64,000 nt of DNA, taken from IMG/VR virus record IMGVR_UViG_3300032318_000487, positions 1 to 64,000 of that record. One strand, 5' to 3'. Below are positions 1 through 64,000 of this stretch, in pieces; positions within the stretch are counted from its first letter, which is position 1, and the number at the start of each line of letters is the position of its first letter. The notes beneath the pieces are model-generated. The model was not told the DNA's origin. It saw only the letters and a program-made list of their open reading frames with translations, and ran no database searches. This DNA is from a virus (lineage: Duplodnaviria > Caudoviricetes). Position numbers and translations under genes: made by a program.

Positions 1-264
1 GCCACGTCCTTTGTATTTTACTCCATCACCACGCTGTGTATTTCCTAAATCACGACGACCCTCGTAAGCTGATCCAGATGCAAACTCTTCTAGAGTTGTA
101 AATGATGCTGATTCATGGGCACATTGAGCAATAAAGTGACATACACGCAGATACGTATTAACTTCATATTTTGACATGTGTTTGTCAAAATATTTCTCTA
201 AGTCTGAAATAATATTATCGTTTGAGTTTGGTGCAATCTGCTTCAGAACTTCTTTAGTAATCAT
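1..264 (-). CDS. Glycoside hydrolase family 19 (chitinase-like) endolysin, 3' part truncated by window edge
   Basis: Manual translation from ATG at 264: MITKEVLKQIAPN...RVCHFIAQCAHESASFTTLEEFASGSAYEGRRDLGNTQRGDGVKYKGRG. The FIAQxxHES and GDGxKYKGRG motifs are GH19 signatures. Not in ORF track. Confidence 0.9.
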   Translation of the reverse strand, partial: MITKEVLKQIAPNSNDNIISDLEKYFDKHMSKYEVNTYLRVCHFIAQCAHESASFTTLEEFASGSAYEGRRDLGNTQRGDGVKYKGRG

Positions 265-270
265 GATAAG

Positions 271-1422
271 TTAACTCTTTCTTCTGACAACTTTCTTTGG
301 TTGTGAAATACTTGCAACTAGCTTTGTCTTTAGAATCTCTCTTGCTGAAGGATCTCTGTCTCTCTCGACCTCATCATATGAAACATGAGTCTCTTCTGGA
401 TCTCTTGGATCTAGATTGACTGGCTTTCCTTTTTTGCCACCAATCCAACCGTGAATATTGACACCTCTTTCTTTTGAAAGGTTCTGCCAAAGTTTTTGAC
501 CACCAGAAGTATGAGCATGTCCTACAAGTGCAGTAGAATGTCCTGACTGTAGAATCTTCTTATACACTTTATGAACTTTAGGACCTTTACCTGTTGAGTC
601 TGTTGTGTCAATATCAAAGACACCAGTCTTATAGTTTCTCTTACCATAGATTGTTGCTGAACTAATACCTGTGTTTCTATTTCTCACAGTGTATAGTGAT
701 GAACCATCAAGATCATATGAATGATGCAAGTCATGTTCTTTATCGACTCTAGCTATCTTAGCTCCAGCATCTTCAGCACTGATTTTTCTACCAGTTTCTT
801 TGTTGAATCTTGTTCTTCTACCATAACCTTGAAGAAGAGGAGCTTCTGTGATGTTCTTTGACTTCATGTATGAAGCAATAGATTCCATCATAGGTGTTTT
901 ACGACGCAACAGTTCTACATCCATAGTTTGTGCATATTGCTCTTTATTGGTTTTCTTTTTATATTTTTTGAGTGGTTCACCTCTAGGAAATGCTTGAGGA
1001 TCATCACCAGTTCCTGGAATGGCAGGACCTGTAGCATTGGCTGGTGCTTCTTCTTTTAGAGGACCATTTGTGAGCCAAGCATCGCATGTTCTTTCTCCTG
1101 CACATTTGAAGTAGAACAACTCACAAAAACCTAAGTTTGCTGTTTCAACAATCTTATCACCGACAGGACCCAGTGCTTCTCCCATGGCTTTAAGGATTTC
1201 TGGAGTCTGATTGAACGCGGCACAATTGTAGCAGCGTGACTTCTTAGCTTCTACAATTGTATTATCCCAGAGATCAGCTTTCTTTTGCCAGAAGTCTTCG
1301 CTCTTTTCATTGGGATTCATAGGTCCATATCCGTATTCATCAATTGCATGATTACGGTTGTCTAGATTGACATGAACGTCTTCGATTGCTTTGTAGTGAT
1401 CTTTTTGATTGTGTGAACTCAT
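271..1422 (-). CDS. Multi-domain T4-like late/virion protein (N-terminal Cys-containing conserved phage domain, NATGPAIPGTG motif, possible C-terminal GNAT-like domain)
   Basis: ORF 271..1476; likely start MSSH at 1422. Motifs RCYNCAAF / GFCELFYFKCAGERTCDAW, and HTSGGQKLWQNL near the C-terminus. Confidence 0.55.
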   Translation of the reverse strand: MSSHNQKDHYKAIEDVHVNLDNRNHAIDEYGYGPMNPNEKSEDFWQKKADLWDNTIVEAKKSRCYNCAAFNQTPEILKAMGEALGPVGDKIVETANLGFCELFYFKCAGERTCDAWLTNGPLKEEAPANATGPAIPGTGDDPQAFPRGEPLKKYKKKTNKEQYAQTMDVELLRRKTPMMESIASYMKSKNITEAPLLQGYGRRTRFNKETGRKISAEDAGAKIARVDKEHDLHHSYDLDGSSLYTVRNRNTGISSATIYGKRNYKTGVFDIDTTDSTGKGPKVHKVYKKILQSGHSTALVGHAHTSGGQKLWQNLSKERGVNIHGWIGGKKGKPVNLDPRDPEETHVSYDEVERDRDPSAREILKTKLVASISQPKKVVRRKS

Positions 1423-1429
1423 TTTTATC

Positions 1430-1458
1430 TTGACAACCTCTTGACAAAGTGGTATAAA
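1430..1458 (+). promoter_or_regulatory. Sigma70-type promoter on the antisense strand (TTGACA-17-TATAAA) within a duplicated element
   Basis: TTGACA 1430-1435, second TTGACA 1441-1446, TATAAA 1453-1458; spacing exactly 17 from the first hexamer. Confidence 0.55.
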
Positions 1459-1492
1459 GGCTATGCCCTGTAGCAAATGAATAATTTTATAT
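1430..1492. repeat. ~60-bp dispersed repeat, copy 1 (copy 2 at 63865-63927)
   Basis: TTGACA-N5-TTGACAAAGTGGTATAAAGGCTATGCCCTGT(A/T)GCAAATGAAT is shared by both copies. Confidence 0.95.
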
Positions 1493-1873
1493 GTCTCTAA
1501 GTCTCTTGCCTACAAACAGATCAACTGATATGTCTGATGAGTTTAAGTCTTTTCCATTGATACCAGTTACTAACTTAGGCATGTAGTTTAGATAGAGAAG
1601 AAATGTTTTAAGTATATTATAATCTTCTCTATCTAGCTTGAAGAACAACATTCTAACTGAAGATGGAATACCAAATACATTACCTAGAATGATGATGTGA
1701 TTGAGTATAAGTCTTTCTTTTAGTTCACCTGTTGTTCTATATCTTTTTATAAGTCTCTTGATGTACTTTATTCTTTTTAAATCTTCTTCAAACTCACTCA
1801 TGATAACACTTGGTTTATCATAGGCTTTCATAGCAAAGATCAAGAAGTTGTCATCACAAATGTTATCAATCAT
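1487..1873 (-). CDS. Conserved T4-like hypothetical protein
   Basis: 128 aa; NFLIFAMKAYDKP...EFEEDLKRIKYIKRL...GELKERLILNHIIILGNVFG is a recurrent T4-like core-accessory sequence. Confidence 0.75.
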   Translation of the reverse strand: MIDNICDDNFLIFAMKAYDKPSVIMSEFEEDLKRIKYIKRLIKRYRTTGELKERLILNHIIILGNVFGIPSSVRMLFFKLDREDYNILKTFLLYLNYMPKLVTGINGKDLNSSDISVDLFVGKRLRDI

Positions 1874-1884
1874 TTATTTTTTTA

Positions 1885-2424
1885 TTAATCTTTCTCTTCT
1901 TCTGTCTCACCAGTTAGTTCAGCTTCAAGATCAGTCATAATCTCTTCGATGTCATCTTCATCTACGATTTCACAGAAGACATTGAACATACCACAGTCAG
2001 ACATTCTGTATTCAAAATACATATAGTATTCTGTCACTGTTGGCTTCTGAATGAGTTGATTGCCCTCACCTTCTTCATGAGGACCATGAGTGTAGTCTTT
2101 TCTGACTTCACCATTGATCACAAACTGTCCATCATCAGTCTGACCAAACTTTGGACCAAACTGATTGATTGAGTGTACTAGATGTCCTGAATCACCTTCA
2201 AGAAAAGTGTTGACAGGAACAAAGATATGATAAGATGCAAGAACTTTGGAGACTCTTTGATAGGCAATGTAAGGAGTGACAAACTTTTCGGATGTCACTC
2301 CTGCTAAAAGACTATTCAAGTTATCTCTTACAGCAGCATCTCTGATATCAAAAGAACCGCTCTTTACGTTAGCAAAGGGAACAGTTTCTTCGTTGAGATA
2401 TTGTTTAAGAGTCTTGAGTTTCAT
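1885..2424 (-). CDS. Hypothetical protein with acidic C-terminus (probable head-associated)
   Basis: 179-aa ORF starting MKLKTLKQYLNEE, in late-gene context. Confidence 0.6.
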   Translation of the reverse strand: MKLKTLKQYLNEETVPFANVKSGSFDIRDAAVRDNLNSLLAGVTSEKFVTPYIAYQRVSKVLASYHIFVPVNTFLEGDSGHLVHSINQFGPKFGQTDDGQFVINGEVRKDYTHGPHEEGEGNQLIQKPTVTEYYMYFEYRMSDCGMFNVFCEIVDEDDIEEIMTDLEAELTGETEEEKD

Positions 2425-2426
2425 GA

Positions 2427-3032
2427 TTAAATACCTGAGAAGAATACGTTGTCTCTTGGATCATCAAATGTGATTGAACCCATAGAAACGAGTGTTTCAG
2501 ATTGAATACGTCCAGCACGTCCACCAAGTGTTACAGTAAATGTGCCTAGAGATGTGTTTGCACCGTTTGTTCTAACTGTGATTGCAGATGCATTAGAGAA
2601 ACCACTACCACCATTTACAATTGTAAATGTACCATATGTATTAAGTGTTGAGTTTGATGAAGAACTCTGTAGTGTATTCTGAGCATTTGCAGTAGTGAAT
2701 GAAATGTTAGCACTTGTTCCCTGACCGTGTGCGCTTATATCAGCGATTGTTAGAAAACCAGCGGCATTGATGCCAGTGCCACCAGATACACTAATACTTG
2801 AGATAGGACCAGTACCAATTTTAATGCTTACCCAACCAGCGTGCACTGAACTATTTGATGCAGGGGCACGAACAGCTTCTTCAGTAGCTGATACACCTGC
2901 AACAATACCATAATACTTAGCAGTATTTGCTTCTGTACCATTGATAACTGAGTTTGAATAAGCATTTGATGTATTAGCATACAATGGTTTACCATTGCCT
3001 GTTGCGTAGTCGAAATTTTTCCATAATGGCAT
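2427..3032 (-). CDS. Virion structural protein (G/S/T/N-rich)
   Basis: MPLW N-terminus, HAGWV and GGRAGRIQSETLVSM motifs typical of a T4-like/cyanophage virion protein family; late-promoter-like AATAAATA just upstream. Confidence 0.7.
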   Translation of the reverse strand: MPLWKNFDYATGNGKPLYANTSNAYSNSVINGTEANTAKYYGIVAGVSATEEAVRAPASNSSVHAGWVSIKIGTGPISSISVSGGTGINAAGFLTIADISAHGQGTSANISFTTANAQNTLQSSSSNSTLNTYGTFTIVNGGSGFSNASAITVRTNGANTSLGTFTVTLGGRAGRIQSETLVSMGSITFDDPRDNVFFSGI

Positions 3033-3071
3033 TTTTTAAACTCCTTTAGAATTTTTTTATATTTATTGTTA

Positions 3072-5951
3072 TTAGTAACCAGTCATTGATGGCTTTTTTG
3101 GCTCAGTGTCGATCTCATTGGGTATTTCGCCAGTAAGTGTTTTTTTTCCGTTAACTTCACTGTTCTGATCTTTCTTAGTCTTAACTTTTTCAAAAGCTTT
3201 TTCTCTAGCTTCTTTCATAAAAGAAAATTCTTCATATCGATTCTTCATACTCTGATTGCCACCCCAGTTTCTGTTTTCTAATTTACCTAGAGTAGTTTTG
3301 AATGTATGTCTTTTGCGATTGCGTCTTGTACCAAATTGAGATCCAATTCTCTCTTCAAGATTTTCTTCATCAACTATACCATGATGTTGTTCTTTTTCAG
3401 AACGACCAACTGGCTTATTTGGACCTGAATAGTCTTGAAGATCAGCAGCAACACCACCTGTAAACTTTTCAGACTTTTGTTCACGATACATTCTTCTGAT
3501 CTTTTTCTCTAAAGACTCATCCATCATACCAGAACTTTTAAGATAGTCAGCGTTTGACTGCTGTGGTGCAGATGTCTGCTGTCTAGCAGGTCTTTGTGTT
3601 GATGATGCTGGTGCTGTTGGTGCAGCTTGTCTTTCAGCTCTTGCTTGGTTGTCAGCCCTAACAAAATCTGCACTTGTTGCGTCATCACCCTTATCTGACA
3701 TAGCTTGAAACATCTGTGATGATCTAGTTGGTTGAGCAGGTGCAGATGGTCTAGCTGACGATGTTGTAGCAGCAGGAGAAGGTGCAGGTCTTGCAGCAGG
3801 TGCAGCAGACGTTGAAGGTCTGTCTGTGCTGAATCCAGTTGCCTTTACAGGAGAATAAGATCCCATTGTTTTATTGCCTGTGTCACCTAAAGCATCTCTC
3901 ACGCTAACACTTGGTGTGTTACCTCTGAAGGTAGAAGGAGACAGATTAGGACCTGACGCAACCATAGAAGGAGTGCTTGATGTTCTACCAGTAGGTGGCG
4001 TCATTGATAGTGATCCATATGAAGATCCACCTGGTGGATTTGCTGTTCCAGCAGGCGGATTCATTGCTCGATCCATTGCCGCTCTATTTAATCCAACTTC
4101 TGTTGGCACGCGACTTGTCGGAGCAGGGGGTCTTGCGACATTTGTTGGTCCTCTTTCGCCGGGTCTTACTCCACCTATTCTGGCAGTTGAGGTTGTTGTT
4201 GGTTGATCTGCTCTTAATCCTGTTGATGTTGTTAAAGTACTACCATCATCAAATGTTTGTTGTCTTGTAACAATTCTTTCATTGATCAGTGCATCGAAAG
4301 CTTCTTCACCAAGATTCTTTCTAATCTCTTCCATTACAGCATCTAAATCGAAGTCTTCATCAACTTTTTTTTTTGAAAGACCTGCCTGACTCAAAGCAAT
4401 AGCAACAGCCTGCTTACGAGAAGTTACTTCAGGTCCTTCTTTCGAACCAGAGTTAAGTTCGCCTTTCTTAAATTCACCCATCACCTTTTCAATTTTTTTC
4501 TGTTGAGCAGGTGTAGCCTTTTCTTCATCCATCTTGCTCTTCATTGCTTCTTTTCTGGCAGCATTAATCTTATCGAGAGAAAGCTCATCAATCTGCTCGA
4601 CTTCTTCTTTAGCAAGTCTTTTTGCAGCGTTAACAATATAATCAACAGTTTTCCGTGACTCGATATCAAGTTCTTCACCGCGTTTTGATCCTGGACCTTC
4701 AGTTCCAGCAACTCTAGCTTGCGCACGGGCGCGGTCTGAAGCCTTCTTTACATAATCGATAAGAGCATTTTTTCCAGCTTTTGTATCACCAATTTCATCA
4801 AGCTGCTTTAAAGTTTCTTCAAGATTGGGTGGTCGTCTTGGAGGCATAGGATGATTTCTAGGTATCTCTGTCTTAGGCTGCTCAGGCTTATACTCAATCT
4901 CGTCCTTGTACTTAGGAGCGCCAGCGGCGCGAGGTGCAGCAAAGTCTGGATCAGAAGATGACTTATCTTCTTCATTTACCTTTTTCTTTTTTTCAGTTTT
5001 TGTAGCGAGAACTCTAGCCATAGTTGGAACGTTATATGGATCTCTTGGATCAATATAACCTGGCAAGTGTTTAAAACGAGATCCACCTGGTAATGCAAAG
5101 GGAGCAGTTCCGTCTGGTTTTTTACTGTTGATACCTAGTTTAGCTCCAGCAAGTTTATTAATACGATAGTCTCTTTTATTTACTCGATCATATTCATCAT
5201 CAGCTTTTTTAACTTCAGGATTTTCTGAATCTTTATCATGTTTTTGAAATGCTTTTCTAGCAGCAGCAGCAGCACGCTTTCTACTGTCAGTAGAAAGTTT
5301 CATTACTCTCTTGGCTAATCTTTGAGAAATTTCATCAAGCTGTTCTTCATCGAGTTCGTAATCTTCTCTCATCTTTTTCTTTTTTGAACTTGGCATATTA
5401 GCACCAGTCATGCCAGCAAGATCAGCCGCTGTACGACGATCTCCTGCTCTGGCAATACCTGTAACTCTTTTTTGAATGGTATCCATATCACGATCAGAAG
5501 GTCCACCCAAACCAACCATTTTCTTCAAACCGGCTATCATAATTTTACCACCAACAGAAGCCTTAGCTTTATCTACATATTTTTCTCGTTCACCTGGTGC
5601 TTTGATACCCTTGAGTTCATCAAGCTGTTCTTCTTCATCCTGCTTATTCATCTTTTTATTTCTCATGGCATTGCCAATAGCTTGACGACGATTTGCAAGA
5701 TACTTATCAGTTGAATGACCATGCTTGCCATCATTATTAATATCAGAGTCTTCTTGACCTACAGGATCGAGAGCTTCATCAAGAAGCTGCTCTAGCAATG
5801 CATCATAGTTTGCAAGATGCTCATGAGGAAGAGCATTACGTGAAGCAATGCCTAGTTCTTCACAGAGACCAGCTTCGACTCTACGACGAAGCTCATTCTG
5901 TTCCATAATCTTCTTTACGCTTTTTACTAATGGATCATTCTTCTTAAACAT
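3072..5951 (-). CDS. 959-aa mosaic internal head protein with repeated (Q)LDE linkers, DPVGQED motif, DUF6496-like module and S/T/P/A-rich low-complexity tract
   Basis: DPVGQEDSDINNDG..DKYLANRRQAI; EEQLDE/QIDE repeats; KVMGEFKKGELNSGSKEGPEVTSRKQAVAIALSQA (DUF6496-like). Confidence 0.7.
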   Translation of the reverse strand: MFKKNDPLVKSVKKIMEQNELRRRVEAGLCEELGIASRNALPHEHLANYDALLEQLLDEALDPVGQEDSDINNDGKHGHSTDKYLANRRQAIGNAMRNKKMNKQDEEEQLDELKGIKAPGEREKYVDKAKASVGGKIMIAGLKKMVGLGGPSDRDMDTIQKRVTGIARAGDRRTAADLAGMTGANMPSSKKKKMREDYELDEEQLDEISQRLAKRVMKLSTDSRKRAAAAARKAFQKHDKDSENPEVKKADDEYDRVNKRDYRINKLAGAKLGINSKKPDGTAPFALPGGSRFKHLPGYIDPRDPYNVPTMARVLATKTEKKKKVNEEDKSSSDPDFAAPRAAGAPKYKDEIEYKPEQPKTEIPRNHPMPPRRPPNLEETLKQLDEIGDTKAGKNALIDYVKKASDRARAQARVAGTEGPGSKRGEELDIESRKTVDYIVNAAKRLAKEEVEQIDELSLDKINAARKEAMKSKMDEEKATPAQQKKIEKVMGEFKKGELNSGSKEGPEVTSRKQAVAIALSQAGLSKKKVDEDFDLDAVMEEIRKNLGEEAFDALINERIVTRQQTFDDGSTLTTSTGLRADQPTTTSTARIGGVRPGERGPTNVARPPAPTSRVPTEVGLNRAAMDRAMNPPAGTANPPGGSSYGSLSMTPPTGRTSSTPSMVASGPNLSPSTFRGNTPSVSVRDALGDTGNKTMGSYSPVKATGFSTDRPSTSAAPAARPAPSPAATTSSARPSAPAQPTRSSQMFQAMSDKGDDATSADFVRADNQARAERQAAPTAPASSTQRPARQQTSAPQQSNADYLKSSGMMDESLEKKIRRMYREQKSEKFTGGVAADLQDYSGPNKPVGRSEKEQHHGIVDEENLEERIGSQFGTRRNRKRHTFKTTLGKLENRNWGGNQSMKNRYEEFSFMKEAREKAFEKVKTKKDQNSEVNGKKTLTGEIPNEIDTEPKKPSMTGY

Positions 5952-6002
5952 TTGTTGTGTTCCTTTATTTTTGAATTGACGATTCTTTATATTTATCGAA
6001 AG

Positions 6003-6413
6003 TTATTCTTCGCCATATTTTTTATTATATGCTGTCCATTCTCTTTTATCTGAACTTGCATATAGATACTGAGCAGCGAATTCCAACAAGAGTGGATCAT
6101 CTCTAAAATGACCTAATCCTCTGTTACAATGATTACATAACATTCCTCTAACTTTATCCGTTTTATGATCATGATCTATTACTAATTTTTCTTCTGATCC
6201 ACATATCACACATTCTTTAGTTTCATCTTTTATAGATTGAAGATTTTCTTCACTAATAAACTTAGTGTATTTTTTGCCAACTTTACCTCTCTTATAAGAG
6301 TTTCTGCAATCTCTACACCAACTATCAAACCCACTTTTTGTTTTATTATGTGGAGGAAAATTAGATAAGTCTAAAGGTTTACTGACTTTGCATCTTGTGC
6401 AGTCTTTATTCAT
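6003..6413 (-). CDS. Endonuclease VII-family (HNH-like) putative homing endonuclease
   Basis: CVICG...LVIDHDHKTDKVRGMLCNHCNRGLGHFRDD, plus an N-terminal CxxC..CxxC zinc motif. Confidence 0.85.
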   Translation of the reverse strand: MNKDCTRCKVSKPLDLSNFPPHNKTKSGFDSWCRDCRNSYKRGKVGKKYTKFISEENLQSIKDETKECVICGSEEKLVIDHDHKTDKVRGMLCNHCNRGLGHFRDDPLLLEFAAQYLYASSDKREWTAYNKKYGEE

Positions 6414-9400
6414 TCTTCACAATTCCATCTTCTTAGTGCTTTTGCTTTTGGTGTTGGTCTACCCTTTTCATCTCTCATAGGACCTTTAACACCACCCATT
6501 CTCCTACAAAATGAAAGACGACGCTTTGCTCTCTTGCCTGTTGGATTCTTTTCAGTTACAGCAGTTGAAAGTTTAGAACCTGGATTTTCACGACGATATG
6601 CATTGACAGCTTTCTGACTTAGACCATCTGTCTTGTCTTGACGATTGACTTTCTGCCAGTCTTCATCAATGCCTTGATTACCATATCTACTACCAGTAAA
6701 GATGTTGCCTTCAGGTGGTTTTGCTTCTGGATTATCTTTATAGAACTTTCTCATAAAAGGTGAATCACTGACAGCCGCATTAGCTGCACGACCTGTTTGC
6801 AATATTACTTCAGCCGTATCCCGAGCTTGCTGTGCAGAATTATCAACTTTTGGTTCGGGTGCCCTTAGAGTTCTTTGCGAACCTAGAGTCATATCTGAAC
6901 CTTGTGGCTTTTTTGTTGGCTCAGGAGATAACGCACCGCCGCTGCTAGAAGAGTTGGTTCTTGCAGAAGGCGCTCTTGAGGTTGCTGACTGTTGTCGTTG
7001 TTGTCTTGCTCTCATCTGACCGTCAACCCAGTTTTGCATCCATGCACCAACCTGATCGCCAAAATCTTTATTTGGATCGGCAATTACTGCACCAGATGTG
7101 CTGCTTTTTGGTACTTCTGTCTTAGGTGCTTCTGGTACTTTAGGTACCTCTGGCTTAGGGGCAGGTGTGGCAGTTGTTGTAGGTTTAGCTGCAACATCTA
7201 AGTCTTTTGGTCTAGCAACTGGCGGAGGTGCTGCACTCAACCTCTTCGCAACATCTGACGATGATGAAGTTCTGGTTGCAGATGTAGCCGACTGGCTATT
7301 ATCTGCTGTGGGTGTGCCCATGTTTCTTTGAAATTTTGTCCAGTACTTATCAGAAGTTGTACCTCTGTTGGTTTCCAACTGCTTTCTTGTCATTCTACCT
7401 TCTGCGTTGCCTGTATAATGTATGTTCATGGCACGTCGCAGAGCTTCTGGATTTTCATCACCACCTTGTTTAATATAGTTTGATCTTGTTTTAGTTCTCA
7501 TAACATCATCTTGAAGTTCAGGTGGTGCCTTATATGCATTTGGATATTTTTTCAAGTCATCCATTCTACCCTGTTGACGCAGTTGTTGTCTCCAAGTGCT
7601 ATTGGTAAAAGCATATGCACCAGATGCAGTACCTTTAATACCTCTTGGTTTTGGTATAGAGTAGTTACCTTCAGGAGTACCTGATTCAACGCCTCTAAAA
7701 CCACGCTGTATTCTAGACCAATCTCTATCAAAGTTTGCTGCGCTTTGTTCTTTCAAAGACTTCTTTTCAGTCATAGCAGTATTTTCACGACGATTTACTT
7801 TTTGCCAGTCTTCATCAATTCCTTCATCACCGTGTCTGCTACCAGTAAAGATGTTTGCTTTACCTTTTGGTTCAGTCAGTGCCTTATACATTTCAGGATC
7901 AGTATCTTTCTTTCTTGAAATAACAGGATCAGCACTTCTAATAGCTGATGCTGCTGCTGCACCTGTCTCTCTTCTGACCTTCTCAGCATCAACATCTTGT
8001 TGATCAGAAGTTGACATACGATTACGATCATCAGACTTAGTTACCATCTCAGGTGTTTTGGGTCCACGTGACATAGGTGCTGGTTCTTGTTTATTTCTAT
8101 CATCAGACTTGGTTATCATTTCTGGTGTTCTTGGACCACGAGTCATTGGCTCAGATTTTGGTTCAACTCTTCTTTGACTTGATGGTAGTTCAGTCTCACC
8201 CTTCTTAAGAGAAGTATACTTTTTTCCTCTCCACTCAAATTCTCTGTTACCAGCTTCTCTAGCTGATGTAAAAGCTGAGCCAAAAGAACCTTGCTCGCTC
8301 ATTTCTTCTTTTGAAGATGAGTTATGAACTGTGCCCATATCACGACCACCATATATAGAATCCCAACTCTCTCTTAGATGAGTGAAGTACTTTGGACCTT
8401 TTTCATGCTCTTCGAAGAATGACTCGTTGAGACTTGTCATTGTTTCGAGAAGCTTTCTCTCAGCATCAGCACCATACTTGTTGATGTACCTTTCAATCAC
8501 ATGCTCTTGACTTGCCCATTCAATGATTGACTCTTGAATGTCTGCTGTGTAACCCATATATGCTGGTGATCTTGCTCTTGTAAACATTGGTCCTACTCCA
8601 TCTGATACTGGTAAACCTCCTACTGGAAGATTATTGTCTTCTTTCATCTTCTTTAATTTCATTTTCTTCTTTTCGAAGAGAGGATTTTCTGGAAAATTTT
8701 GACCTGGTGTGGCATCTCTATAAATCTTAGCTAGAGAGTTTGTACCCCACTCACGATCAGATGGTGTATTTGTTGACTCATCTACTTTGACACAATTTGG
8801 CACCATACGGTTACCTTTTTTCTTCATGCCAACTCTTTTGTAACCATCCCAACATGCTTCATCGACAACACTCTCACTGACAGATTTCCATCCACCACCC
8901 TTTGACTTATACCACTTAGCAGCCCAACCATTAGCATATGCAGATGGATAAACATCAAACTTCTGTTTTGCCATAGACTTTGCTTTTGACCATAGACTTG
9001 GATTTGTTGGCATATTCTTTTCTAAGAGTGTCTCTTCATTTGTCTTTACAAACACAGGCTTGTTGCCTTTACCTTCTCTGTTTGCCACTGGATCTTCCCT
9101 TCTCTTTCTTCTAGCTGCTTTTGCTCTTGCTTCTTTGCCCATCGCAACAGCACTTGCGAGAGGTCTACACTTTGGCTTACCTTCACCGGGTTCTCTTGCA
9201 CAATCACCCTTGATGTTTCCTTTAGTATCAAATCTAACCCACTTCTCTTTGAACCACTTTCTCAAGTCTTCGTTCAGTGTGTTTTGCTTTGGTACAATTT
9301 TACCATCTTGTGATACGTGAGTGACGGTGTGCTTTCCATTGATTGATCTTCCGTATCTACCAAAACCATAGTAAGAAAGACCCATTCTTCTCGCTAAGTT

Positions 9401-12400
9401 TAACTCATCTGTTGTTGGTACGTCAACATTTCCCTGTGTTGATGGATCAGCAATTATCTTTGCTGGACCTCTATCAGCAGATATTGTTGTAGCTCTTGGA
9501 GAAACATATGCTTGCATGTTTCTCTTTTCAATTTCACTTTGTTTCCATTCTTTTGATGACTGGGATGATACAGGCGTTCTGACGAACTTTCTTACCATCT
9601 TATACACTTCATTAAACTTACCTAAAACTTTGTCAACAATATCTTGAGATGCACTTCTTAGATCATAACTGTTGTCAACTTCGATGAAGTTCTTTTCACC
9701 AAACATTTTCTTAAGTGTTGGTCTGGCTCTCTGTGCATCCATCCACTTTTCTAGTCTGATGTCTTCTGGTACTTCTCGACCACCGATCTTACCTCTCTGT
9801 ACATTTCTTTCTTTTGAAACTTCATTTGAGGTATTAACAAAAACAAGCATAGACTTATAACCTAAGTCTTCTAGTTCTTTCTTGATGGTTGCAATCTTTT
9901 CAGAATCATCACCAGTGCCATTGATAATGACACCTCTTCTTCCAACAAGTGCTAGTCTCTGACGTTCTTTGGTCATTGCTTTTGCACGACCTCTAACGAT
10001 GTCTCTTTGCATCCTCTCAGACTCTGGCATCTTGAAGTCAAGACCAGCTTTCTGCATTAGAAATTCAAATGCAACATCTGAGTTTACTTCTTGTAAACCA
10101 TGACCATCAAGAGTTTGCTTCATGACGTAATCTTTGCCTGATCCTGGACCACCAGCTAAGAATACAGCAACGAATGTTGAAGGATCATTAATGCCCTCAT
10201 TTAGATCATATGACTCGACAACATAACCTGACTTGAACGCAACTGGATTCTCTTTCGCAAACCAGCGCATGATCTTTCCAGCTTCAGAGTTTGCTTCATT
10301 TTCAATATCTGATCCTGTTGCACCTTCTTGTTCAATGTTTTTACCAAGTCTTCCATCTTCATTCTGCTTGTGATGAACAAGCTCATGTGCAACTGATCTG
10401 AATATGTCCATAGGATGTCTATTCTTAGTTACAACAATCACATGCTTTTCAGATGGACTGTATGCTGCGAAAGAAGATGACATCTCATCTTTCTTTAGTT
10501 CATGAGTTGGTAAAGACTTAACACCTAGTTTGTTAGATGCAAACTTGATGAATGTGTCAAGCATCGGTCCAAACTTTTCATGATTGAGTTCAGTATCACT
10601 ATTAAATTCTTCTCTGACGAGTTTGATATTTCCAGAATCAATACCGTCCTTAACTCTCTTCATTGTAGACTTAGCTTCACTTCTTGTGAAAGATGGACCT
10701 AGATGACGATGAAACTCATCTAAATTACCTTCACTTGCTGCTCTACGCATTTTTGTTCCAGACATGCCATGTGATCTGTCTGTATCTTCTGGGTAGTGAA
10801 GATGAACTGAATCAAACTTCTTGCCTTCCATCTCTTTGATCTTATCAGCTTCAAGAGCTTTCTTAAGAGACTCAGCAAAACCTTTACGATCATGACCTAC
10901 AAGAATATGAAGATGTCTTCTTCCTTCTGGCAATGAGTCAAATGCTCGTCTAATTGTTTCACCAGCACCCTTTACAACATGAACTGACTGCTCACCCTTG
11001 CCCCACTGTCTATTAAGAATCTCACCTCTTTCTTCAGGTGAGAAAGCTTCAGCTTTACTTGAAATGCCGATGTGCTTTTTACCAGGAAGTTTCTTGAGAG
11101 CACCACCCAAATCTTGTGCATGACCCATGTGTGAGAATGGTGAGAAACCGACAAGAGGAACAACTGATGCATGATGACCCTCTGCATTTTCAGTTTCTTC
11201 GTTCATGTCGTCTTTGACACCGAGTGTCTTTCTAAGATGTTCTAGTGCAGGACCATTATCAGCTTTGACAGACTTTAGACCTGACTTGAACTTATCATAA
11301 ATTTCTTGATGTCTTTCTTTTGGAATATGTTTTTTAATGAGGTGTGAAACACCTAAGAACGAATGTATGTGTGAGTGATCTGCATCATCACCAAAAAGTC
11401 TTCTTGATACTTCTTCTGGTTCTTTTGTTCCCTTATCACTTTCATCTGTTCTTGATCTTAGACCATGTGTGATAGAGAACTTGTGAGTATCACCACCAGT
11501 AGCATTTAACAGAATCTTGTGATGCGCTCCCTTGATACCAGCTTTTGTATCTTCCCAATCTGAACTGTGTAGAAACTGTGATGCTTTGGTTGGTTCATCA
11601 CCTTCATAGTCTGTACCTTCAAAGTCAAACTGATGATGTTCACCATTCTCATGTCTCATTACAGCAGAGTTTTCATTACCATGCTTCTTCATACCAACAA
11701 CAGTATACTTACCAAACTTTCTACCTGGCTTCATTGTTGAAGAGAGCTTGTCTTTATGATCGTGTGCAACTTGCACGTCGAAATCGCCAACGGTTGGCTT
11801 GTGCTTCTTAAACTCATCATCACCAATCTTGTCATCCATAAACTGACGAGTTGAACCACCAAAAATAGAACCTGATCTTAGACCCCTCTGATTCTTACCA
11901 AACAGATGTTCACCATGTTCTTGATGAAACGCATGATGAATATCACTCAATGCTTCTCTAGCATCGTCTTTCTGTTGTGATCTCTGTGAGACTTTAAATG
12001 GTGCTGCTGAAACTTCTCCCTCAGGTGTTTTGACTTTGATGTTACCACCTTCTCTGAGAAGAGACATCTCAGCAAGAGTTCTTTTCTTGAACTTCTCTTT
12101 GTTTGTTGGATCAGCTTTGTATGCTCTGAATGTGTCAGAAGTAATCTTAAATCTTGGTGCATCAGGATTCTTCTCAGATGGATGAACTACTGCACCTTCT
12201 GTGCCAGATCCAAACTTAGGTCTAATGCCAAGTGACTTCACATGCTCATCTACTTTGTCAGAAATAGACTTTCTGATATTGTCTAACTTTGCTTCTTCAG
12301 CTTGCTTTGCTTCTTTGTTTTTTGGTGTTGTTCTTGATCTAAGAAGTTCATGATCAATAGTGTTAAGTCTAGAAGAATGTTCACTTACGTCTACATGAGA

Positions 12401-13018
12401 TGGCTTATGTTCGATCTTGTCATCATCGAAGTTTATCTCATCATCAGAAAGATTTTTCTTGAAGTGTTCAACATCATGTGATTGATTCTCAGGAAGCTTT
12501 GTGTGAATAACAATCTTACCTCTTTTGCCCCATGATGATGGATTGTAAGATGTTCCAACTAACTTGACTTCACCTTCTTTATCTTCTGATGGTCTTGATA
12601 GCTTTCTAGAGAATAACTCACCTCTTAGCTGAGTCTCACCACCTTGTCTTTGTGCATGTGATCTTAGATGACTTACCAGTTTCTCATTTTTCTGAAGTGC
12701 TTCATGTGCATCTGCAAAAGCCTTAGCTCCAGTATATTCAGGTTCTTTACCTGTCTCTTCTGCACGTCTTCTGACTCTTTCTGTATAGTCTTCTGGCTTT
12801 CGCATCTTCTCTTTGCCAGATCCAGAAGATTGTGTATAGAAACCTTCTTGATCATGACCAACCATGAAAGTTGAGCCATCAGTCTTTTCAGTTACGTGAT
12901 GAAGATGTACTCTGCCACCCTTTGTCAGATTCTTGATCTGATCATATGACATTGCAGAAATGTGAGGAAGACCTTGACGAATAGATTCTGCAAGATAAGA
13001 CTTAAACTTGTTCAGCAT
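6410..13018 (-). CDS. 2202-aa multi-enzyme polyprotein: ligase-like NTase, pol-beta-like NTase, HIGH-family cytidylyltransferase-like, HExxH zincin, P-loop kinase, small conserved phage modules, lytic-transglycosylase-like domain
   Basis: EKTDG/RGELF/EGAVV/RFK; GS..GDFD..QFDF; FSPFSHMGH/GMSGTKMR; AHELVHHKQ; GGPGSGKD; GVESG..ASGAYAFTNSTW; C-terminal DWQKVNR...LRRWNC. Confidence 0.8.
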   Translation of the reverse strand: MLNKFKSYLAESIRQGLPHISAMSYDQIKNLTKGGRVHLHHVTEKTDGSTFMVGHDQEGFYTQSSGSGKEKMRKPEDYTERVRRRAEETGKEPEYTGAKAFADAHEALQKNEKLVSHLRSHAQRQGGETQLRGELFSRKLSRPSEDKEGEVKLVGTSYNPSSWGKRGKIVIHTKLPENQSHDVEHFKKNLSDDEINFDDDKIEHKPSHVDVSEHSSRLNTIDHELLRSRTTPKNKEAKQAEEAKLDNIRKSISDKVDEHVKSLGIRPKFGSGTEGAVVHPSEKNPDAPRFKITSDTFRAYKADPTNKEKFKKRTLAEMSLLREGGNIKVKTPEGEVSAAPFKVSQRSQQKDDAREALSDIHHAFHQEHGEHLFGKNQRGLRSGSIFGGSTRQFMDDKIGDDEFKKHKPTVGDFDVQVAHDHKDKLSSTMKPGRKFGKYTVVGMKKHGNENSAVMRHENGEHHQFDFEGTDYEGDEPTKASQFLHSSDWEDTKAGIKGAHHKILLNATGGDTHKFSITHGLRSRTDESDKGTKEPEEVSRRLFGDDADHSHIHSFLGVSHLIKKHIPKERHQEIYDKFKSGLKSVKADNGPALEHLRKTLGVKDDMNEETENAEGHHASVVPLVGFSPFSHMGHAQDLGGALKKLPGKKHIGISSKAEAFSPEERGEILNRQWGKGEQSVHVVKGAGETIRRAFDSLPEGRRHLHILVGHDRKGFAESLKKALEADKIKEMEGKKFDSVHLHYPEDTDRSHGMSGTKMRRAASEGNLDEFHRHLGPSFTRSEAKSTMKRVKDGIDSGNIKLVREEFNSDTELNHEKFGPMLDTFIKFASNKLGVKSLPTHELKKDEMSSSFAAYSPSEKHVIVVTKNRHPMDIFRSVAHELVHHKQNEDGRLGKNIEQEGATGSDIENEANSEAGKIMRWFAKENPVAFKSGYVVESYDLNEGINDPSTFVAVFLAGGPGSGKDYVMKQTLDGHGLQEVNSDVAFEFLMQKAGLDFKMPESERMQRDIVRGRAKAMTKERQRLALVGRRGVIINGTGDDSEKIATIKKELEDLGYKSMLVFVNTSNEVSKERNVQRGKIGGREVPEDIRLEKWMDAQRARPTLKKMFGEKNFIEVDNSYDLRSASQDIVDKVLGKFNEVYKMVRKFVRTPVSSQSSKEWKQSEIEKRNMQAYVSPRATTISADRGPAKIIADPSTQGNVDVPTTDELNLARRMGLSYYGFGRYGRSINGKHTVTHVSQDGKIVPKQNTLNEDLRKWFKEKWVRFDTKGNIKGDCAREPGEGKPKCRPLASAVAMGKEARAKAARRKRREDPVANREGKGNKPVFVKTNEETLLEKNMPTNPSLWSKAKSMAKQKFDVYPSAYANGWAAKWYKSKGGGWKSVSESVVDEACWDGYKRVGMKKKGNRMVPNCVKVDESTNTPSDREWGTNSLAKIYRDATPGQNFPENPLFEKKKMKLKKMKEDNNLPVGGLPVSDGVGPMFTRARSPAYMGYTADIQESIIEWASQEHVIERYINKYGADAERKLLETMTSLNESFFEEHEKGPKYFTHLRESWDSIYGGRDMGTVHNSSSKEEMSEQGSFGSAFTSAREAGNREFEWRGKKYTSLKKGETELPSSQRRVEPKSEPMTRGPRTPEMITKSDDRNKQEPAPMSRGPKTPEMVTKSDDRNRMSTSDQQDVDAEKVRRETGAAAASAIRSADPVISRKKDTDPEMYKALTEPKGKANIFTGSRHGDEGIDEDWQKVNRRENTAMTEKKSLKEQSAANFDRDWSRIQRGFRGVESGTPEGNYSIPKPRGIKGTASGAYAFTNSTWRQQLRQQGRMDDLKKYPNAYKAPPELQDDVMRTKTRSNYIKQGGDENPEALRRAMNIHYTGNAEGRMTRKQLETNRGTTSDKYWTKFQRNMGTPTADNSQSATSATRTSSSSDVAKRLSAAPPPVARPKDLDVAAKPTTTATPAPKPEVPKVPEAPKTEVPKSSTSGAVIADPNKDFGDQVGAWMQNWVDGQMRARQQRQQSATSRAPSARTNSSSSGGALSPEPTKKPQGSDMTLGSQRTLRAPEPKVDNSAQQARDTAEVILQTGRAANAAVSDSPFMRKFYKDNPEAKPPEGNIFTGSRYGNQGIDEDWQKVNRQDKTDGLSQKAVNAYRRENPGSKLSTAVTEKNPTGKRAKRRLSFCRRMGGVKGPMRDEKGRPTPKAKALRRWNCEE
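6641..6706 (-). repeat. 22-aa internal duplication, copy B (NIFTGSRYGNQGIDEDWQKVNR)
   Basis: Matches 7790-7855 at protein and DNA level. Confidence 0.9.
7790..7855 (-). repeat. 22-aa internal duplication, copy A (NIFTGSRHGDEGIDEDWQKVNR)
   Basis: Matches 6641-6706. Confidence 0.9.
8021..8149 (-). repeat. Tandem 19-aa repeat with 72-nt period (PMTRGPRTPEMITKSDDRN / PMSRGPKTPEMVTKSDDRN)
   Basis: Seen directly in the translation and DNA. Confidence 0.9.
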
Positions 13019-13084
13019 TGAAACGAAAACCCTCTATAGGTTAATTTAAATGTATTTATTGATTCGTTGTTCTCGTGTGTGACT

Positions 13085-13522
13085 TTACGTCACAATTTTG
13101 TCAAGATGTTTCTTGAGATCAAACATCTTCTTGAATTCGTTTTTGTTTGATTTGAACCAGTTCATGACAATAGTTCTTTGTTTGATTCGACGTGTTCTGG
13201 TATCTGCTCTCTTTGATTGCTCAATTGAAAGACTCAAACTTCTATCAACAAAGATTAAAAGTTCTTGAACAAGTTTAACATTGTCAACATTGTTCGAATT
13301 GTGTTTGCTGAGAAAATCTAGAATATACTTTTTGTATGTTTCCATAGTTCGAAGTTGACCCAGTGTTCTCTCTGAGATACTTTGATATATCTTAATGGCA
13401 GAATCAATAGCTGAACGATCTTTTTCATCGTTCAGCATATCGATCATTGTGTTTCTAAACTCTGTTGACTTCATAAACAGAAGATCAACAGAGTCAACAT
13501 TCTTCATTTTTGATTGTGACAT
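13085..13522 (-). CDS. Hypothetical protein
   Basis: 145-aa ORF, helical character, no recognised motif. Confidence 0.6.
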   Translation of the reverse strand: MSQSKMKNVDSVDLLFMKSTEFRNTMIDMLNDEKDRSAIDSAIKIYQSISERTLGQLRTMETYKKYILDFLSKHNSNNVDNVKLVQELLIFVDRSLSLSIEQSKRADTRTRRIKQRTIVMNWFKSNKNEFKKMFDLKKHLDKIVT

Positions 13523-13525
13523 TTT

Positions 13526-15037
13526 TTAGTCTTTAACTCTCATTCTAAGAGCTAATCCTTTACCACCATGCTTAGAACCAGATACTTCAGGAACTTTAAG
13601 TTGACCATGCTCATGTAAATGGTTTATATACTCATCAGCAGACATAATCTTTGCTGATTTGTTTGCTTTTCCTTTTTTCTTTGAAGCAACGCCTTGAACA
13701 AGAATTGTATCTGCTCTACCTTCTGTTCCTTCAAACTTGTGTTCACCAGTGATACCTGCTTTCCAAACTTTTCTTGTAAATGAGGTCTTTCTTTTTAGAC
13801 CATCAAGTCTCTTATGAAGATCATTCAGTTTAGCAGATGCCTCAGCACTTTCACTTCGTTCCATGTGACCAGCAATTTCTTCTCTCATCTGATGGGCTCT
13901 TTTATGTGAAATGCGATCTGCTGAACTATCATCTTTTTCACCATAATGTTTATCGATTGCGTGAGCGTAAAGAACGTTAAATCCTTTAGCATCTGGTGAT
14001 TCGATCTGAGAACCTCCACCCTTCTTGACTGAAACTCCTGTTTGTGTCTCATTATCCATATCTTCAGGTTTTTCGGTTTGTCTGTTAAAGATTCTAACGC
14101 CTTTCTTCTCACTTGGCTTAGTTGTGCCTCTTCTTCTAAGAGTTATAACATCTGACTTATATGTTGCAGATGAAGTTCCATCTTTCATACCAAATCTTTT
14201 TGCATTGGCATTCAGTTTAGCCTTCTTTGCTCCAGTTGGAACCATTTCAAAATCATCATCATAAGCTTTTTTAAACTCTTTTCTTTTCATTAGAGCTGCA
14301 AAACTCAATGCTGAGTTTCTCATATTTTCATGATATGAACTTCTTGATCTTTCTCTAACATGATCACTTACATTTGGATCATCATGTCCGTGGATGTTAT
14401 GCACAAACTCTGTTTTGTTTCTTTTGCTTACATGAAGTGGATGATTCTCATCACTTTCAGCTTTCTCAAGATGTCCATGAATGTAGTTTACAATATGATC
14501 GTGGGCATCATCACCGTGTGTGTCTACTAGACGCTTGATGTTGTCACGATGTTTTGCATAACCATGATTTTGTGTAAAGTGATTCCAAATATTTTTAAGT
14601 GCATGTTCATCATTATGTTTACCAGTATCTTTTGTCTCTACAGTTACAGAAGAAATTGGATGCAACTCTGTTTTACCATCTGATGTTCTGAATTCATGAT
14701 GAATGATCTTCTTGCCTTTCACAGTTTTTTGAACGGGTTTTGTTGCTGTTGGAATAAGTTTTCTACCATCTTTGTGTGTGAACGCAGAGTTGACAAAATC
14801 TGCTTGTGATGGTTTTTTCTTAAGAGACCACTTTGATCCTCTTCCTGGTGTTGCTTGACCACCTTTGCCATTGATCTCATTTGATATTTTGTCTTCATCA
14901 TCTCCGAAATATCTAGCAGCATGTGTTGCTTTATTTTCAATCTTCTTGTTTTCGAAAATGAATTCATTATCAATCTTTAAGTTTTTGTAATAAGCCATCT
15001 CTTTGATTAGAGAAGTTAACTTCTTAGTGTCAATCAT
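13526..15037 (-). CDS. His/Lys-rich hypothetical late protein (possible PD-(D/E)xK-like motif)
   Basis: ORF 13526..15070, likely start MIDTKK at 15037. Upstream CATAAATA late-promoter-like motif; SDVITL...GVSVKK segment. Confidence 0.55.
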   Translation of the reverse strand: MIDTKKLTSLIKEMAYYKNLKIDNEFIFENKKIENKATHAARYFGDDEDKISNEINGKGGQATPGRGSKWSLKKKPSQADFVNSAFTHKDGRKLIPTATKPVQKTVKGKKIIHHEFRTSDGKTELHPISSVTVETKDTGKHNDEHALKNIWNHFTQNHGYAKHRDNIKRLVDTHGDDAHDHIVNYIHGHLEKAESDENHPLHVSKRNKTEFVHNIHGHDDPNVSDHVRERSRSSYHENMRNSALSFAALMKRKEFKKAYDDDFEMVPTGAKKAKLNANAKRFGMKDGTSSATYKSDVITLRRRGTTKPSEKKGVRIFNRQTEKPEDMDNETQTGVSVKKGGGSQIESPDAKGFNVLYAHAIDKHYGEKDDSSADRISHKRAHQMREEIAGHMERSESAEASAKLNDLHKRLDGLKRKTSFTRKVWKAGITGEHKFEGTEGRADTILVQGVASKKKGKANKSAKIMSADEYINHLHEHGQLKVPEVSGSKHGGKGLALRMRVKD

Positions 15038-15091
15038 TATTCTTAACTCCAACTTCTGCGTAGGAAACAAATTCAGAAGTATTTATGAAAT

Positions 15092-15123
15092 AAAAAAACC
15101 CTCTAGAATTAACTAGAGGGTTT
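15092..15123 (-). terminator. Intrinsic terminator
   Basis: AAACCCTCTAG-AATTAA-CTAGAGGGTTT stem, followed by a U-run on the minus strand. Confidence 0.8.
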
Positions 15124-15520
15124 CGCATATGTCAGGCTTTGTGGTATATATTACTTTCTTGATTCCAAACTCAACTATTGCTCTGCTACATCCTTCACAT
15201 GGTTTTGCCAGTGCCCATTCATAAGGCTTGTTTGACTCTGGCTTTTTCACTCTGCATATGTACAGAACACAATCTTTGAGATCATCAACTGAAACTTCTC
15301 TTAGTGCGTTCTTTATTGCGTGTATCTCAGCATGAAGGTATATTGCTTCTTTGTTTTTACCAAATCTAGCTTGAAGAGGATCGGTTTTCATTCTGTTTAT
15401 ACCGATCGAAACGATCTTATTGTTTCTCACAATAGCGGCGGCAAGCCGCGCCCTCGGGTATTCATCATTTGCTTCGGCAACTTTTGACAGAGTGTTGATT
15501 ACGTTCTTGCTTATCTTCAT
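15113..15520 (-). CDS. Cytidine/dCMP deaminase-superfamily protein
   Basis: HAEIHAI...PCEGC zinc-deaminase motifs; likely start MKISK at 15520. Confidence 0.85.
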   Translation of the reverse strand: MKISKNVINTLSKVAEANDEYPRARLAAAIVRNNKIVSIGINRMKTDPLQARFGKNKEAIYLHAEIHAIKNALREVSVDDLKDCVLYICRVKKPESNKPYEWALAKPCEGCSRAIVEFGIKKVIYTTKPDICETL

Positions 15521-15939
15521 GCTGCACTCTTTTTGACCGAGAGAATATGACGACAAGACTTTCTGAAACCGAAACCAACACACGTACAAGAAAAATGACC
15601 TCTATCATTTACCACAGTATAGAAGCCACCCTTTCTACTATCAGATTTAACTTGCCATGTCTGTGTCTCAACAACACGCTTTTCAGTCTTGTCGGCTACA
15701 GAACCGTCTTCGAATACGATTCCAGTAACACGATCAAGATGAACATTGCGTATGGGGAAAACAGAATCCCCAGTAGTAATGCAAAAGGATTCTGGATCAT
15801 GATGCTTCGCATTTGGTACTACCTTTCCACTGTAGGTACGAATCCGTACCGCAGATTGATCAAACGGTTTGAGATAGTCTGTCCAGTCCGTAGTGACTGT
15901 CACGACTGATCCGACTTTCGGTGCTTTGAACTGGTACTT
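15517..15939 (-). CDS. SWIM zinc-finger protein
   Basis: C-terminal FSCTCVGFGFRKSCRHI (CxC...CxH). Confidence 0.75.
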   Translation of the reverse strand, partial: KYQFKAPKVGSVVTVTTDWTDYLKPFDQSAVRIRTYSGKVVPNAKHHDPESFCITTGDSVFPIRNVHLDRVTGIVFEDGSVADKTEKRVVETQTWQVKSDSRKGGFYTVVNDRGHFSCTCVGFGFRKSCRHILSVKKSAA

Positions 15940-15984
15940 CATTCTTAGATTATATTGCATTTATCCAAAAAACACAAACAAAAA

Positions 15985-16007
15985 AGGTGCGACAAAATGT
16001 CGCACCT
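15985..16007. repeat. GTGCGACA-N3-TGTCGCAC palindrome / terminator, copy 1 of 3
   Basis: AGGTGCGACA-AAA-TGTCGCACCT followed by a T-run on the minus strand. Confidence 0.85.
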
Positions 16008-16043
16008 GTGTACTGCTAAGAACAAGTTATTCTATACTTAAGC

Positions 16044-16487
16044 TTAAGTCTTCTGACCTGCGGTTGCCTTAAGCATCCAGCGATGCTTCTTATGCGCTGT
16101 AATACGATCTTGAAGATAGTTTGAAAGACCAAACTCTTTTGCCGCTTCAGCCATCTCATAAGCAACTGTGACTGTTTCCAGAACAGCATCATTATCTGCG
16201 ATTAGATTGGTAATCATCTTGGGTGCTAGAGGAATTGTTTCAGACTCTTCCAGAGTTGATAGTTCGATCATTCTAGAAACAGAGTTTGGTGCAAATGCAT
16301 CTAGCTGACGAATATGTTCTCCCAAAGCATCTACCGCACCATCAAGTTCACCATATAGATCGCCAAAGAAGTCATGATACTGAGGGAAGTCCGGCCCGAT
16401 TACGTTCCAATGATATCCCTGTACCTTCATCTTCATGATAAAAGTATCTGCTAAACATTGCTTAAGTTGACTGATTAGATTTTCCAT
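16044..16487 (-). CDS. dps: Dps / ferritin-like DNA-protecting protein
   Basis: HWNVIGPDFPQYHDFFGDLYGEL..VDALGEHIRQL and H..HRWML ferroxidase-centre motifs. Confidence 0.92.
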   Translation of the reverse strand: MENLISQLKQCLADTFIMKMKVQGYHWNVIGPDFPQYHDFFGDLYGELDGAVDALGEHIRQLDAFAPNSVSRMIELSTLEESETIPLAPKMITNLIADNDAVLETVTVAYEMAEAAKEFGLSNYLQDRITAHKKHRWMLKATAGQKT

Positions 16488-16713
16488 TTTTATCTCCGAA
16501 AGATTCTAAAGTTTCATCCATATTTATTGTTGCTGATTTCCATTTGCCTATAGGACACTCGGCATCTAGTACATGAGTCTTACCATCCATGAAACATCCA
16601 CACTTATCACATCTATTGAAAGACTTTAGATGTTCACACTGTTTGCAGATTTCCATTCTTTGGTCTGCAATCTTTCTTCTTCTCGTCCAGAATGTATCAA
16701 GAATTGCAGGCAT
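16462..16713 (-). CDS. Small Cys-rich protein (DUF6171-like)
   Basis: RMEICKQCEHL...CDKCGCFM..K....AECPIGKW. Confidence 0.7.
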   Translation of the reverse strand: MPAILDTFWTRRRKIADQRMEICKQCEHLKSFNRCDKCGCFMDGKTHVLDAECPIGKWKSATINMDETLESFGDKNGKSNQST

Positions 16714-16714
16714 A

Positions 16715-17191
16715 TCAGTTTGATAAGATTTCTTTTAAACGATCAGCAGCATATGAAGCTGAGAACGCTTCTGGCTTTACTTTTGGAGAGAAGCCACACA
16801 TACCACGAATATAACCAGTTGCTTGCTGAATCACACAAGAGCTACCATGCATCTCATTAGGATTGATATCTAGATGAACTTCACAATGACGATCACCAAC
16901 AGCATCAATCAAATCAAGATACATTTGAGCCGCACGATATACTTCATTCATCAAACGTGTAGCAGGCCTATCGTGTCTATTATCATAGTCACGTTCAGTG
17001 TCTACTTTTCCGAATACTTTACACCCACGAGAAGAATCCATATGCACGACAATAGCAACAGTGTAGTCAGCATACCAGAGGTCATCCCTACCACGATAGC
17101 GTTCACTATCTGCTCCAATATAGATTGATGTGGTATCTGAAGTGTTGCTAATGAACTCTTTGACTTCATCAAGATTGAACTTTTCTTTCAT
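16715..17191 (-). CDS. RNase H-like YkuK (DUF458) family protein
   Basis: IYIGADS, RLMNEVY, VHLDIN, KPEAFSASYAADR motifs. Confidence 0.85.
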   Translation of the reverse strand: MKEKFNLDEVKEFISNTSDTTSIYIGADSERYRGRDDLWYADYTVAIVVHMDSSRGCKVFGKVDTERDYDNRHDRPATRLMNEVYRAAQMYLDLIDAVGDRHCEVHLDINPNEMHGSSCVIQQATGYIRGMCGFSPKVKPEAFSASYAADRLKEILSN

Positions 17192-17333
17192 TGAACTTCT
17201 CTTTTACTTTATTGTAAATCCAACTCGGTGCCATACAAATAGCATAGATTGCCCATATGATGTATGTGATACAGATAAACAACATCAACGCTGATGCAAA
17301 TGATAGTCCGTAGAACATTATAACATTGTACAT
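17169..17333 (-). CDS. Small membrane protein (54 aa)
   Basis: Manual translation MYNVIMFYGLSFASALMLFICITYIIWAIYAIC...; hydrophobic, packed between genes. Confidence 0.5.
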   Translation of the reverse strand: MYNVIMFYGLSFASALMLFICITYIIWAIYAICMAPSWIYNKVKEKFNERKVQS

Positions 17334-17337
17334 ACTG

Positions 17338-17454
17338 TTAAACAAACAAGTGTAGTAAGATCAATGCTAAGATCGTTCCAGCAGTAATCGTACCAATGTA
17401 TCTTACAAGATCATATGCTGCTTCTGACTTTCTGAAAATTTGTGTTGGTCTCAT
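17338..17454 (-). CDS. Small membrane protein (38 aa)
   Basis: Manual translation MRPTQIFRKSEAAYDLVRYIGTITAGTILALILLHLFV. Confidence 0.45.
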   Translation of the reverse strand: MRPTQIFRKSEAAYDLVRYIGTITAGTILALILLHLFV

Positions 17455-17457
17455 ATC

Positions 17458-17676
17458 TTAGTCCTCAATTCTAGAGATGTCTTTTCTACCTGCTGTTATA
17501 TTTACTCTTGCCCTAATGTTTGCGTTTTCCCATGTCCAACATTCACCGGTATCATCTTGAAAGCATACCCACATAAGATCACTTTCAAGTCCATAGTCAA
17601 TCAAGAAATGTGCTACGGCTTTGCCTTTTGGTGTCATGAGAGGAATAGGTGGATCAATTCTTACAATTTGTGTCAT
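17458..17676 (-). CDS. Conserved phage hypothetical protein
   Basis: PPIPLMTPKGKAVAHFLIDYG.E.DLMWVCFQDDTGECWTW, a recurrent motif in large phages. Confidence 0.7.
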   Translation of the reverse strand: MTQIVRIDPPIPLMTPKGKAVAHFLIDYGLESDLMWVCFQDDTGECWTWENANIRARVNITAGRKDISRIED

Positions 17677-17789
17677 AGGAATTTTGCTGTTAAAAACAAA
17701 ACAAAAAGTGCAAAGATTGGCATCCAGAAAAGAACTAGACCAATCTTTGCAGATTCAATATATTGCTTAGTCTTCTCTTTACTACTCAT
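17673..17789 (-). CDS. Small membrane protein (38 aa)
   Basis: Manual translation MSSKEKTKQYIESAKIGLVLFWMPIFALFVLFLTAKFL; ATGA overlap with the next gene. Confidence 0.5.
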   Translation of the reverse strand: MSSKEKTKQYIESAKIGLVLFWMPIFALFVLFLTAKFL

Positions 17790-17792
17790 AGT

Positions 17793-17963
17793 TTAGTCTT
17801 CTTTTTCAACTTTTAATGCTTGCTTGATAAGCCATCGACAAGTAACAATATCATCTTGACTGACTGAATCTTTCATTAGAACATCATAAACACGTTTAAG
17901 AATGTCTTTCATCCACTCAGCGTCAGCATGAAGTAAAATATATTCTTGATTCTTTGCGTTCAT
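17793..17963 (-). CDS. Hypothetical protein (56 aa)
   Basis: Manual translation MNAKNQEYILLHADAEWMKDILKRVYDVLMKD...; fills the gap between neighbours. Confidence 0.5.
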   Translation of the reverse strand: MNAKNQEYILLHADAEWMKDILKRVYDVLMKDSVSQDDIVTCRWLIKQALKVEKED

Positions 17964-17964
17964 A

Positions 17965-18645
17965 TCAAATCTCCACTATCAATGGCTCGTAATTCGAGTA
18001 GTTGTTACGCTCGTTCTTGTAGCCGCGCGGCCAGCAGATCACACGAGTTTCGCCGATCATATAGTCGAAGTCGTCGTGGGTATGCCCATGAATCCACAAC
18101 TTCGGCGGCTTCTTCATTGCAAGAATCTGCTCGTCGAGGTTATTCGAGAACGAAGGATTGAACGGACTGCCACGATACTTCTCGTGAACAGACTGAAGCG
18201 ATGGCGTATGATGTGACACAATGATATCAGCTTCAGAGTTGAACAGAAAGTTCTTATGAGCCTCGTGCGTCTCAATCATACGCTGCTGTGTCACATCTTT
18301 AATGTAGCGATAGTCAACCAGACCGTTGATATACATTACCCAATCAATTGGATTTGATAGATCAGTCCACAGCGTTGCACCAGCAATCTTGATGCCGTTG
18401 ACTTCTTGTGTTTTTGTACCATAGATAGCATCAGTGAAATGACCACCATAGTAATCATGATTACCATTGATTGCAAACATATGATTCGAGTGCTTCTGTA
18501 TCCAGCGATGACGATCATCATCGTTTTCACATATATCACCTGCACAAATGTAAAAGACATCCGCCTTGGGCTCAAAGTCCCAAGGCGTCTTTTCAGTTTT
18601 GACTGACCGATTCATGTGCAGATCAGACATAATACCAATCTTCAT
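17965..18645 (-). CDS. Calcineurin-like metallophosphoesterase
   Basis: SDLH, AGD, GNHDYY, SHH, HGHTH motifs. Confidence 0.92.
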   Translation of the reverse strand: MKIGIMSDLHMNRSVKTEKTPWDFEPKADVFYICAGDICENDDDRHRWIQKHSNHMFAINGNHDYYGGHFTDAIYGTKTQEVNGIKIAGATLWTDLSNPIDWVMYINGLVDYRYIKDVTQQRMIETHEAHKNFLFNSEADIIVSHHTPSLQSVHEKYRGSPFNPSFSNNLDEQILAMKKPPKLWIHGHTHDDFDYMIGETRVICWPRGYKNERNNYSNYEPLIVEI

Positions 18646-18646
18646 T

Positions 18647-19003
18647 TTAAGCTTGCCTTACCATCCAAGTAGGTCGAACATTTACTGCATTGAAGTAATG
18701 CTTGACTAACTTAATAACAACTGCCGGATCAAATTCTTTGCAAGAGAAGACATCAAGATAGATTGCCTTTTCTTCATTCACGAAATGGGCACAGATATTT
18801 GAAGTTTCAATCAACTGTACCATTGTATACCCGGCTTTGTTGCCAGTGCCGAAGTTGACAATTTGTGGTTCACCATAAGCAATCATATCAATGTCTTTTA
18901 CAAGTTGCTTTGTGAAATTGTAGATAACATCACGATCACGAATTGCATACTCATCACAATCTGCACAATCTAAGATTAAGTGATAACCCCAATATCTTGC
19001 CAT
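18647..19003 (-). CDS. speD: S-adenosylmethionine decarboxylase proenzyme
   Basis: GYHLILDC, LIETSNICAHF (E-T/S self-cleavage region), YLDVFSC. Confidence 0.88.
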   Translation of the reverse strand: MARYWGYHLILDCADCDEYAIRDRDVIYNFTKQLVKDIDMIAYGEPQIVNFGTGNKAGYTMVQLIETSNICAHFVNEEKAIYLDVFSCKEFDPAVVIKLVKHYFNAVNVRPTWMVRQA

Positions 19004-19032
19004 CTCATGAAAACTCCTATGTGAGAGGAAAG

Positions 19033-19107
19033 TGGAGCGGGTAGGGAGAATCGAACTCCTCGTCTAAACGTTGGCAACGTCTTGCTCTACCATTGAGCTA
19101 TACCCGC
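19033..19107 (-). tRNA. tRNA-Gly(GCC)
   Basis: GCGGGTA acceptor stem, anticodon loop TTGCCAA, GTTCGA T-loop, encoded CCA. Confidence 0.95.
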
Positions 19108-19110
19108 AAT

Positions 19111-19260
19111 CTACCAATGTCTGATAACTCCTGCGATAATGAAGGCATTGGTTATCAGGTATGAAAGTATAATAACAGTTCTTATGACTGCAATCAAGTC
19201 GGATTCAGAATTATTTTTGCCCGACTTTTCCCCTAAAGCTTTTGACCAAATTCTCCACAT
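19111..19260 (-). CDS. Conserved T4-like 49-aa membrane protein
   Basis: Manual translation MWRIWSKALGEKSG...IAVIRTVIILSYLITNAFIIAGVIRHW. Confidence 0.75.
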   Translation of the reverse strand: MWRIWSKALGEKSGKNNSESDLIAVIRTVIILSYLITNAFIIAGVIRHW

Positions 19261-19266
19261 CGAATA

Positions 19267-19686
19267 TTAACACCAGCTTCTTTTCTTTCCACCATCATAG
19301 GGATAAGCATGGAAGTTTTCTAGAAGCATTTGCTTTAAACTTTTTCCGTCTAGAAGAACATCTCCTAAAACTCTACCACCATACTTGTCCCATTTGACAA
19401 GAACAACTTGATGCCTCTTTGCATTTGCAATCTGTGTCCTTGTGAATCTGGTCGCAGCTTCAGCCCTGTCTCTTTCATTTTTACACTTTGCTAAAGATCC
19501 CTTTTCGGGAGTATCTACGTCTATGATCCTTAACCTTAAAGTCTGTTTAAGTTCAACAGGAAGAAAGGAAGCATCTATTTCTACTGTATCACCATCGAGT
19601 ACACGAATGACTCGATAGTCATAAGGATTGGCAGCATATGCTACCGAAGAGAGAAAGAGTGATACTGCGACCAGAATTGTTTTCAT
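19267..19686 (-). CDS. Staphylococcal nuclease (thermonuclease)-family protein with signal peptide
   Basis: RVLDGDT, LRIIDVDTPE, DKYGGRVLG; N-terminal MKTILVAVSLFLSSVAYA. Confidence 0.92.
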   Translation of the reverse strand: MKTILVAVSLFLSSVAYAANPYDYRVIRVLDGDTVEIDASFLPVELKQTLRLRIIDVDTPEKGSLAKCKNERDRAEAATRFTRTQIANAKRHQVVLVKWDKYGGRVLGDVLLDGKSLKQMLLENFHAYPYDGGKKRSWC

Positions 19687-19687
19687 A

Positions 19688-20209
19688 TTAGAACCTAAAG
19701 TTTAGACCAATTGTTGTTGCATTACTATCTAGTCTTTCGTCATTGAACTGCCTTGTATAACGATACCTTGCATCTAGTTCAACATTACGTGAAAGTCCAT
19801 AACGAACACCACCACCAACTGACCAGAGTGATGCAGGATCACCATTTCGACCTAGACCATTAAAACCATAGCCAACACCTACGAGAGCATATGGAGTGAA
19901 CGCACCAACTGGTACACCAACAATAGCATCAGCAGTTACAATCTGACCTTGATCAGAACCGAAACGATTAGATACATTTAGTTCACCACGAAAATTACGA
20001 TTGAACTCATAACCTACAGTACCACCAGCAATGGCATCTCGATTGTCGAAGTCACTGAAACTTACACCACCATTAACACCAACATAGAAACCACTTACTG
20101 GTGTCTGAGTGAAAACAGGTGCAGGTGCAGCAGTGCGCCTAGGTAGATCAGCAGCATATGCTGACGTTGCAACTACGGTAGCGACAATAGCAGAGATAAA
20201 AGTCTTCAT
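19688..20209 (-). CDS. Outer-membrane beta-barrel protein, Omp25/RopB-like
   Basis: Signal peptide followed by AADLPRR..PAPV..GFYVGVNGG; C-terminal GLNFRF. Confidence 0.88.
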   Translation of the reverse strand: MKTFISAIVATVVATSAYAADLPRRTAAPAPVFTQTPVSGFYVGVNGGVSFSDFDNRDAIAGGTVGYEFNRNFRGELNVSNRFGSDQGQIVTADAIVGVPVGAFTPYALVGVGYGFNGLGRNGDPASLWSVGGGVRYGLSRNVELDARYRYTRQFNDERLDSNATTIGLNFRF

Positions 20210-20244
20210 GTGTTTTTCATCCTTTGTTTTCAGTTTACTTAAAG

Positions 20245-20335
20245 TGGCGGAGGGTATAGGATTCGAACCTATGGGACGCTATTAACGTCCGACTCGTTAG
20301 CAATGAGCTGCTTTCGACCACTCAGCCAACCCTCC
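20245..20335 (-). tRNA. tRNA-Ser(GCU)
   Basis: GGAGGGT acceptor, loop TTGCTAA, long variable arm, CCA. Confidence 0.95.
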
Positions 20336-20344
20336 AAACTTATA

Positions 20345-20494
20345 TTAGTCTCGAAGTAGTTTAGGACCTGACTCGTTAAGTTGCTTCTGTTGCATCTCAG
20401 CAAGCTTCTTCTGATATTCCTCGTTGGTAAGATTATGCCAGCCGCAGCAATTGCCGCTTGGTGATCTACCACAAGAACATGTCTTTTCGTTCAT
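20345..20494 (-). CDS. 49-aa CDGSH-like (Fe-S/Zn) motif protein
   Basis: Manual translation MNEKTCSCGRSPSGNCCGWHNLTNEEYQKKL...; AGGA RBS upstream. Confidence 0.65.
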   Translation of the reverse strand: MNEKTCSCGRSPSGNCCGWHNLTNEEYQKKLAEMQQKQLNESGPKLLRD

Positions 20495-20513
20495 AGTATC
20501 CTCATTTTAGTTA

Positions 20514-20603
20514 TGGCGGAAGAAGTAGGATTCGAACCCACGGTAGACTCTCGCCTACGTCGCATTTCAAGTGCGGTGCCTTAAACCACTCGGCCACTCT
20601 TCC
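20514..20603 (-). tRNA. tRNA-Ser(UGA)
   Basis: GGAAGAG acceptor, loop CTTGAAA, long variable arm, CCA. Confidence 0.95.
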
Positions 20604-20609
20604 AAAACT

Positions 20610-20782
20610 TTGCCGATGATGGACCTGAAGATCAGATGATCTCTCCATCTCGCCTGCTGCTCGGCAACAGCGCCCTCACACGATCATCAGGTGGTTAGTC
20701 TGACGACTGAGGCGTAGAAGTCATGGTACTTGCGGGAACCACCCCGTTCGTATTCTCCAGAAGACCATCCTACGGTACATAC
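20610..20782 (-). ncRNA. Candidate structured ncRNA between tRNA-Thr and tRNA-Ser
   Basis: GC-rich; the minus-strand ATGs checked open only very short frames. Stems CGTAGGA/TTCTACG, CGGG/CCCG, CCTGATGATC/GATCTTCAGG, CTGTTG/CAGCAG. Confidence 0.4.
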
Positions 20783-20858
<76 letters not shown>

Positions 20859-20864
20859 GAAACT

Positions 20865-21326
20865 TTAGAACTTAACTTTCCAGTCTTTCTTCCACTGCAT
20901 ATACATTTGATATAGACCCAACTCTCTGCCGAATGCTTCGATCTCCCACGGTCTATCAAAGTAATGCGTCTCATCTAACTTTATATATCTGCCCTGCCAT
21001 CGCTCTTCTCGCTTTATCAACATGGACTTCAACTCACCTTTCGCATGTTGCTTGACATGAACCATTTCATGAGCCAATGCAATCAACTGTCTGCGCTTTC
21101 CCATAGAGGCATTGAGAATGATCTCAAATTCCCTAGGTCTGTTGTTTGTGTCCGTCCAAACTGACGAAGCATCACAGTAATGAACTATATCACTCACCAG
21201 ACGGATTGTCAAGTTCTTACACAATCTTTCCGACATTAGGCTACGCGCAAAGTATTTCGTAGCGATGAAGAGTTCCTTGCGCGTAATCTTTTCGTTCTTT
21301 CCTTTAATGTTTACCTTCATGCTCAT
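20865..21326 (-). CDS. HExxH metallopeptidase-like T4-like conserved protein
   Basis: ALAHEMVHVKQH and PWEIEAF; likely start MSMKV at 21326. Confidence 0.7.
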   Translation of the reverse strand: MSMKVNIKGKNEKITRKELFIATKYFARSLMSERLCKNLTIRLVSDIVHYCDASSVWTDTNNRPREFEIILNASMGKRRQLIALAHEMVHVKQHAKGELKSMLIKREERWQGRYIKLDETHYFDRPWEIEAFGRELGLYQMYMQWKKDWKVKF

Positions 21327-21934
21327 CAGATGTTGTTGAAACTTCGAGGTGCAGTAATGCCACCCTGCTGTGGTTGACCTTCTGGATAAAGGTCTACACT
21401 TCGAGCAGCATCTACACAATTAGAAATCTCAGTCAGTGTCCGAGAAGAACCAGTCAAGTCAATCTCAGCGTTCTGAATTGAACCAGGCATTACCATGATT
21501 GCACGAGTGTTATTTGCAAACAATGGAAGAAACTTTTCCTTGATGATGTTTCGGATCACAATTGTATTCTTATTGATAAGACGATACTCGAAGTTTAGAC
21601 CTGTTGTCTGACCAGAACGACTCAGAAAATTGATTCGCATACTATAGTTGCCGGGCGAATCAGAGATATTCCATGCGTTGTTTCGCAGAAAGATATAAAG
21701 CTCGCCATCAGCAAGATCACGAATCAACTGAAATCGTGAACCGTCTCGCCAATTGATTTCAGCATAACATGCGGGATTATCGTTCTTCTCTGCGTTAGCT
21801 GTTACACCAAACACATAGTATGGTCCAGGTTGCACATCTACATTAAAGAACTGTTGAGATGCTGCGAAAGCTGAACTCGTAAAGAGCATCGCAGCCAGAG
21901 TACCACTAACAAGCTTCTTCATCATAACATTCAC
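21326..21934 (-). CDS. Secreted/periplasmic hypothetical protein
   Basis: Signal peptide MKKLVSGTLAAMLFTSSAFA; two Cys; GAGAGG RBS. Confidence 0.7.
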   Translation of the reverse strand: MNVMMKKLVSGTLAAMLFTSSAFAASQQFFNVDVQPGPYYVFGVTANAEKNDNPACYAEINWRDGSRFQLIRDLADGELYIFLRNNAWNISDSPGNYSMRINFLSRSGQTTGLNFEYRLINKNTIVIRNIIKEKFLPLFANNTRAIMVMPGSIQNAEIDLTGSSRTLTEISNCVDAARSVDLYPEGQPQQGGITAPRSFNNI

Positions 21935-22028
21935 CTCTCACATAAGATATAGGGTGTGGGCTAACCGTGGGCACCACGCGGGTCTATTTATCGCGACCAA
22001 CCGTACGCACTACAACCGCACTGCAAAA

Positions 22029-22103
22029 TGGTGGAGGCCTAGGGACTCGAACCCTATAGACAATCTCCGTGCAAGGGAGATCCGTACACCCTCTACTGCC
22101 CCC
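22029..22103 (-). tRNA. tRNA-Ala(UGC), atypical D-arm
   Basis: TCTCC-CTTGCAC-GGAGA anticodon arm, G3:U70, T-arm TAGGG-TTCGAGT-CCCTA, CCA; short and poorly paired D region. Confidence 0.8.
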
Positions 22104-22161
22104 AAATGAATTGGCGGACGGTTTTTGTGCCGCCCTTTAATGCTCCTACAAGTCACCAAAC

Positions 22162-22236
22162 TGGTAGTCCGTGACAGGGTTGAACTGCCGACCTTCTCCG
22201 TGTAAAGGAGTTGCTCTTCCACTGAGCTAACGGACC
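22162..22236 (-). tRNA. tRNA-Val(UAC)
   Basis: GGTCCGT acceptor, loop TTTACAC, CCA. Confidence 0.93.
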
Positions 22237-22241
22237 AAAGG

Positions 22242-22315
22242 CTTTGAAGTGTCATCGCTAACCCTAAACGATGATGAATTGATTTATTTAAAGGGCTATA
22301 AGTCAACACTTCAAA
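22242..22315 (-). ncRNA. Candidate three-way-junction RNA with loop-loop complementarity between tRNA-Asn and tRNA-Val
   Basis: Perfect 10-bp outer stem TTTGAAGTGT/ACACTTCAAA, inner stems TTGACTTAT/ATAAATCAA and CATCG/CGATG; TAGCCCT at the top of one hairpin is complementary to AGGGTTA in the other loop. Confidence 0.45.
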
Positions 22316-22316
22316 C

Positions 22317-22393
22317 TGGCTCGCATGGTAGGATTCGAACCTACAGTGGCCTGATTAACAGTCAGGTCCCGATACCAATTCGGGTTCATGCGA
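22317..22393 (-). tRNA. tRNA-Asn(GUU)
   Basis: TCGCATG acceptor, CCTGA-CTGTTAA-TCAGG anticodon arm, CCA. Confidence 0.95.
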
Positions 22394-22419
22394 ATAAACC
22401 TCAATCTCTCACTGTATAT

Positions 22420-22448
22420 ATTCTATACCATGGAAAGACATATGTCAA
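22420..22448 (-). promoter_or_regulatory. Sigma70 (early) promoter TTGACA-17-TAGAAT upstream of tRNA-Asn
   Basis: Read directly from the sequence. Confidence 0.8.
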
Positions 22449-22456
22449 CTTGTTTT

Positions 22457-22795
22457 TTACTGGACAATCCGATAACTCACTCTACAATGTCCAACAGGAA
22501 TACAACCTAAAGCCCTTGCAGCACCACGAGAAAGGTCTAAATCTCTTCCTCTAATGAATGGGCCTCGATCATTGATACGTACAATAACAGAATGTCCATT
22601 TCTTGTCAGGTGTAGTTTTGTTCCGAATGGAAGTGTTTTATGTGCTGCTGTTAATCCATCGGGAACAAATCTCTCACCGTTTGCGGTCCTTGTACCGTGA
22701 TGATACCAAGAAGCGTTCATTGTTGCGCTTGATACGTCAGAGGTTGTTGCACAACCTCCTAATAAAAGCATTGCGACTAAGCTTATACATCGCAT
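22457..22795 (-). CDS. rlpA: RlpA-like (DPBB) lytic transglycosylase lipoprotein
   Basis: Lipobox LLGGC; ASWY..G..TANGERF...TAAHKTLPFGT, RINDRGPF, DLSRGAA. Confidence 0.92.
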   Translation of the reverse strand: MRCISLVAMLLLGGCATTSDVSSATMNASWYHHGTRTANGERFVPDGLTAAHKTLPFGTKLHLTRNGHSVIVRINDRGPFIRGRDLDLSRGAARALGCIPVGHCRVSYRIVQ

Positions 22796-22813
22796 TTATT
22801 TTCCTTTCTTGAA

Positions 22814-22888
22814 TGGAGGTGCTTCCCAGAGTCGAACTGGGTTCTCAAGGATTTGCAGTCCCGCGACTTACCGTCTGCCCCAAGCACC
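22814..22888 (-). tRNA. tRNA-Cys(GCA)
   Basis: GGTGCTT acceptor, loop CTGCAAA, U73, CCA. Confidence 0.93.
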
Positions 22889-22894
22889 TTTAAA

Positions 22895-22970
22895 TGGTAG
22901 ACCCAGCAGGATTCGAACCTGCAACCTGGAGATTAAAAGTCTCTTGCACCACCTATTGTGCTATGGGTCC
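22895..22970 (-). tRNA. tRNA-Lys(UUU)
   Basis: GGACCCA acceptor, loop CTTTTAA, CCA. Confidence 0.93.
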
Positions 22971-23020
22971 ATTATTTTCTTCATGTTTCTACCACAGAAT
23001 ATCAATACTCTATACTAGTT

Positions 23021-23097
23021 TGGTCGGGGAAGCCGGACTCGAACCGACGACCTGATGCTCCCAAAGCAACTGCTCTACCAGACTGAGCTACTCCCCG
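23021..23097 (-). tRNA. tRNA-Pro(UGG)
   Basis: CGGGGAG acceptor, loop TTTGGGA, CCA. Confidence 0.93.
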
Positions 23098-23230
23098 TAA
23101 ATGTTTCTTCTGTGTCCTAACTTATAGACGAACACCGAGATGTTTCCATGAATAGAGGGACGTTGAGATCGTCCACTCTATGATCCGATTCAGTTGTCAA
23201 ACAGTAATGTTTATTTAGTATACTTTTTAT

Positions 23231-23383
23231 CTAGGCTCGCTCAAGAATGGGCTTGCCGATGATTGTATTGTGATATGTAAGACTGCGAATCCAAGAGAAC
23301 GCAGTCTTCATCTCATTGAAAACGACTGACTTTGTTTCCAAGAAACCGTCTTTCGCCATGTAGTCGTAAGTTACTCTGACCAT
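23231..23383 (-). CDS. Hypothetical protein (50 aa)
   Basis: Manual translation MVRVTYDYMAKDGFLETKSVVFNEMKTAFSWIRSL...; GAGGAG RBS and promoter upstream. Confidence 0.6.
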   Translation of the reverse strand: MVRVTYDYMAKDGFLETKSVVFNEMKTAFSWIRSLTYHNTIIGKPILERA

Positions 23384-23410
23384 TTCCGTCTCCTCATCAT
23401 CATATAAGGT

Positions 23411-23439
23411 ATTATAGACGATCTTCTATGCTTTGTCAA
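23411..23439 (-). promoter_or_regulatory. Consensus sigma70 promoter TTGACA-17-TATAAT
   Basis: Exact consensus match. Confidence 0.88.
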
Positions 23440-23440
23440 G

Positions 23441-23516
23441 TGGTGCACGAGGAGGGATTCGAACCCCCGATAAGACCGTTATGAGCGGCCGGCATTAACC
23501 GCTATGCTACTCGTGC
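23441..23516 (-). tRNA. tRNA with CAU anticodon (elongator Met or lysidine Ile2)
   Basis: GCACGAG acceptor with G1-C72 paired (so not initiator), loop CTCATAA, A73, CCA. Confidence 0.88.
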
Positions 23517-23699
23517 GAAACTCTGTTCTTCATATGCAAATTTTGAAGCATCATTAATCATATCCATCAACCGCCAACATTCGACACGAGAAACTTCCAT
23601 CGGAATCGTAAAACCAACTTTATCACCACGATTTAGATGGAACATTAAGAGAGACACATCTTCTTCATTTCGAATATTAAGAACGGGAAAATCTGTCAT
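23502..23699 (-). CDS. Hypothetical protein whose stop codon lies inside the 5' end of tRNA(CAU)
   Basis: Likely start MTDFP at 23699 with AGGA RBS; ends ...FARVA* within GTAGCATAG. Confidence 0.55.
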   Translation of the reverse strand: MTDFPVLNIRNEEDVSLLMFHLNRGDKVGFTIPMEVSRVECWRLMDMINDASKFAYEEQSFARVA

Positions 23700-23719
23700 G
23701 CTTATCCTTGCTTTTGCTT

Positions 23720-23796
23720 TGGTACCCACGGTCAGGTTCGAACTGACACTTTAGAGATTTTAAGTCTCTTGTCTCTGCCTGTTGGACTACGTGGGC
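23720..23796 (-). tRNA. tRNA-Leu(UAA) with short variable loop
   Basis: AGAGA-CTTAAAA-TCTCT anticodon arm, 5-nt variable region, A73, CCA. Confidence 0.88.
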
Positions 23797-23806
23797 GTTG
23801 TTGTAA

Positions 23807-23882
23807 TGGCGGTCCCGGCAGGACTCGAACCTGCATATGACAGTTTAGAAGACTGTTGCCTTATCCATTAGACTACGGAACC
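23807..23882 (-). tRNA. tRNA-Arg(UCU)
   Basis: GGTTCCG acceptor, ACAGT-CTTCTAA-ACTGT anticodon arm, CCA. Confidence 0.93.
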
Positions 23883-24223
23883 TGATCTCTGTGTTCTTCT
23901 CGGTGACAGTTGGCACAAAGGCACTTACACTTATCTAGTTCAGCCTTTATCTTGTCCCAACTCCACAATCTCATTTTATTCCAGTCAGCATCTTTGCTGT
24001 TAGGATCAGTATGATGAAACTCAAGGGCGCCATAGTATCTATCATAACCACATGCCTCGCATTTACCACCTTTGTATCGTATAGCATCTAACTTGCGCTT
24101 TTTCCATCTTTCAATACAGTATTCATTGAAACACTCGCGGCATCTTGATTGCCACTTCTTTGCGTTCTTTTTGTATGCTGTATCTTCATTCAACTCTTTT
24201 TGACAACCAGAACAGACTTGCAT
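23873..24223 (-). mobile_element. HNH-type homing endonuclease gene; stop codon overlaps tRNA-Arg 5' end
   Basis: CEACGY...LEFHHTDP..K.....ELDKC.CLCANCHREEH. Confidence 0.8.
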
Positions 24224-24232
24224 TGAAACTCC

Positions 24233-24259
24233 TAGAATAGAAAATAAACTTCTATTCTA
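24233..24259 (-). promoter_or_regulatory. Perfect 10-bp hairpin abutting the RBS of the HNH gene
   Basis: TAGAATAGAA-N7-TTCTATTCTA immediately before GGAG; CTATATA late-promoter-like motif at the 5' arm. Confidence 0.6.
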
Positions 24260-24266
24260 TATAGTG

Positions 24267-24288
24267 TTCCGCTGATTGCTACGGAGCC
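24267..24288 (-). pseudogene. Degenerate 5' tRNA(Arg)-like fragment
   Basis: GGCTCCGTAGCAATCAGCGGAA resembles a tRNA 5' end and the downstream GGTTCCGTAG. Confidence 0.5.
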
Positions 24289-24299
24289 GTTATTCTGTT

Positions 24300-24328
24300 A
24301 TACTACATTATATATCTCACTCTGTCAA
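24300..24328 (-). promoter_or_regulatory. Sigma70 promoter TTGACA-17-TAGTAT
   Basis: Read directly from the sequence. Confidence 0.75.
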
Positions 24329-24720
24329 GCGACACACCAATCAACATCATCAGCAGTTTCGATATCCTCAAAGCCATCGTATTCAGTGATGCGATACAGA
24401 GTGCCCTTCGGCAAATCTTCAACAACAAGCTTTGCAGAACGCCCGTTAGCCTTCTCGCCAAGTTCTTCTACGACCTCAACAAGCGCAGGATCAGTACGTT
24501 CGATGTTATGATCCCAAAGAGAATACTTGCGATAGAATTCTGAATCCATCAAATCCATGCCCGACGGATCAGAGGTGAAGTATAGACTGAACATATCAGA
24601 CTTGGACTTAGGATCTCGCCAAACGTAGAAGTCAAGACCCTTCTTCTGAGCATACAAGCGTAAAGCTTCTTCAGACAGACCGAAACCACCATAACAAGCG
24701 TTGATCACAACTTTAGTCAT
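24325..24720 (-). CDS. Conserved phage hypothetical protein
   Basis: KVVINACYGGFGLS...ERTDPALVEVVEELG..ANG....YRITEYDGFE. Confidence 0.75.
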   Translation of the reverse strand: MTKVVINACYGGFGLSEEALRLYAQKKGLDFYVWRDPKSKSDMFSLYFTSDPSGMDLMDSEFYRKYSLWDHNIERTDPALVEVVEELGEKANGRSAKLVVEDLPKGTLYRITEYDGFEDIETADDVDWCVA

Positions 24721-24899
24721 CACTTCACCTTCAAGCAAGCGGTGCGAAGCACCTTAGTAGAACGAGCAACGAGCGTTCCCGCTTCATTTGCCGCTTTTTC
24801 ACAAGTCATCTTATCAGACATCGGAATGTTTGTCAAAGCTACATTATTACCTTGAGCGAGAGCGCCAGCATAGATGTAGATGACCAGAACATATTCCAT
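24720..24899 (-). CDS. Small exported two-Cys protein (59 aa)
   Basis: Manual translation MEYVLVIYIYAGALAQGNNVALTNIPMSDKMTCEKAA...TACLKVK. Confidence 0.6.
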   Translation of the reverse strand: MEYVLVIYIYAGALAQGNNVALTNIPMSDKMTCEKAANEAGTLVARSTKVLRTACLKVK

Positions 24900-25009
24900 T
24901 ACCAGTACCCCTTGAAGCAGCCGTAAGAGTAGACACCGAATGACAGAGCCGCAGCAAGCGCAAAGCCGATCAGAGGTCCAAAGATTACGAGAAGAGTGAA
25001 AGTGTCCAT
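24899..25009 (-). CDS. Small membrane protein (36 aa)
   Basis: Manual translation MDTFTLLVIFGPLIGFALAAALSFGVYSYGCFKGYW; GAGGA RBS and promoter upstream. Confidence 0.55.
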   Translation of the reverse strand: MDTFTLLVIFGPLIGFALAAALSFGVYSYGCFKGYW

Positions 25010-25034
25010 CAGGTCCTCATTCGATCTTGATACT

Positions 25035-25063
25035 ATCTTATACTGATTCGCAGGTAGTGTCAA
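25035..25063 (-). promoter_or_regulatory. Sigma70 promoter TTGACA-17-TAAGAT
   Basis: Read directly from the sequence. Confidence 0.75.
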
Positions 25064-25302
25064 CCCTCTAGGTAGAGGACTAAAGCATAGGCTAAGTCTT
25101 GTGTTTCAACAACGTTCTTTCCAGAGTCCCATGAGACAACATACTTCACTTCCGGTCTACGTTTTCCGTAGATAGTTGTGAGTACATAAACACCCTTAGA
25201 CTTTCGAACGTCACCTTTGATTTTTGTAAAGCTGAGTAGACCTGACTGTATCGTATATCCGTCGAGTTGATTATACAGATCGTCGTACCGAGTGTCGGTC
25301 AT
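25060..25302 (-). CDS. Hypothetical protein
   Basis: ORF track; likely start MTDTR. Confidence 0.55.
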   Translation of the reverse strand: MTDTRYDDLYNQLDGYTIQSGLLSFTKIKGDVRKSKGVYVLTTIYGKRRPEVKYVVSWDSGKNVVETQDLAYALVLYLEG

Positions 25303-25460
25303 CACTTCACCTTTCAAGAGAGAAGAAGATCAAGTTCGTCGCGAAGTTCTTCGATCTGACCGAAGAGACGGAAAACGGAGGTATAGTCTTCACGATCCAT
25401 CGCTTCGCTATACTCAAGTTCAAGATCAGAAAGGGTGTCTCGCATCATCTGAAGTATCAT
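25302..25460 (-). CDS. Acidic hypothetical protein (52 aa)
   Basis: Manual translation MILQMMRDTLSDLELEYSEAMDREDY... Confidence 0.55.
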
Positions 25461-25476
25461 GGTCAAGCTCCTGTTA

Positions 25477-25680
25477 TTAGCGGGACTCACCGATTGCTTT
25501 AGCGAGGCTGATCAGTTTTTCAGCGGCTTGTTGATTGCAGTAAGCGCCACTGAAGATATCTTGAACGGACACTCGGCGAAGACGGGCGAGGCGTTCTGCG
25601 GTGCAGTAGATGCCATAACGGTCTTCGAGAGGGATTTCAGAGTAGAGGTTAAAGAAGGCGGAGGAGGATCTGTTGGTCAT
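25477..25680 (-). CDS. Hypothetical protein
   Basis: 67-aa ORF behind a putative early promoter. Confidence 0.55.
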   Translation of the reverse strand: MTNRSSSAFFNLYSEIPLEDRYGIYCTAERLARLRRVSVQDIFSGAYCNQQAAEKLISLAKAIGESR

Positions 25681-25750
25681 GGTCTAACCCCTTTCTCAAT
25701 GTCTATGATGTTAGAATATCAGGTTTGACGGCAGAAATACAAGCAAAAAA

Positions 25751-25771
25751 AGTGCGACATTGTGTCGCACT
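25751..25771. repeat. GTGCGACA-N3-TGTCGCAC palindrome / terminator, copy 2 of 3
   Basis: AGTGCGACA-TTG-TGTCGCACT followed by a T-run on the minus strand. Confidence 0.85.
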
Positions 25772-25808
25772 CTAAATCATTGATTTTGTTCAATATGTCT
25801 TTTTTAAG

Positions 25809-26039
25809 CTAGGCCATAAACTGCTCAAACTTGGCATTAACATCGATTGTTGGCACAGGCTTGAGTATAAAAGATGGAGTGAAACCATCAAATGCTCCAC
25901 CTTGATTTAAAAAGTATGCAAGGTCCTCGGCATCATCTTTGAAATGAAATGTATCAATGTATTGGTCAGACATAACTTCATACACCGACCAATAGTACTC
26001 GTTAAGCATCTCAAAAGCGATCACTTCATACTTCTTCAT
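25809..26039 (-). CDS. Conserved T4-like hypothetical protein
   Basis: LNQGGAFDGFTPSFIL motif. Confidence 0.65.
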   Translation of the reverse strand: MKKYEVIAFEMLNEYYWSVYEVMSDQYIDTFHFKDDAEDLAYFLNQGGAFDGFTPSFILKPVPTIDVNAKFEQFMA

Positions 26040-26042
26040 GAC

Positions 26043-26225
26043 TTATCCTTTCGGTACACAAGTTAGATTATAGTTATCCCAAGAGAAGCTACGCTTCTTC
26101 TTTTCCTCAATAACTTTTAGTGCAAGCATACACGCTTGTTGAGTATTAAACTCTTGAAAGGTTACAGTCTGCCCATTGCCACCTGCTCCTGCAAAGTAAG
26201 ACACAACAATAAGAACGTAGATCAT
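26043..26225 (-). CDS. Small exported two-Cys protein (60 aa)
   Basis: MIYVLIVVSYFAGAG...EFNTQQACMLA...LTCVPKG. Confidence 0.6.
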   Translation of the reverse strand: MIYVLIVVSYFAGAGGNGQTVTFQEFNTQQACMLALKVIEEKKKRSFSWDNYNLTCVPKG

Positions 26226-27631
26226 TAGTTTACCTTTAGTCTCTTGAACTTGTCTCGATTCATACTATTGGATTTATCCATAACTGGATTATCTTGTCCG
26301 CTGTCAATGATGTCCATCTGAGCCGACTGTTCAACATCATACAACTTCATCTTTGACCTGTCAATACCCAAAACAAATCGCTTGTTAACTGTTGGATCAT
26401 TATAACGATTTTTCAATTGCTTAACCATGATCTGACCAAGTTCTTGAAGCTGTTCTGTGGAAATCAAAGCGAACATAAAGTCCGCAGTTGCAGGAAGACC
26501 GAAAGATTCCGATGTGTCTGTCAAATCAACATCGGAGTTTGAATAACCAGATCGTGTTGTCTGTGTCGCTGTCACTAAAGGTACTTCATACTCAACGGCA
26601 AGACCACGAAGTTCTTCAGCAATGCTCTTGATATATGTATACGAGTTTACACTGCCACCAGGCTTAACTCTTGATGACATACAGATATTAAGATAGTCAA
26701 TGAAGATGATATCAGGCTTGAATGACTTCTTTAGATTCAATTCATTCAACAATGCTTTAAAGTGAATAGTGGAAGCACCAGCAGTTGGATACTCTTTGAT
26801 GATAAGTTTACCGTTTGTCTTAGCCTTTAGAGACAAAGCTTTCTTCTCATACATTGATTTAGGAAGTTGCATCAAGTCTTCAAATGTAATGTTCATAAGA
26901 TTAGCATCGATACGCTTTGCAACTTCTTCTTCAGCAAGTTCTAGAGTTATGTAAAGAACATTCTTGCCCATGTTAAGACATGATGATGCCATGTGACACA
27001 TGAACAATGACTTACCAACACCTGTACCTGCAAGAGCAACATTCAATGTCTTCTTAGGCAAACCATCTTTAGTGATCTTATTGAAGAATTCTAGATCAAA
27101 CGGAATCTTCTCTTGAACACGATGATAATACTCATACCGATCATCATATGATTCAAGATAGTCATGACCAACATTAGGATCAAACGATACTGCAAGTGCA
27201 TCAGACAACAATTGTGGAATAGCTCCCTTTGTGAGAGAGCTATTCTTATTGTTCATAATCTCGATTGAATTCATGATGGCATGATAGATTGCTTTTTCTT
27301 GACAGAACTTTTCTGTCGAATCAGTCAACCAATCAACATTAGTATCGACTTTATCTTCTTGTAGAACCTTGATTGTATCATTGATACTCTTAACTTGATC
27401 TTCCTTAAGACCTTTCAGATTATCAATCTCAATCAACAAAGCATCTACTGTTGGAAGATTGTTATACTTAAGTATGAACTCTTTGATTTCCTTGAAGATT
27501 GTCCGATCTTCTTCTACAGTGAAATAGTGATCATGTAGAAAGGGAAGAACTCTTCTTGTATAGACTTCATTCTTCAACAAGTTCTTCAGAATTGTCTTTT
27601 CGATCTGCACTAGGTGCCTCCGCAGCTTCAA
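26225..27631 (-). CDS. 41: Replicative DnaB-like helicase (T4 gp41)
   Basis: AGTGVGKS Walker A, ITLELAEE, IDYLNI, SESFGLPATAD, KNRYNDP. Confidence 0.97.
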   Translation of the reverse strand: MKLRRHLVQIEKTILKNLLKNEVYTRRVLPFLHDHYFTVEEDRTIFKEIKEFILKYNNLPTVDALLIEIDNLKGLKEDQVKSINDTIKVLQEDKVDTNVDWLTDSTEKFCQEKAIYHAIMNSIEIMNNKNSSLTKGAIPQLLSDALAVSFDPNVGHDYLESYDDRYEYYHRVQEKIPFDLEFFNKITKDGLPKKTLNVALAGTGVGKSLFMCHMASSCLNMGKNVLYITLELAEEEVAKRIDANLMNITFEDLMQLPKSMYEKKALSLKAKTNGKLIIKEYPTAGASTIHFKALLNELNLKKSFKPDIIFIDYLNICMSSRVKPGGSVNSYTYIKSIAEELRGLAVEYEVPLVTATQTTRSGYSNSDVDLTDTSESFGLPATADFMFALISTEQLQELGQIMVKQLKNRYNDPTVNKRFVLGIDRSKMKLYDVEQSAQMDIIDSGQDNPVMDKSNSMNRDKFKRLKVN

Positions 27632-27896
27632 GGATTAAATGATTTAGTAGAATGCCTAAGTGTTGTTCGAATCTCTTATCATTACGTAATGTTAACTCAC
27701 TAGATTCCGCAGGGTCAACAACGTCATAGGAAAATCTCAAAACGGCAGTGCCATTATCCTGTTCCTTCACACCAACTTGAGTGTATCGAAATATAACATC
27801 TTTGTATGGTGGTGTCAATATCTCAATTGCTATTGTATCACCGTTCTTAGATTTTGTTAGATCATCACGGAATCTGAAATCACTATTTTCAATCAT
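27567..27896 (-). CDS. gp40-like head vertex assembly chaperone
   Basis: Position between uvsX and 41; PYKDVIFRYTQV...LRFSYDVV. Confidence 0.6.
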   Translation of the reverse strand: MIENSDFRFRDDLTKSKNGDTIAIEILTPPYKDVIFRYTQVGVKEQDNGTAVLRFSYDVVDPAESSELTLRNDKRFEQHLGILLNHLILEAAEAPSADRKDNSEELVEE

Positions 27897-28945
27897 TCAT
27901 CATTCTCCACACTAGTCTTGTTTGTCTTTCCATAAAGGAACTCTTGCTTGCAACCTTCATCAATCAAGTCGAGAATTTCTTTTGTGAAATACTTCTGTGG
28001 ATTCTTTTTGACTTGAGACTCGAATGCCTTATCACCATTTGGAAATTCGTATCTTGTTGAAACTTTCTTTACGATATCAAACTTCTCTGCAAGATCAAGT
28101 AGACCATAATATGGATCAAGACCCTCAGCGTAGTTCAACCAAGTCTCAACTCTCTTATCTTCAATAGTTAGACGAGCCTTCTTAGTGTGTGCAGTGACTA
28201 CAGCACCTGTGCGACCTTCTTCATCATCTAGCATCTTGTCTTTCTTTTTTGAGAGAAAGATGATTGTAGATGCTGCATATTCTAGACCTGAACCACCACC
28301 CATCTTCTTGGTCGGCACATATGCACCAGTCACATCGTATACGTGATTAGTCACAATAAGAGCAACTTGTGCTTTACCTAGCTTCAATGTAAGAACACGA
28401 AATGCACCACGAATAAGCTGGGCACGAGTCATATCTCGTGTGTCTTTACCCTCTGAAATGTCAGCCATTTCTTTCTCAGTGGATAGATTACCCAACGAGT
28501 CAAGAACAAATATCATAGGAAGTCTGTCTTTCTTCTCAAGATACTTGTCGAGAATCTTGGCAGCTTGTGTTCTAAACTCTTGAACAGTTGCAACTGGCAT
28601 GATTGCAATTCGCTTTGTGTCAACACCACGATCTGTTAGCATTTGCTTAGAGATGGCAGACTCAGATTCAAAGTAAAAGATGAAGCCGTTTGGGTTGTCT
28701 ATTAAGAATTGCTTACAGATGTTGATTGCATAGAATGTCTTACCAGTTGATGGTTCACCTGCTAGGGCAGTAACCTTATTAGCTGGAAGTCCGTTGTAAA
28801 TAGAGCCAGAGAGCAAAGCATTGAGAGAATAGCTGCCACTATTAATAAATCCAGTAACATCACCCGCTTCGATTCCTTCGTCTGCGATGGACGCATACTC
28901 ATTCTTAGTCTCCTTAATAAGTTCGTTAAATAAGTCATTCATCAC
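27893..28945 (-). CDS. uvsX: RecA-like recombinase UvsX
   Basis: AGEPSTGKT, FESESA, VLDSLG, KKMGGGSG. Confidence 0.96.
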   Translation of the reverse strand: MMNDLFNELIKETKNEYASIADEGIEAGDVTGFINSGSYSLNALLSGSIYNGLPANKVTALAGEPSTGKTFYAINICKQFLIDNPNGFIFYFESESAISKQMLTDRGVDTKRIAIMPVATVQEFRTQAAKILDKYLEKKDRLPMIFVLDSLGNLSTEKEMADISEGKDTRDMTRAQLIRGAFRVLTLKLGKAQVALIVTNHVYDVTGAYVPTKKMGGGSGLEYAASTIIFLSKKKDKMLDDEEGRTGAVVTAHTKKARLTIEDKRVETWLNYAEGLDPYYGLLDLAEKFDIVKKVSTRYEFPNGDKAFESQVKKNPQKYFTKEILDLIDEGCKQEFLYGKTNKTSVENDE

Positions 28946-28955
28946 TTTCTCCGTC

Positions 28956-29795
28956 TTACGTTTGTTCGAATAGTTTATTTGTTTCTGTCTTATTCTTTCT
29001 TGGCTTTTTGACTTTTGTTATAACTGGTTCTGCAACAGTCATATCAAGAAACTGTGGTTCATCATCTTTCTTCTTAGATATATTGAAAGCCAGCAGCAAC
29101 AAAACAGCCAAGGGATCAAACACTATGATAAGTAATACTATCACAAATCTGATCGCTTTGTCAACTATTTCTTTATCAGAGTCACCATAGATCAACTCCG
29201 CAACATACTTGATTGGTCCTATCTCAGCTTCAATCTTTCTAACCTCTGAATCTAATCTTATTCTGTTGTTTCTTAACTCAGATAGACTGCTTACAAGTTC
29301 CTGCTTCTTTTTTACCAAAGCATCTCTAGTCTTTCTCTGTTGATCAGCAGCCCTTAGTGATGACTGTGCCTGATTACGTTCTGTCATTTTCGTAATTGCA
29401 CTGTCAATCTGATCAATCTGAACATCGATGTCTTTGATAGAATCTTGAATCACTTTGATATCAGAGTCAATGATCTGAATCTTCTCAATCACACCAACAT
29501 TCAAGTTTATGCTCTGTTCGATATATGCTTTAGATAGAAAGCCGAAAATACCCATGCTTGTTATGAGCATGAGTATTACGATGGCAGACATTAGATATGC
29601 TTTGATTAGAGCAGGTGCTACTTTCCAGTTAGTATGAAGCCATGTTACAGCAACAAGCTTTCCTATCTCAAGGACTGTACCCATGATTACTATTGACCAA
29701 AACGATCCTGCAAAGATCGTTGTCAAACCAATAATAGAGTAGTATGCGGCAACAGCAGAGATTGCTATGCCGGATGCAAATACAACATAATTCAA
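28956..29795 (-). CDS. Membrane protein with long coiled coil (conserved in T4-like phages)
   Basis: N-terminal TM helices (AAYYSIIGL, LEIGKLV), EIGPIKYVAE, VFDPLAVLLL. Confidence 0.7.
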   Translation of the reverse strand: MNYVVFASGIAISAVAAYYSIIGLTTIFAGSFWSIVIMGTVLEIGKLVAVTWLHTNWKVAPALIKAYLMSAIVILMLITSMGIFGFLSKAYIEQSINLNVGVIEKIQIIDSDIKVIQDSIKDIDVQIDQIDSAITKMTERNQAQSSLRAADQQRKTRDALVKKKQELVSSLSELRNNRIRLDSEVRKIEAEIGPIKYVAELIYGDSDKEIVDKAIRFVIVLLIIVFDPLAVLLLLAFNISKKKDDEPQFLDMTVAEPVITKVKKPRKNKTETNKLFEQT

Positions 29796-29810
29796 TTTGA
29801 ATCCTCTATG

Positions 29811-32360
29811 TTACTTGAAGAAGTCCTCAAGCGTTGATCTATGCTCAGTTTTCCAGTTGATGCTGTCCAGAATGATCTTGAGTGGATCAAGAAAAGACTT
29901 ATCGAACTGTGTGTCATAGTCAATGTACTTAACAATGTCAAACTCAGGTGGAATCTTATCAGTGAAGGCAATGATGTTACTTCGAATATGATTTGGTTCA
30001 CGAAGATACATAAACTTGATCTTCTCACCTTCTTTGATTGTTTCATAAGTCTTGTTGAGCTTCAATTCTTTGAGAAGATGATTGTAGATGAGTGAACCAC
30101 GGACACCAATTGGTGTCCCCTTCTCATACACAGATCCATTCTTTCCAGAGTATCGATTCAAGCCATTCACACTTCTAGGAAAAGCTATGTCAGATGGTAA
30201 CAAAGTTTTAAATTCTTTTCTGAAGTCTTCGATGAAGTTAATCATATCATCGTTGCTACCATCAAAGATTACATTGATTGCTTCTTTTAGCTTTGCACGA
30301 CAAGCTGATGGTGTTGAAGACTTGATCATCTCAAGACCCATGATCTTGATCTTTGGCTTTGTGTAAGCAACACCTTCGTTGTTATGAACGTTTAGAATGT
30401 AACGCTTCTTTGATGTCCAGATACCCTTGTCAGCAAGAGCCTCACGCTTCATTTGCATTTTTTGTTCGAAGGCGTTAACATATCCAGCAAGCTCATCATA
30501 AGCTTTGTCAATGTATGGTTGAATTTTAGCTTCGCAGATACGATCCATGAAGTTGATAACTTCTGATGTTGTAGCAGATGGATTCGCTTCAAGATAAGTC
30601 TTGCAGACCAATCCACTAAGAGACAGATAAATCGAATCCGTATCTGACGCAATAACATAATCTTCATTCTCCGTCCTAAGGATTTTGTTTAAGTACTCAT
30701 TGAGCTTGTTTTCAATCCAACGAATAGACAACTGACCAGCAGTTGTGATTGCTGTGGCCTGTCGAATGTCAAAGAAGCGAAAGTATTGATTACCTAACGC
30801 ACCATAAGCTGAGTTGAGTGATACTTTCTTAGCAAGCTGAAGATTGTTATAGCGAGCAATTCGCTTTTCAATCTCATATCTTTTATCTATGTCTTTCTCA
30901 CCCTCAAGTTCTTTACGAGCTTCAATAGACTTAGCTTTATACACTGTACGATTTTCATACATTGCTGCCATCAACTCAGGCAGAAAGCCTTGCTTGTTTG
31001 TACGAAAGAACTGACCGTTTGGTGTCAATGTACAGTCACTTAGTCCTGATGTGTCTACACTTCTTCCGAGAAGATTATCCACAGAAACAGAACAAGAAAG
31101 AATATTACGATGAAGATTTCCATAATTTGAAGGTTCCATTAGAGTTTCTGGTGAGATGTTATACTGCATAATCAAATGTGGATACAGAGAGTTTAAGTCG
31201 AACGACGCAACCCACTTGTGCATACCAACAAGAGGTTCTTTTACATACGCACCAACGAAGGCAGCATCTTTACCATGATGCTCTGATGGAGGAATAACAA
31301 TGTTCTTTTTCTTCAGATGATTGAAGATGATTGCATCCCACATACGAACCTGTGCGAACACATCATCGTAGTTGCACTTGTTATCGTAAGCCAAAGTGAG
31401 AGCAAGCTCAATTAGCTTAAGCTTATCTTCTAGCTTTTCGACAAGCTTAACGTCTTTGATGTTATACTCAATGAACTTCTGATAGTTATCACGATATAGA
31501 GTATGAAGATTACCATCATACTGAATCTTACGTTCATTGACTTCTACACTTGCTATATGATCAAGCTTATAACTTTCTTGTGACTGACCACCTGGTGCAA
31601 ACTTCTTGTACAATTCAATGTAATCAAGAATACTGATACCAGATGGCAGATATGCCACTTGATCACGACCCATGATTGTCACTGTTCTTGTGTCAAGATA
31701 GTTCCAGGGTGACAAACGCTTTGCAAAGTCTTCACCCAGAAGATTTGTGATACGATTAACTAGGTACGGAATGTCGAAGAACTTTACGTTCCATCCAGTA
31801 ATGATGTCTGGATAGTTACCACTCCAGTCGTCAACAAATCGTTTGATCAAATCAAACTCATCTCGACAATGGATGTATTCAACGTCTGTATCTTTGTTGT
31901 TGTATACACCACAACCATAGACTTTGTACTTGCTACCCATCTTGTATGTGATAGCAGTGATAGGTTCAGATGCAGTAGCAGGTTCAGGAAAACCATTCTC
32001 TGAACCCACTTCGATATCGATGTTGCAGATGTTGATTAGATCGATGTTCCAATCGATGTCGTCAGCGAATGTGTCCGCAATAAATGCGTACTCATACTTT
32101 TGATTGCCGTAGATTTTGAAACCTTCTACACCTTCATATTGCTTGATGAAGTCACGACACTCACGAATAGTACCAGGTCTAATCTCGGATACATGTTCAC
32201 CGTAGATTGTCATGAACTCAGTTGGCTTTGAAGAGGGAACATATAACGTGGGATGATACTCAATCTTATGACGAACACGACGACCGTTGTCAATTCCACG
32301 ATACAGGATCTTGGAACCAAAAACTTGAACATTAGTGTAATGTGTTTGCTGAGACATCAT
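29811..32360 (-). CDS. 43: Family B DNA polymerase (T4 gp43)
   Basis: DIEV exonuclease motif, FDLNSLYPH, KVSLNSAYG, SDTDS. Confidence 0.98.
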   Translation of the reverse strand: MMSQQTHYTNVQVFGSKILYRGIDNGRRVRHKIEYHPTLYVPSSKPTEFMTIYGEHVSEIRPGTIRECRDFIKQYEGVEGFKIYGNQKYEYAFIADTFADDIDWNIDLINICNIDIEVGSENGFPEPATASEPITAITYKMGSKYKVYGCGVYNNKDTDVEYIHCRDEFDLIKRFVDDWSGNYPDIITGWNVKFFDIPYLVNRITNLLGEDFAKRLSPWNYLDTRTVTIMGRDQVAYLPSGISILDYIELYKKFAPGGQSQESYKLDHIASVEVNERKIQYDGNLHTLYRDNYQKFIEYNIKDVKLVEKLEDKLKLIELALTLAYDNKCNYDDVFAQVRMWDAIIFNHLKKKNIVIPPSEHHGKDAAFVGAYVKEPLVGMHKWVASFDLNSLYPHLIMQYNISPETLMEPSNYGNLHRNILSCSVSVDNLLGRSVDTSGLSDCTLTPNGQFFRTNKQGFLPELMAAMYENRTVYKAKSIEARKELEGEKDIDKRYEIEKRIARYNNLQLAKKVSLNSAYGALGNQYFRFFDIRQATAITTAGQLSIRWIENKLNEYLNKILRTENEDYVIASDTDSIYLSLSGLVCKTYLEANPSATTSEVINFMDRICEAKIQPYIDKAYDELAGYVNAFEQKMQMKREALADKGIWTSKKRYILNVHNNEGVAYTKPKIKIMGLEMIKSSTPSACRAKLKEAINVIFDGSNDDMINFIEDFRKEFKTLLPSDIAFPRSVNGLNRYSGKNGSVYEKGTPIGVRGSLIYNHLLKELKLNKTYETIKEGEKIKFMYLREPNHIRSNIIAFTDKIPPEFDIVKYIDYDTQFDKSFLDPLKIILDSINWKTEHRSTLEDFFK

Positions 32361-32373
32361 TCCTCTTCTCAAT

Positions 32374-32418
32374 AAAAAAGCCTAGCATAATGATACGCTA
32401 GGCTCGTGTTAATGTCAA
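32374..32418 (-). promoter_or_regulatory. Terminator-like hairpin overlapping the TTGACA-17-TATCAT promoter of gene 43
   Basis: AGCCTAGC-N10-GCTAGGCT plus T-run; the -10 hexamer lies in the loop. Confidence 0.7.
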
Positions 32419-32430
32419 TATGTGTTATCG

Positions 32431-32745
32431 TCACTGCCCCGGCATGACCAACTTAGATGAAGGTGCAACAATACCACCAAATATTCCGTTATACTGATTG
32501 ATGAATTCCTGAACAGGCTTCATCATTGTAATGACATGTGCTTTGTGAATAGTGAATTGCTTCTCATCCGAGAACTCTGCCCAAGGTGCAAAGCCTACAG
32601 TTGGTGCTTGTGGATTTGTCTTTGATGGAATAACTACAACACGAACAGGATTCTTGATCGTTACGTTAATTGAGCTATCTTCTACAACTTCACACATGAC
32701 CTCATCACCAGAGATCATCTTGAGAATCTTAAGATTAGTTGCCAT
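32431..32745 (-). CDS. Sm-like fold conserved T4-like protein
   Basis: LKILKMISGDEVMCEV..IKNPVRVV..VGFAPW. Confidence 0.65.
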   Translation of the reverse strand: MATNLKILKMISGDEVMCEVVEDSSINVTIKNPVRVVVIPSKTNPQAPTVGFAPWAEFSDEKQFTIHKAHVITMMKPVQEFINQYNGIFGGIVAPSSKLVMPGQ

Positions 32746-32969
32746 TAGTCTTGAAACTCCATAATATAATCATACACGCCAAGTGTTACCCACTTCTCTG
32801 GAATTAGAGTAACCTTAGAACCTGTCTCAGTCTCATAAGAGTACTTGTTGTCAAAGTCAACAATCTTACAGATTCGTTCCCACTTATCATCATAAGCTCG
32901 CTGCTTAAACTGCGTCTCAAGAATTGCCATTCCATATTCTGACTTTGCACCCATTCTAAGTCCTTTCAT
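32745..32969 (-). CDS. Hypothetical protein
   Basis: ORF track; tightly packed with neighbours. Confidence 0.6.
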   Translation of the reverse strand: MKGLRMGAKSEYGMAILETQFKQRAYDDKWERICKIVDFDNKYSYETETGSKVTLIPEKWVTLGVYDYIMEFQD

Positions 32970-33253
32970 AGATCAATATCATAATAGTTCGTGTTTGTTA
33001 AAAGTTTAAAGTGACCTAACTTTTGACCGTTCTCTATACAACGGTCACATATAGTACCACAAGTGTAGCAGTTTGTCAAGACTTCATACAGTTCTCCATC
33101 GATTGTTCGTGAACCGAAACAACCAACTAGATACTTTTTATCTTCACGTTCAAAGATTTCAGACGCACAACCCATCGCTTGCGTGCATGGATGTCCTGGC
33201 CCTTCTTCAAAGAGAGGTATGAACATCTTTCTACAGTGTGTACAAGTAATCAT
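32966..33253 (-). CDS. Cys-rich hypothetical protein
   Basis: CxxC, CxxxxGC, CxxCG.ICxxC motifs. Confidence 0.6.
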   Translation of the reverse strand: MITCTHCRKMFIPLFEEGPGHPCTQAMGCASEIFEREDKKYLVGCFGSRTIDGELYEVLTNCYTCGTICDRCIENGQKLGHFKLLTNTNYYDIDL

Positions 33254-33909
33254 TAGTCCCAGAGTCCACGATAGTATTTGCCGAAAAACATTAGACCTCT
33301 ATCGATACGTTCATGATGTTTCTTGTATCCTTCAAAATCAAATACGTGCGTATCGTTAGGACCCAACTCCATACGAGATAGTCCGTCTTCTTGCTTTACC
33401 CATTGAACGTCATGCTTACCATCATAAAATTGATCGTCAGAATTTTCATCAACAAGTTGCTCAAAAGCCCAAATCATCTCAGAAAGAATCCAACTCCAAC
33501 GGTCATGAACAGTGTTATCTATATAACCGTTATCGGGACCTGCTTGTTCAGTTGGATGAAGATATTCTGGTACGTCTTTAAGTTCAACCAAAGGAGAACC
33601 ATGCTTTGTAGCTTGAAGTTGTCTAAGCGCAGGTAGAATGATCAATGCAAGTGTGTGATCCATCGACCATGTATCATAGTCGTCAATTCGCACTTTTACC
33701 TTGCGACCTTTCCAAGCATAAAACTTGTTCAGTGGTCGCAACACAAGATCAAAATACAAATCAAAAGTCTTTAGAACGATCTTATCGGTCCTTGTGTAGT
33801 CTTCTTCTGCAACTTCCCACGGTTCTTTTTTATACATGCGGCGAAACCACCACCTTTCAAGAGAACGTGTGGTATAATACTTTTCATAAGGTCCGATATA
33901 GATTTTCAT
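33253..33909 (-). CDS. Conserved phage hypothetical protein
   Basis: KVKVRIDDYDTWSMDHTLA..ILP.LRQL...KHGSP; GLMFFGKYYRGLWD. Confidence 0.75.
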   Translation of the reverse strand: MKIYIGPYEKYYTTRSLERWWFRRMYKKEPWEVAEEDYTRTDKIVLKTFDLYFDLVLRPLNKFYAWKGRKVKVRIDDYDTWSMDHTLALIILPALRQLQATKHGSPLVELKDVPEYLHPTEQAGPDNGYIDNTVHDRWSWILSEMIWAFEQLVDENSDDQFYDGKHDVQWVKQEDGLSRMELGPNDTHVFDFEGYKKHHERIDRGLMFFGKYYRGLWD

Positions 33910-33910
33910 G

Positions 33911-34357
33911 TTAGCATCCTACGCTAGTATCAATTTCATACTCATCAATAATCTTGGTCAACTGATCTCGCAGTGTCTTCTGAAGACCAACACGAGTGAA
34001 CATCTTCCTTGCTTCTTCACCCAGAAGAAACTCAAAGGTCGCACCACCATCTACATTATCACGCTCAGATAGAACTTCAATATGCCAAGGATCAAGAGGT
34101 GGTGCGTAATCTTCTTCATAAGTCTCTTCAAAGATATCCTTGGCGCAGAAGTAAAACTCGCCATGAACACCCTTGATGAGATAGTCACCAACTGCACCAG
34201 TCATGGTATCTTCAAGAGTATATACCATCATACCAGTCATAGAACCATCAGGTCTACGAACGATGTCAGACTTTGACCATGCAGCAAGTTCATCTGCATT
34301 CTCAATCGTAATCTGACGGGCTTCAATCGGAATAGGTTTCTTTGTATAGAAAGGCAT
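33911..34357 (-). CDS. Conserved phage protein (KKPxxIEA / GDYLIKG family)
   Basis: YTKKPIPIEARQ, GDYLIKGVHGEFY.CAKDIFEETYE. Confidence 0.7.
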   Translation of the reverse strand: MPFYTKKPIPIEARQITIENADELAAWSKSDIVRRPDGSMTGMMVYTLEDTMTGAVGDYLIKGVHGEFYFCAKDIFEETYEEDYAPPLDPWHIEVLSERDNVDGGATFEFLLGEEARKMFTRVGLQKTLRDQLTKIIDEYEIDTSVGC

Positions 34358-34581
34358 TACTTAGTCTCCAATATTCTATTCAAATCATCAAAGGTGTAAC
34401 TTGTCATTGACACACCGACACGATCAGTTTTATGTTTATAGATGATATATCCTTTTGGATTACCATCTATATCTATGAATGGATAAAAAGAAACAACCAC
34501 AGGACTTTCTTCACCCTGAGAGTACCATTCACTAAGATGATGAGTTATTTTAATCCAATTTTCAAAAGAGTAGTTCATCAC
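34357..34581 (-). CDS. Hypothetical protein
   Basis: ORF track. Confidence 0.55.
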   Translation of the reverse strand: MMNYSFENWIKITHHLSEWYSQGEESPVVVSFYPFIDIDGNPKGYIIYKHKTDRVGVSMTSYTFDDLNRILETK

Positions 34582-35273
34582 TTATCTCCAAGATCAAGGC
34601 AATCTTTCAGCGACGGAAAAACTTCCGTGATCTGATACCAAGCATCAGCAGCAACTTCACGATGTTCCTTCTGTGTTTCTGGACCCATACGTAACTGGCA
34701 GTAATGAATCCAAGAACGCAGAGTACCATTCATATACATGCGAGAAACAGTCAGACCTTCAGGAAGAACAGCACGTGCCTGTTCCTTTGCAATACCGTTA
34801 TCAATAGCCCAAGCGTAAGCTCTTTTAGATTCCGTGGTAACAACTTCTTGCATCATAACCCAACGGTCATGCAGCCCACCTTGATAGTCGTCGTTCGTAT
34901 CAATCTCAATGCTATTCTGACGGTTCTTCGTATCCTGCAAACGAGCTTCACGAGTAACGAAACCCAAGTCCTTAGTAGGATCAGCATAACGCTGACTGAA
35001 CTCTTGAAACGAGAATGAGCGATGACGGAGAATCTGACGAGCGATGTCCCTGGTTGTTTCAATGGACATAGTGATACTTACAGTTTCAAAAACGCTCCAG
35101 TGCTTGTGCTTGGCACAATAACGTAATAGTTTTGGAGCAGTCATACTATTCATTTGATTAGAAGGATTGGATACTCTAGCACAGTAAGCAATGAACTCAT
35201 CAGGTGTCATTCTAACACCATTTTCATTGTCAATCAAGGGTTGTGTAACAGCAATAATCTTAGCAGTATTCAT
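34578..35273 (-). CDS. thyX: FAD-dependent thymidylate synthase
   Basis: RHRSFSFQEFSQRY ThyX signature; EQARAVLP. Confidence 0.96.
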   Translation of the reverse strand: MNTAKIIAVTQPLIDNENGVRMTPDEFIAYCARVSNPSNQMNSMTAPKLLRYCAKHKHWSVFETVSITMSIETTRDIARQILRHRSFSFQEFSQRYADPTKDLGFVTREARLQDTKNRQNSIEIDTNDDYQGGLHDRWVMMQEVVTTESKRAYAWAIDNGIAKEQARAVLPEGLTVSRMYMNGTLRSWIHYCQLRMGPETQKEHREVAADAWYQITEVFPSLKDCLDLGDK

Positions 35274-35539
35274 ATAACTTCAGCTCCCAATAGACGCCAA
35301 CCATCAATTGGTTGATCTTTGAACATATCATACATTTGACTCTTAGCTATATCATAGGCACTTTCCTTAGTCTTAGCGAGTACTATGATTTCTTTTTCTT
35401 CATAATAGTCTCTACGATAAGGTTTCAACTTTACTTTAAACTTCTTCATACCCTTGTTCTGATCTCTATACTGCTTCCAGTATCCATATGGCTTGTTTTG
35501 CCATATGTCTTCCATTTCTTCTTTAGTCAAGCCTATCAT
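35270..35539 (-). CDS. Hypothetical protein
   Basis: ORF track. Confidence 0.55.
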   Translation of the reverse strand: MIGLTKEEMEDIWQNKPYGYWKQYRDQNKGMKKFKVKLKPYRRDYYEEKEIIVLAKTKESAYDIAKSQMYDMFKDQPIDGWRLLGAEVI

Positions 35540-35828
35540 GATACTTGGTTTCCCATTCAGTTTGCTTCACTGGATCTTTCAATGGATACTTTTTACACAC
35601 TTCGAAGTAGTCTTTAGATGGTTCTCTTGGATTCATCTTATGATACTTAGTTGCTTTCTCAATTCGCTTTTGTTCCATTATCCTCAGATATTCTTCATCA
35701 GGAACACGACCGTCTCCAGTATACTTGCACCAGTCTGAGAAATAAACATTGTTGATGAATGTTTTACCAAAAATCCAGTCGTCAGACTTCGATGTGATCT
35801 TGTGGAACACGTCATAGTTATTTGACAT
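35523..35828 (-). CDS. Hypothetical protein
   Basis: ORF track. Confidence 0.5.
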   Translation of the reverse strand: MSNNYDVFHKITSKSDDWIFGKTFINNVYFSDWCKYTGDGRVPDEEYLRIMEQKRIEKATKYHKMNPREPSKDYFEVCKKYPLKDPVKQTEWETKYHDRLD

Positions 35829-35835
35829 TATATGA

Positions 35836-36555
35836 TTAGCCTTTGATTTGTGGATACTGAACGCTATATTCCATGCGAAGAATCATTTCTGTTTCTTGCC
35901 AACTCTTCACATGATAATACTGATCTGAAAGGATTGCAATATGAAAATCGTTTTCATCTTCGTTACATTTATCACCAAAGAAGATGATCTTTTTATCATC
36001 TTCAGTTATAAAAGGAAAAATCTGACCTTTGTCATTTCCTCTTAGATGGATGTCAATTCCTAAATCACCAGCAATGTAACAGTCTAGTCTGGGTAAAAGA
36101 GACCTAATCTTTCTAACAAGATATGCTCGTTCTTTAGTCTTTTTGTCCCATTCAATATATTCCTCACGTTGCTTCTTAGTTGCGTTTCTACCCAGAACTG
36201 AAAAGTTAACAAGTCCTGTTTTCTTTTCAAAGTGATAGCCAGTTCTGGTTGCGAAGAATGATCTGTTCAACAAGGTCTCAATGATATCTTTCTCATGGTA
36301 AGTTAAATCAAATCTGTTCGAATAGATTTTCTTACTATCAGAATGATACTCATTACCACCACATGTGAAAATGCCTTCACATGCTTTAATAAGATCAGGA
36401 CCGAGTTGACTCTCAGTCTGATCTAAATCGTTTCCGGTAACAATGTAAACTTTGTTCTTTAGACAGAAAGACTTAAAGAAGTGTTTAAAGTCTGTGTCCA
36501 TTTCTTTCTTGGAGGGTGTTAGTGTGCCGTCAACGTCGAAAACAAAGATATACAT
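35836..36555 (-). CDS. HAD-IIB phosphomannomutase-like enzyme (eukaryotic PMM type)
   Basis: FDVDGTLTP, TG.HFE..TGLVNFSVLGRNA, FFGDK....NDF. Confidence 0.82.
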   Translation of the reverse strand: MYIFVFDVDGTLTPSKKEMDTDFKHFFKSFCLKNKVYIVTGNDLDQTESQLGPDLIKACEGIFTCGGNEYHSDSKKIYSNRFDLTYHEKDIIETLLNRSFFATRTGYHFEKKTGLVNFSVLGRNATKKQREEYIEWDKKTKERAYLVRKIRSLLPRLDCYIAGDLGIDIHLRGNDKGQIFPFITEDDKKIIFFGDKCNEDENDFHIAILSDQYYHVKSWQETEMILRMEYSVQYPQIKG

Positions 36556-36571
36556 TCATACCTCAAATATA

Positions 36572-36645
36572 TGGAGCGGGCAACAGGATTCGAACCAGTA
36601 TCTCTAGCTTGGAAGGCTAAGGCACAACCTTTATACCATACCCGC
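36572..36645 (-). tRNA. tRNA-Gly(UCC)
   Basis: GCGGGTA acceptor, TTAGC-CTTCCAA-GCTAG anticodon arm, T-arm, CCA. Confidence 0.9.
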
Positions 36646-37143
36646 GAGTTTTTCTCTGTGCTTTCGTTTGATAGCTTCAGAGATGTTTTTTCTATGTTCA
36701 TCAGATTTGGGTTTATCTTTTAGGGCGATAGAATTTTTGATTGAAATGGCATTCTTTTGTTCTTCAGAAATAGGAATACCTTTTTTATGAGTATTGCCAA
36801 AATGTGCCATTCTTTTCTTAGATTCTTCCGTATGTCGTTTACCTTTGAATTTGGGTATATCATTTGAATTGATATACCCAAATCCTCCATTACCACCTTC
36901 ACATAAATTATAAGACGATTCTGACAAAATAACAAGTTCTCTTTCTTTGTTATTCATCTCTTCTTCATTATCAAACACAAACAAAATTTCTTTCCTAAAT
37001 GATTCTTTACCATACTTTTTGATAGCTTGTTTCAATAGTTTTCCAGAACCAAGATATGAATCATTTATATCTTTTGTTTTATGTTTTCCTATATAAAAGC
37101 GATCATTCACAGTGTTAACAGTTTTATAAACAATATAAAACAT
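36631..37143 (-). mobile_element. GIY-YIG (Seg-like) homing endonuclease with NUMOD3 repeats
   Basis: YIVYKTVN..NDRFYIGKH...YLGSG, YNL.EGG.GG, HTEESKKRM, KSDEHRKNISEA. Confidence 0.88.
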
Positions 37144-37176
37144 AAGGCTGACACTCTACCCCTGAGTTATACCCGC
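37144..37176 (-). pseudogene. 5' half of a tRNA-Gly, truncated in the anticodon loop directly before the endonuclease ATG
   Basis: GCGGGTA-TA-ACTC-AGGGGTA-GAGT-G-TCAGC-CTT|ATG; perfect D-stem and the same first 8 nt as the intact tRNA-Gly(UCC). Confidence 0.85.
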
Positions 37177-37293
37177 ATTTTTATTCTTATCTGTTTTAGG
37201 CTTTAGTTTTGGATCAACAGGTTTGATTTCTTCTTTTGGAGGAACGAAGTCAGCACTTGCAGGTCTAAACCAACTTTTAATCCATTTCCACAT
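37156..37293 (-). CDS. 45-aa Lys/Pro-rich late protein whose stop codon lies in the tRNA fragment
   Basis: Manual translation MWKWIKSWFRPASADFVPPKEEIKPVDPKLKPKTDKNKNAGITQG*; GGAG RBS and CATAAATA upstream. Confidence 0.6.
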   Translation of the reverse strand: MWKWIKSWFRPASADFVPPKEEIKPVDPKLKPKTDKNKNAGITQG

Positions 37294-37340
37294 TGAAAAC
37301 TCCTGTGTTGCTTTCAATGTATTTATGAAAATATATCATT

Positions 37341-37529
37341 CTATGTGTTGGATGTCAATAACAATCTTCTTTTTTCCGATTCGATATTGATCTGTTCCTT
37401 TCGCTGATTATCCGCACCGAACCATTCCGTAATCTCATCGTAAGTTCTTCCACAACCTATACACACTAAAAGCTCTTTCAATTCAGTATAGGAACAAATC
37501 TTAACACAAGGAGAATTACTTCTTGTCAT
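37341..37529 (-). CDS. DUF1289-family Cys-rich protein
   Basis: SPCVKIC....CIGCGRTYDEITEW. Confidence 0.85.
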   Translation of the reverse strand: MTRSNSPCVKICSYTELKELLVCIGCGRTYDEITEWFGADNQRKEQINIESEKRRLLLTSNT

Positions 37530-37641
37530 TATTTTCCTTCTTCTTTGTGTTCTTTTCCCTCAACTTCTGAAGTCTCTCTCTTGCTGCTTGAGACTTTTCC
37601 TTATGTGAACTTAGAGTTGATCTCTTCTTTTCCTCAGACAT
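37516..37641 (-). CDS. Basic hypothetical protein (41 aa)
   Basis: Manual translation MSEEKKRSTLSSHKEKSQAARERLQKLREKNTKKKENNDKK. Confidence 0.45.
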   Translation of the reverse strand: MSEEKKRSTLSSHKEKSQAARERLQKLREKNTKKKENNDKK

Positions 37642-38416
37642 ATTCTTTCCTCTTTATTAACTTTGCTGATAAGTTGGTGACTGTATCTAAGTTTTTGACT
37701 GAATACACTTTAGCGTTTGAATCACTACAGACCCACATCTCATCTCGAAATCTATCTGGTGCTGTTCTCAACCAAGAGTCTCTAGTTTTTGATTGAAGGT
37801 TTTTCCACCAGTCAATGGTTGATGGATCAGGTAACCTTCTTAAGTAGCTTGAGTTTGACCACCAGAAGTTACCACTGAAGTGTGGACAAGGTTCGTCAAA
37901 GTAATTAACACCAGCAACATCATGAGTATTTAGCGACTCAACACATCTTTCCCAGTTTTCGATAACACCCCAATTCAAGAACTGTCTCCAGTAATAGTAG
38001 TTCTTGAATGTACCGATGTTTCTCTTTTTAAGATGGTTATCAACTGAAGTTATGCCCTTCGTGTGTAGATACAAAGCAGTGAAGACATCATTCTGAGAAT
38101 CATTCCATATTCTTTGAAGAATGACGTTTTCAGTGATTGTCTCTGAGTTGTTGATGCCACTTAGCATGACACCATCATTTGAGTGATTGTTCTTGAACAC
38201 AATCAACTTTGCATTTGGTAGTGCAAAGCTCATACAAAGATCAGCAAATATCTTGGTTCTCTCATCTTGCTGAGAGACGCATGTTATCGTAATATCATCA
38301 AACGATGAAAGAAGATGATGGTCTTCCATCATCTTCATCTGTTCCATGAATGGATATACCCAAGTTGAATACTCATCACTTAGGTATACATGATAGTACA
38401 AATACTTTTTCATCAA
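37634..38416 (-). CDS. Putative glycosyltransferase-like protein
   Basis: LYLHTKG.S...WRQFLNW, HFSGNFWW, DEMWV; located in the glycan cluster. Confidence 0.55.
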   Translation of the reverse strand: MMKKYLYYHVYLSDEYSTWVYPFMEQMKMMEDHHLLSSFDDITITCVSQQDERTKIFADLCMSFALPNAKLIVFKNNHSNDGVMLSGINNSETITENVILQRIWNDSQNDVFTALYLHTKGITSVDNHLKKRNIGTFKNYYYWRQFLNWGVIENWERCVESLNTHDVAGVNYFDEPCPHFSGNFWWSNSSYLRRLPDPSTIDWWKNLQSKTRDSWLRTAPDRFRDEMWVCSDSNAKVYSVKNLDTVTNLSAKLIKRKEYV

Positions 38417-39648
38417 TCTACAATCTTAACTTCAGGAAAGTATTTGATAAATCTATCATACTCATTGTCTCGAATGCCCTTGATCTTGTCTCTGATCTCA
38501 TCAAAGAAGTTCCATGCTAATGGTACGAATAGAGTGGTTCCCTTCAACTTAAGAATCTCTTTCTGTGAGACAACTGGAATACTAGAACCAGGTGTGAATC
38601 TACCTTGCTTTAGTGGATTATCATCGACAATGAAATCTAGATCCAACTTAGCATAGTTCAACAGAGTCATACCCTTTGCTGCTGCACCATATCCAACGAC
38701 ATTCCAATCAATCATGCCTTGCCGAACAAAATCTGTTTGATGCTTCAACTCAGACACGATATCATTACAACGTTGTGCGTATCGTACATATGTCTCAGGA
38801 CTGTAGAGTCCATTAGATTGCTCTTCCTTAATTAGAAGATCAACGTTTCTTCCATCAAACTTCTTTCGAATCACGAAGACAAAGCTAGTACCATGAATTG
38901 GCATGTAGTCAACACCAACCAGATACAGACCAGCTCTCTTACATAACTTATCCATTGACTGAATATTGAAGAATGATACATGCTCATGATAGATTGTATC
39001 AAACTCATTGTTCTTGATCATGTTAGCTTGTGATGTTTGAATGATGAGTGTGCTATCATCATGCATAACACTCTTGGCAGTCAAGAGAAAGTTTAGTGGA
39101 TTAGGACCATGTGCAAAGACATTCTGTGCTGTTATGACATCAAAACTTAGCTTTGCTTTGTTAATTCTCTCTGCAAAATTATGATCAAACCATTCACAGA
39201 AAATAGAGTGACCCTTCTTTGAAGAAACTTCTTCAAGATTCTTTGCTGGATCAACACCAAATGTGATGAAACCCAAATCTTTGAAATAATCTAGCTGAGT
39301 ACCATCATTACAACCAACATCTAGTACAAGCTTACCCTTTGTTGTCTTTACTGCAAACTCTGCGAAAGTCTTCATGTGTGAGTGCATCGTCTTTGACGTG
39401 CCACTAACATAAAGATAATCATTGAACATCAACTCAGGATTAACTGAGTGTGTAAGTTGCACATGATAGCAATCTTCACAATGATTGATCGCAAGAGGAT
39501 ATTCTTCTTGCACATCATCTCTCTTTAACTTGAATGAGTTTGCAAGTGGTTGCTTACCCAAGTCAAGGGTAAGCTTTAAATTGCTTGAACCACATGCGAC
39601 GCAGTGGTCAAGATGTTTTACATTATCTGACGATTCTAGGTGAGACAC
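38413..39648 (-). CDS. NDP-hexose C-methyltransferase-like (Zn-binding N-terminus + class I SAM MTase + C-terminal domain)
   Basis: CVACG..L..LDLGKQPLANS, CEDCYHVQL, DVGCNDG, YHEH..FF, YGAAAKG, LAWNF. Confidence 0.9.
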   Translation of the reverse strand: MSHLESSDNVKHLDHCVACGSSNLKLTLDLGKQPLANSFKLKRDDVQEEYPLAINHCEDCYHVQLTHSVNPELMFNDYLYVSGTSKTMHSHMKTFAEFAVKTTKGKLVLDVGCNDGTQLDYFKDLGFITFGVDPAKNLEEVSSKKGHSIFCEWFDHNFAERINKAKLSFDVITAQNVFAHGPNPLNFLLTAKSVMHDDSTLIIQTSQANMIKNNEFDTIYHEHVSFFNIQSMDKLCKRAGLYLVGVDYMPIHGTSFVFVIRKKFDGRNVDLLIKEEQSNGLYSPETYVRYAQRCNDIVSELKHQTDFVRQGMIDWNVVGYGAAAKGMTLLNYAKLDLDFIVDDNPLKQGRFTPGSSIPVVSQKEILKLKGTTLFVPLAWNFFDEIRDKIKGIRDNEYDRFIKYFPEVKIVD

Positions 39649-40294
39649 GCTTCATATCCTTCTTGCCGAACTTTTCAAACACAACCATACTATCATAGAA
39701 ATGAACAGATGACAAACCCTTAGATAGCTTCCATCTACGTTCTAGCTCAGTTGTATATTGTTCTTTCCAATTCCAGTGTAGAACATCAACATACGACTTT
39801 GCATATTCAATGAATGTTGAACTCTTGTTTAGACCACCACCATTATATGACATATAACTTGTATGACAGTCTTCACAGATGTAAACACTACCTTCTGGCA
39901 TTAGAGGAAACACTTTTTCAAAAGTCAAGATTTGTTGGTCCATGAAGTGACCACCATCATCGATAAAGATATCGATGTTTCTATTGACTAAGAATGTGTC
40001 CCAGAATGAAGCTGAACTCTGATCACCAATAACAACACTGATCTTTTGATTTTTATACTTTAGATTAGCACACTCAGGATCGACATCAATTCCTGTAATG
40101 TTCTTTGCATTTGGAAAATATGTAGACCACATATCAAGTGATCCACCCTTTTGAACACCGACCTCAACAAGGTCGATGCTCTTTCCATTTAGTCTAAAGT
40201 TACTCAGATGTCTCTCATAAACATCGAAGTAAGATTCCCACTTGTCAGATGGGTGACTTAGACTTTCGTCAAAGATTTCTCTTAGTAGACTCAT
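39623..40294 (-). CDS. Class I SAM-dependent (sugar O-) methyltransferase
   Basis: KW..YF.VYERH, EVGVQKGGSL, GDQS, IDDGGH, YICED. Confidence 0.85.
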   Translation of the reverse strand: MSLLREIFDESLSHPSDKWESYFDVYERHLSNFRLNGKSIDLVEVGVQKGGSLDMWSTYFPNAKNITGIDVDPECANLKYKNQKISVVIGDQSSASFWDTFLVNRNIDIFIDDGGHFMDQQILTFEKVFPLMPEGSVYICEDCHTSYMSYNGGGLNKSSTFIEYAKSYVDVLHWNWKEQYTTELERRWKLSKGLSSVHFYDSMVVFEKFGKKDMKRVSPRIVR

Positions 40295-41334
40295 AGTTCA
40301 ATCCATTCTTTGTTTGCAAGGGACCAGTCAACAACTTCCTTGATGCGTTCATTTAGTGTGAACCTTGGTTCCCAACCTAGTTCTCGCATATAATCTCCAG
40401 ACAATGCATAACGTAGATCATGGCCTGGTCTTGACGTATGGAAGTCAATCATTTCATAGATCGGATCTTTGTTCTGTGCCCTAGCAATGATGTTGACCAG
40501 ATCAAGATTGTTGATCTCTTCCTTACCAACAACATTGAACTTTGGACACTTTGCACCACCAAAGTCTGGCTCGTAGACCTTAGACAGAACCTTCTCATCC
40601 TTCATGTTAAGAAGGAAGTACATTGCTTCGGCAACATCCTTAGCGTGAATATAGAAGCGACTACCAGGAATAGTCTTCGTCTCGTCAGAATGAATGAAAA
40701 TCTTTTCGTTATCTCGAATCTTTCGAATACACATTGGAATGAACTTCTCTGGATGCTGTCTTTCACCAAAGACGTTCATTGTATGTGTGATGAAGATTGG
40801 AAGCTTGTACGTGTTCTCGTAAGCGACACAAAACTCTTCTGCTGCTGCCTTTGAAGCTGAGTATGGATTCGTTGAGTTGTAACGATCACGTTCCTTGTAT
40901 GAAACACCAGGTGGTGCAATACCAAAGATTTCATCTGTACTGAAATAGATCATTCGCTCAAGATTCTTCAGTGAACGTGCATAGTTGAGAATGTTCACTG
41001 TTCCAATGGTATTGTCCATAACAAATTCCATTGGATGAGTAATTGACCGATCAACGTGACTTGAAGCAGCAAGATGCAAGATGATGTTTACATCACCAAT
41101 AAAGTTTGAATTGATCTCTTTGATTTCAGCCTTAAGATCATGCCAAACGATCTTAACACGCTTTCGAGTTGATGCTGGATAACGAGACACAACATTATCT
41201 AAGCGGTTAAGATTACCAGAATAGTCTAGACGATCAAGAGATACGATTTCCCAATCAGTCTTTTGAAGAAAGAGATCAATGATGTGATGACCAATAAAAC
41301 CAGCACCACCAGTAATAAGAACCTTCTTTGTCAT
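40291..41334 (-). CDS. rmlB: dTDP-glucose 4,6-dehydratase-like extended SDR
   Basis: GGAGFIG, HLAASSHVDRSI, STDEIFG, YSASK, RPGHDLRY. Confidence 0.88.
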   Translation of the reverse strand: MTKKVLITGGAGFIGHHIIDLFLQKTDWEIVSLDRLDYSGNLNRLDNVVSRYPASTRKRVKIVWHDLKAEIKEINSNFIGDVNIILHLAASSHVDRSITHPMEFVMDNTIGTVNILNYARSLKNLERMIYFSTDEIFGIAPPGVSYKERDRYNSTNPYSASKAAAEEFCVAYENTYKLPIFITHTMNVFGERQHPEKFIPMCIRKIRDNEKIFIHSDETKTIPGSRFYIHAKDVAEAMYFLLNMKDEKVLSKVYEPDFGGAKCPKFNVVGKEEINNLDLVNIIARAQNKDPIYEMIDFHTSRPGHDLRYALSGDYMRELGWEPRFTLNERIKEVVDWSLANKEWIEL

Positions 41335-41351
41335 ATTATCTTTTCACCTTT

Positions 41352-42098
41352 TCATTTTAATTTACAAGCACTAAGAGTCTCTTGTGTATCGGTATACTTA
41401 TATTCAAGTCCAAAACGATCTTTCATATACTTAGGAAACCAATCTTGCATAAGATAGTCCATCTCTTTAAAAGCATTTGTCTTATCATACCAAGATTCAC
41501 GTCGCATATGCTTAATTGAAGATGCATGGATGACATGTGCTGTCTGTCTTAGATAGTAACACATGATCTTATCAATGCCCCATTCAGACTCATTATATAC
41601 GTAATCAGACAGTAATGTCAACACTTTTCTGAATATGTCCGCTCTATAAAATGGAACTCCCATTTCAGTGAAGTTCGTTTCTGTGAAAAGAAACTCAGGC
41701 TTTTGTTCTAAGCAAGGATAAACAGTCCATGATCTTAGAGACTGCTGAAATAGTCTCATATCAAACTGTCTAGCAAGCTGCAATGCCTTCTCTACAGATT
41801 GAATGTCTGTACAATAATCATCATCCCAATATCCGATGTAATCATAGTCCCACCAGCAGATTCCATTCGTTGCTAGAAAAGAGCATAGTTCTGGCAGTTT
41901 CTTCCACTTATGACGAACAGGATAATGAAAGAAGTGATCATACGAATCCATCTCAGGAACATAGTCTTCTTTAAAACCTATAACGCACACTTCATATGTG
42001 CGTCCAGGCTTTACGAATCTCCAATGATTTTCCCTATCATACTCATCGTCATAGAACATAGGACAACCAGTTGGAGTGATGATCAGTGCCTTATCCAT
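41352..42098 (-). CDS. DUF707-family glycosyltransferase-like protein
   Basis: YDYIGYWDDD, LFQQSL, ETNFTEMGVPFY, WGID. Confidence 0.7.
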   Translation of the reverse strand: MDKALIITPTGCPMFYDDEYDRENHWRFVKPGRTYEVCVIGFKEDYVPEMDSYDHFFHYPVRHKWKKLPELCSFLATNGICWWDYDYIGYWDDDYCTDIQSVEKALQLARQFDMRLFQQSLRSWTVYPCLEQKPEFLFTETNFTEMGVPFYRADIFRKVLTLLSDYVYNESEWGIDKIMCYYLRQTAHVIHASSIKHMRRESWYDKTNAFKEMDYLMQDWFPKYMKDRFGLEYKYTDTQETLSACKLK

Positions 42099-42981
42099 TG
42101 TTCAAGGCTCCGACATAAACATTGTTCTCAAACCAGTTTAGAAAGCGAGTCTTGTCCATGAACTTGTTTGCCCTCTGATAGTCTGCAAACATTGGCTGAA
42201 GATACATTTCTTCATAAAGATCAGGAGTTTCATCGATCTCTTTGATTGCTTCAAAGAAGTCTTTGTCATTGCCATAGTCATGCCAGTTAAGAAAAGCTTT
42301 CGTATTGAAGTCAGTTTCGACTGTGGGACTACCCCAATAGATTGGAACAGTCTTAGCACACAATGCTTCATAAAGCTTTTCAGTTGCATAACCAGGATAA
42401 GATGAGTTCTCAAAACAAAGATTGAACTTATATGAGTTGAGAAACTTCAATTTAGCTGCGACTGACTCTTCACCTCTAGGTAGAATATATCCGATGTTAT
42501 TATACAATGGTCCACCAGATGCAACATGCTTGTATGAACTTAGAATATGAAACCAGTCATTTCTCTTTTTACAAGCTTCATTCTTAACAACAAATGAACA
42601 AAAGCCCTTCTTCTCTAGAAGATCAGATGGTGTTCTGTTGATGTTACTTGTGTTAGGTACATCTCTAAAGTGATTGTCATAATCATAGATTACCCAAAGT
42701 GGCAATCGATAGTTCTTGCCACCAAACTCATCATGATCGAATGAGATAGAGAAGTGGCACCTGTAGTCCCAAGGTCTTGCGTTCTCACCTGTATAGAAAA
42801 TCTTTATACAGTTCTTAGAGTCGTATGATGTATTGTTGTTTCCAAAGTTCTTATCACCGAAGATAAGATAATCTGGATTAACATCGTCTCTTACTACTTC
42901 AAATCGCTCAGACAGAATTTTGATAAAGAAGTTTTCAATGGCACCAAACGTGTCTGTAAATCCAAGTCTTAGTTTTTTCAT
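42091..42981 (-). CDS. Glycosyltransferase family 10 (alpha-1,3-fucosyltransferase-like)
   Basis: YKFNLCFENSSYPGYATEKLYEAL...TVPIYWG (alpha-1,3-FucT motif). Confidence 0.92.
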   Translation of the reverse strand: MKKLRLGFTDTFGAIENFFIKILSERFEVVRDDVNPDYLIFGDKNFGNNNTSYDSKNCIKIFYTGENARPWDYRCHFSISFDHDEFGGKNYRLPLWVIYDYDNHFRDVPNTSNINRTPSDLLEKKGFCSFVVKNEACKKRNDWFHILSSYKHVASGGPLYNNIGYILPRGEESVAAKLKFLNSYKFNLCFENSSYPGYATEKLYEALCAKTVPIYWGSPTVETDFNTKAFLNWHDYGNDKDFFEAIKEIDETPDLYEEMYLQPMFADYQRANKFMDKTRFLNWFENNVYVGALNNG

Positions 42982-44021
42982 ACCATAGAGTTCCTGATCA
43001 CAATCTGTTCTTCAATCCATTCGTAAGTATTCTTTAGTCCCTGATAAAGATCATGCTTTGAGTGCCAGTTTAGCTTTTCTTCAATTAGTCGATTGTCTGA
43101 GTTTCTACCTCTCACACCGACTGGCCCTGGAATATGATTAATGTCAATCTTCTTGTTTGCAACTGTTGCAGCAGTGACTACGAGATGATTGATTGTTACC
43201 ATCTCTTCAGATCCGATATTAACTGGACCCATGAAGTCGTCTTGTTCCATGAACAATCTAACTGCCCTGATGCAGTCGTCAATATAGAGGAATGATCTTG
43301 TCTGCTTTCCATCACCCCAAATGTCAATGATATCATCAATGCTCATTGCAATCTTTCTACAGATTGCAGCAGGTGCCTTTTCTTTGCCACCATCCCATGT
43401 GCCTAGTGGACCATAGATATTGTGGAAACGAGCAACACGAATAGGAATACCATAATTACGATTATAAGCGAAATAAAGACGCTCGCTGAATAACTTTTCC
43501 CAACCATACTCACTATCCGGGTTTGCAGGGTATGCACTACTCTCAACACAGTTTGGATTGTCTGGATCCATCTGATTGTGTTCTGGATAGATACATGCCG
43601 AAGATGAATAGAAAATCTTTGTCTTGTTAATCTTATTGATCTTGTTATATACTTTTACAGAGTCAAGAACATTCAGATTGATTGTAGCAGAGTTATGCAT
43701 AACATCTGCATCATGATCACCAGTAAAGATGTATCCTGCACCACCCATGTCTGCTGCAAACTGATAAATCTCATCGAATGGTCGATCAAACTGCATTGCA
43801 AACGTCTGATATGGATTACGACTGACACCAGCATAACTGATTACTTGCCTCACAATGTCATAGTCTCTGAGATCAGCAATCACAAAGTGATCAGCAAAAG
43901 TCTTAGAGAACTCTGGATACTTAAGATCAACACCTCGTACCCAGTATCCTTCTGACTTTAGACGATTTACCATGTGATTGCCGATAAATCCACCAGCACC
44001 AAGAACTAACGCTGTCTTCAT
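42978..44021 (-). CDS. GDP-mannose 3,5-epimerase-like SDR
   Basis: GAGGFIG, AADMGGAGYI, SSACIYP, YGWEKLFSE, EKAPAAICRK, GVRGRNSDN. Confidence 0.88.
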   Translation of the reverse strand: MKTALVLGAGGFIGNHMVNRLKSEGYWVRGVDLKYPEFSKTFADHFVIADLRDYDIVRQVISYAGVSRNPYQTFAMQFDRPFDEIYQFAADMGGAGYIFTGDHDADVMHNSATINLNVLDSVKVYNKINKINKTKIFYSSSACIYPEHNQMDPDNPNCVESSAYPANPDSEYGWEKLFSERLYFAYNRNYGIPIRVARFHNIYGPLGTWDGGKEKAPAAICRKIAMSIDDIIDIWGDGKQTRSFLYIDDCIRAVRLFMEQDDFMGPVNIGSEEMVTINHLVVTAATVANKKIDINHIPGPVGVRGRNSDNRLIEEKLNWHSKHDLYQGLKNTYEWIEEQIVIRNSMV

Positions 44022-44027
44022 GTTAAT

Positions 44028-44531
44028 TTACCTCCTATACCAAAACCAAACAGATCGATTTGAAACAAGAATCGGAGTGCCAATTTTGTTTCTTTTCCTA
44101 AAAGAACTCAACTGTTCTTTGACAGAAACAAGTTCATGTCCGTTACCACAAAAAATACCACCTGGTCTAACAGAATCATAGTATAGCTCAAGTGTTTCGC
44201 AAGTGCAAGCTGTTTTGTCAATTCCAACGAGATCGACTTTCTTTCCCTTCACTTTCTTGATCTTGTCTGTCAGTGTCTTTGTGTTTTCATCGAACACGGG
44301 TTGATACTGACTTTCCTCATTTGAATAGTAGATTTTACTCACATTAGGACAAGATTCAAGAATATCATAGATGCTTTCACCCTTAAGATCGTTCTTAAGA
44401 GTAAGAACAACATCATCCTTATCTAGTCTCTTGATATATGAAATCATTGCCCTTGAGATGAGATCAGCATCGGGCCACATATCAAACTGCTTTCTTTGCT
44501 CAATTGTGAAAAGTTCTGGATCCATAAACAT
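44028..44531 (-). CDS. Divergent methyltransferase-like protein
   Basis: YDSVRPGGIFCGNG resembles the post-II region of Methyltransf_24 enzymes; motif I is not recognisable. Confidence 0.45.
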   Translation of the reverse strand: MFMDPELFTIEQRKQFDMWPDADLISRAMISYIKRLDKDDVVLTLKNDLKGESIYDILESCPNVSKIYYSNEESQYQPVFDENTKTLTDKIKKVKGKKVDLVGIDKTACTCETLELYYDSVRPGGIFCGNGHELVSVKEQLSSFRKRNKIGTPILVSNRSVWFWYRR

Positions 44532-44537
44532 GATATA

Positions 44538-45434
44538 TCAATACTCCTCATACATCTTTTGAATTTCGTCATTCAGTTTTTTAACTCTATCATACTGATG
44601 AACAATTGCATATAGCTGATTGTGTACATTCTTTACATATGCACCGTCAATTACTGGCTGATAGTCATCAAACAGTTCAAGATACTTCATTGTGTCATTT
44701 TGATACTTTGCACCAATATCACCTGAACCTGATGTGACAGCATGAATCGACGTACCAAGATTGATTGCCCATGAGTCAGCACATGATAGCTTCAGTGTGT
44801 CGTCAGAATATGGTGGAAAGTTTAGAAGGAAGTTATAAACAGCCTGATCTACAATCGGAATAGGTCTGTTCACACTCATCTGAAAGATCATCATCATCAG
44901 ACCTTTCACATAATCAAAGTTACCTGCAACAACACCAACGTTGAAGATATACTTGTCCTTAATTAGATTGTGGAAGAATGGACCAAATGTATCATATAAG
45001 TTCTGATTGCTCCAGGGTTCATTCTGATACTTCATACCCTCAGAGCTTGCAACAAGAAGACTTGAAACAATGTTGCTTCTTAACCACTCTGAGGGATCAG
45101 TCTGAAACAGAACATCTCTAGTGTCTGTAGTGATTACGTTGTTGTACTTCTCTTTTGTGTTATTAAGAAACATCCAAAGATAAAAGAATCTCTCTACATG
45201 TGGTGCATTGTTTGTTGGAGATACAACGTCACCATTTTCGTTTTGCTTTCCATAGAGAGAAAGAATAACTCCTTCTTGCTGAAGCTTCTCGATAGTTTCT
45301 CTCTTGATGTTTGTTCCTACGACTGCAATGTCACCAGAGAATCCAGTCTTCTTCAAAGACTTTATCCAAATCTTGAGCTGATTCCAATCGTAGTTTGATG
45401 CAGCACCAATCACTAAGTCTTTATTACTCATCAT
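44538..45434 (-). CDS. Putative GT-A-like glycosyltransferase
   Basis: TTDTRDVLFQTDP, FNVGVVAG, DQAVYN, IVHQYDR. Confidence 0.6.
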   Translation of the reverse strand: MMSNKDLVIGAASNYDWNQLKIWIKSLKKTGFSGDIAVVGTNIKRETIEKLQQEGVILSLYGKQNENGDVVSPTNNAPHVERFFYLWMFLNNTKEKYNNVITTDTRDVLFQTDPSEWLRSNIVSSLLVASSEGMKYQNEPWSNQNLYDTFGPFFHNLIKDKYIFNVGVVAGNFDYVKGLMMMIFQMSVNRPIPIVDQAVYNFLLNFPPYSDDTLKLSCADSWAINLGTSIHAVTSGSGDIGAKYQNDTMKYLELFDDYQPVIDGAYVKNVHNQLYAIVHQYDRVKKLNDEIQKMYEEY

Positions 45435-45435
45435 A

Positions 45436-46095
45436 TTATACCTTCACGTAAAAGTCATCACACCTAGAGATTTCTGAAAACTTTCTCTGGTAGCCGTTAG
45501 CAACGAGAAGTCCAAAGAGTTTCTTTCTAATCACGGGAACATAATTGTGTTCTATAGTTATATATCTGATATCATACTGATCATTGTTTGACTTTAGAAA
45601 CTCATACAGAATGTCATACTCACTACCTTCAGTATCAATCGATAGATAGTCAATCACTTTTGGTGCATCATACTTCTTAAGAAGATCAAGCAGAGTGATA
45701 GTCTTTACCATGGTCACATCATTAGATGCATTTCTTTTGTGATTATGTTCGTCTTCTGTACCAAATCCCTTGATTGTCGATAGATCAGGTGCATTTGTGT
45801 TTAGAAACTCTACGTAAGTATCGGACTTAGTGTATACACAATCGGTTGAAATGTGACACTTCCTATTCTTTAATAGTGCTTCATGCCATGTAACGTTAGG
45901 TTCAGCTACGATACCATTCCACGAGTACTCTGTTTCAAGAAGATAGCTATTGTTGATTGTGATTCCATCTGTTGCACCAAAGTCAACAAAGTATCCACCT
46001 GTCTTCTTGTTTGTCTCATACAGAACCCATGCATCTTGCATATTCTGCGATACTGAATTGTTTAGTGTTGAATGAAATTTTAAAAAGTTTTCCAC
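45436..46095 (-). CDS. FkbM-family methyltransferase
   Basis: SQNMQD, FVDFGATDG...NS, EPN, YLSIDTEGSE. Confidence 0.9.
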   Translation of the reverse strand: MENFLKFHSTLNNSVSQNMQDAWVLYETNKKTGGYFVDFGATDGITINNSYLLETEYSWNGIVAEPNVTWHEALLKNRKCHISTDCVYTKSDTYVEFLNTNAPDLSTIKGFGTEDEHNHKRNASNDVTMVKTITLLDLLKKYDAPKVIDYLSIDTEGSEYDILYEFLKSNNDQYDIRYITIEHNYVPVIRKKLFGLLVANGYQRKFSEISRCDDFYVKV

Positions 46096-46814
46096 GGCAG
46101 CTTTCCATTATAAGTTACGTTTTGATTATTATTACCATTGATGAAGAATGATTCTTTGACTGAACCTTCGTTACCATCAAGTCTGTAACAAAGTGTATGC
46201 TTTCTTGATGAGTCGTGATTAGATCTATCTTTGATTAGAGAGAAAAATCTTCTATCACCACCCCAACCAAAATGCCAAAGATTACAAGTCTGAACAAGAA
46301 AATCTCTCTTGAATAGATACGAAGACGTATCAACAAGATACTCTTCTTTATTGTGCCAAATTGGCCACTTTCCTAAACTCTCACAGTTATCTTCGATAAG
46401 AAAATTGCCATCTGAATTGTGAATCTTTCTCATACTGTATGCAAAGTTTAAATTCTTTGACTCTATTGTAGAGACGAGACTTTCAATATGTTCTGGGTCA
46501 TACCAGTTGTCTTCATCTAGAAAGGCAACATACTCACTGTTGATCAGATGTGGATATGAAGCATAGATGCGATGGCCGTAGAAGCCATTTGCACCTGTGT
46601 TTTCTGGTGATACTGCTAGTTGAACTTTTGGATCTGGATTAGAAACTTCAACGTATTGAACAGCTTTGTTGAAATACTGTGGTCCATCAACAACGATAAG
46701 ATGTTTGATGCTTTTGTATGTCTGATTACGTACACCTTCCATTGCATCTCTAAGTTTATGAGAGCCAATAGTTGGTGTGATCACTGTAACAGACTTTTCA
46801 ATTCTTAGCTTCAT
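46080..46814 (-). CDS. Glycosyltransferase family 2
   Basis: VITPT, IVVDG, YVAFLDEDNW DxD motif. Confidence 0.88.
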   Translation of the reverse strand: MKLRIEKSVTVITPTIGSHKLRDAMEGVRNQTYKSIKHLIVVDGPQYFNKAVQYVEVSNPDPKVQLAVSPENTGANGFYGHRIYASYPHLINSEYVAFLDEDNWYDPEHIESLVSTIESKNLNFAYSMRKIHNSDGNFLIEDNCESLGKWPIWHNKEEYLVDTSSYLFKRDFLVQTCNLWHFGWGGDRRFFSLIKDRSNHDSSRKHTLCYRLDGNEGSVKESFFINGNNNQNVTYNGKLPWKTF

Positions 46815-46844
46815 AATAACTCCACATGATCATATAGAAAGAAA

Positions 46845-46866
46845 GGGAATTTTCATCCCCTTTCTG
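46845..46866 (-). terminator. Probable terminator after the hsp20/DUF1127 operon
   Basis: GAAAGGG...CCCTTTC inverted repeat. Confidence 0.5.
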
Positions 46867-46870
46867 AGTG

Positions 46871-47041
46871 TTATTGTTTTATCTTTCTAGACGCTTCTTT
46901 AGTAACATGATATATCTCACCGCGAGTGATACCTAAATCTTTCAAGTCTTTGTTTGATAAGTTCTGAAGTTCTTTGGTAGCCCGCTTTCTATAACGAAAT
47001 CTTTCGAAGCAATATGAAATTTCTTCAATTAAGATTGTCAT
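46871..47041 (-). CDS. DUF1127 (YjiS-like) small protein, 56 aa
   Basis: Manual translation ...RYRKRATKELQNLSNKDLKDLGITRGEI... Not in ORF track. Confidence 0.85.
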   Translation of the reverse strand: MTILIEEISYCFERFRYRKRATKELQNLSNKDLKDLGITRGEIYHVTKEASRKIKQ

Positions 47042-47044
47042 AGT

Positions 47045-47530
47045 TTACTTCTGGTATTTTTCCGTTAAGAATTGCTTTGTAGCATTTTCTTTTGAGCCTT
47101 CATTGATATTAATCTTACGTGCTTTCTTCTCTTCTGGAATGAAACGCTCAAGCCAAATCTTCAGCATACCATTAATAAGATCAGCGTTCTTTACTTCAAT
47201 ACTCTCGGATAGAGTAAAGTTTCTAGTAAACGCACGATCTGCAATACCCTTGAAGATGTAGTCTGTTGCGTCTTTTGATTCAAGATTACCCTTGACAGAG
47301 AGAACACCATCGATAAGTTCGATCTCGATGTCTTGCTGACCAAAACCAGCGACAGCGATTTCAATCACATACTTGTTGTCGTCAACCTTACGAATGTTAT
47401 AAGGTGGATAAGTTGGAATCTTCGGAAGATATTCAGTTACTCCGTTAAGCTTCTTAATCATTTCATCGAAACCGATGGTTGAAGATGTAAGCTTTCCGAA
47501 GTCTCGGAATGAAGAGAATGGATCGTTCAT
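47045..47530 (-). CDS. hsp20: Small heat-shock protein Hsp20 (IbpA-like)
   Basis: YPPYNI, IEIAVAGF, KGIADRAFTRNF, NGML.I.L. Confidence 0.95.
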   Translation of the reverse strand: MNDPFSSFRDFGKLTSSTIGFDEMIKKLNGVTEYLPKIPTYPPYNIRKVDDNKYVIEIAVAGFGQQDIEIELIDGVLSVKGNLESKDATDYIFKGIADRAFTRNFTLSESIEVKNADLINGMLKIWLERFIPEEKKARKININEGSKENATKQFLTEKYQK

Positions 47531-47536
47531 TTTGTT

Positions 47537-47553
47537 ACTCCTATGTAGCGAGT
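47537..47553 (-). promoter_or_regulatory. ROSE-like RNA thermometer hairpin over the hsp20 Shine-Dalgarno
   Basis: ACUC[G]CU-ACAU-AGGAGU: UCGCU motif with a bulged G paired against AGGAG. Confidence 0.65.
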
Positions 47554-47557
47554 TTCA

Positions 47558-47623
47558 ATATACTTGTGGTCCCTATTAAGCTGACCACAAGTATATATTA
47601 GTTGATAAATCTGTCTTTGTCAA
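47558..47623 (-). promoter_or_regulatory. hsp20 promoter (TTGACA-17-TAATAT) and 14-bp leader hairpin
   Basis: ATATACTTGTGGTC/GACCACAAGTATAT inverted repeat; promoter at 47595-47623. Confidence 0.7.
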
Positions 47624-47907
47624 CCGTCAAATACATCTGGTGAACCAGCGGCAACGGCAGTACATCCTGAAATGCTATCGCCTATTCTACCAACACCTAA
47701 AGAGTTTGCAAAGCTGGTTGTAGAACCTACTGCGATTGGTGCATTGTGTATTGGACAAGGACTTCCAGGTAAAAGATGAGATGTATTTACATCAGTGCGT
47801 CTACTAACACCTAAACCATTAATAAAAACATCTGATGACTTGCCTAATCTGGTCATACCAGAACAATGTGCAACATCTGCGTCAGTAAATCTAGTTACGG
47901 CTGGCAT
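47620..47907 (-). CDS. PAAR-domain spike tip (gp5.4-like)
   Basis: MPAVTR..D...HC, SSDVFING, H....CP.H, GVGRIGD..SGC. Confidence 0.9.
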   Translation of the reverse strand: MPAVTRFTDADVAHCSGMTRLGKSSDVFINGLGVSRRTDVNTSHLLPGSPCPIHNAPIAVGSTTSFANSLGVGRIGDSISGCTAVAAGSPDVFDG

Positions 47908-48103
47908 AGTTCTTTTCTCTGGTTAAAAGTTCTCTGAGCTTAGGTACAAAACTATCAATAAAATCATGCTGTTCTTTTGTATGAGGAGGTTCAGGATATT
48001 CAGGCAAGAACTCAATGACATTATCAAAAGTCTCAGGAATGTCTTCATAGTTCTCGAAGACGTGTATTTTCTTACCTATTCTAATAGTAAACTTACCTCT
48101 CAT
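47891..48103 (-). CDS. Conserved T4-like hypothetical protein next to PAAR
   Basis: YEDIPETFDNVIEFLPEYPEPPHT.EQH. Confidence 0.7.
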   Translation of the reverse strand: MRGKFTIRIGKKIHVFENYEDIPETFDNVIEFLPEYPEPPHTKEQHDFIDSFVPKLRELLTREKNYASRN

Positions 48104-48408
48104 TTCTTACCTCTGTAACCAGAAGTTAGAATCTTAGGATTTAGATCGATACGCAGAGACTGTTGTTCGATGTGTTCAGAAGAGCCCATATAGATTTTAC
48201 CATCAACATCAAGATCGAATGATTCAGAGGCGTGCATCTTAATCTTCTTGGCATCAAACTCAATAGTGTCATTCTGGAAACACAACTTGTTCTGTCCAGA
48301 AACAATGACGTTATTGTCCTTATCGATATTGATTGTTACTCCGCCATCAACTTCAATAAGACAGGGTTTCGAAACTACAAGATATTCGTAGTCAAGTTTC
48401 TTAAGCAT
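48100..48408 (-). CDS. Hypothetical beta-strand-repeat protein
   Basis: ORF track; gp5-C-like alternating pattern; ends RIDLNP. Confidence 0.5.
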   Translation of the reverse strand: MLKKLDYEYLVVSKPCLIEVDGGVTINIDKDNNVIVSGQNKLCFQNDTIEFDAKKIKMHASESFDLDVDGKIYMGSSEHIEQQSLRIDLNPKILTSGYRGKK

Positions 48409-48992
48409 TATGAACTCACTTTCTTAGGTCTTCCTGATCTTCGCTTTACTGGTTGTTCATCTGATTGAGTAACAACGTCTAAGATTGTGGCGATTCCAGT
48501 TGAACCTAGTCCACCGACTCGATCAGTCTTTTGTGTTGGTGCGATGATTGTTTCAGAGACCACATACTTAAGTTGAAGAATAAGTTCAGCTTGTGCAATA
48601 CGATCACCTGGCTTAATTGTTTGATGATTCTCACTTAAGTTTGTTAACAACACGAATGTCTCTTGAACATAATCTGAGTCAATAACAGCTTCAAGATTTG
48701 CCAGCACTAGACCCTGCTTATATGATAGACCAGATCGTGGATGAATACGAACAGAGTAACCTTCTGGAATATCAAAGATCAATCCTGTAGGAACCATAAC
48801 ACGATCACCTGGCATGATCATAATATTACCAGAGTTTAGCGGTCGAGTGAAAGGTGCATTGTAACCATTATAACCAGAGTACTGATGCTTACCATGAGGT
48901 TGAAATGCCAAATCAAAACATGCTGCCTGTTCAGTACCAAACTTTGGCAAAATAACTTCAGGATGTGTCTTATAAATCTTCAATTCTAACAT
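48408..48992 (-). CDS. dut: Trimeric dUTPase
   Basis: ACFDL, VPTG, PRSGL, VIDSDY, GDRIAQ, RVGGLGSTG. Confidence 0.95.
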   Translation of the reverse strand: MLELKIYKTHPEVILPKFGTEQAACFDLAFQPHGKHQYSGYNGYNAPFTRPLNSGNIMIMPGDRVMVPTGLIFDIPEGYSVRIHPRSGLSYKQGLVLANLEAVIDSDYVQETFVLLTNLSENHQTIKPGDRIAQAELILQLKYVVSETIIAPTQKTDRVGGLGSTGIATILDVVTQSDEQPVKRRSGRPKKVSS

Positions 48993-49007
48993 AATGTATC
49001 TCCGTAA

Positions 49008-50327
49008 TTATCTAGAAACTTCTTCCCAATCTATTGTGACAAGTGCATCATCACCTGCTACGGCTGTAGCCATAGTTACAGTAACAGGATAAGACGTGTG
49101 TGTCAACCCATTTCTTTCAAGCTGAAACTTAAATAGTGCTTCCTTAAGAATATCTGTAGCTACAGATGCCTGTGTTGATGATGTTACGTATCCAGAAGCA
49201 AGAGTTCTACCGCCTGTTGCAGTATTTGCAGTCAGATCATACTCGACTGAAGAGTTTGTATCCGCTGAAGTCCATGTCGTATTAGCTAGAGTTGGATTAG
49301 CAATAACTTTCCATTTCGCTCTGGCATTATTACCCACACATAAAATAGACAGAGCCGTTATGATAACGATAGCATCTTGTCTGGCCTGCTTCAATCTTAT
49401 TGAAACTATAGGAACATCTACACCTGGTGTACCACCCATATCTTTAGGTGATTGAACAGGTGTACCAACAGACTGTTGCGACCCTCTAAGTTCATATCCA
49501 CCTTCAGTTATAACAGAAGAGCAAATTTGCTTCAGCATACTGTTGCTCGTTGTTATACCCGTATTGAATATCTCATATCTTAAAGGTAGAGAGGCGGTCT
49601 GAATGTATGTAGATGTTATGTAGTTGGCATGGTGAAATGAATGGCAGTGTATGAATTGACCGTCGATGACAAATCCACATCTTACTGTGCCTAGACCAAG
49701 CCATTCGATATCTGTCCATAAAATCTGAGCCTTACTCATATCCAAAGTTCTCTGAGAAGGACTACCTGCCGTAGCACCTAATAGAGTATCATAGTTCCAG
49801 TCTGCTTGATTGACTCTTGTTTCAAGAACACTACCACTGACAATTGATCTTTCAACAAACGAGATCGTGTTACCTGTTTGCTCAAGATAGATACCATTGT
49901 TTGCGCCGAAGTATCCAACTCTCTGTGTTAGATTGGCTTTGGCTGGTTCCATAACAAAAGTGTTGAGTACAAGAAGAGACTTACCAGGTTGATAAGAGAA
50001 AACTTTTGTCGTCTCACGAACAATGTTTGCACTGTTTGCTGTTGTGATAGCAAGATTGACCAAACCTTCGTTCGGCGAGAAAGTGACTGTGCTATTTCCA
50101 GCAGCACTATTCGCGGTATCCCAAAGACCATTATCTGCATATCTATGTGAAGAATCGAATAAGGTAAGAGGAGTAGAAACTCTTGATCTACCGAAAGCAT
50201 CAATTGCAACACCAGTAGGATTAGCAGGACCAACTTGATTGCCATATTGATCTGCCAACATGACGACTTCAAAAAGAGTTTTCTCTTGCGGTAGATATTG
50301 ATGCGAATCGATTCTAAACTGTGCCAT
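49008..50327 (-). CDS. Conserved T4-like/cyanophage beta-rich protein (probable virion component)
   Basis: DAFGRSRVSTPLTLFDS, YQPGKS, DIEWLGLGTVRCGF, QICSSVITEGG. Confidence 0.65.
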   Translation of the reverse strand: MAQFRIDSHQYLPQEKTLFEVVMLADQYGNQVGPANPTGVAIDAFGRSRVSTPLTLFDSSHRYADNGLWDTANSAAGNSTVTFSPNEGLVNLAITTANSANIVRETTKVFSYQPGKSLLVLNTFVMEPAKANLTQRVGYFGANNGIYLEQTGNTISFVERSIVSGSVLETRVNQADWNYDTLLGATAGSPSQRTLDMSKAQILWTDIEWLGLGTVRCGFVIDGQFIHCHSFHHANYITSTYIQTASLPLRYEIFNTGITTSNSMLKQICSSVITEGGYELRGSQQSVGTPVQSPKDMGGTPGVDVPIVSIRLKQARQDAIVIITALSILCVGNNARAKWKVIANPTLANTTWTSADTNSSVEYDLTANTATGGRTLASGYVTSSTQASVATDILKEALFKFQLERNGLTHTSYPVTVTMATAVAGDDALVTIDWEEVSR

Positions 50328-50731
50328 TAGTCTTCTCTTCTTTTCTTGCCTATCGAGTATTTAGTGACAAGATTCCAATTATTCTTTTCTTTATGAGGAA
50401 TAATCTTGATTTGGCTCAGATTTGAATTGGGGTAGTCTGTCTTCTTAGGATCAACTAGATCGATGAGTTCCCATTCACATAAAAGATTAGCAATTGTGTT
50501 TAGTCTAATCTTGTCTGACTCATCAAAGTTTGAACTCTTACCATCAAGAAGAAACATCTGTTTAAAGTGTACGATGTAGTATTTACTCTGTTTATGAAGA
50601 ATGTGACAAGACTGGTAAAGTGTCTTGTCTTTCTTAGATGCGATTCCAATTCTTGATAGTGTTTCTCTAACCTTTAAAAAGTCGTCAGAGTTACGAAGTG
50701 TTACTTCTACTAGTTCCTCTAGTTTTATCAT
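50327..50731 (-). CDS. regA: Translational repressor RegA
   Basis: DDFLKVRETLSRIGIAS, LYQSCHILHKQ..YYIVHFK. Confidence 0.96.
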   Translation of the reverse strand: MIKLEELVEVTLRNSDDFLKVRETLSRIGIASKKDKTLYQSCHILHKQSKYYIVHFKQMFLLDGKSSNFDESDKIRLNTIANLLCEWELIDLVDPKKTDYPNSNLSQIKIIPHKEKNNWNLVTKYSIGKKRRED

Positions 50732-51113
50732 TACTTAAACCACCTTTGTTCAAATGTTTTTTAATCTCGTCAATTTGGTCTTTTGTCAAAATACTCAATG
50801 CTTCTCTAGCCTTTTCAGTTGAGAAGTTATAGAACTCTTTAACATATTCCAAATCTTCGATGGATTCTTGTTTGATCCACTTTTGAAATGGTCTCTTGTA
50901 TCCACGAATAGTATTTATCAAAAAGTGATATTGTAGAAGTTTATCTGTGTTTGGTAGTCTATTCATCTCATTAGCAAACAAGACGCAATCCTTGTGAAAG
51001 GAAAGCGCCCTGTTAACGACGTATGGAACATACTCTTTCTCGTTTTCTTCGAAGATAGTATGTTTCTTTGTTTGTAGAATTGATGGTACAACTTCTTTGA
51101 ATAGATCGGTCAT
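50691..51113 (-). CDS. 62: Clamp loader small subunit (gp62)
   Basis: YVPYVVNRALS, ANEMN, QYHFLINTIR; position after gene 44. Confidence 0.93.
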   Translation of the reverse strand: MTDLFKEVVPSILQTKKHTIFEENEKEYVPYVVNRALSFHKDCVLFANEMNRLPNTDKLLQYHFLINTIRGYKRPFQKWIKQESIEDLEYVKEFYNFSTEKAREALSILTKDQIDEIKKHLNKGGLSNDKTRGTSRSNTS

Positions 51114-52045
51114 GTCATCTCACAGTCAATCATGATTTCAGTCAAACATGCCACAAGGTTGATCTCTTGATCAGCAACGAAGGCACTTTGATACTGATAC
51201 TTAGAGATGATCAAAACTGCTTGTGGTATGCTATCTGGCTTGAAGTACTCATATAGTGAATCATATATCTTACGATAGATGCGAGATGGGTCAGCATCAG
51301 AGTTTGCAACAACCCACTTTCTCATTTCACTGAAGTTCTTATCTTTTAGATGAGAGACAAGTTCATTAATCTTTCTGATATCTGAAATCTGTGCAAGAGT
51401 ACCTGCATTGATAGAACCAGAAGATGCATATCGCTGAAGTTCATTCAGCGTTCTACGATAGTCAGGAAAGTGCTTCTCAACAATCTTGATTAGAACTTGC
51501 TTATCGTACTCGATAGATTCTTTGTTTAGAATTACAGACAATCGACTAAACAACTGTGCTGCCATTCTTGGCTTCTCTTCAGTCTTCAATGAGAAGTCAA
51601 TAACTGAACAGCGAGAGTGTAGTGCTTCAATCAATCTGGACTTGAAGTTACAAGTGAAGATGAATGTACAATTATCTGAAAACTCTTCGATTGCACCTCG
51701 AAGACCAGCCTGAGCTTCTGGTGTAAGATAGTCTGCCTCATCTAGAATGATAACTTTTCTACCACCAGTTAGAGAGATGGTAGATGCATATGACTTGATC
51801 TTAGTTCGAAGCACGTCAATGCCACGTTCTTCAGATGAGTTGATGAACAAATGATTTACACCAATCTCATCACACATAGCCATAGCAACTGTTGTCTTGC
51901 CGACACCAGCACTGCCAGTCAACATAAGATTTGGAATGTTCTTAGTGTCTACATATTGCTGAAAGACCGCTTTGATGCGGTCTGGTAGAATACATTCAGC
52001 AACAGTCTTTGGACGATACTTTTGTGACCATAAAAAATCAGTCAT
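51110..52045 (-). CDS. 44: Clamp loader large subunit (gp44)
   Basis: W.QKYRP, GSAGVGKTT, ILDEAD, SRC. Confidence 0.96.
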   Translation of the reverse strand: MTDFLWSQKYRPKTVAECILPDRIKAVFQQYVDTKNIPNLMLTGSAGVGKTTVAMAMCDEIGVNHLFINSSEERGIDVLRTKIKSYASTISLTGGRKVIILDEADYLTPEAQAGLRGAIEEFSDNCTFIFTCNFKSRLIEALHSRCSVIDFSLKTEEKPRMAAQLFSRLSVILNKESIEYDKQVLIKIVEKHFPDYRRTLNELQRYASSGSINAGTLAQISDIRKINELVSHLKDKNFSEMRKWVVANSDADPSRIYRKIYDSLYEYFKPDSIPQAVLIISKYQYQSAFVADQEINLVACLTEIMIDCEMT

Positions 52046-52242
52046 TCAATTTCCTTCAGCTTTTTCATCAAGACAGTCTTAGTCGCTTCAGGTCCAATAG
52101 TATTAACGAAGATGTTACATGCCGTAACATACATGATTGAAGCCAACTCGACCAGCTCAGTTTGATTATCACACAACATGATCTGTTCGTCAATTGGCTT
52201 CATCAGCTCTTTCATTCTTTTTATTTTGTGTTCACTCATCAC
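52042..52242 (-). CDS. Hypothetical protein
   Basis: ORF track. Confidence 0.55.
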   Translation of the reverse strand: MMSEHKIKRMKELMKPIDEQIMLCDNQTELVELASIMYVTACNIFVNTIGPEATKTVLMKKLKEIE

Positions 52243-52538
52243 TGAGCTGTTTGCTTGATGACCGTATCGTAGAACTCTTCAAAGTTCTTGTTTTCTTCAA
52301 CCTCATCACCGAAGTTTGCCTTATAGTAAGCCTTTGACATGCGTCGAACCATCTTCTTTTCGACACCCAGATCGTCAAAGACTTTGTTGATTGCTTCCTT
52401 CTGAAGCTCACGTTCAGCAGCAACACGAGTCATGGAATCATTAAGTTCCATAATAGCACGCTTTAGCTTCTTTCGATCTTCAGTTGAAAGAGAATTTACA
52501 GATACGAAAGGCTTGTTGTGTCCGATACCAGCCATCAC
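52239..52538 (-). CDS. dsDNA-binding protein (T4 DsbA/GapR-like)
   Basis: GIGHN N-terminus; ERELQKEAI...LGVEKKMVRRM...EEFYDTV. Confidence 0.65.
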   Translation of the reverse strand: MMAGIGHNKPFVSVNSLSTEDRKKLKRAIMELNDSMTRVAAERELQKEAINKVFDDLGVEKKMVRRMSKAYYKANFGDEVEENKNFEEFYDTVIKQTAQ

Positions 52539-53188
52539 TTCTTCTCCATAGCAATGTAGTAAGTTAGATTACCGCTCTTGTTAGACCACTTAGAGAAACC
52601 ACCGATTGCGATTTCAACATTGTAATCGTCTGGAATGAGACGTAGATTTTCAGTCTTGAATGAGATAGAGAAGTCTGCACCAACATACTCATCTATCGAC
52701 GTTGATACAAAGTTTGACGTATCATTCTTAGCTTCATGTGCTTGAAGCTTAATCTCACCATTCTTGCCAATAACAGAAAGATTGGGCAGATTGTTCATCG
52801 AGGCAAGACGAAGAATCTTAGTCAAAGTTGCATTGCTGATGTTAAATGCAACATCGATCTTAGGAAGAACAAGTTCTTTGTTTGGTGGTGAGATAATAAG
52901 TGAAGGAGAACATGAGTAATAGTTAAGACTCATATCACCAGAACTCATCACAACACGATCATTCGAAAACGATAGATCTGGATTACCAAGTGTTGTTACG
53001 TTACCCAAAAACTGATTTAGATCATAGATGCCAAAAACATTAGGTAGTTCATCTTCTAGCTTTGCTTCAACAAGAATAGTCTGTTCAGGAGACATGGTCT
53101 TCTGTGTCTTACCAGGCTGTAAGACAAGTCCAGAATTGATTGACGAAAAGTTCTTCATCACCTGAAGTGTACGATCATTAAGCTTCAT
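52535..53188 (-). CDS. 45: Sliding clamp (gp45)
   Basis: MKNFSSIN, FGIYDLNQFL, FK.ENL..IPDDY.V, YYIAME. Confidence 0.95.
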   Translation of the reverse strand: MKLNDRTLQVMKNFSSINSGLVLQPGKTQKTMSPEQTILVEAKLEDELPNVFGIYDLNQFLGNVTTLGNPDLSFSNDRVVMSSGDMSLNYYSCSPSLIISPPNKELVLPKIDVAFNISNATLTKILRLASMNNLPNLSVIGKNGEIKLQAHEAKNDTSNFVSTSIDEYVGADFSISFKTENLRLIPDDYNVEIAIGGFSKWSNKSGNLTYYIAMEKK

Positions 53189-53204
53189 AATATACTCCTC
53201 GTTA

Positions 53205-53879
53205 TCAAGCTACATCATTCATTGTAGTGGGTCCTGTAAAGACACGCAACATGTGTTTTACATCCGCTTCTAACATGCTCATAGTTCCGTTGTTACTGAT
53301 CAAGTAGTCAAATTGCTTACCAATCCATGCCCATTCTGAAATGTGAACACCTAACTTAACCATTTCATCATGAGCCTCAGGTGCATGAAGAAATGTTTCA
53401 TTATTAGCTGCATGAGCCATATCATACCACTCGGGTTCATGTCCACGAACAACACGAACGATCATTCCACCCCAACTACGAATTGCTTCTATCTCGTTGG
53501 GAAATCGAACATCAGGAATTACAAAGTTATCTTCGAGCATCCATTCTTGTGCATACTTTATCTTTTTTTCGACTGCATGAACCCATATGTCATCATGAAA
53601 AACATTTCTTCCTGCTTCAGTTCCCATTAGCTGCAATGCAAGACGGGGTGTGAAGTCACGACCAAACTTGTTGCTCCAGAAACTATCTTCAATCTCACGA
53701 AACTGGCGTGACTCGTTTGTATCACCTTCAAGAAGGTGTCTCGGCCATCCAAAGATAGCCGAGACTGCATCCTTCACTGTATCTGCAAATGACAACTTGT
53801 AGAAATCATGTTGATCTACAAGGACATCACTGACTGTACCCTTACCAGAGCCAGCAAAACCAACGATTCCGATCAGCAT
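53205..53879 (-). CDS. 1: Deoxynucleoside monophosphate kinase (gp1)
   Basis: GFAGSGKGT, SFAD.VK, TPRLALQLMGTEAGR, DVRFPNE. Confidence 0.92.
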   Translation of the reverse strand: MLIGIVGFAGSGKGTVSDVLVDQHDFYKLSFADTVKDAVSAIFGWPRHLLEGDTNESRQFREIEDSFWSNKFGRDFTPRLALQLMGTEAGRNVFHDDIWVHAVEKKIKYAQEWMLEDNFVIPDVRFPNEIEAIRSWGGMIVRVVRGHEPEWYDMAHAANNETFLHAPEAHDEMVKLGVHISEWAWIGKQFDYLISNNGTMSMLEADVKHMLRVFTGPTTMNDVA

Positions 53880-54322
53880 TGAACTTTATTCCTATTATCT
53901 CTATGCATAGGATTACTCTCTCCAGAAAATTTTTCACTCATCATTTTTCTATATTCTTCATTTTGCCATCTTTTCTTACGAGCATCGGACATTTTTCTTT
54001 TCGTTTCATCGCTTGTCTTCATACCAAGACGTGGAGGTTTCTGTCGTTTGCGCGATTCACTCAAGTTCTTTTTATGTTGTTCACTGAATACTAATTTGCG
54101 GCCAGTATTTGCTTTCTTTACTGCGAGAATAATTGCTTCGGCGTTCGATATCTGTCCAGATAAACATAACCAAGCAATTCGATCTTCTTCACATCCCAAA
54201 TCTTCCCATAGTTGCTTATGAAGATTTGCATGTTGCTCTATAGTGACTTGGACAAGATTGGATGGATCATCTGTTCCACCCATATGTTTTGGTATGATAT
54301 GATGTTTATGATAAATAGGCAT
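53873..54322 (-). mobile_element. HNH homing endonuclease with NUMOD3 repeats
   Basis: HKHHIIPKHMGGTDDPSNL...EQHANLH; SEQHKKNLSES, SDETKRKMSDA. Confidence 0.85.
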
Positions 54323-54392
54323 AGGCTGGCGCTCCCTTTAGCGTTAGAGTAGGTAGGTGCTGGTAACACCGTGACCTACACCTATTTAGTAA
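54323..54392 (-). promoter_or_regulatory. Late-promoter-like CTAAATA plus structured leader of the HNH gene
   Basis: GTAGGT..ACCTAC stem and CGCT-AAAGGG-AGCG hairpin over the RBS. Confidence 0.5.
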
Positions 54393-54403
54393 TATCGAGT
54401 GTT

Positions 54404-55222
54404 CTACAGATTTCCTGTTAGTGCGGCTACCTTATTCATATCGCCTGTAAAAGCATACGTACCTACATGTTGGGTTCTCATCCATGGACAAAGCCATATC
54501 GAAATTCCGATTGATCTAGCATACTGACAGAACATATAATCTTCTGAAAGATATCGATGAGAATCTGGATCAATCACTGTATCAAAGTATGCATGAATAT
54601 AGCGAGAGCCATCGAAGTTTGCTTGACCTGCATGATCAGGCTTGTAGTTCAAATGAGGGTATTCTTCCTTGAACTTATCAAAGACGGCACGCTTGATCAA
54701 CATGAAGCCAGTGCCGATTTCCATAACTTCAAGCGGCTCTGATACCTTGAATGACTTTGTACCAGGAACAGGATTGAACACATAGTCACCAGTGATTGCT
54801 TCAAGCTCACCTGGATTAAATGTCTCTTCATCAAAGTTTGGATCATTGATCACTCGCTTTGCACCAGCGAAGACATTCTTCCAGTTGATTGACTTCTTAG
54901 GATAAGGACCACCGATAACGTCCTTGTCTATGGCAAGAAGTGCTAGAACATCTTGTGGATTGAAAAGAATGTCAGAGTCAATGAATAGAAGATGAGTATA
55001 ACCAGACCTCAAGAACTCATCGACAAGGTAGTTTCTTGCACGAGTAATCAGTGACTCATTGAAAAGAAAAGAAAACCGAACTTCAATACCATACTGTGTA
55101 CAGATGCCTTGAAGATCAAGACATGCCTTCATGTAAAGACCATTACAATTTCCACCGTACATTGGTGTTGCAATGAACAGCTTATTCTTACGTAGTTCTT
55201 CAACGCTAATTGTAAGTTCCAT
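54404..55222 (-). CDS. Conserved phage GT-A-fold-like protein
   Basis: LFIATPMYGG, ESLITRARN, LLFIDSDI (DxD), GTGFMLIKR, YLSEDYMFC. Confidence 0.7.
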   Translation of the reverse strand: MELTISVEELRKNKLFIATPMYGGNCNGLYMKACLDLQGICTQYGIEVRFSFLFNESLITRARNYLVDEFLRSGYTHLLFIDSDILFNPQDVLALLAIDKDVIGGPYPKKSINWKNVFAGAKRVINDPNFDEETFNPGELEAITGDYVFNPVPGTKSFKVSEPLEVMEIGTGFMLIKRAVFDKFKEEYPHLNYKPDHAGQANFDGSRYIHAYFDTVIDPDSHRYLSEDYMFCQYARSIGISIWLCPWMRTQHVGTYAFTGDMNKVAALTGNL

Positions 55223-55244
55223 TATATGTTCACTCCTTAAATGA

Positions 55245-55290
55245 CAAAAATGAAAGGGACACTAATATATAGAATCCCTTTCATCAAAAA
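55245..55290. terminator. Hairpin terminator with a late-promoter-like motif in the loop
   Basis: ATGAAAGGGA-N15-TCCCTTTCAT with A-runs on both sides. Confidence 0.65.
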
Positions 55291-55298
55291 TGTGTGGA

Positions 55299-56507
55299 TT
55301 AGAACGCAACTTCTTCTGTGTTAGGAGTTACATTCTGAGCAGGAAGAGGATTGATAGTCTCATCTAGCTTCTTGTAGAGATCAAGAAAGCTATTCTTGGT
55401 ATCAACATCGAAGCGGTTCAGACAGAACGAAATTGCCTTCTCACGGTTCTGACCGAAGATTGAATAAGCTTCGCAGATATGAACAAGACGACGGGTAGAG
55501 ATGATCTCACTCACAGCACCCTCGTAGAAGGACTTACGAATAACGTCAGCCCAAGCAACGATACGTTCGGCAAACTGGTTGTCTTCAATGCCGTTTGAAG
55601 CCAGAACATTGTTCACAATCTTCTGTTCGATCTTGATCGAAGGATACTCTTGCTCAAGAGTGACCGAGAAACGCTCAAGAAAAGCTTCGTTCTGGACATT
55701 AGTACCGATGAAGCGACCATCTTCAGAACCCTTACCCTTGGTATTTGCTGTTGCAACAACAGTAAAACCGGGCATCGGAGTGATAACCTTGTTGATCTTC
55801 TTAAGATAGATGGGCTTGCCTTCAAGAACAGGCTGAAGGCACATCATCTTATTAGAGCCAAGATCGACCTCATCGAGAAGTAGAACAGCACCACGTTCCA
55901 TCGCAACAATCACAGGACCATTCTGCCAAACAGTCTTGCCATCTTGAAGACGGAAACCACCGATCAAATCGTCTTCGTCAGTTTCAATCGTAATGTTTAC
56001 ACGGATCATTTCACGCTTTTCAGCAGCGCAAACTTGCTCAACCATCATAGTCTTACCGTTGCCAGAAAGACCCGTGATATACATCGGATAAAATTTACGA
56101 GACTTAATTACGGCACGAACGTCTGAAAAGTTACCGAACGGCACATAACCACTTACCTTCTCAGGTACAAGATTAATAGGTGCAGGATTGTTGAGAGCGA
56201 CCGCTGCGACGGCCATTTCAGCCATCATCGGCACTTCAGACATTGAAGACTTAGAAGTTGAAATAGTCTTTGCCTTAGTAGGCTCAATTACAACGTCGGA
56301 CTTAGGAGGAAGAGAACCTACACGTTCGAAAGAATACACACCACGAGAAACACGGTGACGAGGATCAGTCGTCATCCAGTTGGGCCAATCAAGACCATAC
56401 TTGTCGCAAATTGTAGTAACTTGGGCACGGGTCACTGTTTCAGTAGTTGAACCAAGAAGCTTCTTGGCAGACTTGATGAACGAGGTACGATCAACCAGAC
56501 GAGGCAT
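55299..56507 (-). CDS. MoxR/CobS-like AAA+ ATPase
   Basis: GLSGNGKT, LLLDEVD, ATANTKGKG, NEAFLERF, STRRLV. Confidence 0.92.
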   Translation of the reverse strand: MPRLVDRTSFIKSAKKLLGSTTETVTRAQVTTICDKYGLDWPNWMTTDPRHRVSRGVYSFERVGSLPPKSDVVIEPTKAKTISTSKSSMSEVPMMAEMAVAAVALNNPAPINLVPEKVSGYVPFGNFSDVRAVIKSRKFYPMYITGLSGNGKTMMVEQVCAAEKREMIRVNITIETDEDDLIGGFRLQDGKTVWQNGPVIVAMERGAVLLLDEVDLGSNKMMCLQPVLEGKPIYLKKINKVITPMPGFTVVATANTKGKGSEDGRFIGTNVQNEAFLERFSVTLEQEYPSIKIEQKIVNNVLASNGIEDNQFAERIVAWADVIRKSFYEGAVSEIISTRRLVHICEAYSIFGQNREKAISFCLNRFDVDTKNSFLDLYKKLDETINPLPAQNVTPNTEEVAF

Positions 56508-56542
56508 AAGATTCCCTTTCGATGAAGCTCGACTATGGATAT

Positions 56543-56584
56543 ATTATACATGAATTGGAGAGGATGTCAACCGAATCCTCTCCA
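56543..56584 (-). promoter_or_regulatory. Promoter TTGACA-16-TATAAT overlapping a 10-bp hairpin
   Basis: TGGAGAGGAT/ATCCTCTCCA inverted repeat; hexamers at 56565-56570 and 56543-56548. Confidence 0.7.
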
Positions 56585-56588
56585 TTGT

Positions 56589-58826
56589 TTAGATCAAGTT
56601 AAGCTTAGGCTTGACTGACACCAGTTCCATAAACTGACGGAGAAGAATTCGGTTGACGGTTTTCTTTTCCGAAAACTTCATGAACTGTTGAGCAATCTTG
56701 TTGCGTGACATGCTAGAATTAACTTCTAGCTCATTCTTCTTTTGAACCAATGCTCTCTGATCGATAATAAAATACTTATCGTAACCAGAAGATGTTGCAG
56801 TGATAAAGCCATCTTGTTTCCATTGCTTTCTGAGCTTTTCAGAGTCAACAGAAACAGGAAAGAACTTATTCACTAGAGAATTAAGTCCGTCATTTGACAA
56901 GAAGATACCAACAAGATTGCAGTTAGTACGATCTTTCAAGATTTTCAACAGAGATGATGTGATCTCTTGATGAGAGAACCGATCGTTTCCAATTTTATAC
57001 TCTTTCTTGGTAATCTGATCACGAACGATGAACTGATTACCACCCTTACGCCAAGGATACTTTGCCTTGTCATAGGCAAAATGTTGAACAGGATTTGAGT
57101 CACCATCTGTCAAGAAGATGACATTGACAATCTCAACCTTAGACTTACGTCTAAAGTCATTCACAACACCTTCAGCAGCAATAATAGCAGCATTAAGAGG
57201 TGTGCCACCGAGAGGATCAGCACGGTTGTAACCACCCATGAACAAGTAACTATAAGCCTTGTTCATTTCGGCAGCGTTCATACGAGACGATAGAACATTG
57301 CGAAGCTTAAAACCATGATTACCTTGTACATCAAGCCAGTCTTTGCTCGCAGGACGTTCAAAGACATTGCCAACAACTTCAAACATATTCGGATCACGGA
57401 AAGTATACACTTCAAAAGGTATACCAACACGCTTACAGAATTGAGTCAATGCAACAATCTGTTTGATCGTTGATTGGAGACATTGAGTCATTGACCCTGA
57501 CCAATCAACAAACATAACGAAGCCATGGTTTTTACCAGTGGGCACATTGATCGACCGTCGAAAAATGTCATCGTTATACTTGTATGAATGAAGCTTGTTA
57601 GTATCGATCACACCTGTCTTAGAAATGTTGATCTTTGCATAAGCTTCAGCAGCCTTACGCTGTTCAAATTCTTTGATGAGGAACGAGATATTGTTGTTCT
57701 CATCTTTCTTGAAATTTGAAGCCTTATTATGCATCTGATCAATATAAGTTTGGTCACTGTTCGTTGAAAAACTATTCAAATACTTCTTATAATCGTCCAC
57801 GATTAGATCAAGCTTTGCTTTTGGCAAATCAAGATAGATATAGTTCACATCGGACTGTGCTACAATAGAAGAGATATTCTTCTCCCACTCACGCTCAGTC
57901 TCAGATTCAGGAATATAATCATCTAGCGTTGAACTTGCACCAGCCCCGGTGTTAGAACGATCTGGTGCACCAGTATTGGAATTTTCGTTGATATCACCGT
58001 TACCGCGTTGTCCACGCTTACCAGAACTATTCGATTCATCTTCAGATGTTTTACCTTCATCATCTCGACCGTTACCATCACGATCAAGATCACCTTGACG
58101 AGAATCCTCATCATCGAAGTCATCTTCGGAATCAGTCCATTCCGACTCATCGTATTCACTGCCATCATCGGAATCATCATCACCAATGTCCGAAGACTTG
58201 ATGAGTTGGTTCTGTTGACCCTTCTCACGAGACCAAGTGTAAATTTCTTCAGTCAGATCAACGGTCTGAGCAAATGTTTCTTGCTCTTCCATCTTACGAA
58301 TGAAGACACGCTCTTCGGGACTAAACTTGATACCAAGAGCAAAGCCACCCTTGAAATAGATGTTGGCACGGTCGATAAAAGACATCTCATGGATACTACG
58401 ATTGGCAGTACCAAAGAAGTCACGAGTAATCAATTCTTTGTAGCCAACAATATAGTTGCGCTTAGAGCCAGGATAACGACGCTTCTGCCGCTTATCAATT
58501 CTGGCATCTTCAACAACATTTAGGAAACCCTTGATAGAGCCAACAGCAGCTTTCCAGTTATCACCATGTATCTTTATGGCAATGCTTTCAATAGCATTTT
58601 TCCAATCTTGATATGGTGTATCAAGCGCATGACCAACTTCATGCACCACAAGCATATCATATAAATCTTCTGAAATGTTCTGCCAGACGGGCAGAACAAG
58701 TTCGCGGTTCTTAACGTCAAAGTATGCGGTGCTTGCACCAGCATCATGACGGAAAGAGATGTTTTCTGTCGCAAGAAGCTTGGCAAGTTGCGACTTGAAG
58801 GGAGAAGAGGCTGTGTTTGTCATCAT
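56589..58826 (-). CDS. HExxH metallopeptidase-like + VWA (MIDAS) domain protein, partner of the MoxR ATPase
   Basis: LVVHEVGHAL, NVVEDARI, FVDWSGSM, GGTPL, LTDGD. Confidence 0.88.
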   Translation of the reverse strand: MMTNTASSPFKSQLAKLLATENISFRHDAGASTAYFDVKNRELVLPVWQNISEDLYDMLVVHEVGHALDTPYQDWKNAIESIAIKIHGDNWKAAVGSIKGFLNVVEDARIDKRQKRRYPGSKRNYIVGYKELITRDFFGTANRSIHEMSFIDRANIYFKGGFALGIKFSPEERVFIRKMEEQETFAQTVDLTEEIYTWSREKGQQNQLIKSSDIGDDDSDDGSEYDESEWTDSEDDFDDEDSRQGDLDRDGNGRDDEGKTSEDESNSSGKRGQRGNGDINENSNTGAPDRSNTGAGASSTLDDYIPESETEREWEKNISSIVAQSDVNYIYLDLPKAKLDLIVDDYKKYLNSFSTNSDQTYIDQMHNKASNFKKDENNNISFLIKEFEQRKAAEAYAKINISKTGVIDTNKLHSYKYNDDIFRRSINVPTGKNHGFVMFVDWSGSMTQCLQSTIKQIVALTQFCKRVGIPFEVYTFRDPNMFEVVGNVFERPASKDWLDVQGNHGFKLRNVLSSRMNAAEMNKAYSYLFMGGYNRADPLGGTPLNAAIIAAEGVVNDFRRKSKVEIVNVIFLTDGDSNPVQHFAYDKAKYPWRKGGNQFIVRDQITKKEYKIGNDRFSHQEITSSLLKILKDRTNCNLVGIFLSNDGLNSLVNKFFPVSVDSEKLRKQWKQDGFITATSSGYDKYFIIDQRALVQKKNELEVNSSMSRNKIAQQFMKFSEKKTVNRILLRQFMELVSVKPKLNLI

Positions 58827-58832
58827 GGTGTT

Positions 58833-58861
58833 ATCTTATACGACAAATGCGTGGCAGTCAA
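58833..58861 (-). promoter_or_regulatory. Sigma70 promoter TTGACT-17-TAAGAT
   Basis: Read directly from the sequence. Confidence 0.7.
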
Positions 58862-58868
58862 ACTAAAA

Positions 58869-58891
58869 AAGTGCGACAAAATGTCGCACTT
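58869..58891. repeat. GTGCGACA-N3-TGTCGCAC palindrome / terminator, copy 3 of 3
   Basis: AAGTGCGACA-AAA-TGTCGCACTT followed by a T-run on the minus strand. Confidence 0.85.
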
Positions 58892-58929
58892 GTAAGTATC
58901 TGATTCTAAAAGAGTTTAGATAAAAGCTT

Positions 58930-59913
58930 CTAGGGTTGTTTCTGTTTCTGTAACTTGACCAGAACCATTCCATAGTTGTTTACCTTCGGAAAGTCCTTAA
59001 GATTGATATCTGATCTAAGTTTAAGTCTATTGTCCGAATCTGTCAACCCCAAATTTCTGCGGATTTTAAGTTGATCAGGATTCAAATCAACTTCTCTCTT
59101 TTGAAAGGGAGAATAATCAACATAGTGGTGCCAACGACCGTACTTCCAAACAACTCTAGCAACATCAGGATGCATATCAACAAGCATCTGAGACTTGTTG
59201 ACAGTTCCTGTCGCATTTAGCTGACCATCACGCCATTTGGTTTTATCAAGATTACCTTCAACATGATAAAACTCTTGAGTGTTACCACCCTTTACAGTCT
59301 GAGTTGCAGCTTTGCCTTGAAGAAAAGCATTGAACTGAATTGTACAGTCACCGTCTTTCAGTACACGCAAACAAATGTCCGTATCTTCGTTGTATCGTCC
59401 TCTCCAACGATGTTTGCAATCATTGGAAATTAGCAGACACGAATAGATTCTTGTGTTTACTACGAATGGTGGATAAGATTGATTTGGTGCAATGAAGAAT
59501 CGATACTGAAAGCCAGAGATAGGCACATTCTCGAATCGATCAACAAAGTCTTCAGCAGCTTTGAAGATAATGCCAGATTCAACACGAATACGTTCGTTCA
59601 TATGAAGTCTGTAAAAATCTTGAATGTTATCATCCATAACCCAATGCTTCTTTGCACCAAGAGCAATTGCATGATCCCATGCAAAGTTTCTTGCTCGACC
59701 AGGACCATCACCGTGATTAGAGAATGGAGCAACAACAAGAGTTACATAGTCTCTTGTTCCAAGCTTATCTAATGACTCATCATATGATTCATAGTCTTGT
59801 GGTTCAATGATAATGTAATGTGGTACTTTCATTCGAGCGAGCGACCTCGACGTATACGAAGTATCTGCTCTACCCTTAGATACAATATAAACAGGATTAT
59901 CAGGATTAGTCAT
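58930..59913 (-). CDS. GREB1-like / TET-associated (TAGT) family glycosyltransferase
   Basis: PVYIVSKGR, GPGRARNFAWDH, WVMDDNI, RIYSCLLI, WRGRYNEDTD, KGGNT. Confidence 0.75.
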   Translation of the reverse strand: MTNPDNPVYIVSKGRADTSYTSRSLARMKVPHYIIIEPQDYESYDESLDKLGTRDYVTLVVAPFSNHGDGPGRARNFAWDHAIALGAKKHWVMDDNIQDFYRLHMNERIRVESGIIFKAAEDFVDRFENVPISGFQYRFFIAPNQSYPPFVVNTRIYSCLLISNDCKHRWRGRYNEDTDICLRVLKDGDCTIQFNAFLQGKAATQTVKGGNTQEFYHVEGNLDKTKWRDGQLNATGTVNKSQMLVDMHPDVARVVWKYGRWHHYVDYSPFQKREVDLNPDQLKIRRNLGLTDSDNRLKLRSDINLKDFPKVNNYGMVLVKLQKQKQP

Positions 59914-59925
59914 ACTAAATTCCTA

Positions 59926-60276
59926 TCAATCACCAGACTCAAACCATCTCTTCAAAGAGTTTTCGTCCTTATCTAAATGAGGATACCACATTGACTTAGT
60001 TTTGTCAGTGATAACTTGATCACTATCTAATGACTTGTACTTGGAGACAAACTCTTTGAAGTCTGCTTCATTTCTGAAGTGAAGATAAATTGTCTTGAAT
60101 GTCTTCTTATCTTCTTGTACAAACTCAGGCATTCCAACCCAGAGCTTGTCTCTTTCTCTCATCTCATCAGTCTGAACTTCGATAGGAAGCTTTCCATCTT
60201 CATCATATTCTTCCTTCTTATTCAGAAAGTTGTCATATACAGTAGATTCCTGTACAACAATGTCCTTCTTACTCAT
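59926..60276 (-). CDS. Small acidic protein typically adjacent to TAGT-like genes
   Basis: WVGMPEFVQED..FK.I..HF...DF..F....ITDKTKSMWYP. Confidence 0.65.
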   Translation of the reverse strand: MSKKDIVVQESTVYDNFLNKKEEYDEDGKLPIEVQTDEMRERDKLWVGMPEFVQEDKKTFKTIYLHFRNEADFKEFVSKYKSLDSDQVITDKTKSMWYPHLDKDENSLKRWFESGD

Positions 60277-60286
60277 TCATATCTCC

Positions 60287-62002
60287 TCATGAAATCAACT
60301 GACTAAAGTTCTTTACCTTAGCAAACTTGAATATTCTCTGAAACTTATCTTGCATTATATCAGACTTGTGTGAGATTACAAATGTATTTGTGTCACCCAA
60401 CATGTCCCACATAATCTTTAAGAACTCATCTGTTCCATTATTATCTAGGGAACCATCCAGAACTTCATCAAGAATAAGAAGATTTGTGTTGACACTATTT
60501 CTCATCTTAGCAATAGCTCTCCATGTAAACAATAGAGCAAGATCGATACGTGTCTTTTCACCTTCTGAAAAGTTCTGATACGAGAACTCATCTCTATGTC
60601 GGCTCTTGATTGTTTCTTCAAACTGTTCATTGATATTGAAGTTGACAAAGAAACCCATTCTGGCAAGATACTTGTTGATATGCTTGTTGATGATAGGAAG
60701 ATATTGCTTGATGATCTTTGTCTTGATACCACCATCTTTGAGTAGATTGATTGCAGTTTCAATATACTGACGTTCAACAAGAAGGTCTTGCTTCTGCTTA
60801 ATAAGAAACTCAATCTCTCTTATAGTTTCGTCCATTACTTTCTGGTTGTCAGATACAATATTATCTGTATGTTCTAACCTTTGTAAATCTTCTTTAAGCT
60901 CATTGATTCTGACTTCTAGTGAAGTAGCATGAAGCTTGTTTTTCTGAATGTTACTCCAGATTTTTTCTGCTTCTGAAAGAGTGTAGTCAATGTCTGCAAT
61001 TGACTGTAACGTACTTGCGATCTGCTCATTTATTGCAATAAGTCCACTTTCATATTCAGCGATCTTCTTTTCACTAGACTCAACTTCAGATTCTTTGAAT
61101 TGAGAGTCAATAGATTGACGACACGTAGGACACATGTCATTGTCACAATAGAACGAAAGGTCTTTTTTAGTACGCTTTAGATTGGTATCAATCTTAGAAG
61201 ATAGTGAAACAAGCTTAGTGTGCTTGTCTTTTAGAGCTTTCGTAGACGCTGTTCCCGATAAGATAACGGTGTGTTGGTTTTCGAGGTCAACAATGCTTTT
61301 TTGCGTATCGGACAAGGTTTCCAAAAGACGTTGTAGTTGAGCCATATAATCGGATTTTTTTTCTTCGTTGTTTTGCTTAAGGATAGCGAGCGTTTTCTCA
61401 ACATATACTTTCTTCTCTTCTTTAGCGTTCAGAGATACACGATTCAATTCAACTGCTTGTTTGTTTGCTATAGCTCTCTGTTTTACGATAACGTTCATGA
61501 CAGAGAAGATTTGAATGTCAAGTAAGTCTTCAATTACAGCACGACGATCAGCAGGTGATAGCTGCATGAAAGGAACAAATGATGCTGAACCAAGAATAAC
61601 AATCTGAGTGAACGACTTGTAGTTCATCTTCAGAACAAACTTCTCAAGATGTTCTTGATAGTCTTTCGTCGTTGAATCTTGATTGATCATTGTTCCATCA
61701 CAATAGATTTCAAAGATATTTGGCTTGATGCCACGAACGATCTTGTATTCTTTGTTGTTTGTTGTAAACTCGATTTGAACTTCACAGCCCTTCTCGTTTA
61801 CAGAGTTAACTAGCATAGGCTTATTAATCTTACGGAATGGTTTACCGAACAAAGCAAAGCACAAAGCATCGAGAATAGTAGATTTACCCGCACCGTTGTC
61901 TCCAACGATGAGGGCATTCTGATGTTCATTCAACTTAATCTCAGTGAATAGATTACCCGTCGATAATAGATTGCGCCATCTAATAACTTTGAATATGATC
62001 AT
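60287..62002 (-). CDS. 46: Recombination endonuclease subunit gp46 (Rad50/SbcC-like)
   Basis: [15 protein letters not shown] signature, [11 protein letters not shown]. Confidence 0.97.
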
Positions 62003-63075
62003 ACATGCTCCACAGACAATGCTTCCGTATAGACATCTTTCATGAAAGATTTCATCTTATCTGAATCTACTCCCAATGTCAAGCCATCAATATACTTAGT
62101 GAGGATTGTGGGTGTGTCTTCAGCTTCATCGACAACGGAATCTTCTTCATTGTCTTTGAAAGCTGAGATATCTTCAATGATGGAAATGTCTAGTGGAGAT
62201 GCTTTGTATAGTTTGTCTAACATCATATCAAATGCATAAGGATTAGTCTTGTTGACACACACAATTTTAACATAGGTGTTGGCATACTGATCATAGTTAG
62301 ACTGATTGATCTTCTCAAGAATGTCCTTGTACTTCACATCATCATATACAAGCATCTTAAAGATGTGATTCTTGTTTTGGTAGAATGTTACTTGTCGATC
62401 TTTCGTATCGAAAACACTGAATCCCCTTGGGTCAGCATAGTCCGACCAAGTATACTCAGCAAAAGCTCCAAGATAATGAACATTGCCAATAGTGGAACGA
62501 TGATGATAATGCCCACTAAAAACAAGATCAAAACGAGAGAAAATATTACGATCCATCCCATGGTCATTAACAGAACCACGATACATTTCAAAGCCGTTGA
62601 GTTCAAGATGTCCCATGCAGACTTCAGCAGTCGATGTGCGGATTGCATCAAGTGACTCGTCATAGTTAGACTCCGTAATCCATGGTAAAAGTTGAATCTC
62701 ACATTCGTTGATGACGATCATCTCTGGCACATCGTATATGTAAATGTGCTTGTATCGTCCATCAAGAATCTCACGGAGGGCATTTACTTCATGCGTGTTC
62801 TTGTAATACTCATCATGATTGCCTGCAATGATATGTGTTTCAATACCTCGCTTCTCTAGCTGTTCAAGAAAGTCTTCACGACAACGCTTTGCTGTCATGT
62901 AGTTGACGAACTTGCGACGGTCAAACAAATCACCTAAATGAATGACATGCTTGATCTCTTGTTCGTCAATTACTTGCCAGAACTGTTCGAGTGAACGATT
63001 GAAGTAATCATGAAAAACTGGGCTATCATTTCTGATACCCCAGTGTGTATCCGTGATAAGGGCAATTTTTGTCAA
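61999..63075 (-). CDS. 47: Recombination nuclease subunit gp47 (Mre11-like)
   Basis: DTHWG, LGDLFD, GNHD, GHLE, SGHYH. Confidence 0.97.
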
Positions 63076-63076
63076 G

Positions 63077-63274
63077 TTACGCTCGTTTCCTCTTGATTTG
63101 AGCTTGCATCATATCATCATTCTTATACTTACGCAAGCTGGAATCGATTGCGTCTCGGATCGATTCTAGTCTTGCTCTATAGTTTTCCCTAACGTGTTGT
63201 CTCTCACCCTTATCAAGCATGTTATGAATAAGTGATTCGACTTGAAAAGGAATGTTATGTGACTCGTCCCTCAT
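63077..63274 (-). CDS. Conserved small protein between genes 55 and 47
   Basis: IPFQVESLI....[16 protein letters not shown]. Confidence 0.65.
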
Positions 63275-63834
63275 GCTGATTCTCCTTTCTCTTCATAGAA
63301 TCTCATTAGATTGTCCTTTGCCTTCTTTCTTTTTTCTTTCTTGACGGCTTCTTTTCGTTCAAATTCTTTCATAAAGATGTTGATGTTATCATACATCTGA
63401 GCGGAAACCAATATGTTATCACTTTCATCACTGAACAATGATGAATCTGTATTGCAGAGAACAGTTTCTTGAAAACTCTTGTATATTGTATATCTATTCT
63501 TCTCTTCCTTATAGATTCTCCTTAAGAAAGCATATTTGATGACTTGAGTGAAGTAAGCAAATGGATTTGAACCTCTGTCTGGATCATAGTCTTTAAAGTA
63601 AAGAAAACAGTTCTCAATTCCATCTGAAACCATCTCTTCTCTGTATGAGTAGTTAACAAAGCATGGCTTAGTCGATAGCTTCTCAGCAATCTTCCAGATG
63701 CATTCTCCTATATAGTCTGGAATACGAGGCTCTTCCAAACCAGCTTCTCTTGCGGCTGAAAGTCTCTTTCTGTACTCAACAATCTCTCTAAAGAACTTTT
63801 TGTTATCAACATAGTGACGAGTAGATTTTGCCAT
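63271..63834 (-). CDS. 55: Late transcription sigma factor gp55
   Basis: HYVDNK, YIGECI.KIA, FVNYSYREEM.SDGIENC, NPFAYFTQ; likely start MAKS at 63834. Confidence 0.96.
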   Translation of the reverse strand: MAKSTRHYVDNKKFFREIVEYRKRLSAAREAGLEEPRIPDYIGECIWKIAEKLSTKPCFVNYSYREEMVSDGIENCFLYFKDYDPDRGSNPFAYFTQVIKYAFLRRIYKEEKNRYTIYKSFQETVLCNTDSSLFSDESDNILVSAQMYDNINIFMKEFERKEAVKKEKRKKAKDNLMRFYEEKGESA

Positions 63835-63864
63835 TACTAATTCTATCCTTTTGTACGATTTCTC

Positions 63865-63927
63865 TTGACAAGGGGTTGACAAAGTGGTATAAAGGCTATG
63901 CCCTGTTGCAAATGAATTAATTTATAT
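63865..63927. repeat. ~60-bp dispersed repeat, copy 2, with + strand TTGACA-17-TATAAA
   Basis: TTGACA 63865-70, TTGACA 63876-81, TATAAA 63888-93; matches 1430-1492. Confidence 0.95.
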
Positions 63928-63999
63928 ATCTGTTATCTGTCTTAGCTTATCTAACTGCTTAGTCACTACTTCTGATCTGTTTGGCCACTTGATCATTGC
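63922..63999 (-). CDS. 3' end of a T4-like protein (partial)
   Basis: ...AMIKWPNRSEVVTKQLDKLRQITDI*. Confidence 0.5.
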   Translation of the reverse strand, partial: AMIKWPNRSEVVTKQLDKLRQITDI

Positions 64000-64000
64000 T

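What the first reader, a model, noticed from the sequence alone, without database searches (positions are those of the whole stretch)
36572..37293. GIY-YIG endonuclease inserted into a tRNA-Gly anticodon loop, carrying its own replacement tRNA
Seen in the sequence, 5'->3' on the minus strand: a 45-aa ORF; a perfect 33-nt 5' half of tRNA-Gly (GCGGGTATAACTCAGGGGTAGAGTGTCAGCCTT) that stops at anticodon position 34; the endonuclease ATG immediately after it; and an intact tRNA-Gly(UCC). The intact tRNA has a different D-arm (GGTATAAAGGTTGTGCC versus AACTCAGGGGTAGAGTG), and its first 15 nt encode the endonuclease's last codons and stop. The upstream ORF's stop codon lies inside the leftover half, which would explain why the half was kept. 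Established: free-standing Seg/Mob endonucleases of T-even phages spread by cleaving endonuclease-free alleles while their own allele is resistant. Inference: this is an intron-less 'split-and-replace' homing cassette that cuts tRNA genes, with the recoded 5' half giving self-immunity.
Basis: partly seen in the sequence, partly recalled or inferred. Interest (0 to 1): 0.82.

Follow-up and report, generated by a model that had tools for sequence, protein, structure and literature searches.

The report
Endonuclease cassette replacing a phage tRNA-Gly
A selfish DNA-cutting-enzyme gene that carries its own spare glycine tRNA has landed in the anticodon loop of this T4-like phage's original glycine tRNA gene, leaving its front half behind; relatives show the same trick in both directions between two versions of the tRNA, a way for such elements to invade an RNA gene without an intron that I could not find described.

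Summary
On the minus strand lie a 45-codon ORF, a perfect 33-nt 5' half of a tRNA-Gly(UCC) gene, a 170-aa Seg-like GIY-YIG endonuclease gene and an intact tRNA-Gly(UCC) that overlaps its last 15 nt.

Comparison with other viral contigs supports the core reading:
- The nuclease gene plus tRNA is a discrete 572-bp module, 89.5% identical in an unrelated phage.
- That phage's nuclease-free relatives carry one contiguous tRNA-Gly at the site.
- Every orphan half found is followed by a homologous nuclease gene.
- Reciprocal cassettes exist (type-B half, nuclease, type-A tRNA), one of them at the syntenic locus of a relative of this phage.
- The same layout occurs in tRNA-Gly(GCC) and tRNA-Met genes, always broken at nt 34/35.

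- The "odd" D-arm is not recoded. It belongs to a common natural allele (type B) that travels whole as cargo.
- The half is not kept because of the upstream ORF. Halves persist in all seven other distinct contexts (five where the upstream DNA was read have no such ORF).

Cleavage and self-immunity remain inferred. The window's copy has lost its own promoter/ribosome-site leader. I found no published description. This scan has noted the same kind of element on other DNA.

The parts
37156..37293 (-). ORF45. It is a small Lys-rich ORF whose last 7 codons and stop are supplied by the tRNA half. It has no family match and it is uncertain whether it is a real gene. Its stop lies 12 nt before the nuclease ATG, so termination-reinitiation is possible (inference).
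   Evidence: no Pfam or PHROG hit; no tblastn match in syntenic relatives
37144..37176 (-). Leftover 5' half (nt 1-34 by tRNA numbering) of the resident type-A tRNA-Gly(UCC) gene. It serves as the left border of the insertion.
   Evidence: 33/33 identical to intact tRNA-Gly(UCC) genes in 25 viral contigs; only orphan tRNA piece in the window
36631..37143 (-). Free-standing Seg-like GIY-YIG homing endonuclease gene, 170 aa. It has an N-terminal catalytic domain (about residues 1-95) and a C-terminal NUMOD3-like DNA-binding repeats. Unlike all relatives, it has no leader of its own.
   Evidence: dN/dS 0.076 against L090
36572..36645 (-). Cargo tRNA-Gly(UCC) of type B, the functional copy. Its first 15 nt encode the nuclease's last four sense codons and stop.
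36572..36596 (-). 3' 25 nt of the tRNA (nt 50-74). These are identical to the type-A allele, making the tRNA a B/A chimera. The inferred right-hand crossover lies between nt 48 and 50. A U.U mismatch sits in the T stem at nt 49/61 (coordinate 36597 with 36585).
   Evidence: mismatch flagged; the only T-stem mismatch among 27 type-B sequences
36572..37143 (-). The mobile module as delimited by similarity: nuclease ATG through the tRNA 3' end.
   Evidence: 89.5% nt identity to L090/L091 over exactly this span, with no similarity in the flanks

Best explanation
**What it is.** The window holds an occupied homing site. The phage once had a single type-A tRNA-Gly(UCC) gene between ORF45 and the PMM-like gene. 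A roughly 570-bp selfish module entered it. The module is a Seg-like GIY-YIG endonuclease gene fused by a 15-nt overlap to a complete type-B tRNA-Gly(UCC).

**Inferred sequence of events.**
1. During co-infection the nuclease makes a double-strand break in the nuclease-free type-A allele, probably in or near the anticodon loop.
2. The break is repaired from the donor.
3. On the left, the resident gene survives up to nt 34. This is the leftover half.
4. On the right, the crossover fell inside the tRNA itself, in the T arm. The working tRNA is therefore type B for nt 1-48 and type A for nt 50-74.

**Consequences.**
- The phage keeps a tRNA-Gly(UCC), so the invasion costs little and needs no intron.
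- The occupied site no longer contains an intact type-A gene, and the cargo allele differs in the D arm and variable region. The carrier is therefore presumed resistant.
- Related nucleases with a different C-terminal module do the reverse: they split type B and carry type A. The two alleles can thus replace each other in turn.

**Shown versus inferred.**
- Shown: the insertion, its borders, its modularity and horizontal spread, purifying selection on the nuclease, and the reciprocity.
- Inferred: that this nuclease makes the break, where it cuts, and that the cargo allele resists it.
- Uncertain: whether the window's copy is still expressed, because its promoter/SD leader is deleted.
For: 1. 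**Empty versus occupied site.** L091 (nuclease 92% identical) aligns with L004/L010/L012 at 83-86% on both sides. Those contigs have one intact type-A tRNA where L091 has half + 34-nt leader + nuclease + type-B tRNA. The left junction falls after nt 34/35.
2. **Discrete module.** Identity between the window and L090/91 is 89.5% over exactly 37143..36572 and nil outside it. The genomes are otherwise unrelated, which indicates horizontal transfer.
3. **Strict association.** All 16 orphan Gly(UCC) halves in about 300 loci (7 distinct loci including the window) are directly followed by a homologous nuclease gene. None occurs without one.
4. **Recurrence at the same tRNA position.** The layout occurs in type A, A2 and B of Gly(UCC), in Gly(GCC) (L093, L099) and in Met(CAT) (L112). 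The cargo always has the same anticodon but a different body.
5. **Reciprocity at a syntenic locus.** L094/95 share MTase-p260-DUF1289 with the window but carry type-B half + nuclease + type-A tRNA + a leftover 3' end. The syntenic L171/L173 has one intact B-like tRNA and no nuclease.
6. **Chimeric tRNA.** Nt 50-74 are type A. The window has the only T-stem mismatch among 27 type-B sequences. Six of its 8 differences from L090's tRNA cluster in the T arm.
7. **Nuclease under purifying selection.** dN/dS is 0.076 against L090, with 37 synonymous and 15 non-synonymous differences.
8. **C-terminal module tracks the allele that is split.** L013 versus L094: N-terminal 85%, C-terminal 30% identity. 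L094 versus L096: 72% and 60%. Window versus L013: 76% and 57%.
9. **Precedent.** T4 SegB is a GIY-YIG homing endonuclease in a tRNA cluster. It cuts tRNA genes of segB-less phages, and its stop codon abuts tRNA-Arg (PMC2330249).
Against: - There is no biochemical or genetic test. The cut site and the resistance of the cargo allele are inferred.
- No nuclease-free close relative of this particular phage was found.
- The window's nuclease has no leader, promoter or Shine-Dalgarno sequence of its own. It may be silent.
- The link between the C-terminal module and the target is confounded. That module is physically joined to the cargo tRNA, so linkage alone could produce the correlation.
- SegB recognises the T loop and cuts at tRNA 3' ends. 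The constant left junction could therefore be inherited rather than mark the cut.
- The chimeric window tRNA has regained the type-A T loop, so any immunity cannot rest on that element.
- The chimera call rests on about 5 informative positions.
- Pfam GIY-YIG scores are just below the curated cut-offs.
Confidence: 0.8

Rival explanations
1. **Interrupted tRNA gene.** The nuclease ORF lies in an intron (group I or other), or the tRNA is split. The mature tRNA is then made by joining the upstream half to the downstream 3' half.
For: The break is in the anticodon loop at nt 34/35. As I recall, the classic cyanobacterial tRNA-Leu group I intron sits at that position (my own knowledge). Bacterial and phage group I introns often carry GIY-YIG genes (PMC3984707 abstract).
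Against: - No ribozyme was found. An Rfam scan of 35500..38500 at E up to 10 gives only the tRNA.
- There is no room for one. The half abuts the ATG in the window, relatives have only 29-34 nt there, and the ORF's stop is inside the next tRNA.
- The downstream tRNA is complete, with its own 5' half. It belongs to a family with 11 covarying pairs, including acceptor pairs that involve that 5' half.
- The upstream half would mispair with the downstream anticodon-stem strand (C-A at 28-42, read).
Confidence: 0.02
2. **Tandem genes, not targeted replacement.** The phage originally had type-A and type-B tRNA-Gly genes side by side. A free-standing nuclease gene, of the kind that sits between tRNA genes, then inserted between them and deleted the 3' half of the upstream gene by accident.
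For: Many homologues do sit between two complete tRNA genes, 40-77 nt after one and 2-30 nt before the next. Aeromonas phage Ah1 has one between tRNA-Ala and tRNA-Gly.
Against: - Nuclease-free relatives of L091 have a single tRNA-Gly at the site, not a tandem pair.
- The break is at the same nucleotide in at least 8 contexts and three isoacceptor families.
- The cargo always matches the anticodon of the broken gene.
- The 3' end of the window tRNA is type A, as expected if the resident gene's own 3' end was reused.
Confidence: 0.06
3. **Fossil cassette.** The insertion happened as described, but the window's copy is now dead. Having lost its promoter, hairpin and ribosome-binding leader, the nuclease is no longer made, and the locus simply encodes a slightly damaged tRNA-Gly.
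For: - The 29-34-nt leader with a TATAAATA- or CTAAATA-type late-promoter motif and GGAGG, present in all seven other split cassettes, is precisely absent.
- The window contains no TATAAATA at all.
- The tRNA has a T-stem mismatch.
Against: - The ORF is intact, and dN/dS against L090 is 0.076.
- The half shows no decay (33/33), which argues for a recent event.
- ORF45's stop lies 12 nt before the ATG and could allow reinitiation (inference).
Confidence: 0.25
4. **Generalist nuclease.** Like SegB, the enzyme recognises generic tRNA features such as the T loop, cuts many tRNA genes and protects its own genome only by low expression. The type-B cargo is a hitch-hiker and not a resistant allele.
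For: - SegB recognises the conserved T-loop motif and cuts nine tRNA genes in T2L and five in T4 itself. Protection is attributed to tight expression control and to RNase P cutting at the stop codon (PMC2330249).
- The same stop/tRNA overlap exists here.
- The window's chimeric tRNA carries the canonical T loop.
Against: - The cargo always has the same anticodon as the broken gene but a different body.
- Reciprocal A/B cassettes have divergent C-terminal modules.
- The invariant parts of both alleles are the D arm and anticodon arm, not the T arm.
- Only tRNA-Gly is broken in the window, although it holds 13 other tRNA genes.
Confidence: 0.12

Closest known systems
Phage T4/T6 SegB, a free-standing GIY-YIG homing endonuclease in the tRNA gene cluster (PMC2330249; PMC13096335)
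   Same: - GIY-YIG catalytic domain plus NUMOD3-type DNA-binding region.
- Free-standing gene among phage tRNA genes.
- Its targets are tRNA genes of nuclease-free relatives.
- Neighbouring tRNA genes are co-converted.
- Its stop codon abuts or overlaps the next tRNA, so tRNA processing would truncate the mRNA.
- Relatives of the window enzyme have a hairpin-type leader.
   Different: - SegB sits between intact tRNA genes and recognises the generic T loop, cutting at 3' ends of many tRNAs.
- Here the gene lies inside a broken tRNA gene at nt 34/35 and carries a same-anticodon replacement.
- It appears to be allele-specific, and reciprocal forms exist.
- Identity to annotated Seg enzymes is only 41-45%.
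Mitochondrial mobile endonuclease ORFs (mORFs) that create gene hybrids: Allomyces atp6; Glomus atp6, atp9, cox2, nad3 (PMC3630166)
   Same: An endonuclease ORF inserts into a gene and brings a foreign copy of part of that gene. The gene stays functional and the displaced native part is left as a remnant. The inserted copy is more divergent than the native one, which indicates horizontal origin.
   Different: - Those cases involve protein-coding genes in fungal mitochondria, a replaced 3' (C-terminal) part, and mostly LAGLIDADG enzymes.
- Here the target is an RNA gene in a phage.
- A whole tRNA is carried.
- The displaced piece is the 5' half.
Intron-encoded GIY-YIG homing endonucleases such as I-TevI (structures 1MK0/1LN0)
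   Same: - Two-domain architecture.
- Homing by double-strand-break repair with co-conversion of flanks.
- The occupied allele is immune because the recognition site is interrupted.
- The catalytic domain is the only PDB match of the family profile (weak, E 0.59).
   Different: There is no intron and no splicing. The function of the interrupted gene is rescued by a carried duplicate instead of by RNA splicing.
Homing endonuclease insertions that split phage protein genes (mobE in Aeh1 nrdA, mobA in T4 gene 39/60, seg in gene 43 of phage 25; review PMC2988022)
   Same: A free-standing endonuclease gene is inserted within a conserved gene, without an intron.
   Different: In those cases the two gene pieces both stay functional and their products reassemble. 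Here one piece is discarded and a complete substitute is supplied.
Integrase-borne islands and prophages that insert into tRNA genes and restore the tRNA 3' end
   Same: A tRNA gene is the target, the gene stays functional through a carried copy, and a displaced fragment is left (my own knowledge).
   Different: - Those elements use a tyrosine integrase and att sites, restore only the 3' part, and are kilobases long.
- Here the module is 572 bp, has no integrase, and the 5' half is the part displaced.

Membership tests
GIY-YIG (Seg-like) homing endonuclease | N-terminal GIY-YIG catalytic domain with conserved Tyr motifs, Glu and Asn | tested here: met
   - PHROG phrog_314 'homing endonuclease', E 2.9e-39.
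- Pfam SegE_GIY-YIG 24.7 bits (cut-off 25) and GIY-YIG 17.3 bits (cut-off 22.6), both just below threshold.
- Columns invariant across 23 homologues include Y6, Y17-I18-G19, E67, E69 and Y78-N79.
- The only PDB matches of the family profile are the I-TevI catalytic domain, over its full length, at a weak E of 0.59.
GIY-YIG (Seg-like) homing endonuclease | C-terminal modular DNA-binding region (NUMOD3 or similar) | tested here: inconclusive
   - NUMOD3 scores 16.1 bits, E 0.011, below the 20.4 cut-off for the window protein.
- The reciprocal L095 enzyme scores 29.6 bits, E 6.7e-7.
- Three repeats of the G-K-x-H/S-x-E-x-K type are visible in the alignment.
GIY-YIG (Seg-like) homing endonuclease | Free-standing gene with presence/absence polymorphism among otherwise collinear relatives | tested here: met
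   L091 is occupied and L004/L010/L012 are empty, with flanks 83-86% identical. This was shown for the 92%-identical sibling, not for the window's own lineage.
GIY-YIG (Seg-like) homing endonuclease | Horizontal spread of the gene with flanking markers (co-conversion) | tested here: met
   A module 89.5% identical sits in unrelated flanks. The window tRNA is a B/A chimera.
GIY-YIG (Seg-like) homing endonuclease | Site-specific cleavage of the nuclease-free allele and resistance of the occupied allele | not testable with these tools
   This needs an enzyme assay on cloned type-A, type-B and junction DNA.
GIY-YIG (Seg-like) homing endonuclease | Biased (super-Mendelian) inheritance in mixed infection | not testable with these tools
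   This needs phage crosses.
tRNA (the downstream gene as a working tRNA-Gly) | Cloverleaf with covariation, UCC anticodon, CCA end | tested here: met
   - ARAGORN call and Rfam 54.2 bits.
- On 27 type-B sequences, 99.5% of cells are paired and 11 pairs have changes on both sides; 0 of 500 shuffles reach this.
- The window copy has one U.U mismatch in the T stem.
Group I (or other self-splicing) intron in a tRNA anticodon loop | Ribozyme core between the exons, and exons that join into one tRNA | tested here: not met
   There is no Rfam intron match at E up to 10. Zero to 34 nt lie between the half and the ORF, and the ORF ends inside a complete tRNA.
Mitochondrial-type mORF gene hybrid | Endonuclease ORF plus a carried foreign copy of part of the target gene, with the native part displaced | tested here: met
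   The logic is the same. It is an analogy of design, not homology: the host, gene type and mostly the enzyme family differ.

The most novel reading that the evidence does not exclude
Two sister lineages of one nuclease family share a catalytic domain but carry different DNA-binding modules. They drive a perpetual flip-flop between two tRNA-Gly(UCC) alleles in T4-like phages, because each allele is the cargo of one lineage and the target of the other. The same design has radiated to tRNA-Gly(GCC), tRNA-Met and probably other tRNAs, always entering at nt 34/35. If so, part of the sequence diversity of phage tRNA genes is made and maintained by homing-endonuclease conflict rather than by translational needs. 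'Carry your own resistant copy' would then be a general, intron-free route for selfish nucleases into essential RNA genes.
Probability: 0.45. Interest if true: 0.88.

Novelty: new variant of a known kind. Interest (0 to 1): 0.78.

Why it matters
Homing endonucleases are thought to enter conserved genes in one of three ways: inside a self-splicing intron or intein, next to the gene as a free-standing copy, or by splitting a protein gene whose halves reassemble. This locus and its relatives show a fourth solution, for an RNA gene: break it and supply a complete, differently sequenced copy with the same anticodon.

It matters for four reasons:
- **tRNA diversity.** It gives a concrete mechanism for exchange and diversification of phage tRNA alleles. 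That is topical because phage tRNAs are now known to counter tRNA-cleaving host defences, and SegB was recently shown to reshape tRNA loci under such pressure (PMC13096335).
- **A natural specificity experiment.** The reciprocal A/B pairs are near-identical catalytic domains joined to different binding modules. This makes them a natural experiment on how GIY-YIG specificity is switched.
- **Annotation.** Orphan tRNA halves next to small nuclease genes mark homing events and are not assembly errors.
- **Engineering.** The module is small (572 bp) and could inspire markerless allele-replacement tools in phage engineering.

Tried and rejected
- **Group I intron or split tRNA:** rejected (Rfam scan; no space for a ribozyme).
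- **Search for a nuclease-free close relative of this phage:**
  - The PMM-like neighbour in IMG/VR gave only 37-38% relatives without the locus.
  - The p260 neighbour in IMG/VR and in metagenomes gave relatives of 30-57% identity. One of these (L171 = L173) has a single intact B-like tRNA-Gly, and the rest have no tRNA nearby.
  - So the empty site of the window's own lineage was not found.
- **Single-sequence PDB search:** gave nothing meaningful.
- **Junction pattern scan in IMG/VR:** mostly chance hits.
- **An I-TevI-like CNNNG cleavage motif 23-25 nt upstream of the junction:** it fits type A (nt 11-15) but has no counterpart in type B, so I dropped it as evidence.
- **My check for a second tRNA-Gly(UCC) in the 79-kb record:** the pattern was badly designed and missed even the known gene. 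The statement 'only copy' therefore rests on ARAGORN for the 64-kb window only.
- **Cultured phages:** no close cassette; the best nuclease matches are 41-45% identical. The Aeromonas phage Ah1 homologue sits between intact tRNAs.
- **Literature:** five full-text searches and four papers read found SegB, split protein genes and mitochondrial mORFs. None described a tRNA gene split by a nuclease that carries a replacement tRNA.
Full report
**What is in the sequence**

Reading the minus strand, the elements lie in this order:
- A 45-codon ORF with ATG at 37293 and stop at 37158..37156.
- A 33-nt stretch (37176..37144) that is the exact 5' part of a tRNA-Gly(UCC) gene up to tRNA position 34.
- With no spacer, the ATG (37143) of a 170-codon ORF that ends at 36631.
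- An intact tRNA-Gly(UCC) at 36645..36572, whose first 15 nt are the ORF's last four sense codons and stop.

ARAGORN calls the tRNA and Rfam scores it at 54.2 bits.

The surrounding genome is an IMG/VR virus record of 79 kb, estimated 47% complete. It carries T4-type replication genes: a family-B polymerase, a gp41-like helicase, a gp46-like nuclease subunit and a cobS-like gene.

**The half is a real gene remnant**

- The 33-mer occurs exactly in 26 viral contigs.
- In 25 of them it is the 5' half of an intact, 75-nt tRNA-Gly(UCC). I call this allele type A; an example is L004 6516..6590.
- In the 26th contig (L013) it is again an orphan half. There it is followed by a 31-nt leader, a 69%-identical nuclease gene and an overlapping intact tRNA-Gly(UCC).

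**The 'odd' tRNA is a natural second allele**

- The D-arm/anticodon-arm block of the window's intact tRNA occurs in 61 viral contigs.
- In 59 of them it is a free-standing tRNA-Gly(UCC) with no homologous nuclease, although L074 has a different GIY-YIG-like ORF ending in its D-loop. I call this allele type B; an example is L030 9970..10043.
- On 27 distinct type-B sequences the cloverleaf is 99.5% paired, and 11 pairs change on both sides.
- The two alleles share the first eight nucleotides and 13 nt around the anticodon. They differ in the D arm, variable loop and T arm.

The nuclease carries a whole tRNA of the other natural type.

**The nuclease**

- It matches the PHROG homing-endonuclease family at E 2.9e-39.
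- It matches annotated Seg-like GIY-YIG enzymes of T4-like phages at 41-45% identity.
- It lies just under the Pfam cut-offs for SegE_GIY-YIG and GIY-YIG.
- A profile of 23 homologues finds only the I-TevI catalytic domain in the PDB, and weakly.
- The C-terminal 70 residues contain three NUMOD3-like repeats. NUMOD3 is sub-threshold in the window protein and significant in L095.
- Against its closest relative (L090) there are 37 synonymous and 15 non-synonymous differences, giving dN/dS 0.076. The ORF has therefore been kept functional.

**The nuclease plus tRNA is a mobile module**

- Window and L090/L091 are 89.5% identical over exactly 37143..36572, from the nuclease ATG to the tRNA 3' end. 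They are unrelated outside that span.
- L091 is collinear with L004, L010 and L012 at 83-86% identity on both sides.
- Those three contigs lack the nuclease and have one contiguous type-A tRNA-Gly.
- L091 instead has a type-A-like half, a 34-nt leader, the nuclease and a type-B tRNA.

I could not find an empty-site relative of the window's own lineage.

**Association and recurrence**

- In about 300 fetched loci, all 16 orphan Gly(UCC) halves are followed directly by a homologous nuclease gene. These represent 7 distinct loci including the window.
- No locus has a half plus a tRNA without a nuclease.
- The same layout occurs in two tRNA-Gly(GCC) contexts (L093, L099) and one tRNA-Met context (L112).
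- The break is always at nt 34/35, and the cargo always has the same anticodon but a different body.
- Longer homologues (195-246 aa) sit between intact tRNA genes, as T4 segB does.

**Reciprocity**

- L094/L095, L096-L098 and L226 carry the mirror image: a type-B half, a leader, a homologous nuclease and an intact type-A tRNA.
- In two of these lineages an 11-nt leftover of the displaced 3' end follows.
- L094/L095 share the upstream gene order with the window (methyltransferase, 260-aa protein, DUF1289). The two opposite cassettes therefore occupy the same locus in related phages.
- A further syntenic relative (L171 = L173) has a single intact B-like tRNA and no nuclease.

The catalytic domains do not sort by direction, but the C-terminal modules do:

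| Pair | N-terminal identity | C-terminal identity |
|---|---|---|
| L013 vs L094 (opposite directions) | 85% | 30% |
| L094 vs L096 (both type-B splitters) | 72% | 60% |
| Window vs L013 (both type-A splitters) | 76% | 57% |

This fits a swap of DNA-binding modules. Linkage of that module to the adjacent cargo tRNA could give the same pattern.

**The window tRNA is a chimera**

- Nt 1-48 match the L090 cargo apart from two substitutions.
- Nt 50-74 (36596..36572) are identical to type A.
- The T stem carries a U.U mismatch. It is the only T-stem mismatch among the 27 sequences.
- Six of the eight differences from L090's tRNA fall in the 17-nt T arm.

This is what a right-hand crossover inside the tRNA would leave when donor and recipient share no other homology. 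It also shows that the resident gene was type A.

**What is unusual about the window copy**

- All seven other split cassettes have a 29-34-nt leader.
- In five of the seven other cassettes the leader begins CATG. All seven contain a T4-late-promoter-like TATAAATA or CTAAATA, and six carry a GGAGG or GGAG site (not L013). In L091 the ribosome site, and in L095 the start codon, folds into a small hairpin.
- This is the control design described for I-TevI and proposed for SegB.
- In the window the leader is precisely missing, and the window has no TATAAATA anywhere.
- Expression would have to come from read-through and perhaps reinitiation after ORF45's stop 12 nt upstream. That is an inference.
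- As with segB, RNase P processing of the tRNA would cut the nuclease mRNA before its stop codon.

**Why the half is kept**

Halves of the same length persist in L013 (5 nt after a tRNA-Asn) and in L095, where an ORF stops 14 nt before the half; for L091, L096, L226, L093, L099 and L112 I did not check for an upstream ORF. The simpler reading is that the half is what the insertion leaves behind, and that it can serve as the left homology arm in later homing.

**Mechanism, with status**

- Shown: the insertion and its borders, modular horizontal spread, purifying selection, reciprocity, and the chimeric right junction.
- Inferred:
  - that the encoded nuclease makes the break in the nuclease-free allele;
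  - that it cuts in or near the anticodon loop;
  - that the cargo allele and the interrupted site resist it.
- For the cut site, the constant left junction, and a leader starting CATG in five of the seven other contexts, argue for the anticodon loop. SegB's T-loop recognition is a caution against it.
- The invariant parts of both alleles are the D and anticodon arms, which makes them the likelier recognition region.

**Comparison with the known**

- The nearest enzyme precedent is SegB (PMC2330249; PMC13096335).
- The nearest design precedent is the mitochondrial mobile ORFs that carry a foreign gene end and displace the native one (PMC3630166).
- The T4 mobile-DNA review lists only intergenic Seg/Mob genes and split protein genes (PMC2988022).
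- Five full-text searches found no description of a tRNA gene split by a nuclease that carries a replacement tRNA.
- Earlier notes of this scan report the same kind of cassette in other phages and in uncultured bacteria. I used them as leads only.

**Verdict**

- This is a new variant of free-standing homing endonuclease biology.
- The reciprocal allele swap is the most interesting and most testable feature.

Noticed in passing
window 23807-24300 (minus strand): A 116-aa HNH-motif ORF (24223..23873) ends 10 nt inside tRNA-Arg(UCU) (23882..23807). About 50-75 nt upstream of its ATG lies a short stretch whose first 10 nt match the tRNA-Arg 5' end 9/10. It is followed by an 11-bp hairpin and GGAG. 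This may be a second, decayed case of the same layout with a different nuclease family. It was flagged by another first-reader note (e1-5851812). The fragment is too short for my tRNA-library scan to detect.
   Followed up: partly
L013 6897-7190 (minus strand): A second homologue of the nuclease (54% identity over the N-terminal 98 residues) lies between tRNA-Pro and tRNA-Trp in the same contig that carries the type-A-splitting cassette.
   Followed up: no
L013 7490-7575 (minus strand): Between the cargo tRNA-Gly and tRNA-Lys lies an approximately 75-nt stretch with tRNA-like ends that ARAGORN does not call. It may be a degenerate tRNA.
   Followed up: no
L100-L114 and others, about 60 nt upstream of each nuclease ATG: Free-standing homologues sit 40-77 nt after a complete tRNA. 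They lie behind a long perfect hairpin whose loop holds TATAAATA, the same late-promoter-in-hairpin design reported for T4 intron endonucleases.
   Followed up: partly
L189 (Aeromonas phage Ah1, MG250483.1 97682-98203): An unannotated homologue of the nuclease (44.7% identity) lies between tRNA-Ala and tRNA-Gly(UCC) in a cultured Straboviridae phage. It could serve as a laboratory entry point to the family.
   Followed up: partly
L074 about 2890-3390 and L076 about 200-715: Two unrelated ORFs also run into a type-B tRNA-Gly and stop at the TAG/TAA of its D-loop: a 161-aa GIY-YIG-like protein of another subfamily and a 164-aa protein. The D-loop stop codon is therefore used repeatedly by upstream genes.
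   Followed up: no
L017 11372-11730 and L021 4803-5161: Viral contigs that carry the type-A tRNA-Gly also encode a tmRNA gene and a tRNA that ARAGORN in L017 reads with a four-base anticodon (in L021 the corresponding gene is called tRNA-Ile(tat)).
   Followed up: no
window, whole: There is no TATAAATA on either strand in 64 kb (2.5 expected by chance), although the phage has T4-type replication genes. Its late promoters, if T4-like, must use another consensus.
   Followed up: no
window 36750-37250: G+C dips to 0.30-0.33 over the nuclease gene, against 0.35-0.39 in the flanks. This is consistent with foreign origin.
   Followed up: no

What the first reader, a model, noticed from the sequence alone, without database searches (positions are those of the whole stretch)
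37634..46814. Eleven-gene phage glycan pathway: GDP- and dTDP-sugar tailoring, three or four methyltransferases and about five glycosyltransferases
Contiguous, overlapping or abutting genes encode: GT2; FkbM MTase; a GT-A-like protein; an MTase-like protein; a GDP-mannose 3,5-epimerase-like enzyme; GT10; a DUF707 GT-like protein; a dTDP-glucose 4,6-dehydratase; an O-MTase; an NDP-hexose C-MTase; and a GT-like protein. A eukaryote-type PMM lies ~1 kb further downstream. Established: GME converts GDP-D-Man to GDP-L-Gal/L-Gul, GT10 enzymes transfer GDP-L-Fuc-type sugars, and a 4,6-dehydratase plus C3-MTase gives branched 3-C-methyl-6-deoxy sugars. Inference: the phage builds a methylated, branched oligosaccharide rather than a single-sugar modification. 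The acceptor is unknown; candidates are virion proteins (S/T-rich tracts occur in the late proteins here), host LPS/EPS (superinfection exclusion) or DNA.
Basis: partly seen in the sequence, partly recalled or inferred. Interest (0 to 1): 0.8.

Follow-up and report, generated by a model that had tools for sequence, protein, structure and literature searches.

The report
Phage cassette building methylated sugar chains
An uncultured T4-like phage carries eleven intact, soluble enzymes that can make rare sugars, join about five sugars into a chain and methylate it; such phage sugar-gene clusters are already known in marine phages, but what the chain is attached to is still unknown.

Summary
Observation confirmed. 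37634-46814 holds eleven abutting minus-strand genes. All eleven first-reader calls hold at fold or family level: GT2, FkbM methyltransferase, a virus-type GT-A enzyme, a degenerate Methyltransf_24 paralogue, GDP-mannose 3,5-epimerase with catalytic residues intact, GT10, a GT-A enzyme with a DDD motif, an RmlB-type 4,6-dehydratase, a MycE/TylE-like sugar O-methyltransferase, a sugar 3-C-methyltransferase, and a DUF8361 GT-A-like enzyme. PMM lies 1.1 kb downstream.

New here:
- The cassette is syntenic in 31 unique uncultured T4-like phage contigs. The glycosyltransferases are core and the O-methyltransferase-type genes are accessory.
- It has host-sigma70-type promoters, including a perfect one inside o07 that splits it into two units. 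It lacks the late motif found before virion genes.
- No membrane, lipid-carrier, nucleotidyltransferase or 4-ketoreductase gene is present.
- A TAGT DNA glycosyltransferase elsewhere in the window does not co-occur with the cassette.

The phage most likely builds a methyl-capped oligosaccharide in the cytoplasm from host GDP-mannose and dTDP/UDP-glucose. The acceptor is unresolved: I slightly favour phage proteins (about 0.4) over host envelope glycan (about 0.35).

Comparable clusters are known in cyanomyoviruses (P-SSM2, S-SSM7, DSL-LC02) and pelagimyophages. This scan had already noted the cassette or close variants in at least seven other genomes. Verdict: new variant of a known kind, moderate interest.

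The parts
46080..46814 (-). o01, family-2 glycosyltransferase (GT-A), first gene of unit A
   Evidence: PF00535 at 39.2 bits, E 9e-10. Weak TuaG/AglG/WcaA-type NCBIfam hits. DXD present as LDEDN and no membrane segment. Present in 30 of 31 unique cassettes.
45436..46095 (-). o02, FkbM-family SAM methyltransferase (accessory)
   Evidence: PF05050 at 48.6 bits. TIGR01444 at 36.3 bits, just under its 37.7 cut-off. Present in 15 of 31 cassettes.
44538..45434 (-). o03, GT-A-fold glycosyltransferase of a virus-dominated family
   Evidence: No Pfam hit. The ESM Atlas model (pTM 0.91) has viral neighbours: TM 0.79-0.82 to domains of viral GT29/GT7 fusion proteins, and 10% of one neighbouring cluster carries PF03407. 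Among orthologues, 6 of 26 weakly hit GT_PLOD and 3 of 26 hit Nucleotid_trans. Invariant D104-x-R106-D107. Present in 30 of 31 cassettes.
44028..44531 (-). o04, degenerate Methyltransf_24-type paralogue (accessory; activity doubtful)
   Evidence: hhalign against a bona fide Methyltransf_24 family (A6) gives 99.4%, E 3e-21 over 150 columns. The family lacks A6's invariant motif-II Asp and the DFIFIDGLH/GHD residues. The window's copy has also lost the first Gly of motif I (LTLKNDLKGES). Present in 19 of 31 cassettes.
42978..44021 (-). o05, GDP-mannose 3,5-epimerase (GME)
   Evidence: 296 bits to Arabidopsis GME 2c59, against 83 bits for the next SDR family. The alignment conserves SSACIYPE (Ser and Cys), YGxEK, and the Lys in GGKEKAPAA. 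Present in 25 of 31 cassettes.
42091..42981 (-). o06, GT10 alpha1,3-fucosyltransferase-family enzyme
   Evidence: FucT_N at 72 bits plus Glyco_transf_10 at 63 bits. H. pylori FucT 2nzw at E 8e-34. Motif FNLCFENSSYPGYATEK. Present in 29 of 31 cassettes.
41352..42098 (-). o07, GT-A glycosyltransferase with invariant DDD, phage-specific family; last gene of unit A
   Evidence: AlphaFold pLDDT 92.8. Foldseek gives 229 PDB hits at E<=1e-3, including SpsA, RmlT, TarP, ppGalNAc-T and WrtF. Invariant D92-D93-D94. The only hit in 185,579 species' genomes is a mis-binned phage contig.
41592..41621 (-). Perfect sigma70-type promoter (TTGACA-18-TATAAT) inside o07, about 260 nt before o08; start of unit B
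   Evidence: 12 of 12 match. The same offset (about +470 in o07) recurs in 15 loci, and 11 more loci have one upstream of o08. Such perfect sites occur 119 times on the coding strand and 0 times on the other strand in 2.1 Mb of related loci.
40291..41334 (-). o08, NDP-glucose 4,6-dehydratase (RmlB type; dTDP or UDP)
   Evidence: PDB dTDP-glucose 4,6-dehydratases at E 8e-51. TIGR01181 at 247 bits, below its 365 cut-off. Catalytic STDEIFG and YSASK, with GGAGFIG. Present in 30 of 31 cassettes.
39623..40294 (-). o09, metal-dependent sugar O-methyltransferase (MycE/TylE/CmcI type; accessory)
   Evidence: The orthologue profile hits MycE 3ssm at E 1e-23, TylE 8ia9 at 4e-21 and CmcI at 2e-6. phrog_21658 methyltransferase at 78 bits. 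Present in 18 of 31 cassettes. A different 194-aa Methyltransf_24 gene occupies the same slot in 11 of 65 loci.
38413..39648 (-). o10, NDP-hexose 3-C-methyltransferase (TylC3/KijD1/TcaB9 type)
   Evidence: Zn-binding Methyltransf_13 (67 bits) + Methyltransf_23 + C-terminal Methyltransf_14 (106 bits). PDB 4rv9 at E 7e-62, 5t64 at 2e-46. Present in 27 of 31 cassettes.
37634..38416 (-). o11, GT-A-like glycosyltransferase of the DUF8361 (PF27674) family, no invariant DxD
   Evidence: AlphaFold pLDDT 93.8. VIA-align Z 10-11 to hyaluronan synthases, GlcAT-P, mannosylglycerate synthase and WrtF. BFVD hits to giant-virus multidomain glycosyltransferases at TM 0.67-0.69, E 1e-15. 640 longer homologues fuse DUF8361 to Methyltransf_24, GT10, GT25 and GT2. 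There is also an RmlD-type SDR fusion.
46829..46865 (-). Hairpin terminator (46865-46840) plus T-run after the DUF1127 ORF, overlapping a weak sigma70-like site (ATGAAA-16-TATGAT) about 15 nt before the o01 start
   Evidence: In relatives, 12 of 50 unique o01 upstream regions carry a sigma70 match of 11/12 or better, and 1 of 50 carries a late motif.
35836..36555 (-). Eukaryote-type phosphomannomutase, probable feeder for GDP-mannose
   Evidence: PF03332 at 67.7 bits. A PMM homologue lies downstream of the cassette in 7 related loci.

Best explanation
The cassette is an early-expressed, fully cytoplasmic glycan-assembly line, vertically inherited in a clade of uncultured T4-like myoviruses.

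Shown by sequence or fold:
- Unit A (o01-o07) encodes GT2, FkbM methyltransferase, two virus-type GT-A enzymes, a true GDP-mannose 3,5-epimerase and a GT10 enzyme.
- Unit B (o08-o11) has its own perfect sigma70 promoter. It encodes an NDP-glucose 4,6-dehydratase, a sugar 3-C-methyltransferase, a MycE/TylE-like sugar O-methyltransferase and a DUF8361 glycosyltransferase.

Inferred:
- Host GDP-mannose, boosted by the phage PMM, is epimerised to GDP-L-galactose or GDP-L-gulose and transferred by GT10.
- Host dTDP- or UDP-glucose is dehydrated, C3-methylated and reduced by an enzyme not encoded here. o11 then transfers it as a 6-deoxy-3-C-methyl-hexose, which is O-methylated.
- Three further glycosyltransferases add common host sugars.
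- The product is a methyl-capped oligosaccharide of about five residues.

Most speculative step: the acceptor is a phage protein (the virion surface), as in chloroviruses and mycobacteriophages, rather than host LPS.
For: Enzymology (confidence about 0.85): for the sequence-defined enzymes; for the four fold- or profile-defined ones.

Functional conservation: the same gene order occurs in 31 unique contigs, with 50-89% amino-acid identity and intact ORFs.

Transcription:
- 119 versus 0 strand-specific perfect sigma70 promoters, recurring before o01 and o08.
- The late-type ATAAATA motif lies before virion-type genes but not at the cassette.

Cytoplasmic and soluble:
- No hydrophobic segment in any of the 11 proteins.
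- No polytopic protein among 364 ORFs in 31 cassettes.
- No Bac_transf, WecA-type, Wzy_C/ligase or ABC2 membrane gene in three complete relatives.

For a phage-protein acceptor:
- The core glycosyltransferases belong to virus-dominated families. o03's Atlas clusters are 94-100% viral. o07 is absent from 185,579 species' genomes apart from a mis-binned phage contig. o11's nearest folds are giant-virus multidomain glycosyltransferases.
- The cassette sits at a fixed locus and is about as conserved as neighbouring core genes, unlike strain-variable O-antigen genes.
- PBCV-1 offers a precedent: soluble, early-expressed glycosyltransferases and methyltransferases cap capsid glycans with methylated 6-deoxyhexose (PMC9614988).
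- S/T-rich tracts occur in the large virion-type proteins.
Against: - No direct evidence of any glycoprotein exists, and the phage and its host are uncultured.
- Early sigma70 promoters fit host-surface remodelling at least as well as virion decoration.
- Soluble glycosyltransferase and methyltransferase sets with methyl-type terminators also build O-antigens on host undecaprenyl carriers and are exported by host transporters (PMC11231755).
- The literature on T4-like marine phages favours LPS modification (PMC1079782, PMC7029224).
- The 4-ketoreductase and all nucleotidyltransferases are missing, so the exact sugars are uncertain.
- The equivalence of DUF8361 with A064R-D2 was not verified.
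- The contig is only about 47% complete.
Confidence: 0.4

Rival explanations
1. Host-envelope remodelling. The soluble enzymes assemble or extend a glycan on the host's undecaprenyl-linked O-antigen, LPS core or capsule intermediates early in infection. Host flippase or ABC transporter and ligase export it. This changes the cell surface to block superinfection or to stop progeny re-adsorbing to lysing cells.
For: - Early sigma70-type promoters.
- 6-deoxy, C-methyl and O-methyl sugars and GT2/GT10 enzymes are typical O-antigen chemistry. o01's best NCBIfam hits are TuaG/WcaA-type.
- Methyl caps terminate ABC-transporter-type O-antigens made by soluble modules (PMC11231755).
- This is the published hypothesis for P-SSM2 (PMC1079782) and pelagimyophages (PMC7029224).
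- Untested notes of this scan report a porin/RlpA 'envelope toolkit' in the same genome.
Against: - No initiating transferase, flippase, polymerase, ligase or ABC2 permease occurs in any cassette or in three complete relatives. The phage glycan would have to be compatible with host machinery in every host.
- The core glycosyltransferases are virus-specific rather than host-derived.
- The cassette is conserved and syntenic across deep divergence, whereas O-antigens are strain-variable.
Confidence: 0.35
2. DNA hypermodification. The glycosyltransferases extend a sugar placed on hydroxymethyl-pyrimidines of phage DNA, for example by the TAGT enzyme at 58930-59913, giving an oligosaccharide-decorated genome that resists restriction.
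For: - The window encodes a strong TAGT homologue (PF20691, 150 bits). Its relatives in Aeromonas and Tenacibaculum T4-like phages are annotated as HMC glucosyltransferases.
- Phage glycosyltransferases can build mono- to trisaccharides on 5hmC, sometimes with a partner epimerase (bioRxiv 10.1101/2023.12.21.572611).
Against: - TAGT is absent from two complete cassette-bearing relatives, G002 and G003.
- No ThyA-type hydroxymethylase occurs in three complete relatives, and there is no TET/JBP hit (although the control was silent).
- TAGT lies about 12 kb away, beside gp46/47.
- Five glycosyltransferases plus C- and O-methylation exceed any known DNA glycan.
Confidence: 0.05
3. A soluble or small-molecule product. 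The cassette makes a free methylated oligosaccharide or glycosylates a metabolite or lipid (as macrolide-sugar tailoring enzymes do), or it simply diverts host sugar-nucleotide pools.
For: - The nearest solved relatives of o09 and o10 are natural-product sugar-tailoring enzymes.
- No acceptor-defining component is encoded.
Against: - No aglycone-forming or polyketide genes are present.
- Five conserved glycosyltransferases imply a defined polymeric acceptor.
- No precedent in phages is known to me.
Confidence: 0.07
4. Artefact: a bacterial O-antigen fragment mis-assembled into a viral contig, or decaying cargo without function.
For: The contig comes from a metagenome and is incomplete.
Against: - The same cassette lies between Hsp20/dUTPase and ThyX/PMM in dozens of independent contigs, including complete 164-202 kb genomes with terminal repeats.
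- All ORFs are intact and catalytic motifs are conserved.
- GC content matches the flanks.
Confidence: 0.01

Closest known systems
'LPS/cell-surface' sugar gene clusters of T4-like cyanomyoviruses: P-SSM2 (24 genes, PMC1079782), S-SSM7 (NC_015287, 199.9-210.4 kb) and DSL-LC02 (OR032571, 91.9-102.4 kb)
   Same: - The carrier is a T4-like marine or freshwater myovirus.
- They are contiguous blocks of nucleotide-sugar SDRs, methyltransferases and several soluble glycosyltransferases with no export genes.
- DSL-LC02 has a 4,6-dehydratase, C-methyltransferase, FkbM methyltransferase and about 7 glycosyltransferases in a row.
- GME homologues of 64-66% identity occur in 37 cyanomyovirus records.
- The function is untested in all of them.
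   Different: - DNA polymerase is only about 52% identical, and there is no nucleotide-level similarity.
- The composition differs: here an RmlB-type (not GMD-type) dehydratase feeds the C-methyltransferase, no GDP-fucose synthase is present, and GME is paired with GT10.
- GT10 occurs in only one cultured phage, S-SKS1, at 39% identity.
- o03, o07 and o11 were not detected in those clusters.
- This cassette is a conserved, fixed-locus module rather than a strain-specific island.
Chlorovirus PBCV-1 capsid-glycan machinery (A064R, A061L, A111/114R; PMC9614988)
   Same: - Soluble cytoplasmic viral glycosyltransferases and SAM methyltransferases are expressed early and build a methyl-capped glycan ending in a 6-deoxyhexose.
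- A064R-D2 is a cation-independent glycosyltransferase of a novel family, followed by a methyltransferase domain and with GT10-annotated homologues.
- o11's family (DUF8361) lacks an invariant DxD, is fused to Methyltransf_24 and GT10 domains in hundreds of proteins, and its best fold matches include a 638-aa viral protein, the same length as A064R.
   Different: - That system belongs to a eukaryotic giant virus with multidomain proteins, whereas here the genes are separate in a bacteriophage.
- I could not obtain the A064R sequence, so the o11 to A064R-D2 link is a lead, not a test.
- Glycosylation of a virion protein is not shown here.
Pelagimyophage glycosyltransferase/LPS-related genes (PMC7029224)
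   Same: These are uncultured T4-like aquatic myoviruses with many O-chain-type genes, proposed to alter the host surface.
   Different: Those genes are described as lying in or near a hypervariable host-recognition cluster, in groups of two or three, and are dominated by GT8. Here there is one conserved 11-gene cassette between Hsp20 and ThyX/PMM.
Mycobacteriophage virion glycosylation (Che8, Corndog, Myrna; cited in PMC12363180)
   Same: Phage-encoded glycosyltransferases, with methyltransferases in some phages, glycosylate the phage's own capsid and tail tube in the cytoplasm.
   Different: The hosts are Gram-positive-type actinobacteria, the gene sets are small, there are no sugar-nucleotide tailoring branches, and no sequence relationship was tested here.
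Deoxysugar tailoring in antibiotic pathways (TylC3/KijD1/TcaB9 3-C-methyltransferases; MycE/TylE sugar O-methyltransferases)
   Same: o10 and o09 are clear homologues. The chemistry is C3-methylation of an NDP-4-keto-6-deoxyhexose and metal-dependent O-methylation of a 6-deoxyhexose.
   Different: Those enzymes act in actinomycete secondary metabolism with dedicated ketoreductases and aglycones. Neither is present here.
Phage DNA sugar-hypermodification gene clusters (C5-MT/5mYOX plus glycosyltransferases; bioRxiv 10.1101/2023.12.21.572611)
   Same: They are phage glycosyltransferases related to LPS enzymes, sometimes paired with an epimerase, and make up to trisaccharides.
   Different: The defining 5hmC/5hmU-generating module is not adjacent and was not found. 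The TAGT in this genome does not co-occur with the cassette.

Membership tests
GDP-mannose 3,5-epimerase (GME) | Closest to characterised GMEs, well separated from other extended SDRs | tested here: met
   296 bits to 2c59 and 287 bits to 8sg0, against 83 bits for the next family.
GDP-mannose 3,5-epimerase (GME) | SDR Ser/Tyr/Lys triad plus the Cys and Lys acid/base pair (C145/K217 in Arabidopsis; residue roles from my own knowledge of the 2c59 work) | tested here: met
   SSACIYPE, YGWEK and GGKEKAPAA align with the Arabidopsis residues.
GDP-mannose 3,5-epimerase (GME) | Converts GDP-D-mannose to GDP-L-galactose/L-gulose | not testable with these tools
   Needs an enzyme assay.
dTDP-glucose 4,6-dehydratase (RmlB) | Thr-Asp-Glu and YxxxK catalytic residues, GxxGxxG NAD site | tested here: met
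   STDEIFG, YSASK and GGAGFIG. PDB RmlB hits at E 8e-51.
dTDP-glucose 4,6-dehydratase (RmlB) | Scores above the NCBIfam equivalog cut-off (dTDP specificity) | tested here: not met
   TIGR01181 scores 247 bits against a cut-off of 365. A UDP-glucose 4,6-dehydratase is equally possible.
NDP-hexose 3-C-methyltransferase (TylC3/TcaB9/KijD1) | Three-domain architecture: N-terminal Zn-binding domain, SAM domain, C-terminal C-methyltransferase domain | tested here: met
   Methyltransf_13 at 67 bits, Methyltransf_23 at 72 bits, Methyltransf_14 at 106 bits. 4rv9 at E 7e-62.
GT10 alpha1,3/4-fucosyltransferases | FucT_N plus GT10 C-terminal domain with the FxxxFENSxxxxYxTEK motif | tested here: met
   Both Pfam domains score above their cut-offs. 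2nzw at E 8e-34. Motif present. The donor (GDP-L-Fuc versus GDP-L-Gal) is untested.
   The window protein has no hit even at E 10. Only 1 of 28 orthologues hits, at E 1.4e-3. The GT-A fold and DDD motif are firm.
DUF8361 / PF27674 (o11) | Homology to proteins annotated with PF27674 | tested here: met
   The orthologue profile hits 640 longer proteins. Nearly all of the listed 120 carry PF27674, with E down to 1e-47. The domain is named DUF8361. The model itself is not in my Pfam copy.
PBCV-1 A064R domain 2 type rhamnosyltransferase | Sequence or structural alignment to A064R residues 213-438; cation-independent inverting glycosyltransferase | tested here: inconclusive
   No A064R sequence was available. 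Indirect evidence only: the best BFVD hit is an unnamed 638-aa viral protein, there is no invariant DxD, and the fusions with Methyltransf_24 and GT10 are the same.
Class I SAM methyltransferase, Methyltransf_24/TylF/CmcI type (o04) | Homology to the family | tested here: met
   hhalign to the 194-aa Methyltransf_24 family gives 99.4%, E 3e-21. That family's first member scores 63 bits on PF13578.
Class I SAM methyltransferase, Methyltransf_24/TylF/CmcI type (o04) | Intact motif I glycines, motif II acidic residue and metal-binding Asp/His | tested here: not met
   The o04 family lacks the GIDPY Asp and the DFIFIDGLH/GHD residues. The window's copy reads LTLKNDLKGES at motif I.
T4-like phage 'LPS gene' clusters (P-SSM2 type) | T4-like myovirus carrying a contiguous block of sugar-nucleotide enzymes and glycosyltransferases without export genes | tested here: met
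   T4-like replication genes. Cassette anatomy. No membrane proteins.
Serotype-converting O-antigen modification systems of phages (GtrABC, Oac) | Membrane flippase GtrA, bactoprenol glycosyltransferase GtrB, and a polytopic GtrC or acyltransferase | tested here: not met
   The cassette proteins have no membrane segments and no polytopic ORFs occur in 31 cassettes. Gtr families were not searched by their own HMMs.
Phage DNA glycan hypermodification clusters | Glycosyltransferases linked to a 5hmC/5hmU-forming module (C5-MT + TET/5mYOX, or ThyA-type hydroxymethylase) | tested here: not met
   No PF00303 hit in 5 records, including 3 complete genomes. The PF12851 search found nothing, but its control was silent, so that half is inconclusive. 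TAGT is uncoupled from the cassette.

The most novel reading that the evidence does not exclude
A widespread clade of T4-like bacteriophages autonomously glycosylates its own virion in the bacterial cytoplasm. The glycan is a methyl-capped oligosaccharide containing L-galactose or L-gulose and a 3-C-methyl-6-deoxyhexose. It is built by virus-specific glycosyltransferase families, one of which (DUF8361) is shared with the capsid-glycan machinery of giant algal viruses. That would make virus-encoded capsid glycosylation an ancient strategy spanning phages and eukaryotic giant viruses.
Probability: 0.3. Interest if true: 0.8.

Novelty: new variant of a known kind. Interest (0 to 1): 0.5.

Why it matters
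Large sugar-gene clusters have been seen in marine T4-like phages since 2005, but their product and target have never been determined. This cassette is a compact and conserved example. It has a core of seven to eight genes plus optional methyltransferases. Its enzymes are soluble, it has defined early promoters and two separable units, and three of its enzymes (GME, the dehydratase and the C-methyltransferase) have assayable predicted products. That makes the open question of what phage glycan clusters decorate directly testable by expression in a laboratory host or in cultured analogues.

Several further results would follow:
- If the target is the virion, it would extend virus-encoded capsid glycosylation from giant viruses and mycobacteriophages to abundant aquatic myoviruses.
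- The analysis gives a first functional context for DUF8361.
- It shows that GME, usually regarded as a plant vitamin-C-pathway enzyme, is common but mis-annotated in cyanophages.

Tried and rejected
- **Close DNA relatives:** megablast of the cassette against 50,697 phage records found only two short patches.
- **Sequence profiles of o03, o04, o07 and o11 against PDB sequences:** nothing, or noise only. Folds were needed.
- **DUF707 for o07 and DUF7952 for o11:** not confirmed as memberships.
- **o04 against the o09 family by hhalign:** only 18% probability. Superseded by the 99.4% match to the 194-aa Methyltransf_24 family.
- **T4 late promoter TATAAATA:** 0 copies in the window. The shorter ATAAATA core marks the virion-type genes instead. 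A note from another genome claiming a late promoter before a variant cassette was tested. Late motifs are not enriched before o01 (1 of 50), but exact TATAAATA lies before Hsp20 in 14 of 33 relatives, so late read-through is possible in some.
- **General sigma70 scan:** not enriched overall (31 found against 38.6 expected). Only the perfect-consensus class is informative.
- **Nucleotidyltransferase, RmlC, ThyA, TET, Bac_transf, WecA-type, Wzy_C and ABC2_membrane genes:** none found in the contig or in three complete relatives.
- **A second SDR that could act as 4-ketoreductase:** none in the 79 kb contig. An extra SDR follows o11 in only 7 related loci.
- **Collagen-like repeats as a hydroxylysine/hydroxyproline acceptor:** none found. 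I considered this because a P4H-type 2OG oxygenase sits in 19 related cassettes and o03 orthologues weakly hit GT_PLOD.
- **Cellular origin or mis-assembly:** rejected. The only hit among species genomes is a mis-binned phage contig.
- **Literature:** no paper mentions DUF8361. The Klebsiella 'new GT family' paper is unrelated to o11.
- **ESM Atlas:** the first call for o04 failed and was repeated.

Full report
**Context.** The window is 64 kb of a single 79.4 kb IMG/VR viral contig, about 47% complete by CheckV. It belongs to a divergent T4-like myovirus. It carries gp43-type DNA polymerase, UvsX, gp41 helicase, gp46/47 and CobS. The polymerase is only about 52% identical to those of Synechococcus myoviruses, its nearest cultured relatives. 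All genes in the region run on the minus strand, and GC content (0.35-0.39) matches the flanks.

**Observation.** Eleven abutting or overlapping ORFs fill 37634-46814. I call them o01 to o11 in transcription order.

Seven have significant Pfam matches. Comparison with solved structures makes the key calls specific:
- o05 is a GDP-mannose 3,5-epimerase. It scores 296 bits to the Arabidopsis enzyme, against 83 bits for the next SDR family. It is roughly 55-60% identical by inspection of the alignment. The Ser/Tyr/Lys triad and the Cys and Lys acid/base residues are conserved.
- o08 is an RmlB-type 4,6-dehydratase (E 8e-51) with STDEIFG and YSASK. It scores below the dTDP-specific equivalog cut-off, so UDP-glucose is also possible.
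- o10 is a three-domain sugar 3-C-methyltransferase (E 7e-62 to 4rv9).
- The o09 orthologue profile hits the sugar O-methyltransferases MycE and TylE at E 1e-23 and 4e-21.
- o06 matches H. pylori alpha1,3-fucosyltransferase at E 8e-34 and keeps the GT10 motif.
- o01 is GT2 with a DXD motif. o02 is FkbM.

**The four unassigned proteins.** Orthologues from related viral contigs gave alignments A1 to A4. Sequence profiles found no solved relative.
- o07: AlphaFold with the alignment gave a confident model (pLDDT 93). It is a GT-A glycosyltransferase, with 229 Foldseek hits at E<=1e-3 including SpsA, RmlT, TarP and ppGalNAc-T, and it has an invariant DDD. The DUF707 label is not confirmed.
- o11: the model is also confident (pLDDT 94) and GT-A-like, with Z 10-11 to hyaluronan synthases, GlcAT-P and mannosylglycerate synthase. 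Its best matches are domains of giant-virus multidomain glycosyltransferases (TM 0.67-0.69, E 1e-15). Its profile finds 640 longer proteins in which the same domain, annotated PF27674 = DUF8361, is fused to Methyltransf_24, GT10, GT25, GT2, GT17 or FkbM domains. In a Myxococcota MAG it is fused to an RmlD-type SDR next to a Methyltransf_24 gene. That ties the family to 6-deoxyhexoses. o11 has no invariant DxD.
- o03: it belongs to a virus-only family with a GT-A fold. Some orthologues weakly match GT_PLOD or Nucleotid_trans.
- o04: it is homologous to a genuine Methyltransf_24 family (hhalign 99.4%) but has lost that family's conserved acidic and metal-binding residues. The window's copy has also lost a motif-I glycine. 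I count it as a degenerate paralogue.

The tally is therefore five glycosyltransferases, three intact methyltransferases plus one doubtful, and two sugar-nucleotide tailoring enzymes. PMM lies 1.1 kb downstream.

**Conservation.** GT10 and C-methyltransferase queries retrieved 137 viral loci. The whole cassette recurs in the same order, next to Hsp20 and dUTPase upstream and ThyX or PMM downstream. Relatives include complete 164-202 kb genomes.

In 31 unique cassette-spanning contigs:

| Gene | Contigs with it (of 31) |
|---|---|
| o01, o03, o08, o11 | 30 |
| o06 (GT10), o07 | 29 |
| o10 (C-methyltransferase) | 27 |
| o05 (GME) | 25 |
| o04 | 19 |
| o09 | 18 |
| o02 (FkbM) | 15 |

The five glycosyltransferases, the dehydratase and the C-methyltransferase form the core. 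GME is near-core, and the other three methyltransferase-type genes are accessory. An alternative 194-aa Methyltransf_24 gene sometimes fills o09's slot.

Relatives insert other genes into the cassette: a P4H-type 2OG oxygenase (19 loci), a UDP-glucose dehydrogenase and extra SDRs. One complete genome carries o07-o11 alone, with other partners upstream.

The o07 family was found in no cellular genome among 185,579 species. The single hit is a mis-binned phage contig that carries the whole cassette. That search was motif-based, so it is not exhaustive.

**Transcription.** Perfect TTGACA-N16-18-TATAAT sites occur 119 times on the coding strand and never on the other strand in 2.1 Mb of related loci. 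One lies inside o07 in the window (41621-41592), about 260 nt before o08. It recurs at the same offset in 15 loci, and others have one just upstream of o08.

Sigma70 matches of 11/12 or better precede o01 in 12 of 50 unique upstream regions. In the window, o01 follows a DUF1127 micro-ORF and a hairpin terminator that overlaps a weak sigma70-like site.

The late-type core ATAAATA is the most enriched 7-mer upstream of genes in the window. It sits before six genes, including the large virion-type genes, and it is absent from the cassette.

The cassette therefore consists of two early-type units, A (o01-o07) and B (o08-o11). In some relatives Hsp20 carries an exact TATAAATA (14 of 33), so late read-through cannot be excluded.

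**What is missing.**
- No nucleotidyltransferase or RmlC occurs in the contig, and no nucleotidyltransferase occurs in three complete relatives. Activated sugars must come from the host.
- There is no SDR other than o05 and o08 in the contig. The 4-ketoreduction needed after C3-methylation is unaccounted for here. Seven relatives have an extra SDR after o11.
- No membrane protein occurs in any cassette.
- No initiating transferase, ligase/polymerase or ABC2 permease occurs in complete relatives.

**Mechanism.**
Shown: the enzyme families and their intact catalytic motifs.
Inferred:
1. GDP-mannose is epimerised to GDP-L-Gal/L-Gul and transferred by GT10. GT10 also occurs without GME in a few of the relatives, so its donor is not certain.
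2. NDP-glucose is dehydrated and C3-methylated.
3. It is reduced by an unknown enzyme.
4. The DUF8361 enzyme o11 transfers it.
5. It is O-methylated by o09 and/or o02.
6. o01, o03 and o07 add common sugars.

**Acceptor.**
- DNA is unlikely. The window does encode a TAGT DNA glycosyltransferase at 58930-59913 (150 bits). However, TAGT is absent from two complete cassette-bearing relatives, and no hydroxymethylase was found.
- Host LPS or capsule, the published hypothesis for P-SSM2 and pelagimyophages, fits early expression and the chemistry. Soluble modules with methyl terminators do build O-antigens.
- Phage protein is supported by the virus-specific core glycosyltransferases, the fixed-locus vertical conservation, the total absence of carrier or export genes, and precedents in chloroviruses and mycobacteriophages. 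S/T-rich tracts in virion proteins are permissive only.
- My weights are: phage protein about 0.4, host envelope about 0.35, other about 0.13.

**Comparison and novelty.** Cultured cyanomyoviruses already carry analogous clusters. DSL-LC02 has GMD, a C-methyltransferase, GDP-fucose synthase, FkbM and about seven glycosyltransferases. S-SSM7 has three epimerases (one of them a GME homologue), a methyltransferase, UGDH and glycosyltransferases. So the kind is known.

This cassette differs in three ways:
- Composition: RmlB-fed C-methylation, GME with GT10, and three virus-type glycosyltransferases.
- Conservation: it is a core module of its clade.
- Anatomy: it has a two-promoter architecture.

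This scan's own index shows the same or variant cassettes noted in at least seven other genomes. I rate it a new variant of a known kind, of moderate interest. Its value is that it makes the long-open question of what phage glycan clusters decorate experimentally tractable.

Noticed in passing
window 58930-59913 (-): A 327-aa protein is a strong TET-associated glycosyltransferase (TAGT, PF20691, 150 bits). It has 46-50% homologues in Aeromonas, Tenacibaculum and Vibrio T4-like phages annotated as beta-glucosyl-HMC-alpha-glucosyltransferase. It suggests glycosylated DNA bases in this phage, yet no hydroxymethylase or TET was found. It is present in G000 and G004 and absent from complete G002 and G003.
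   Followed up: partly
window 56543-56570, 41592-41621, 23411-23439 (-); loci L001-L139: Perfect sigma70 consensus promoters (TTGACA-N16-18-TATAAT) are strictly strand-specific in this phage clade: 119 on the coding strand and 0 on the other in 2.1 Mb. This is a ready-made map of early transcription units.
   Followed up: partly
window, upstream of 2427-3032, 3072-5951, 6410-13018, 13526-15070, 16044-16487, 21326-21934; CTAAATAC before 49008-50327: ATAAATA is the most enriched 7-mer in the 60 nt upstream of genes and marks the large virion-type genes. It is probably the late-promoter core. The full T4 motif TATAAATA is absent from the window but precedes Hsp20 in 14 of 33 relatives.
   Followed up: partly
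window 46871-47041 (-) and 37341-37529 (-): Two micro-ORFs flank the cassette: a DUF1127 protein (56 aa, 33.7 bits) followed by a hairpin terminator, and a DUF1289 protein (62 aa, 49.5 bits). Both families are typical of proteobacteria (from my own knowledge) and may hint at the host.
   Followed up: no
phage records, e.g. NC_015287.1 200671-201726 (L138 8992-10047): GME homologues of 64-66% identity occur in 37 deposited phage records, mostly cyanomyoviruses (S-SSM7, S-T4, S-SCSM2R, S-H68 and others). They are annotated as UDP-glucose 4-epimerase or generic epimerase, which looks like a systematic under-annotation.
   Followed up: partly
L139 (OR032571.1 91.9-102.4 kb): Cultured Synechococcus phage DSL-LC02 has an 11-12 gene row: GDP-mannose 4,6-dehydratase, C-methyltransferase, GDP-fucose synthase, FkbM and about seven glycosyltransferases. 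It is a GDP-based counterpart of unit B and a tractable experimental model.
   Followed up: no
L143 (CALMMZ010000232.1, 54 kb contig of a MAG): This contig, binned as an 'uncultured bacterium' MAG, carries dUTPase, Hsp20 and the whole o01-o11 cassette in phage order. It is a phage contig mis-binned into a bacterial MAG, or possibly a clue to the host.
   Followed up: partly
L047 11573-12373 and 18 other loci; L066 857-1894; L138 6746-8010: A prolyl-hydroxylase-type 2OG-Fe(II) oxygenase sits between o07 and o08 in 19 related cassettes. Similar oxygenases adjoin the sugar clusters of a 202 kb relative and of S-SSM7. This could mean hydroxylation of a protein acceptor or of a sugar. None occurs in this contig.
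   Followed up: partly
L142 5482-7179 (Myxococcota MAG) and L140 10001-12787 (giant-virus-like contig): DUF8361 is fused to an RmlD-type SDR in a bacterium and to GT10 + GT25 domains in a giant-virus contig. These are Rosetta-stone links that could assign this domain of unknown function to 6-deoxyhexose transfer.
   Followed up: partly
L066 7476-12048 (complete 202 kb genome G002): Unit B with o07 (o07-o11) occurs on its own, preceded by a GT17, another Methyltransf_24 and a 2OG oxygenase-DUF6817 protein. This shows the cassette is built from exchangeable sub-modules.
   Followed up: no
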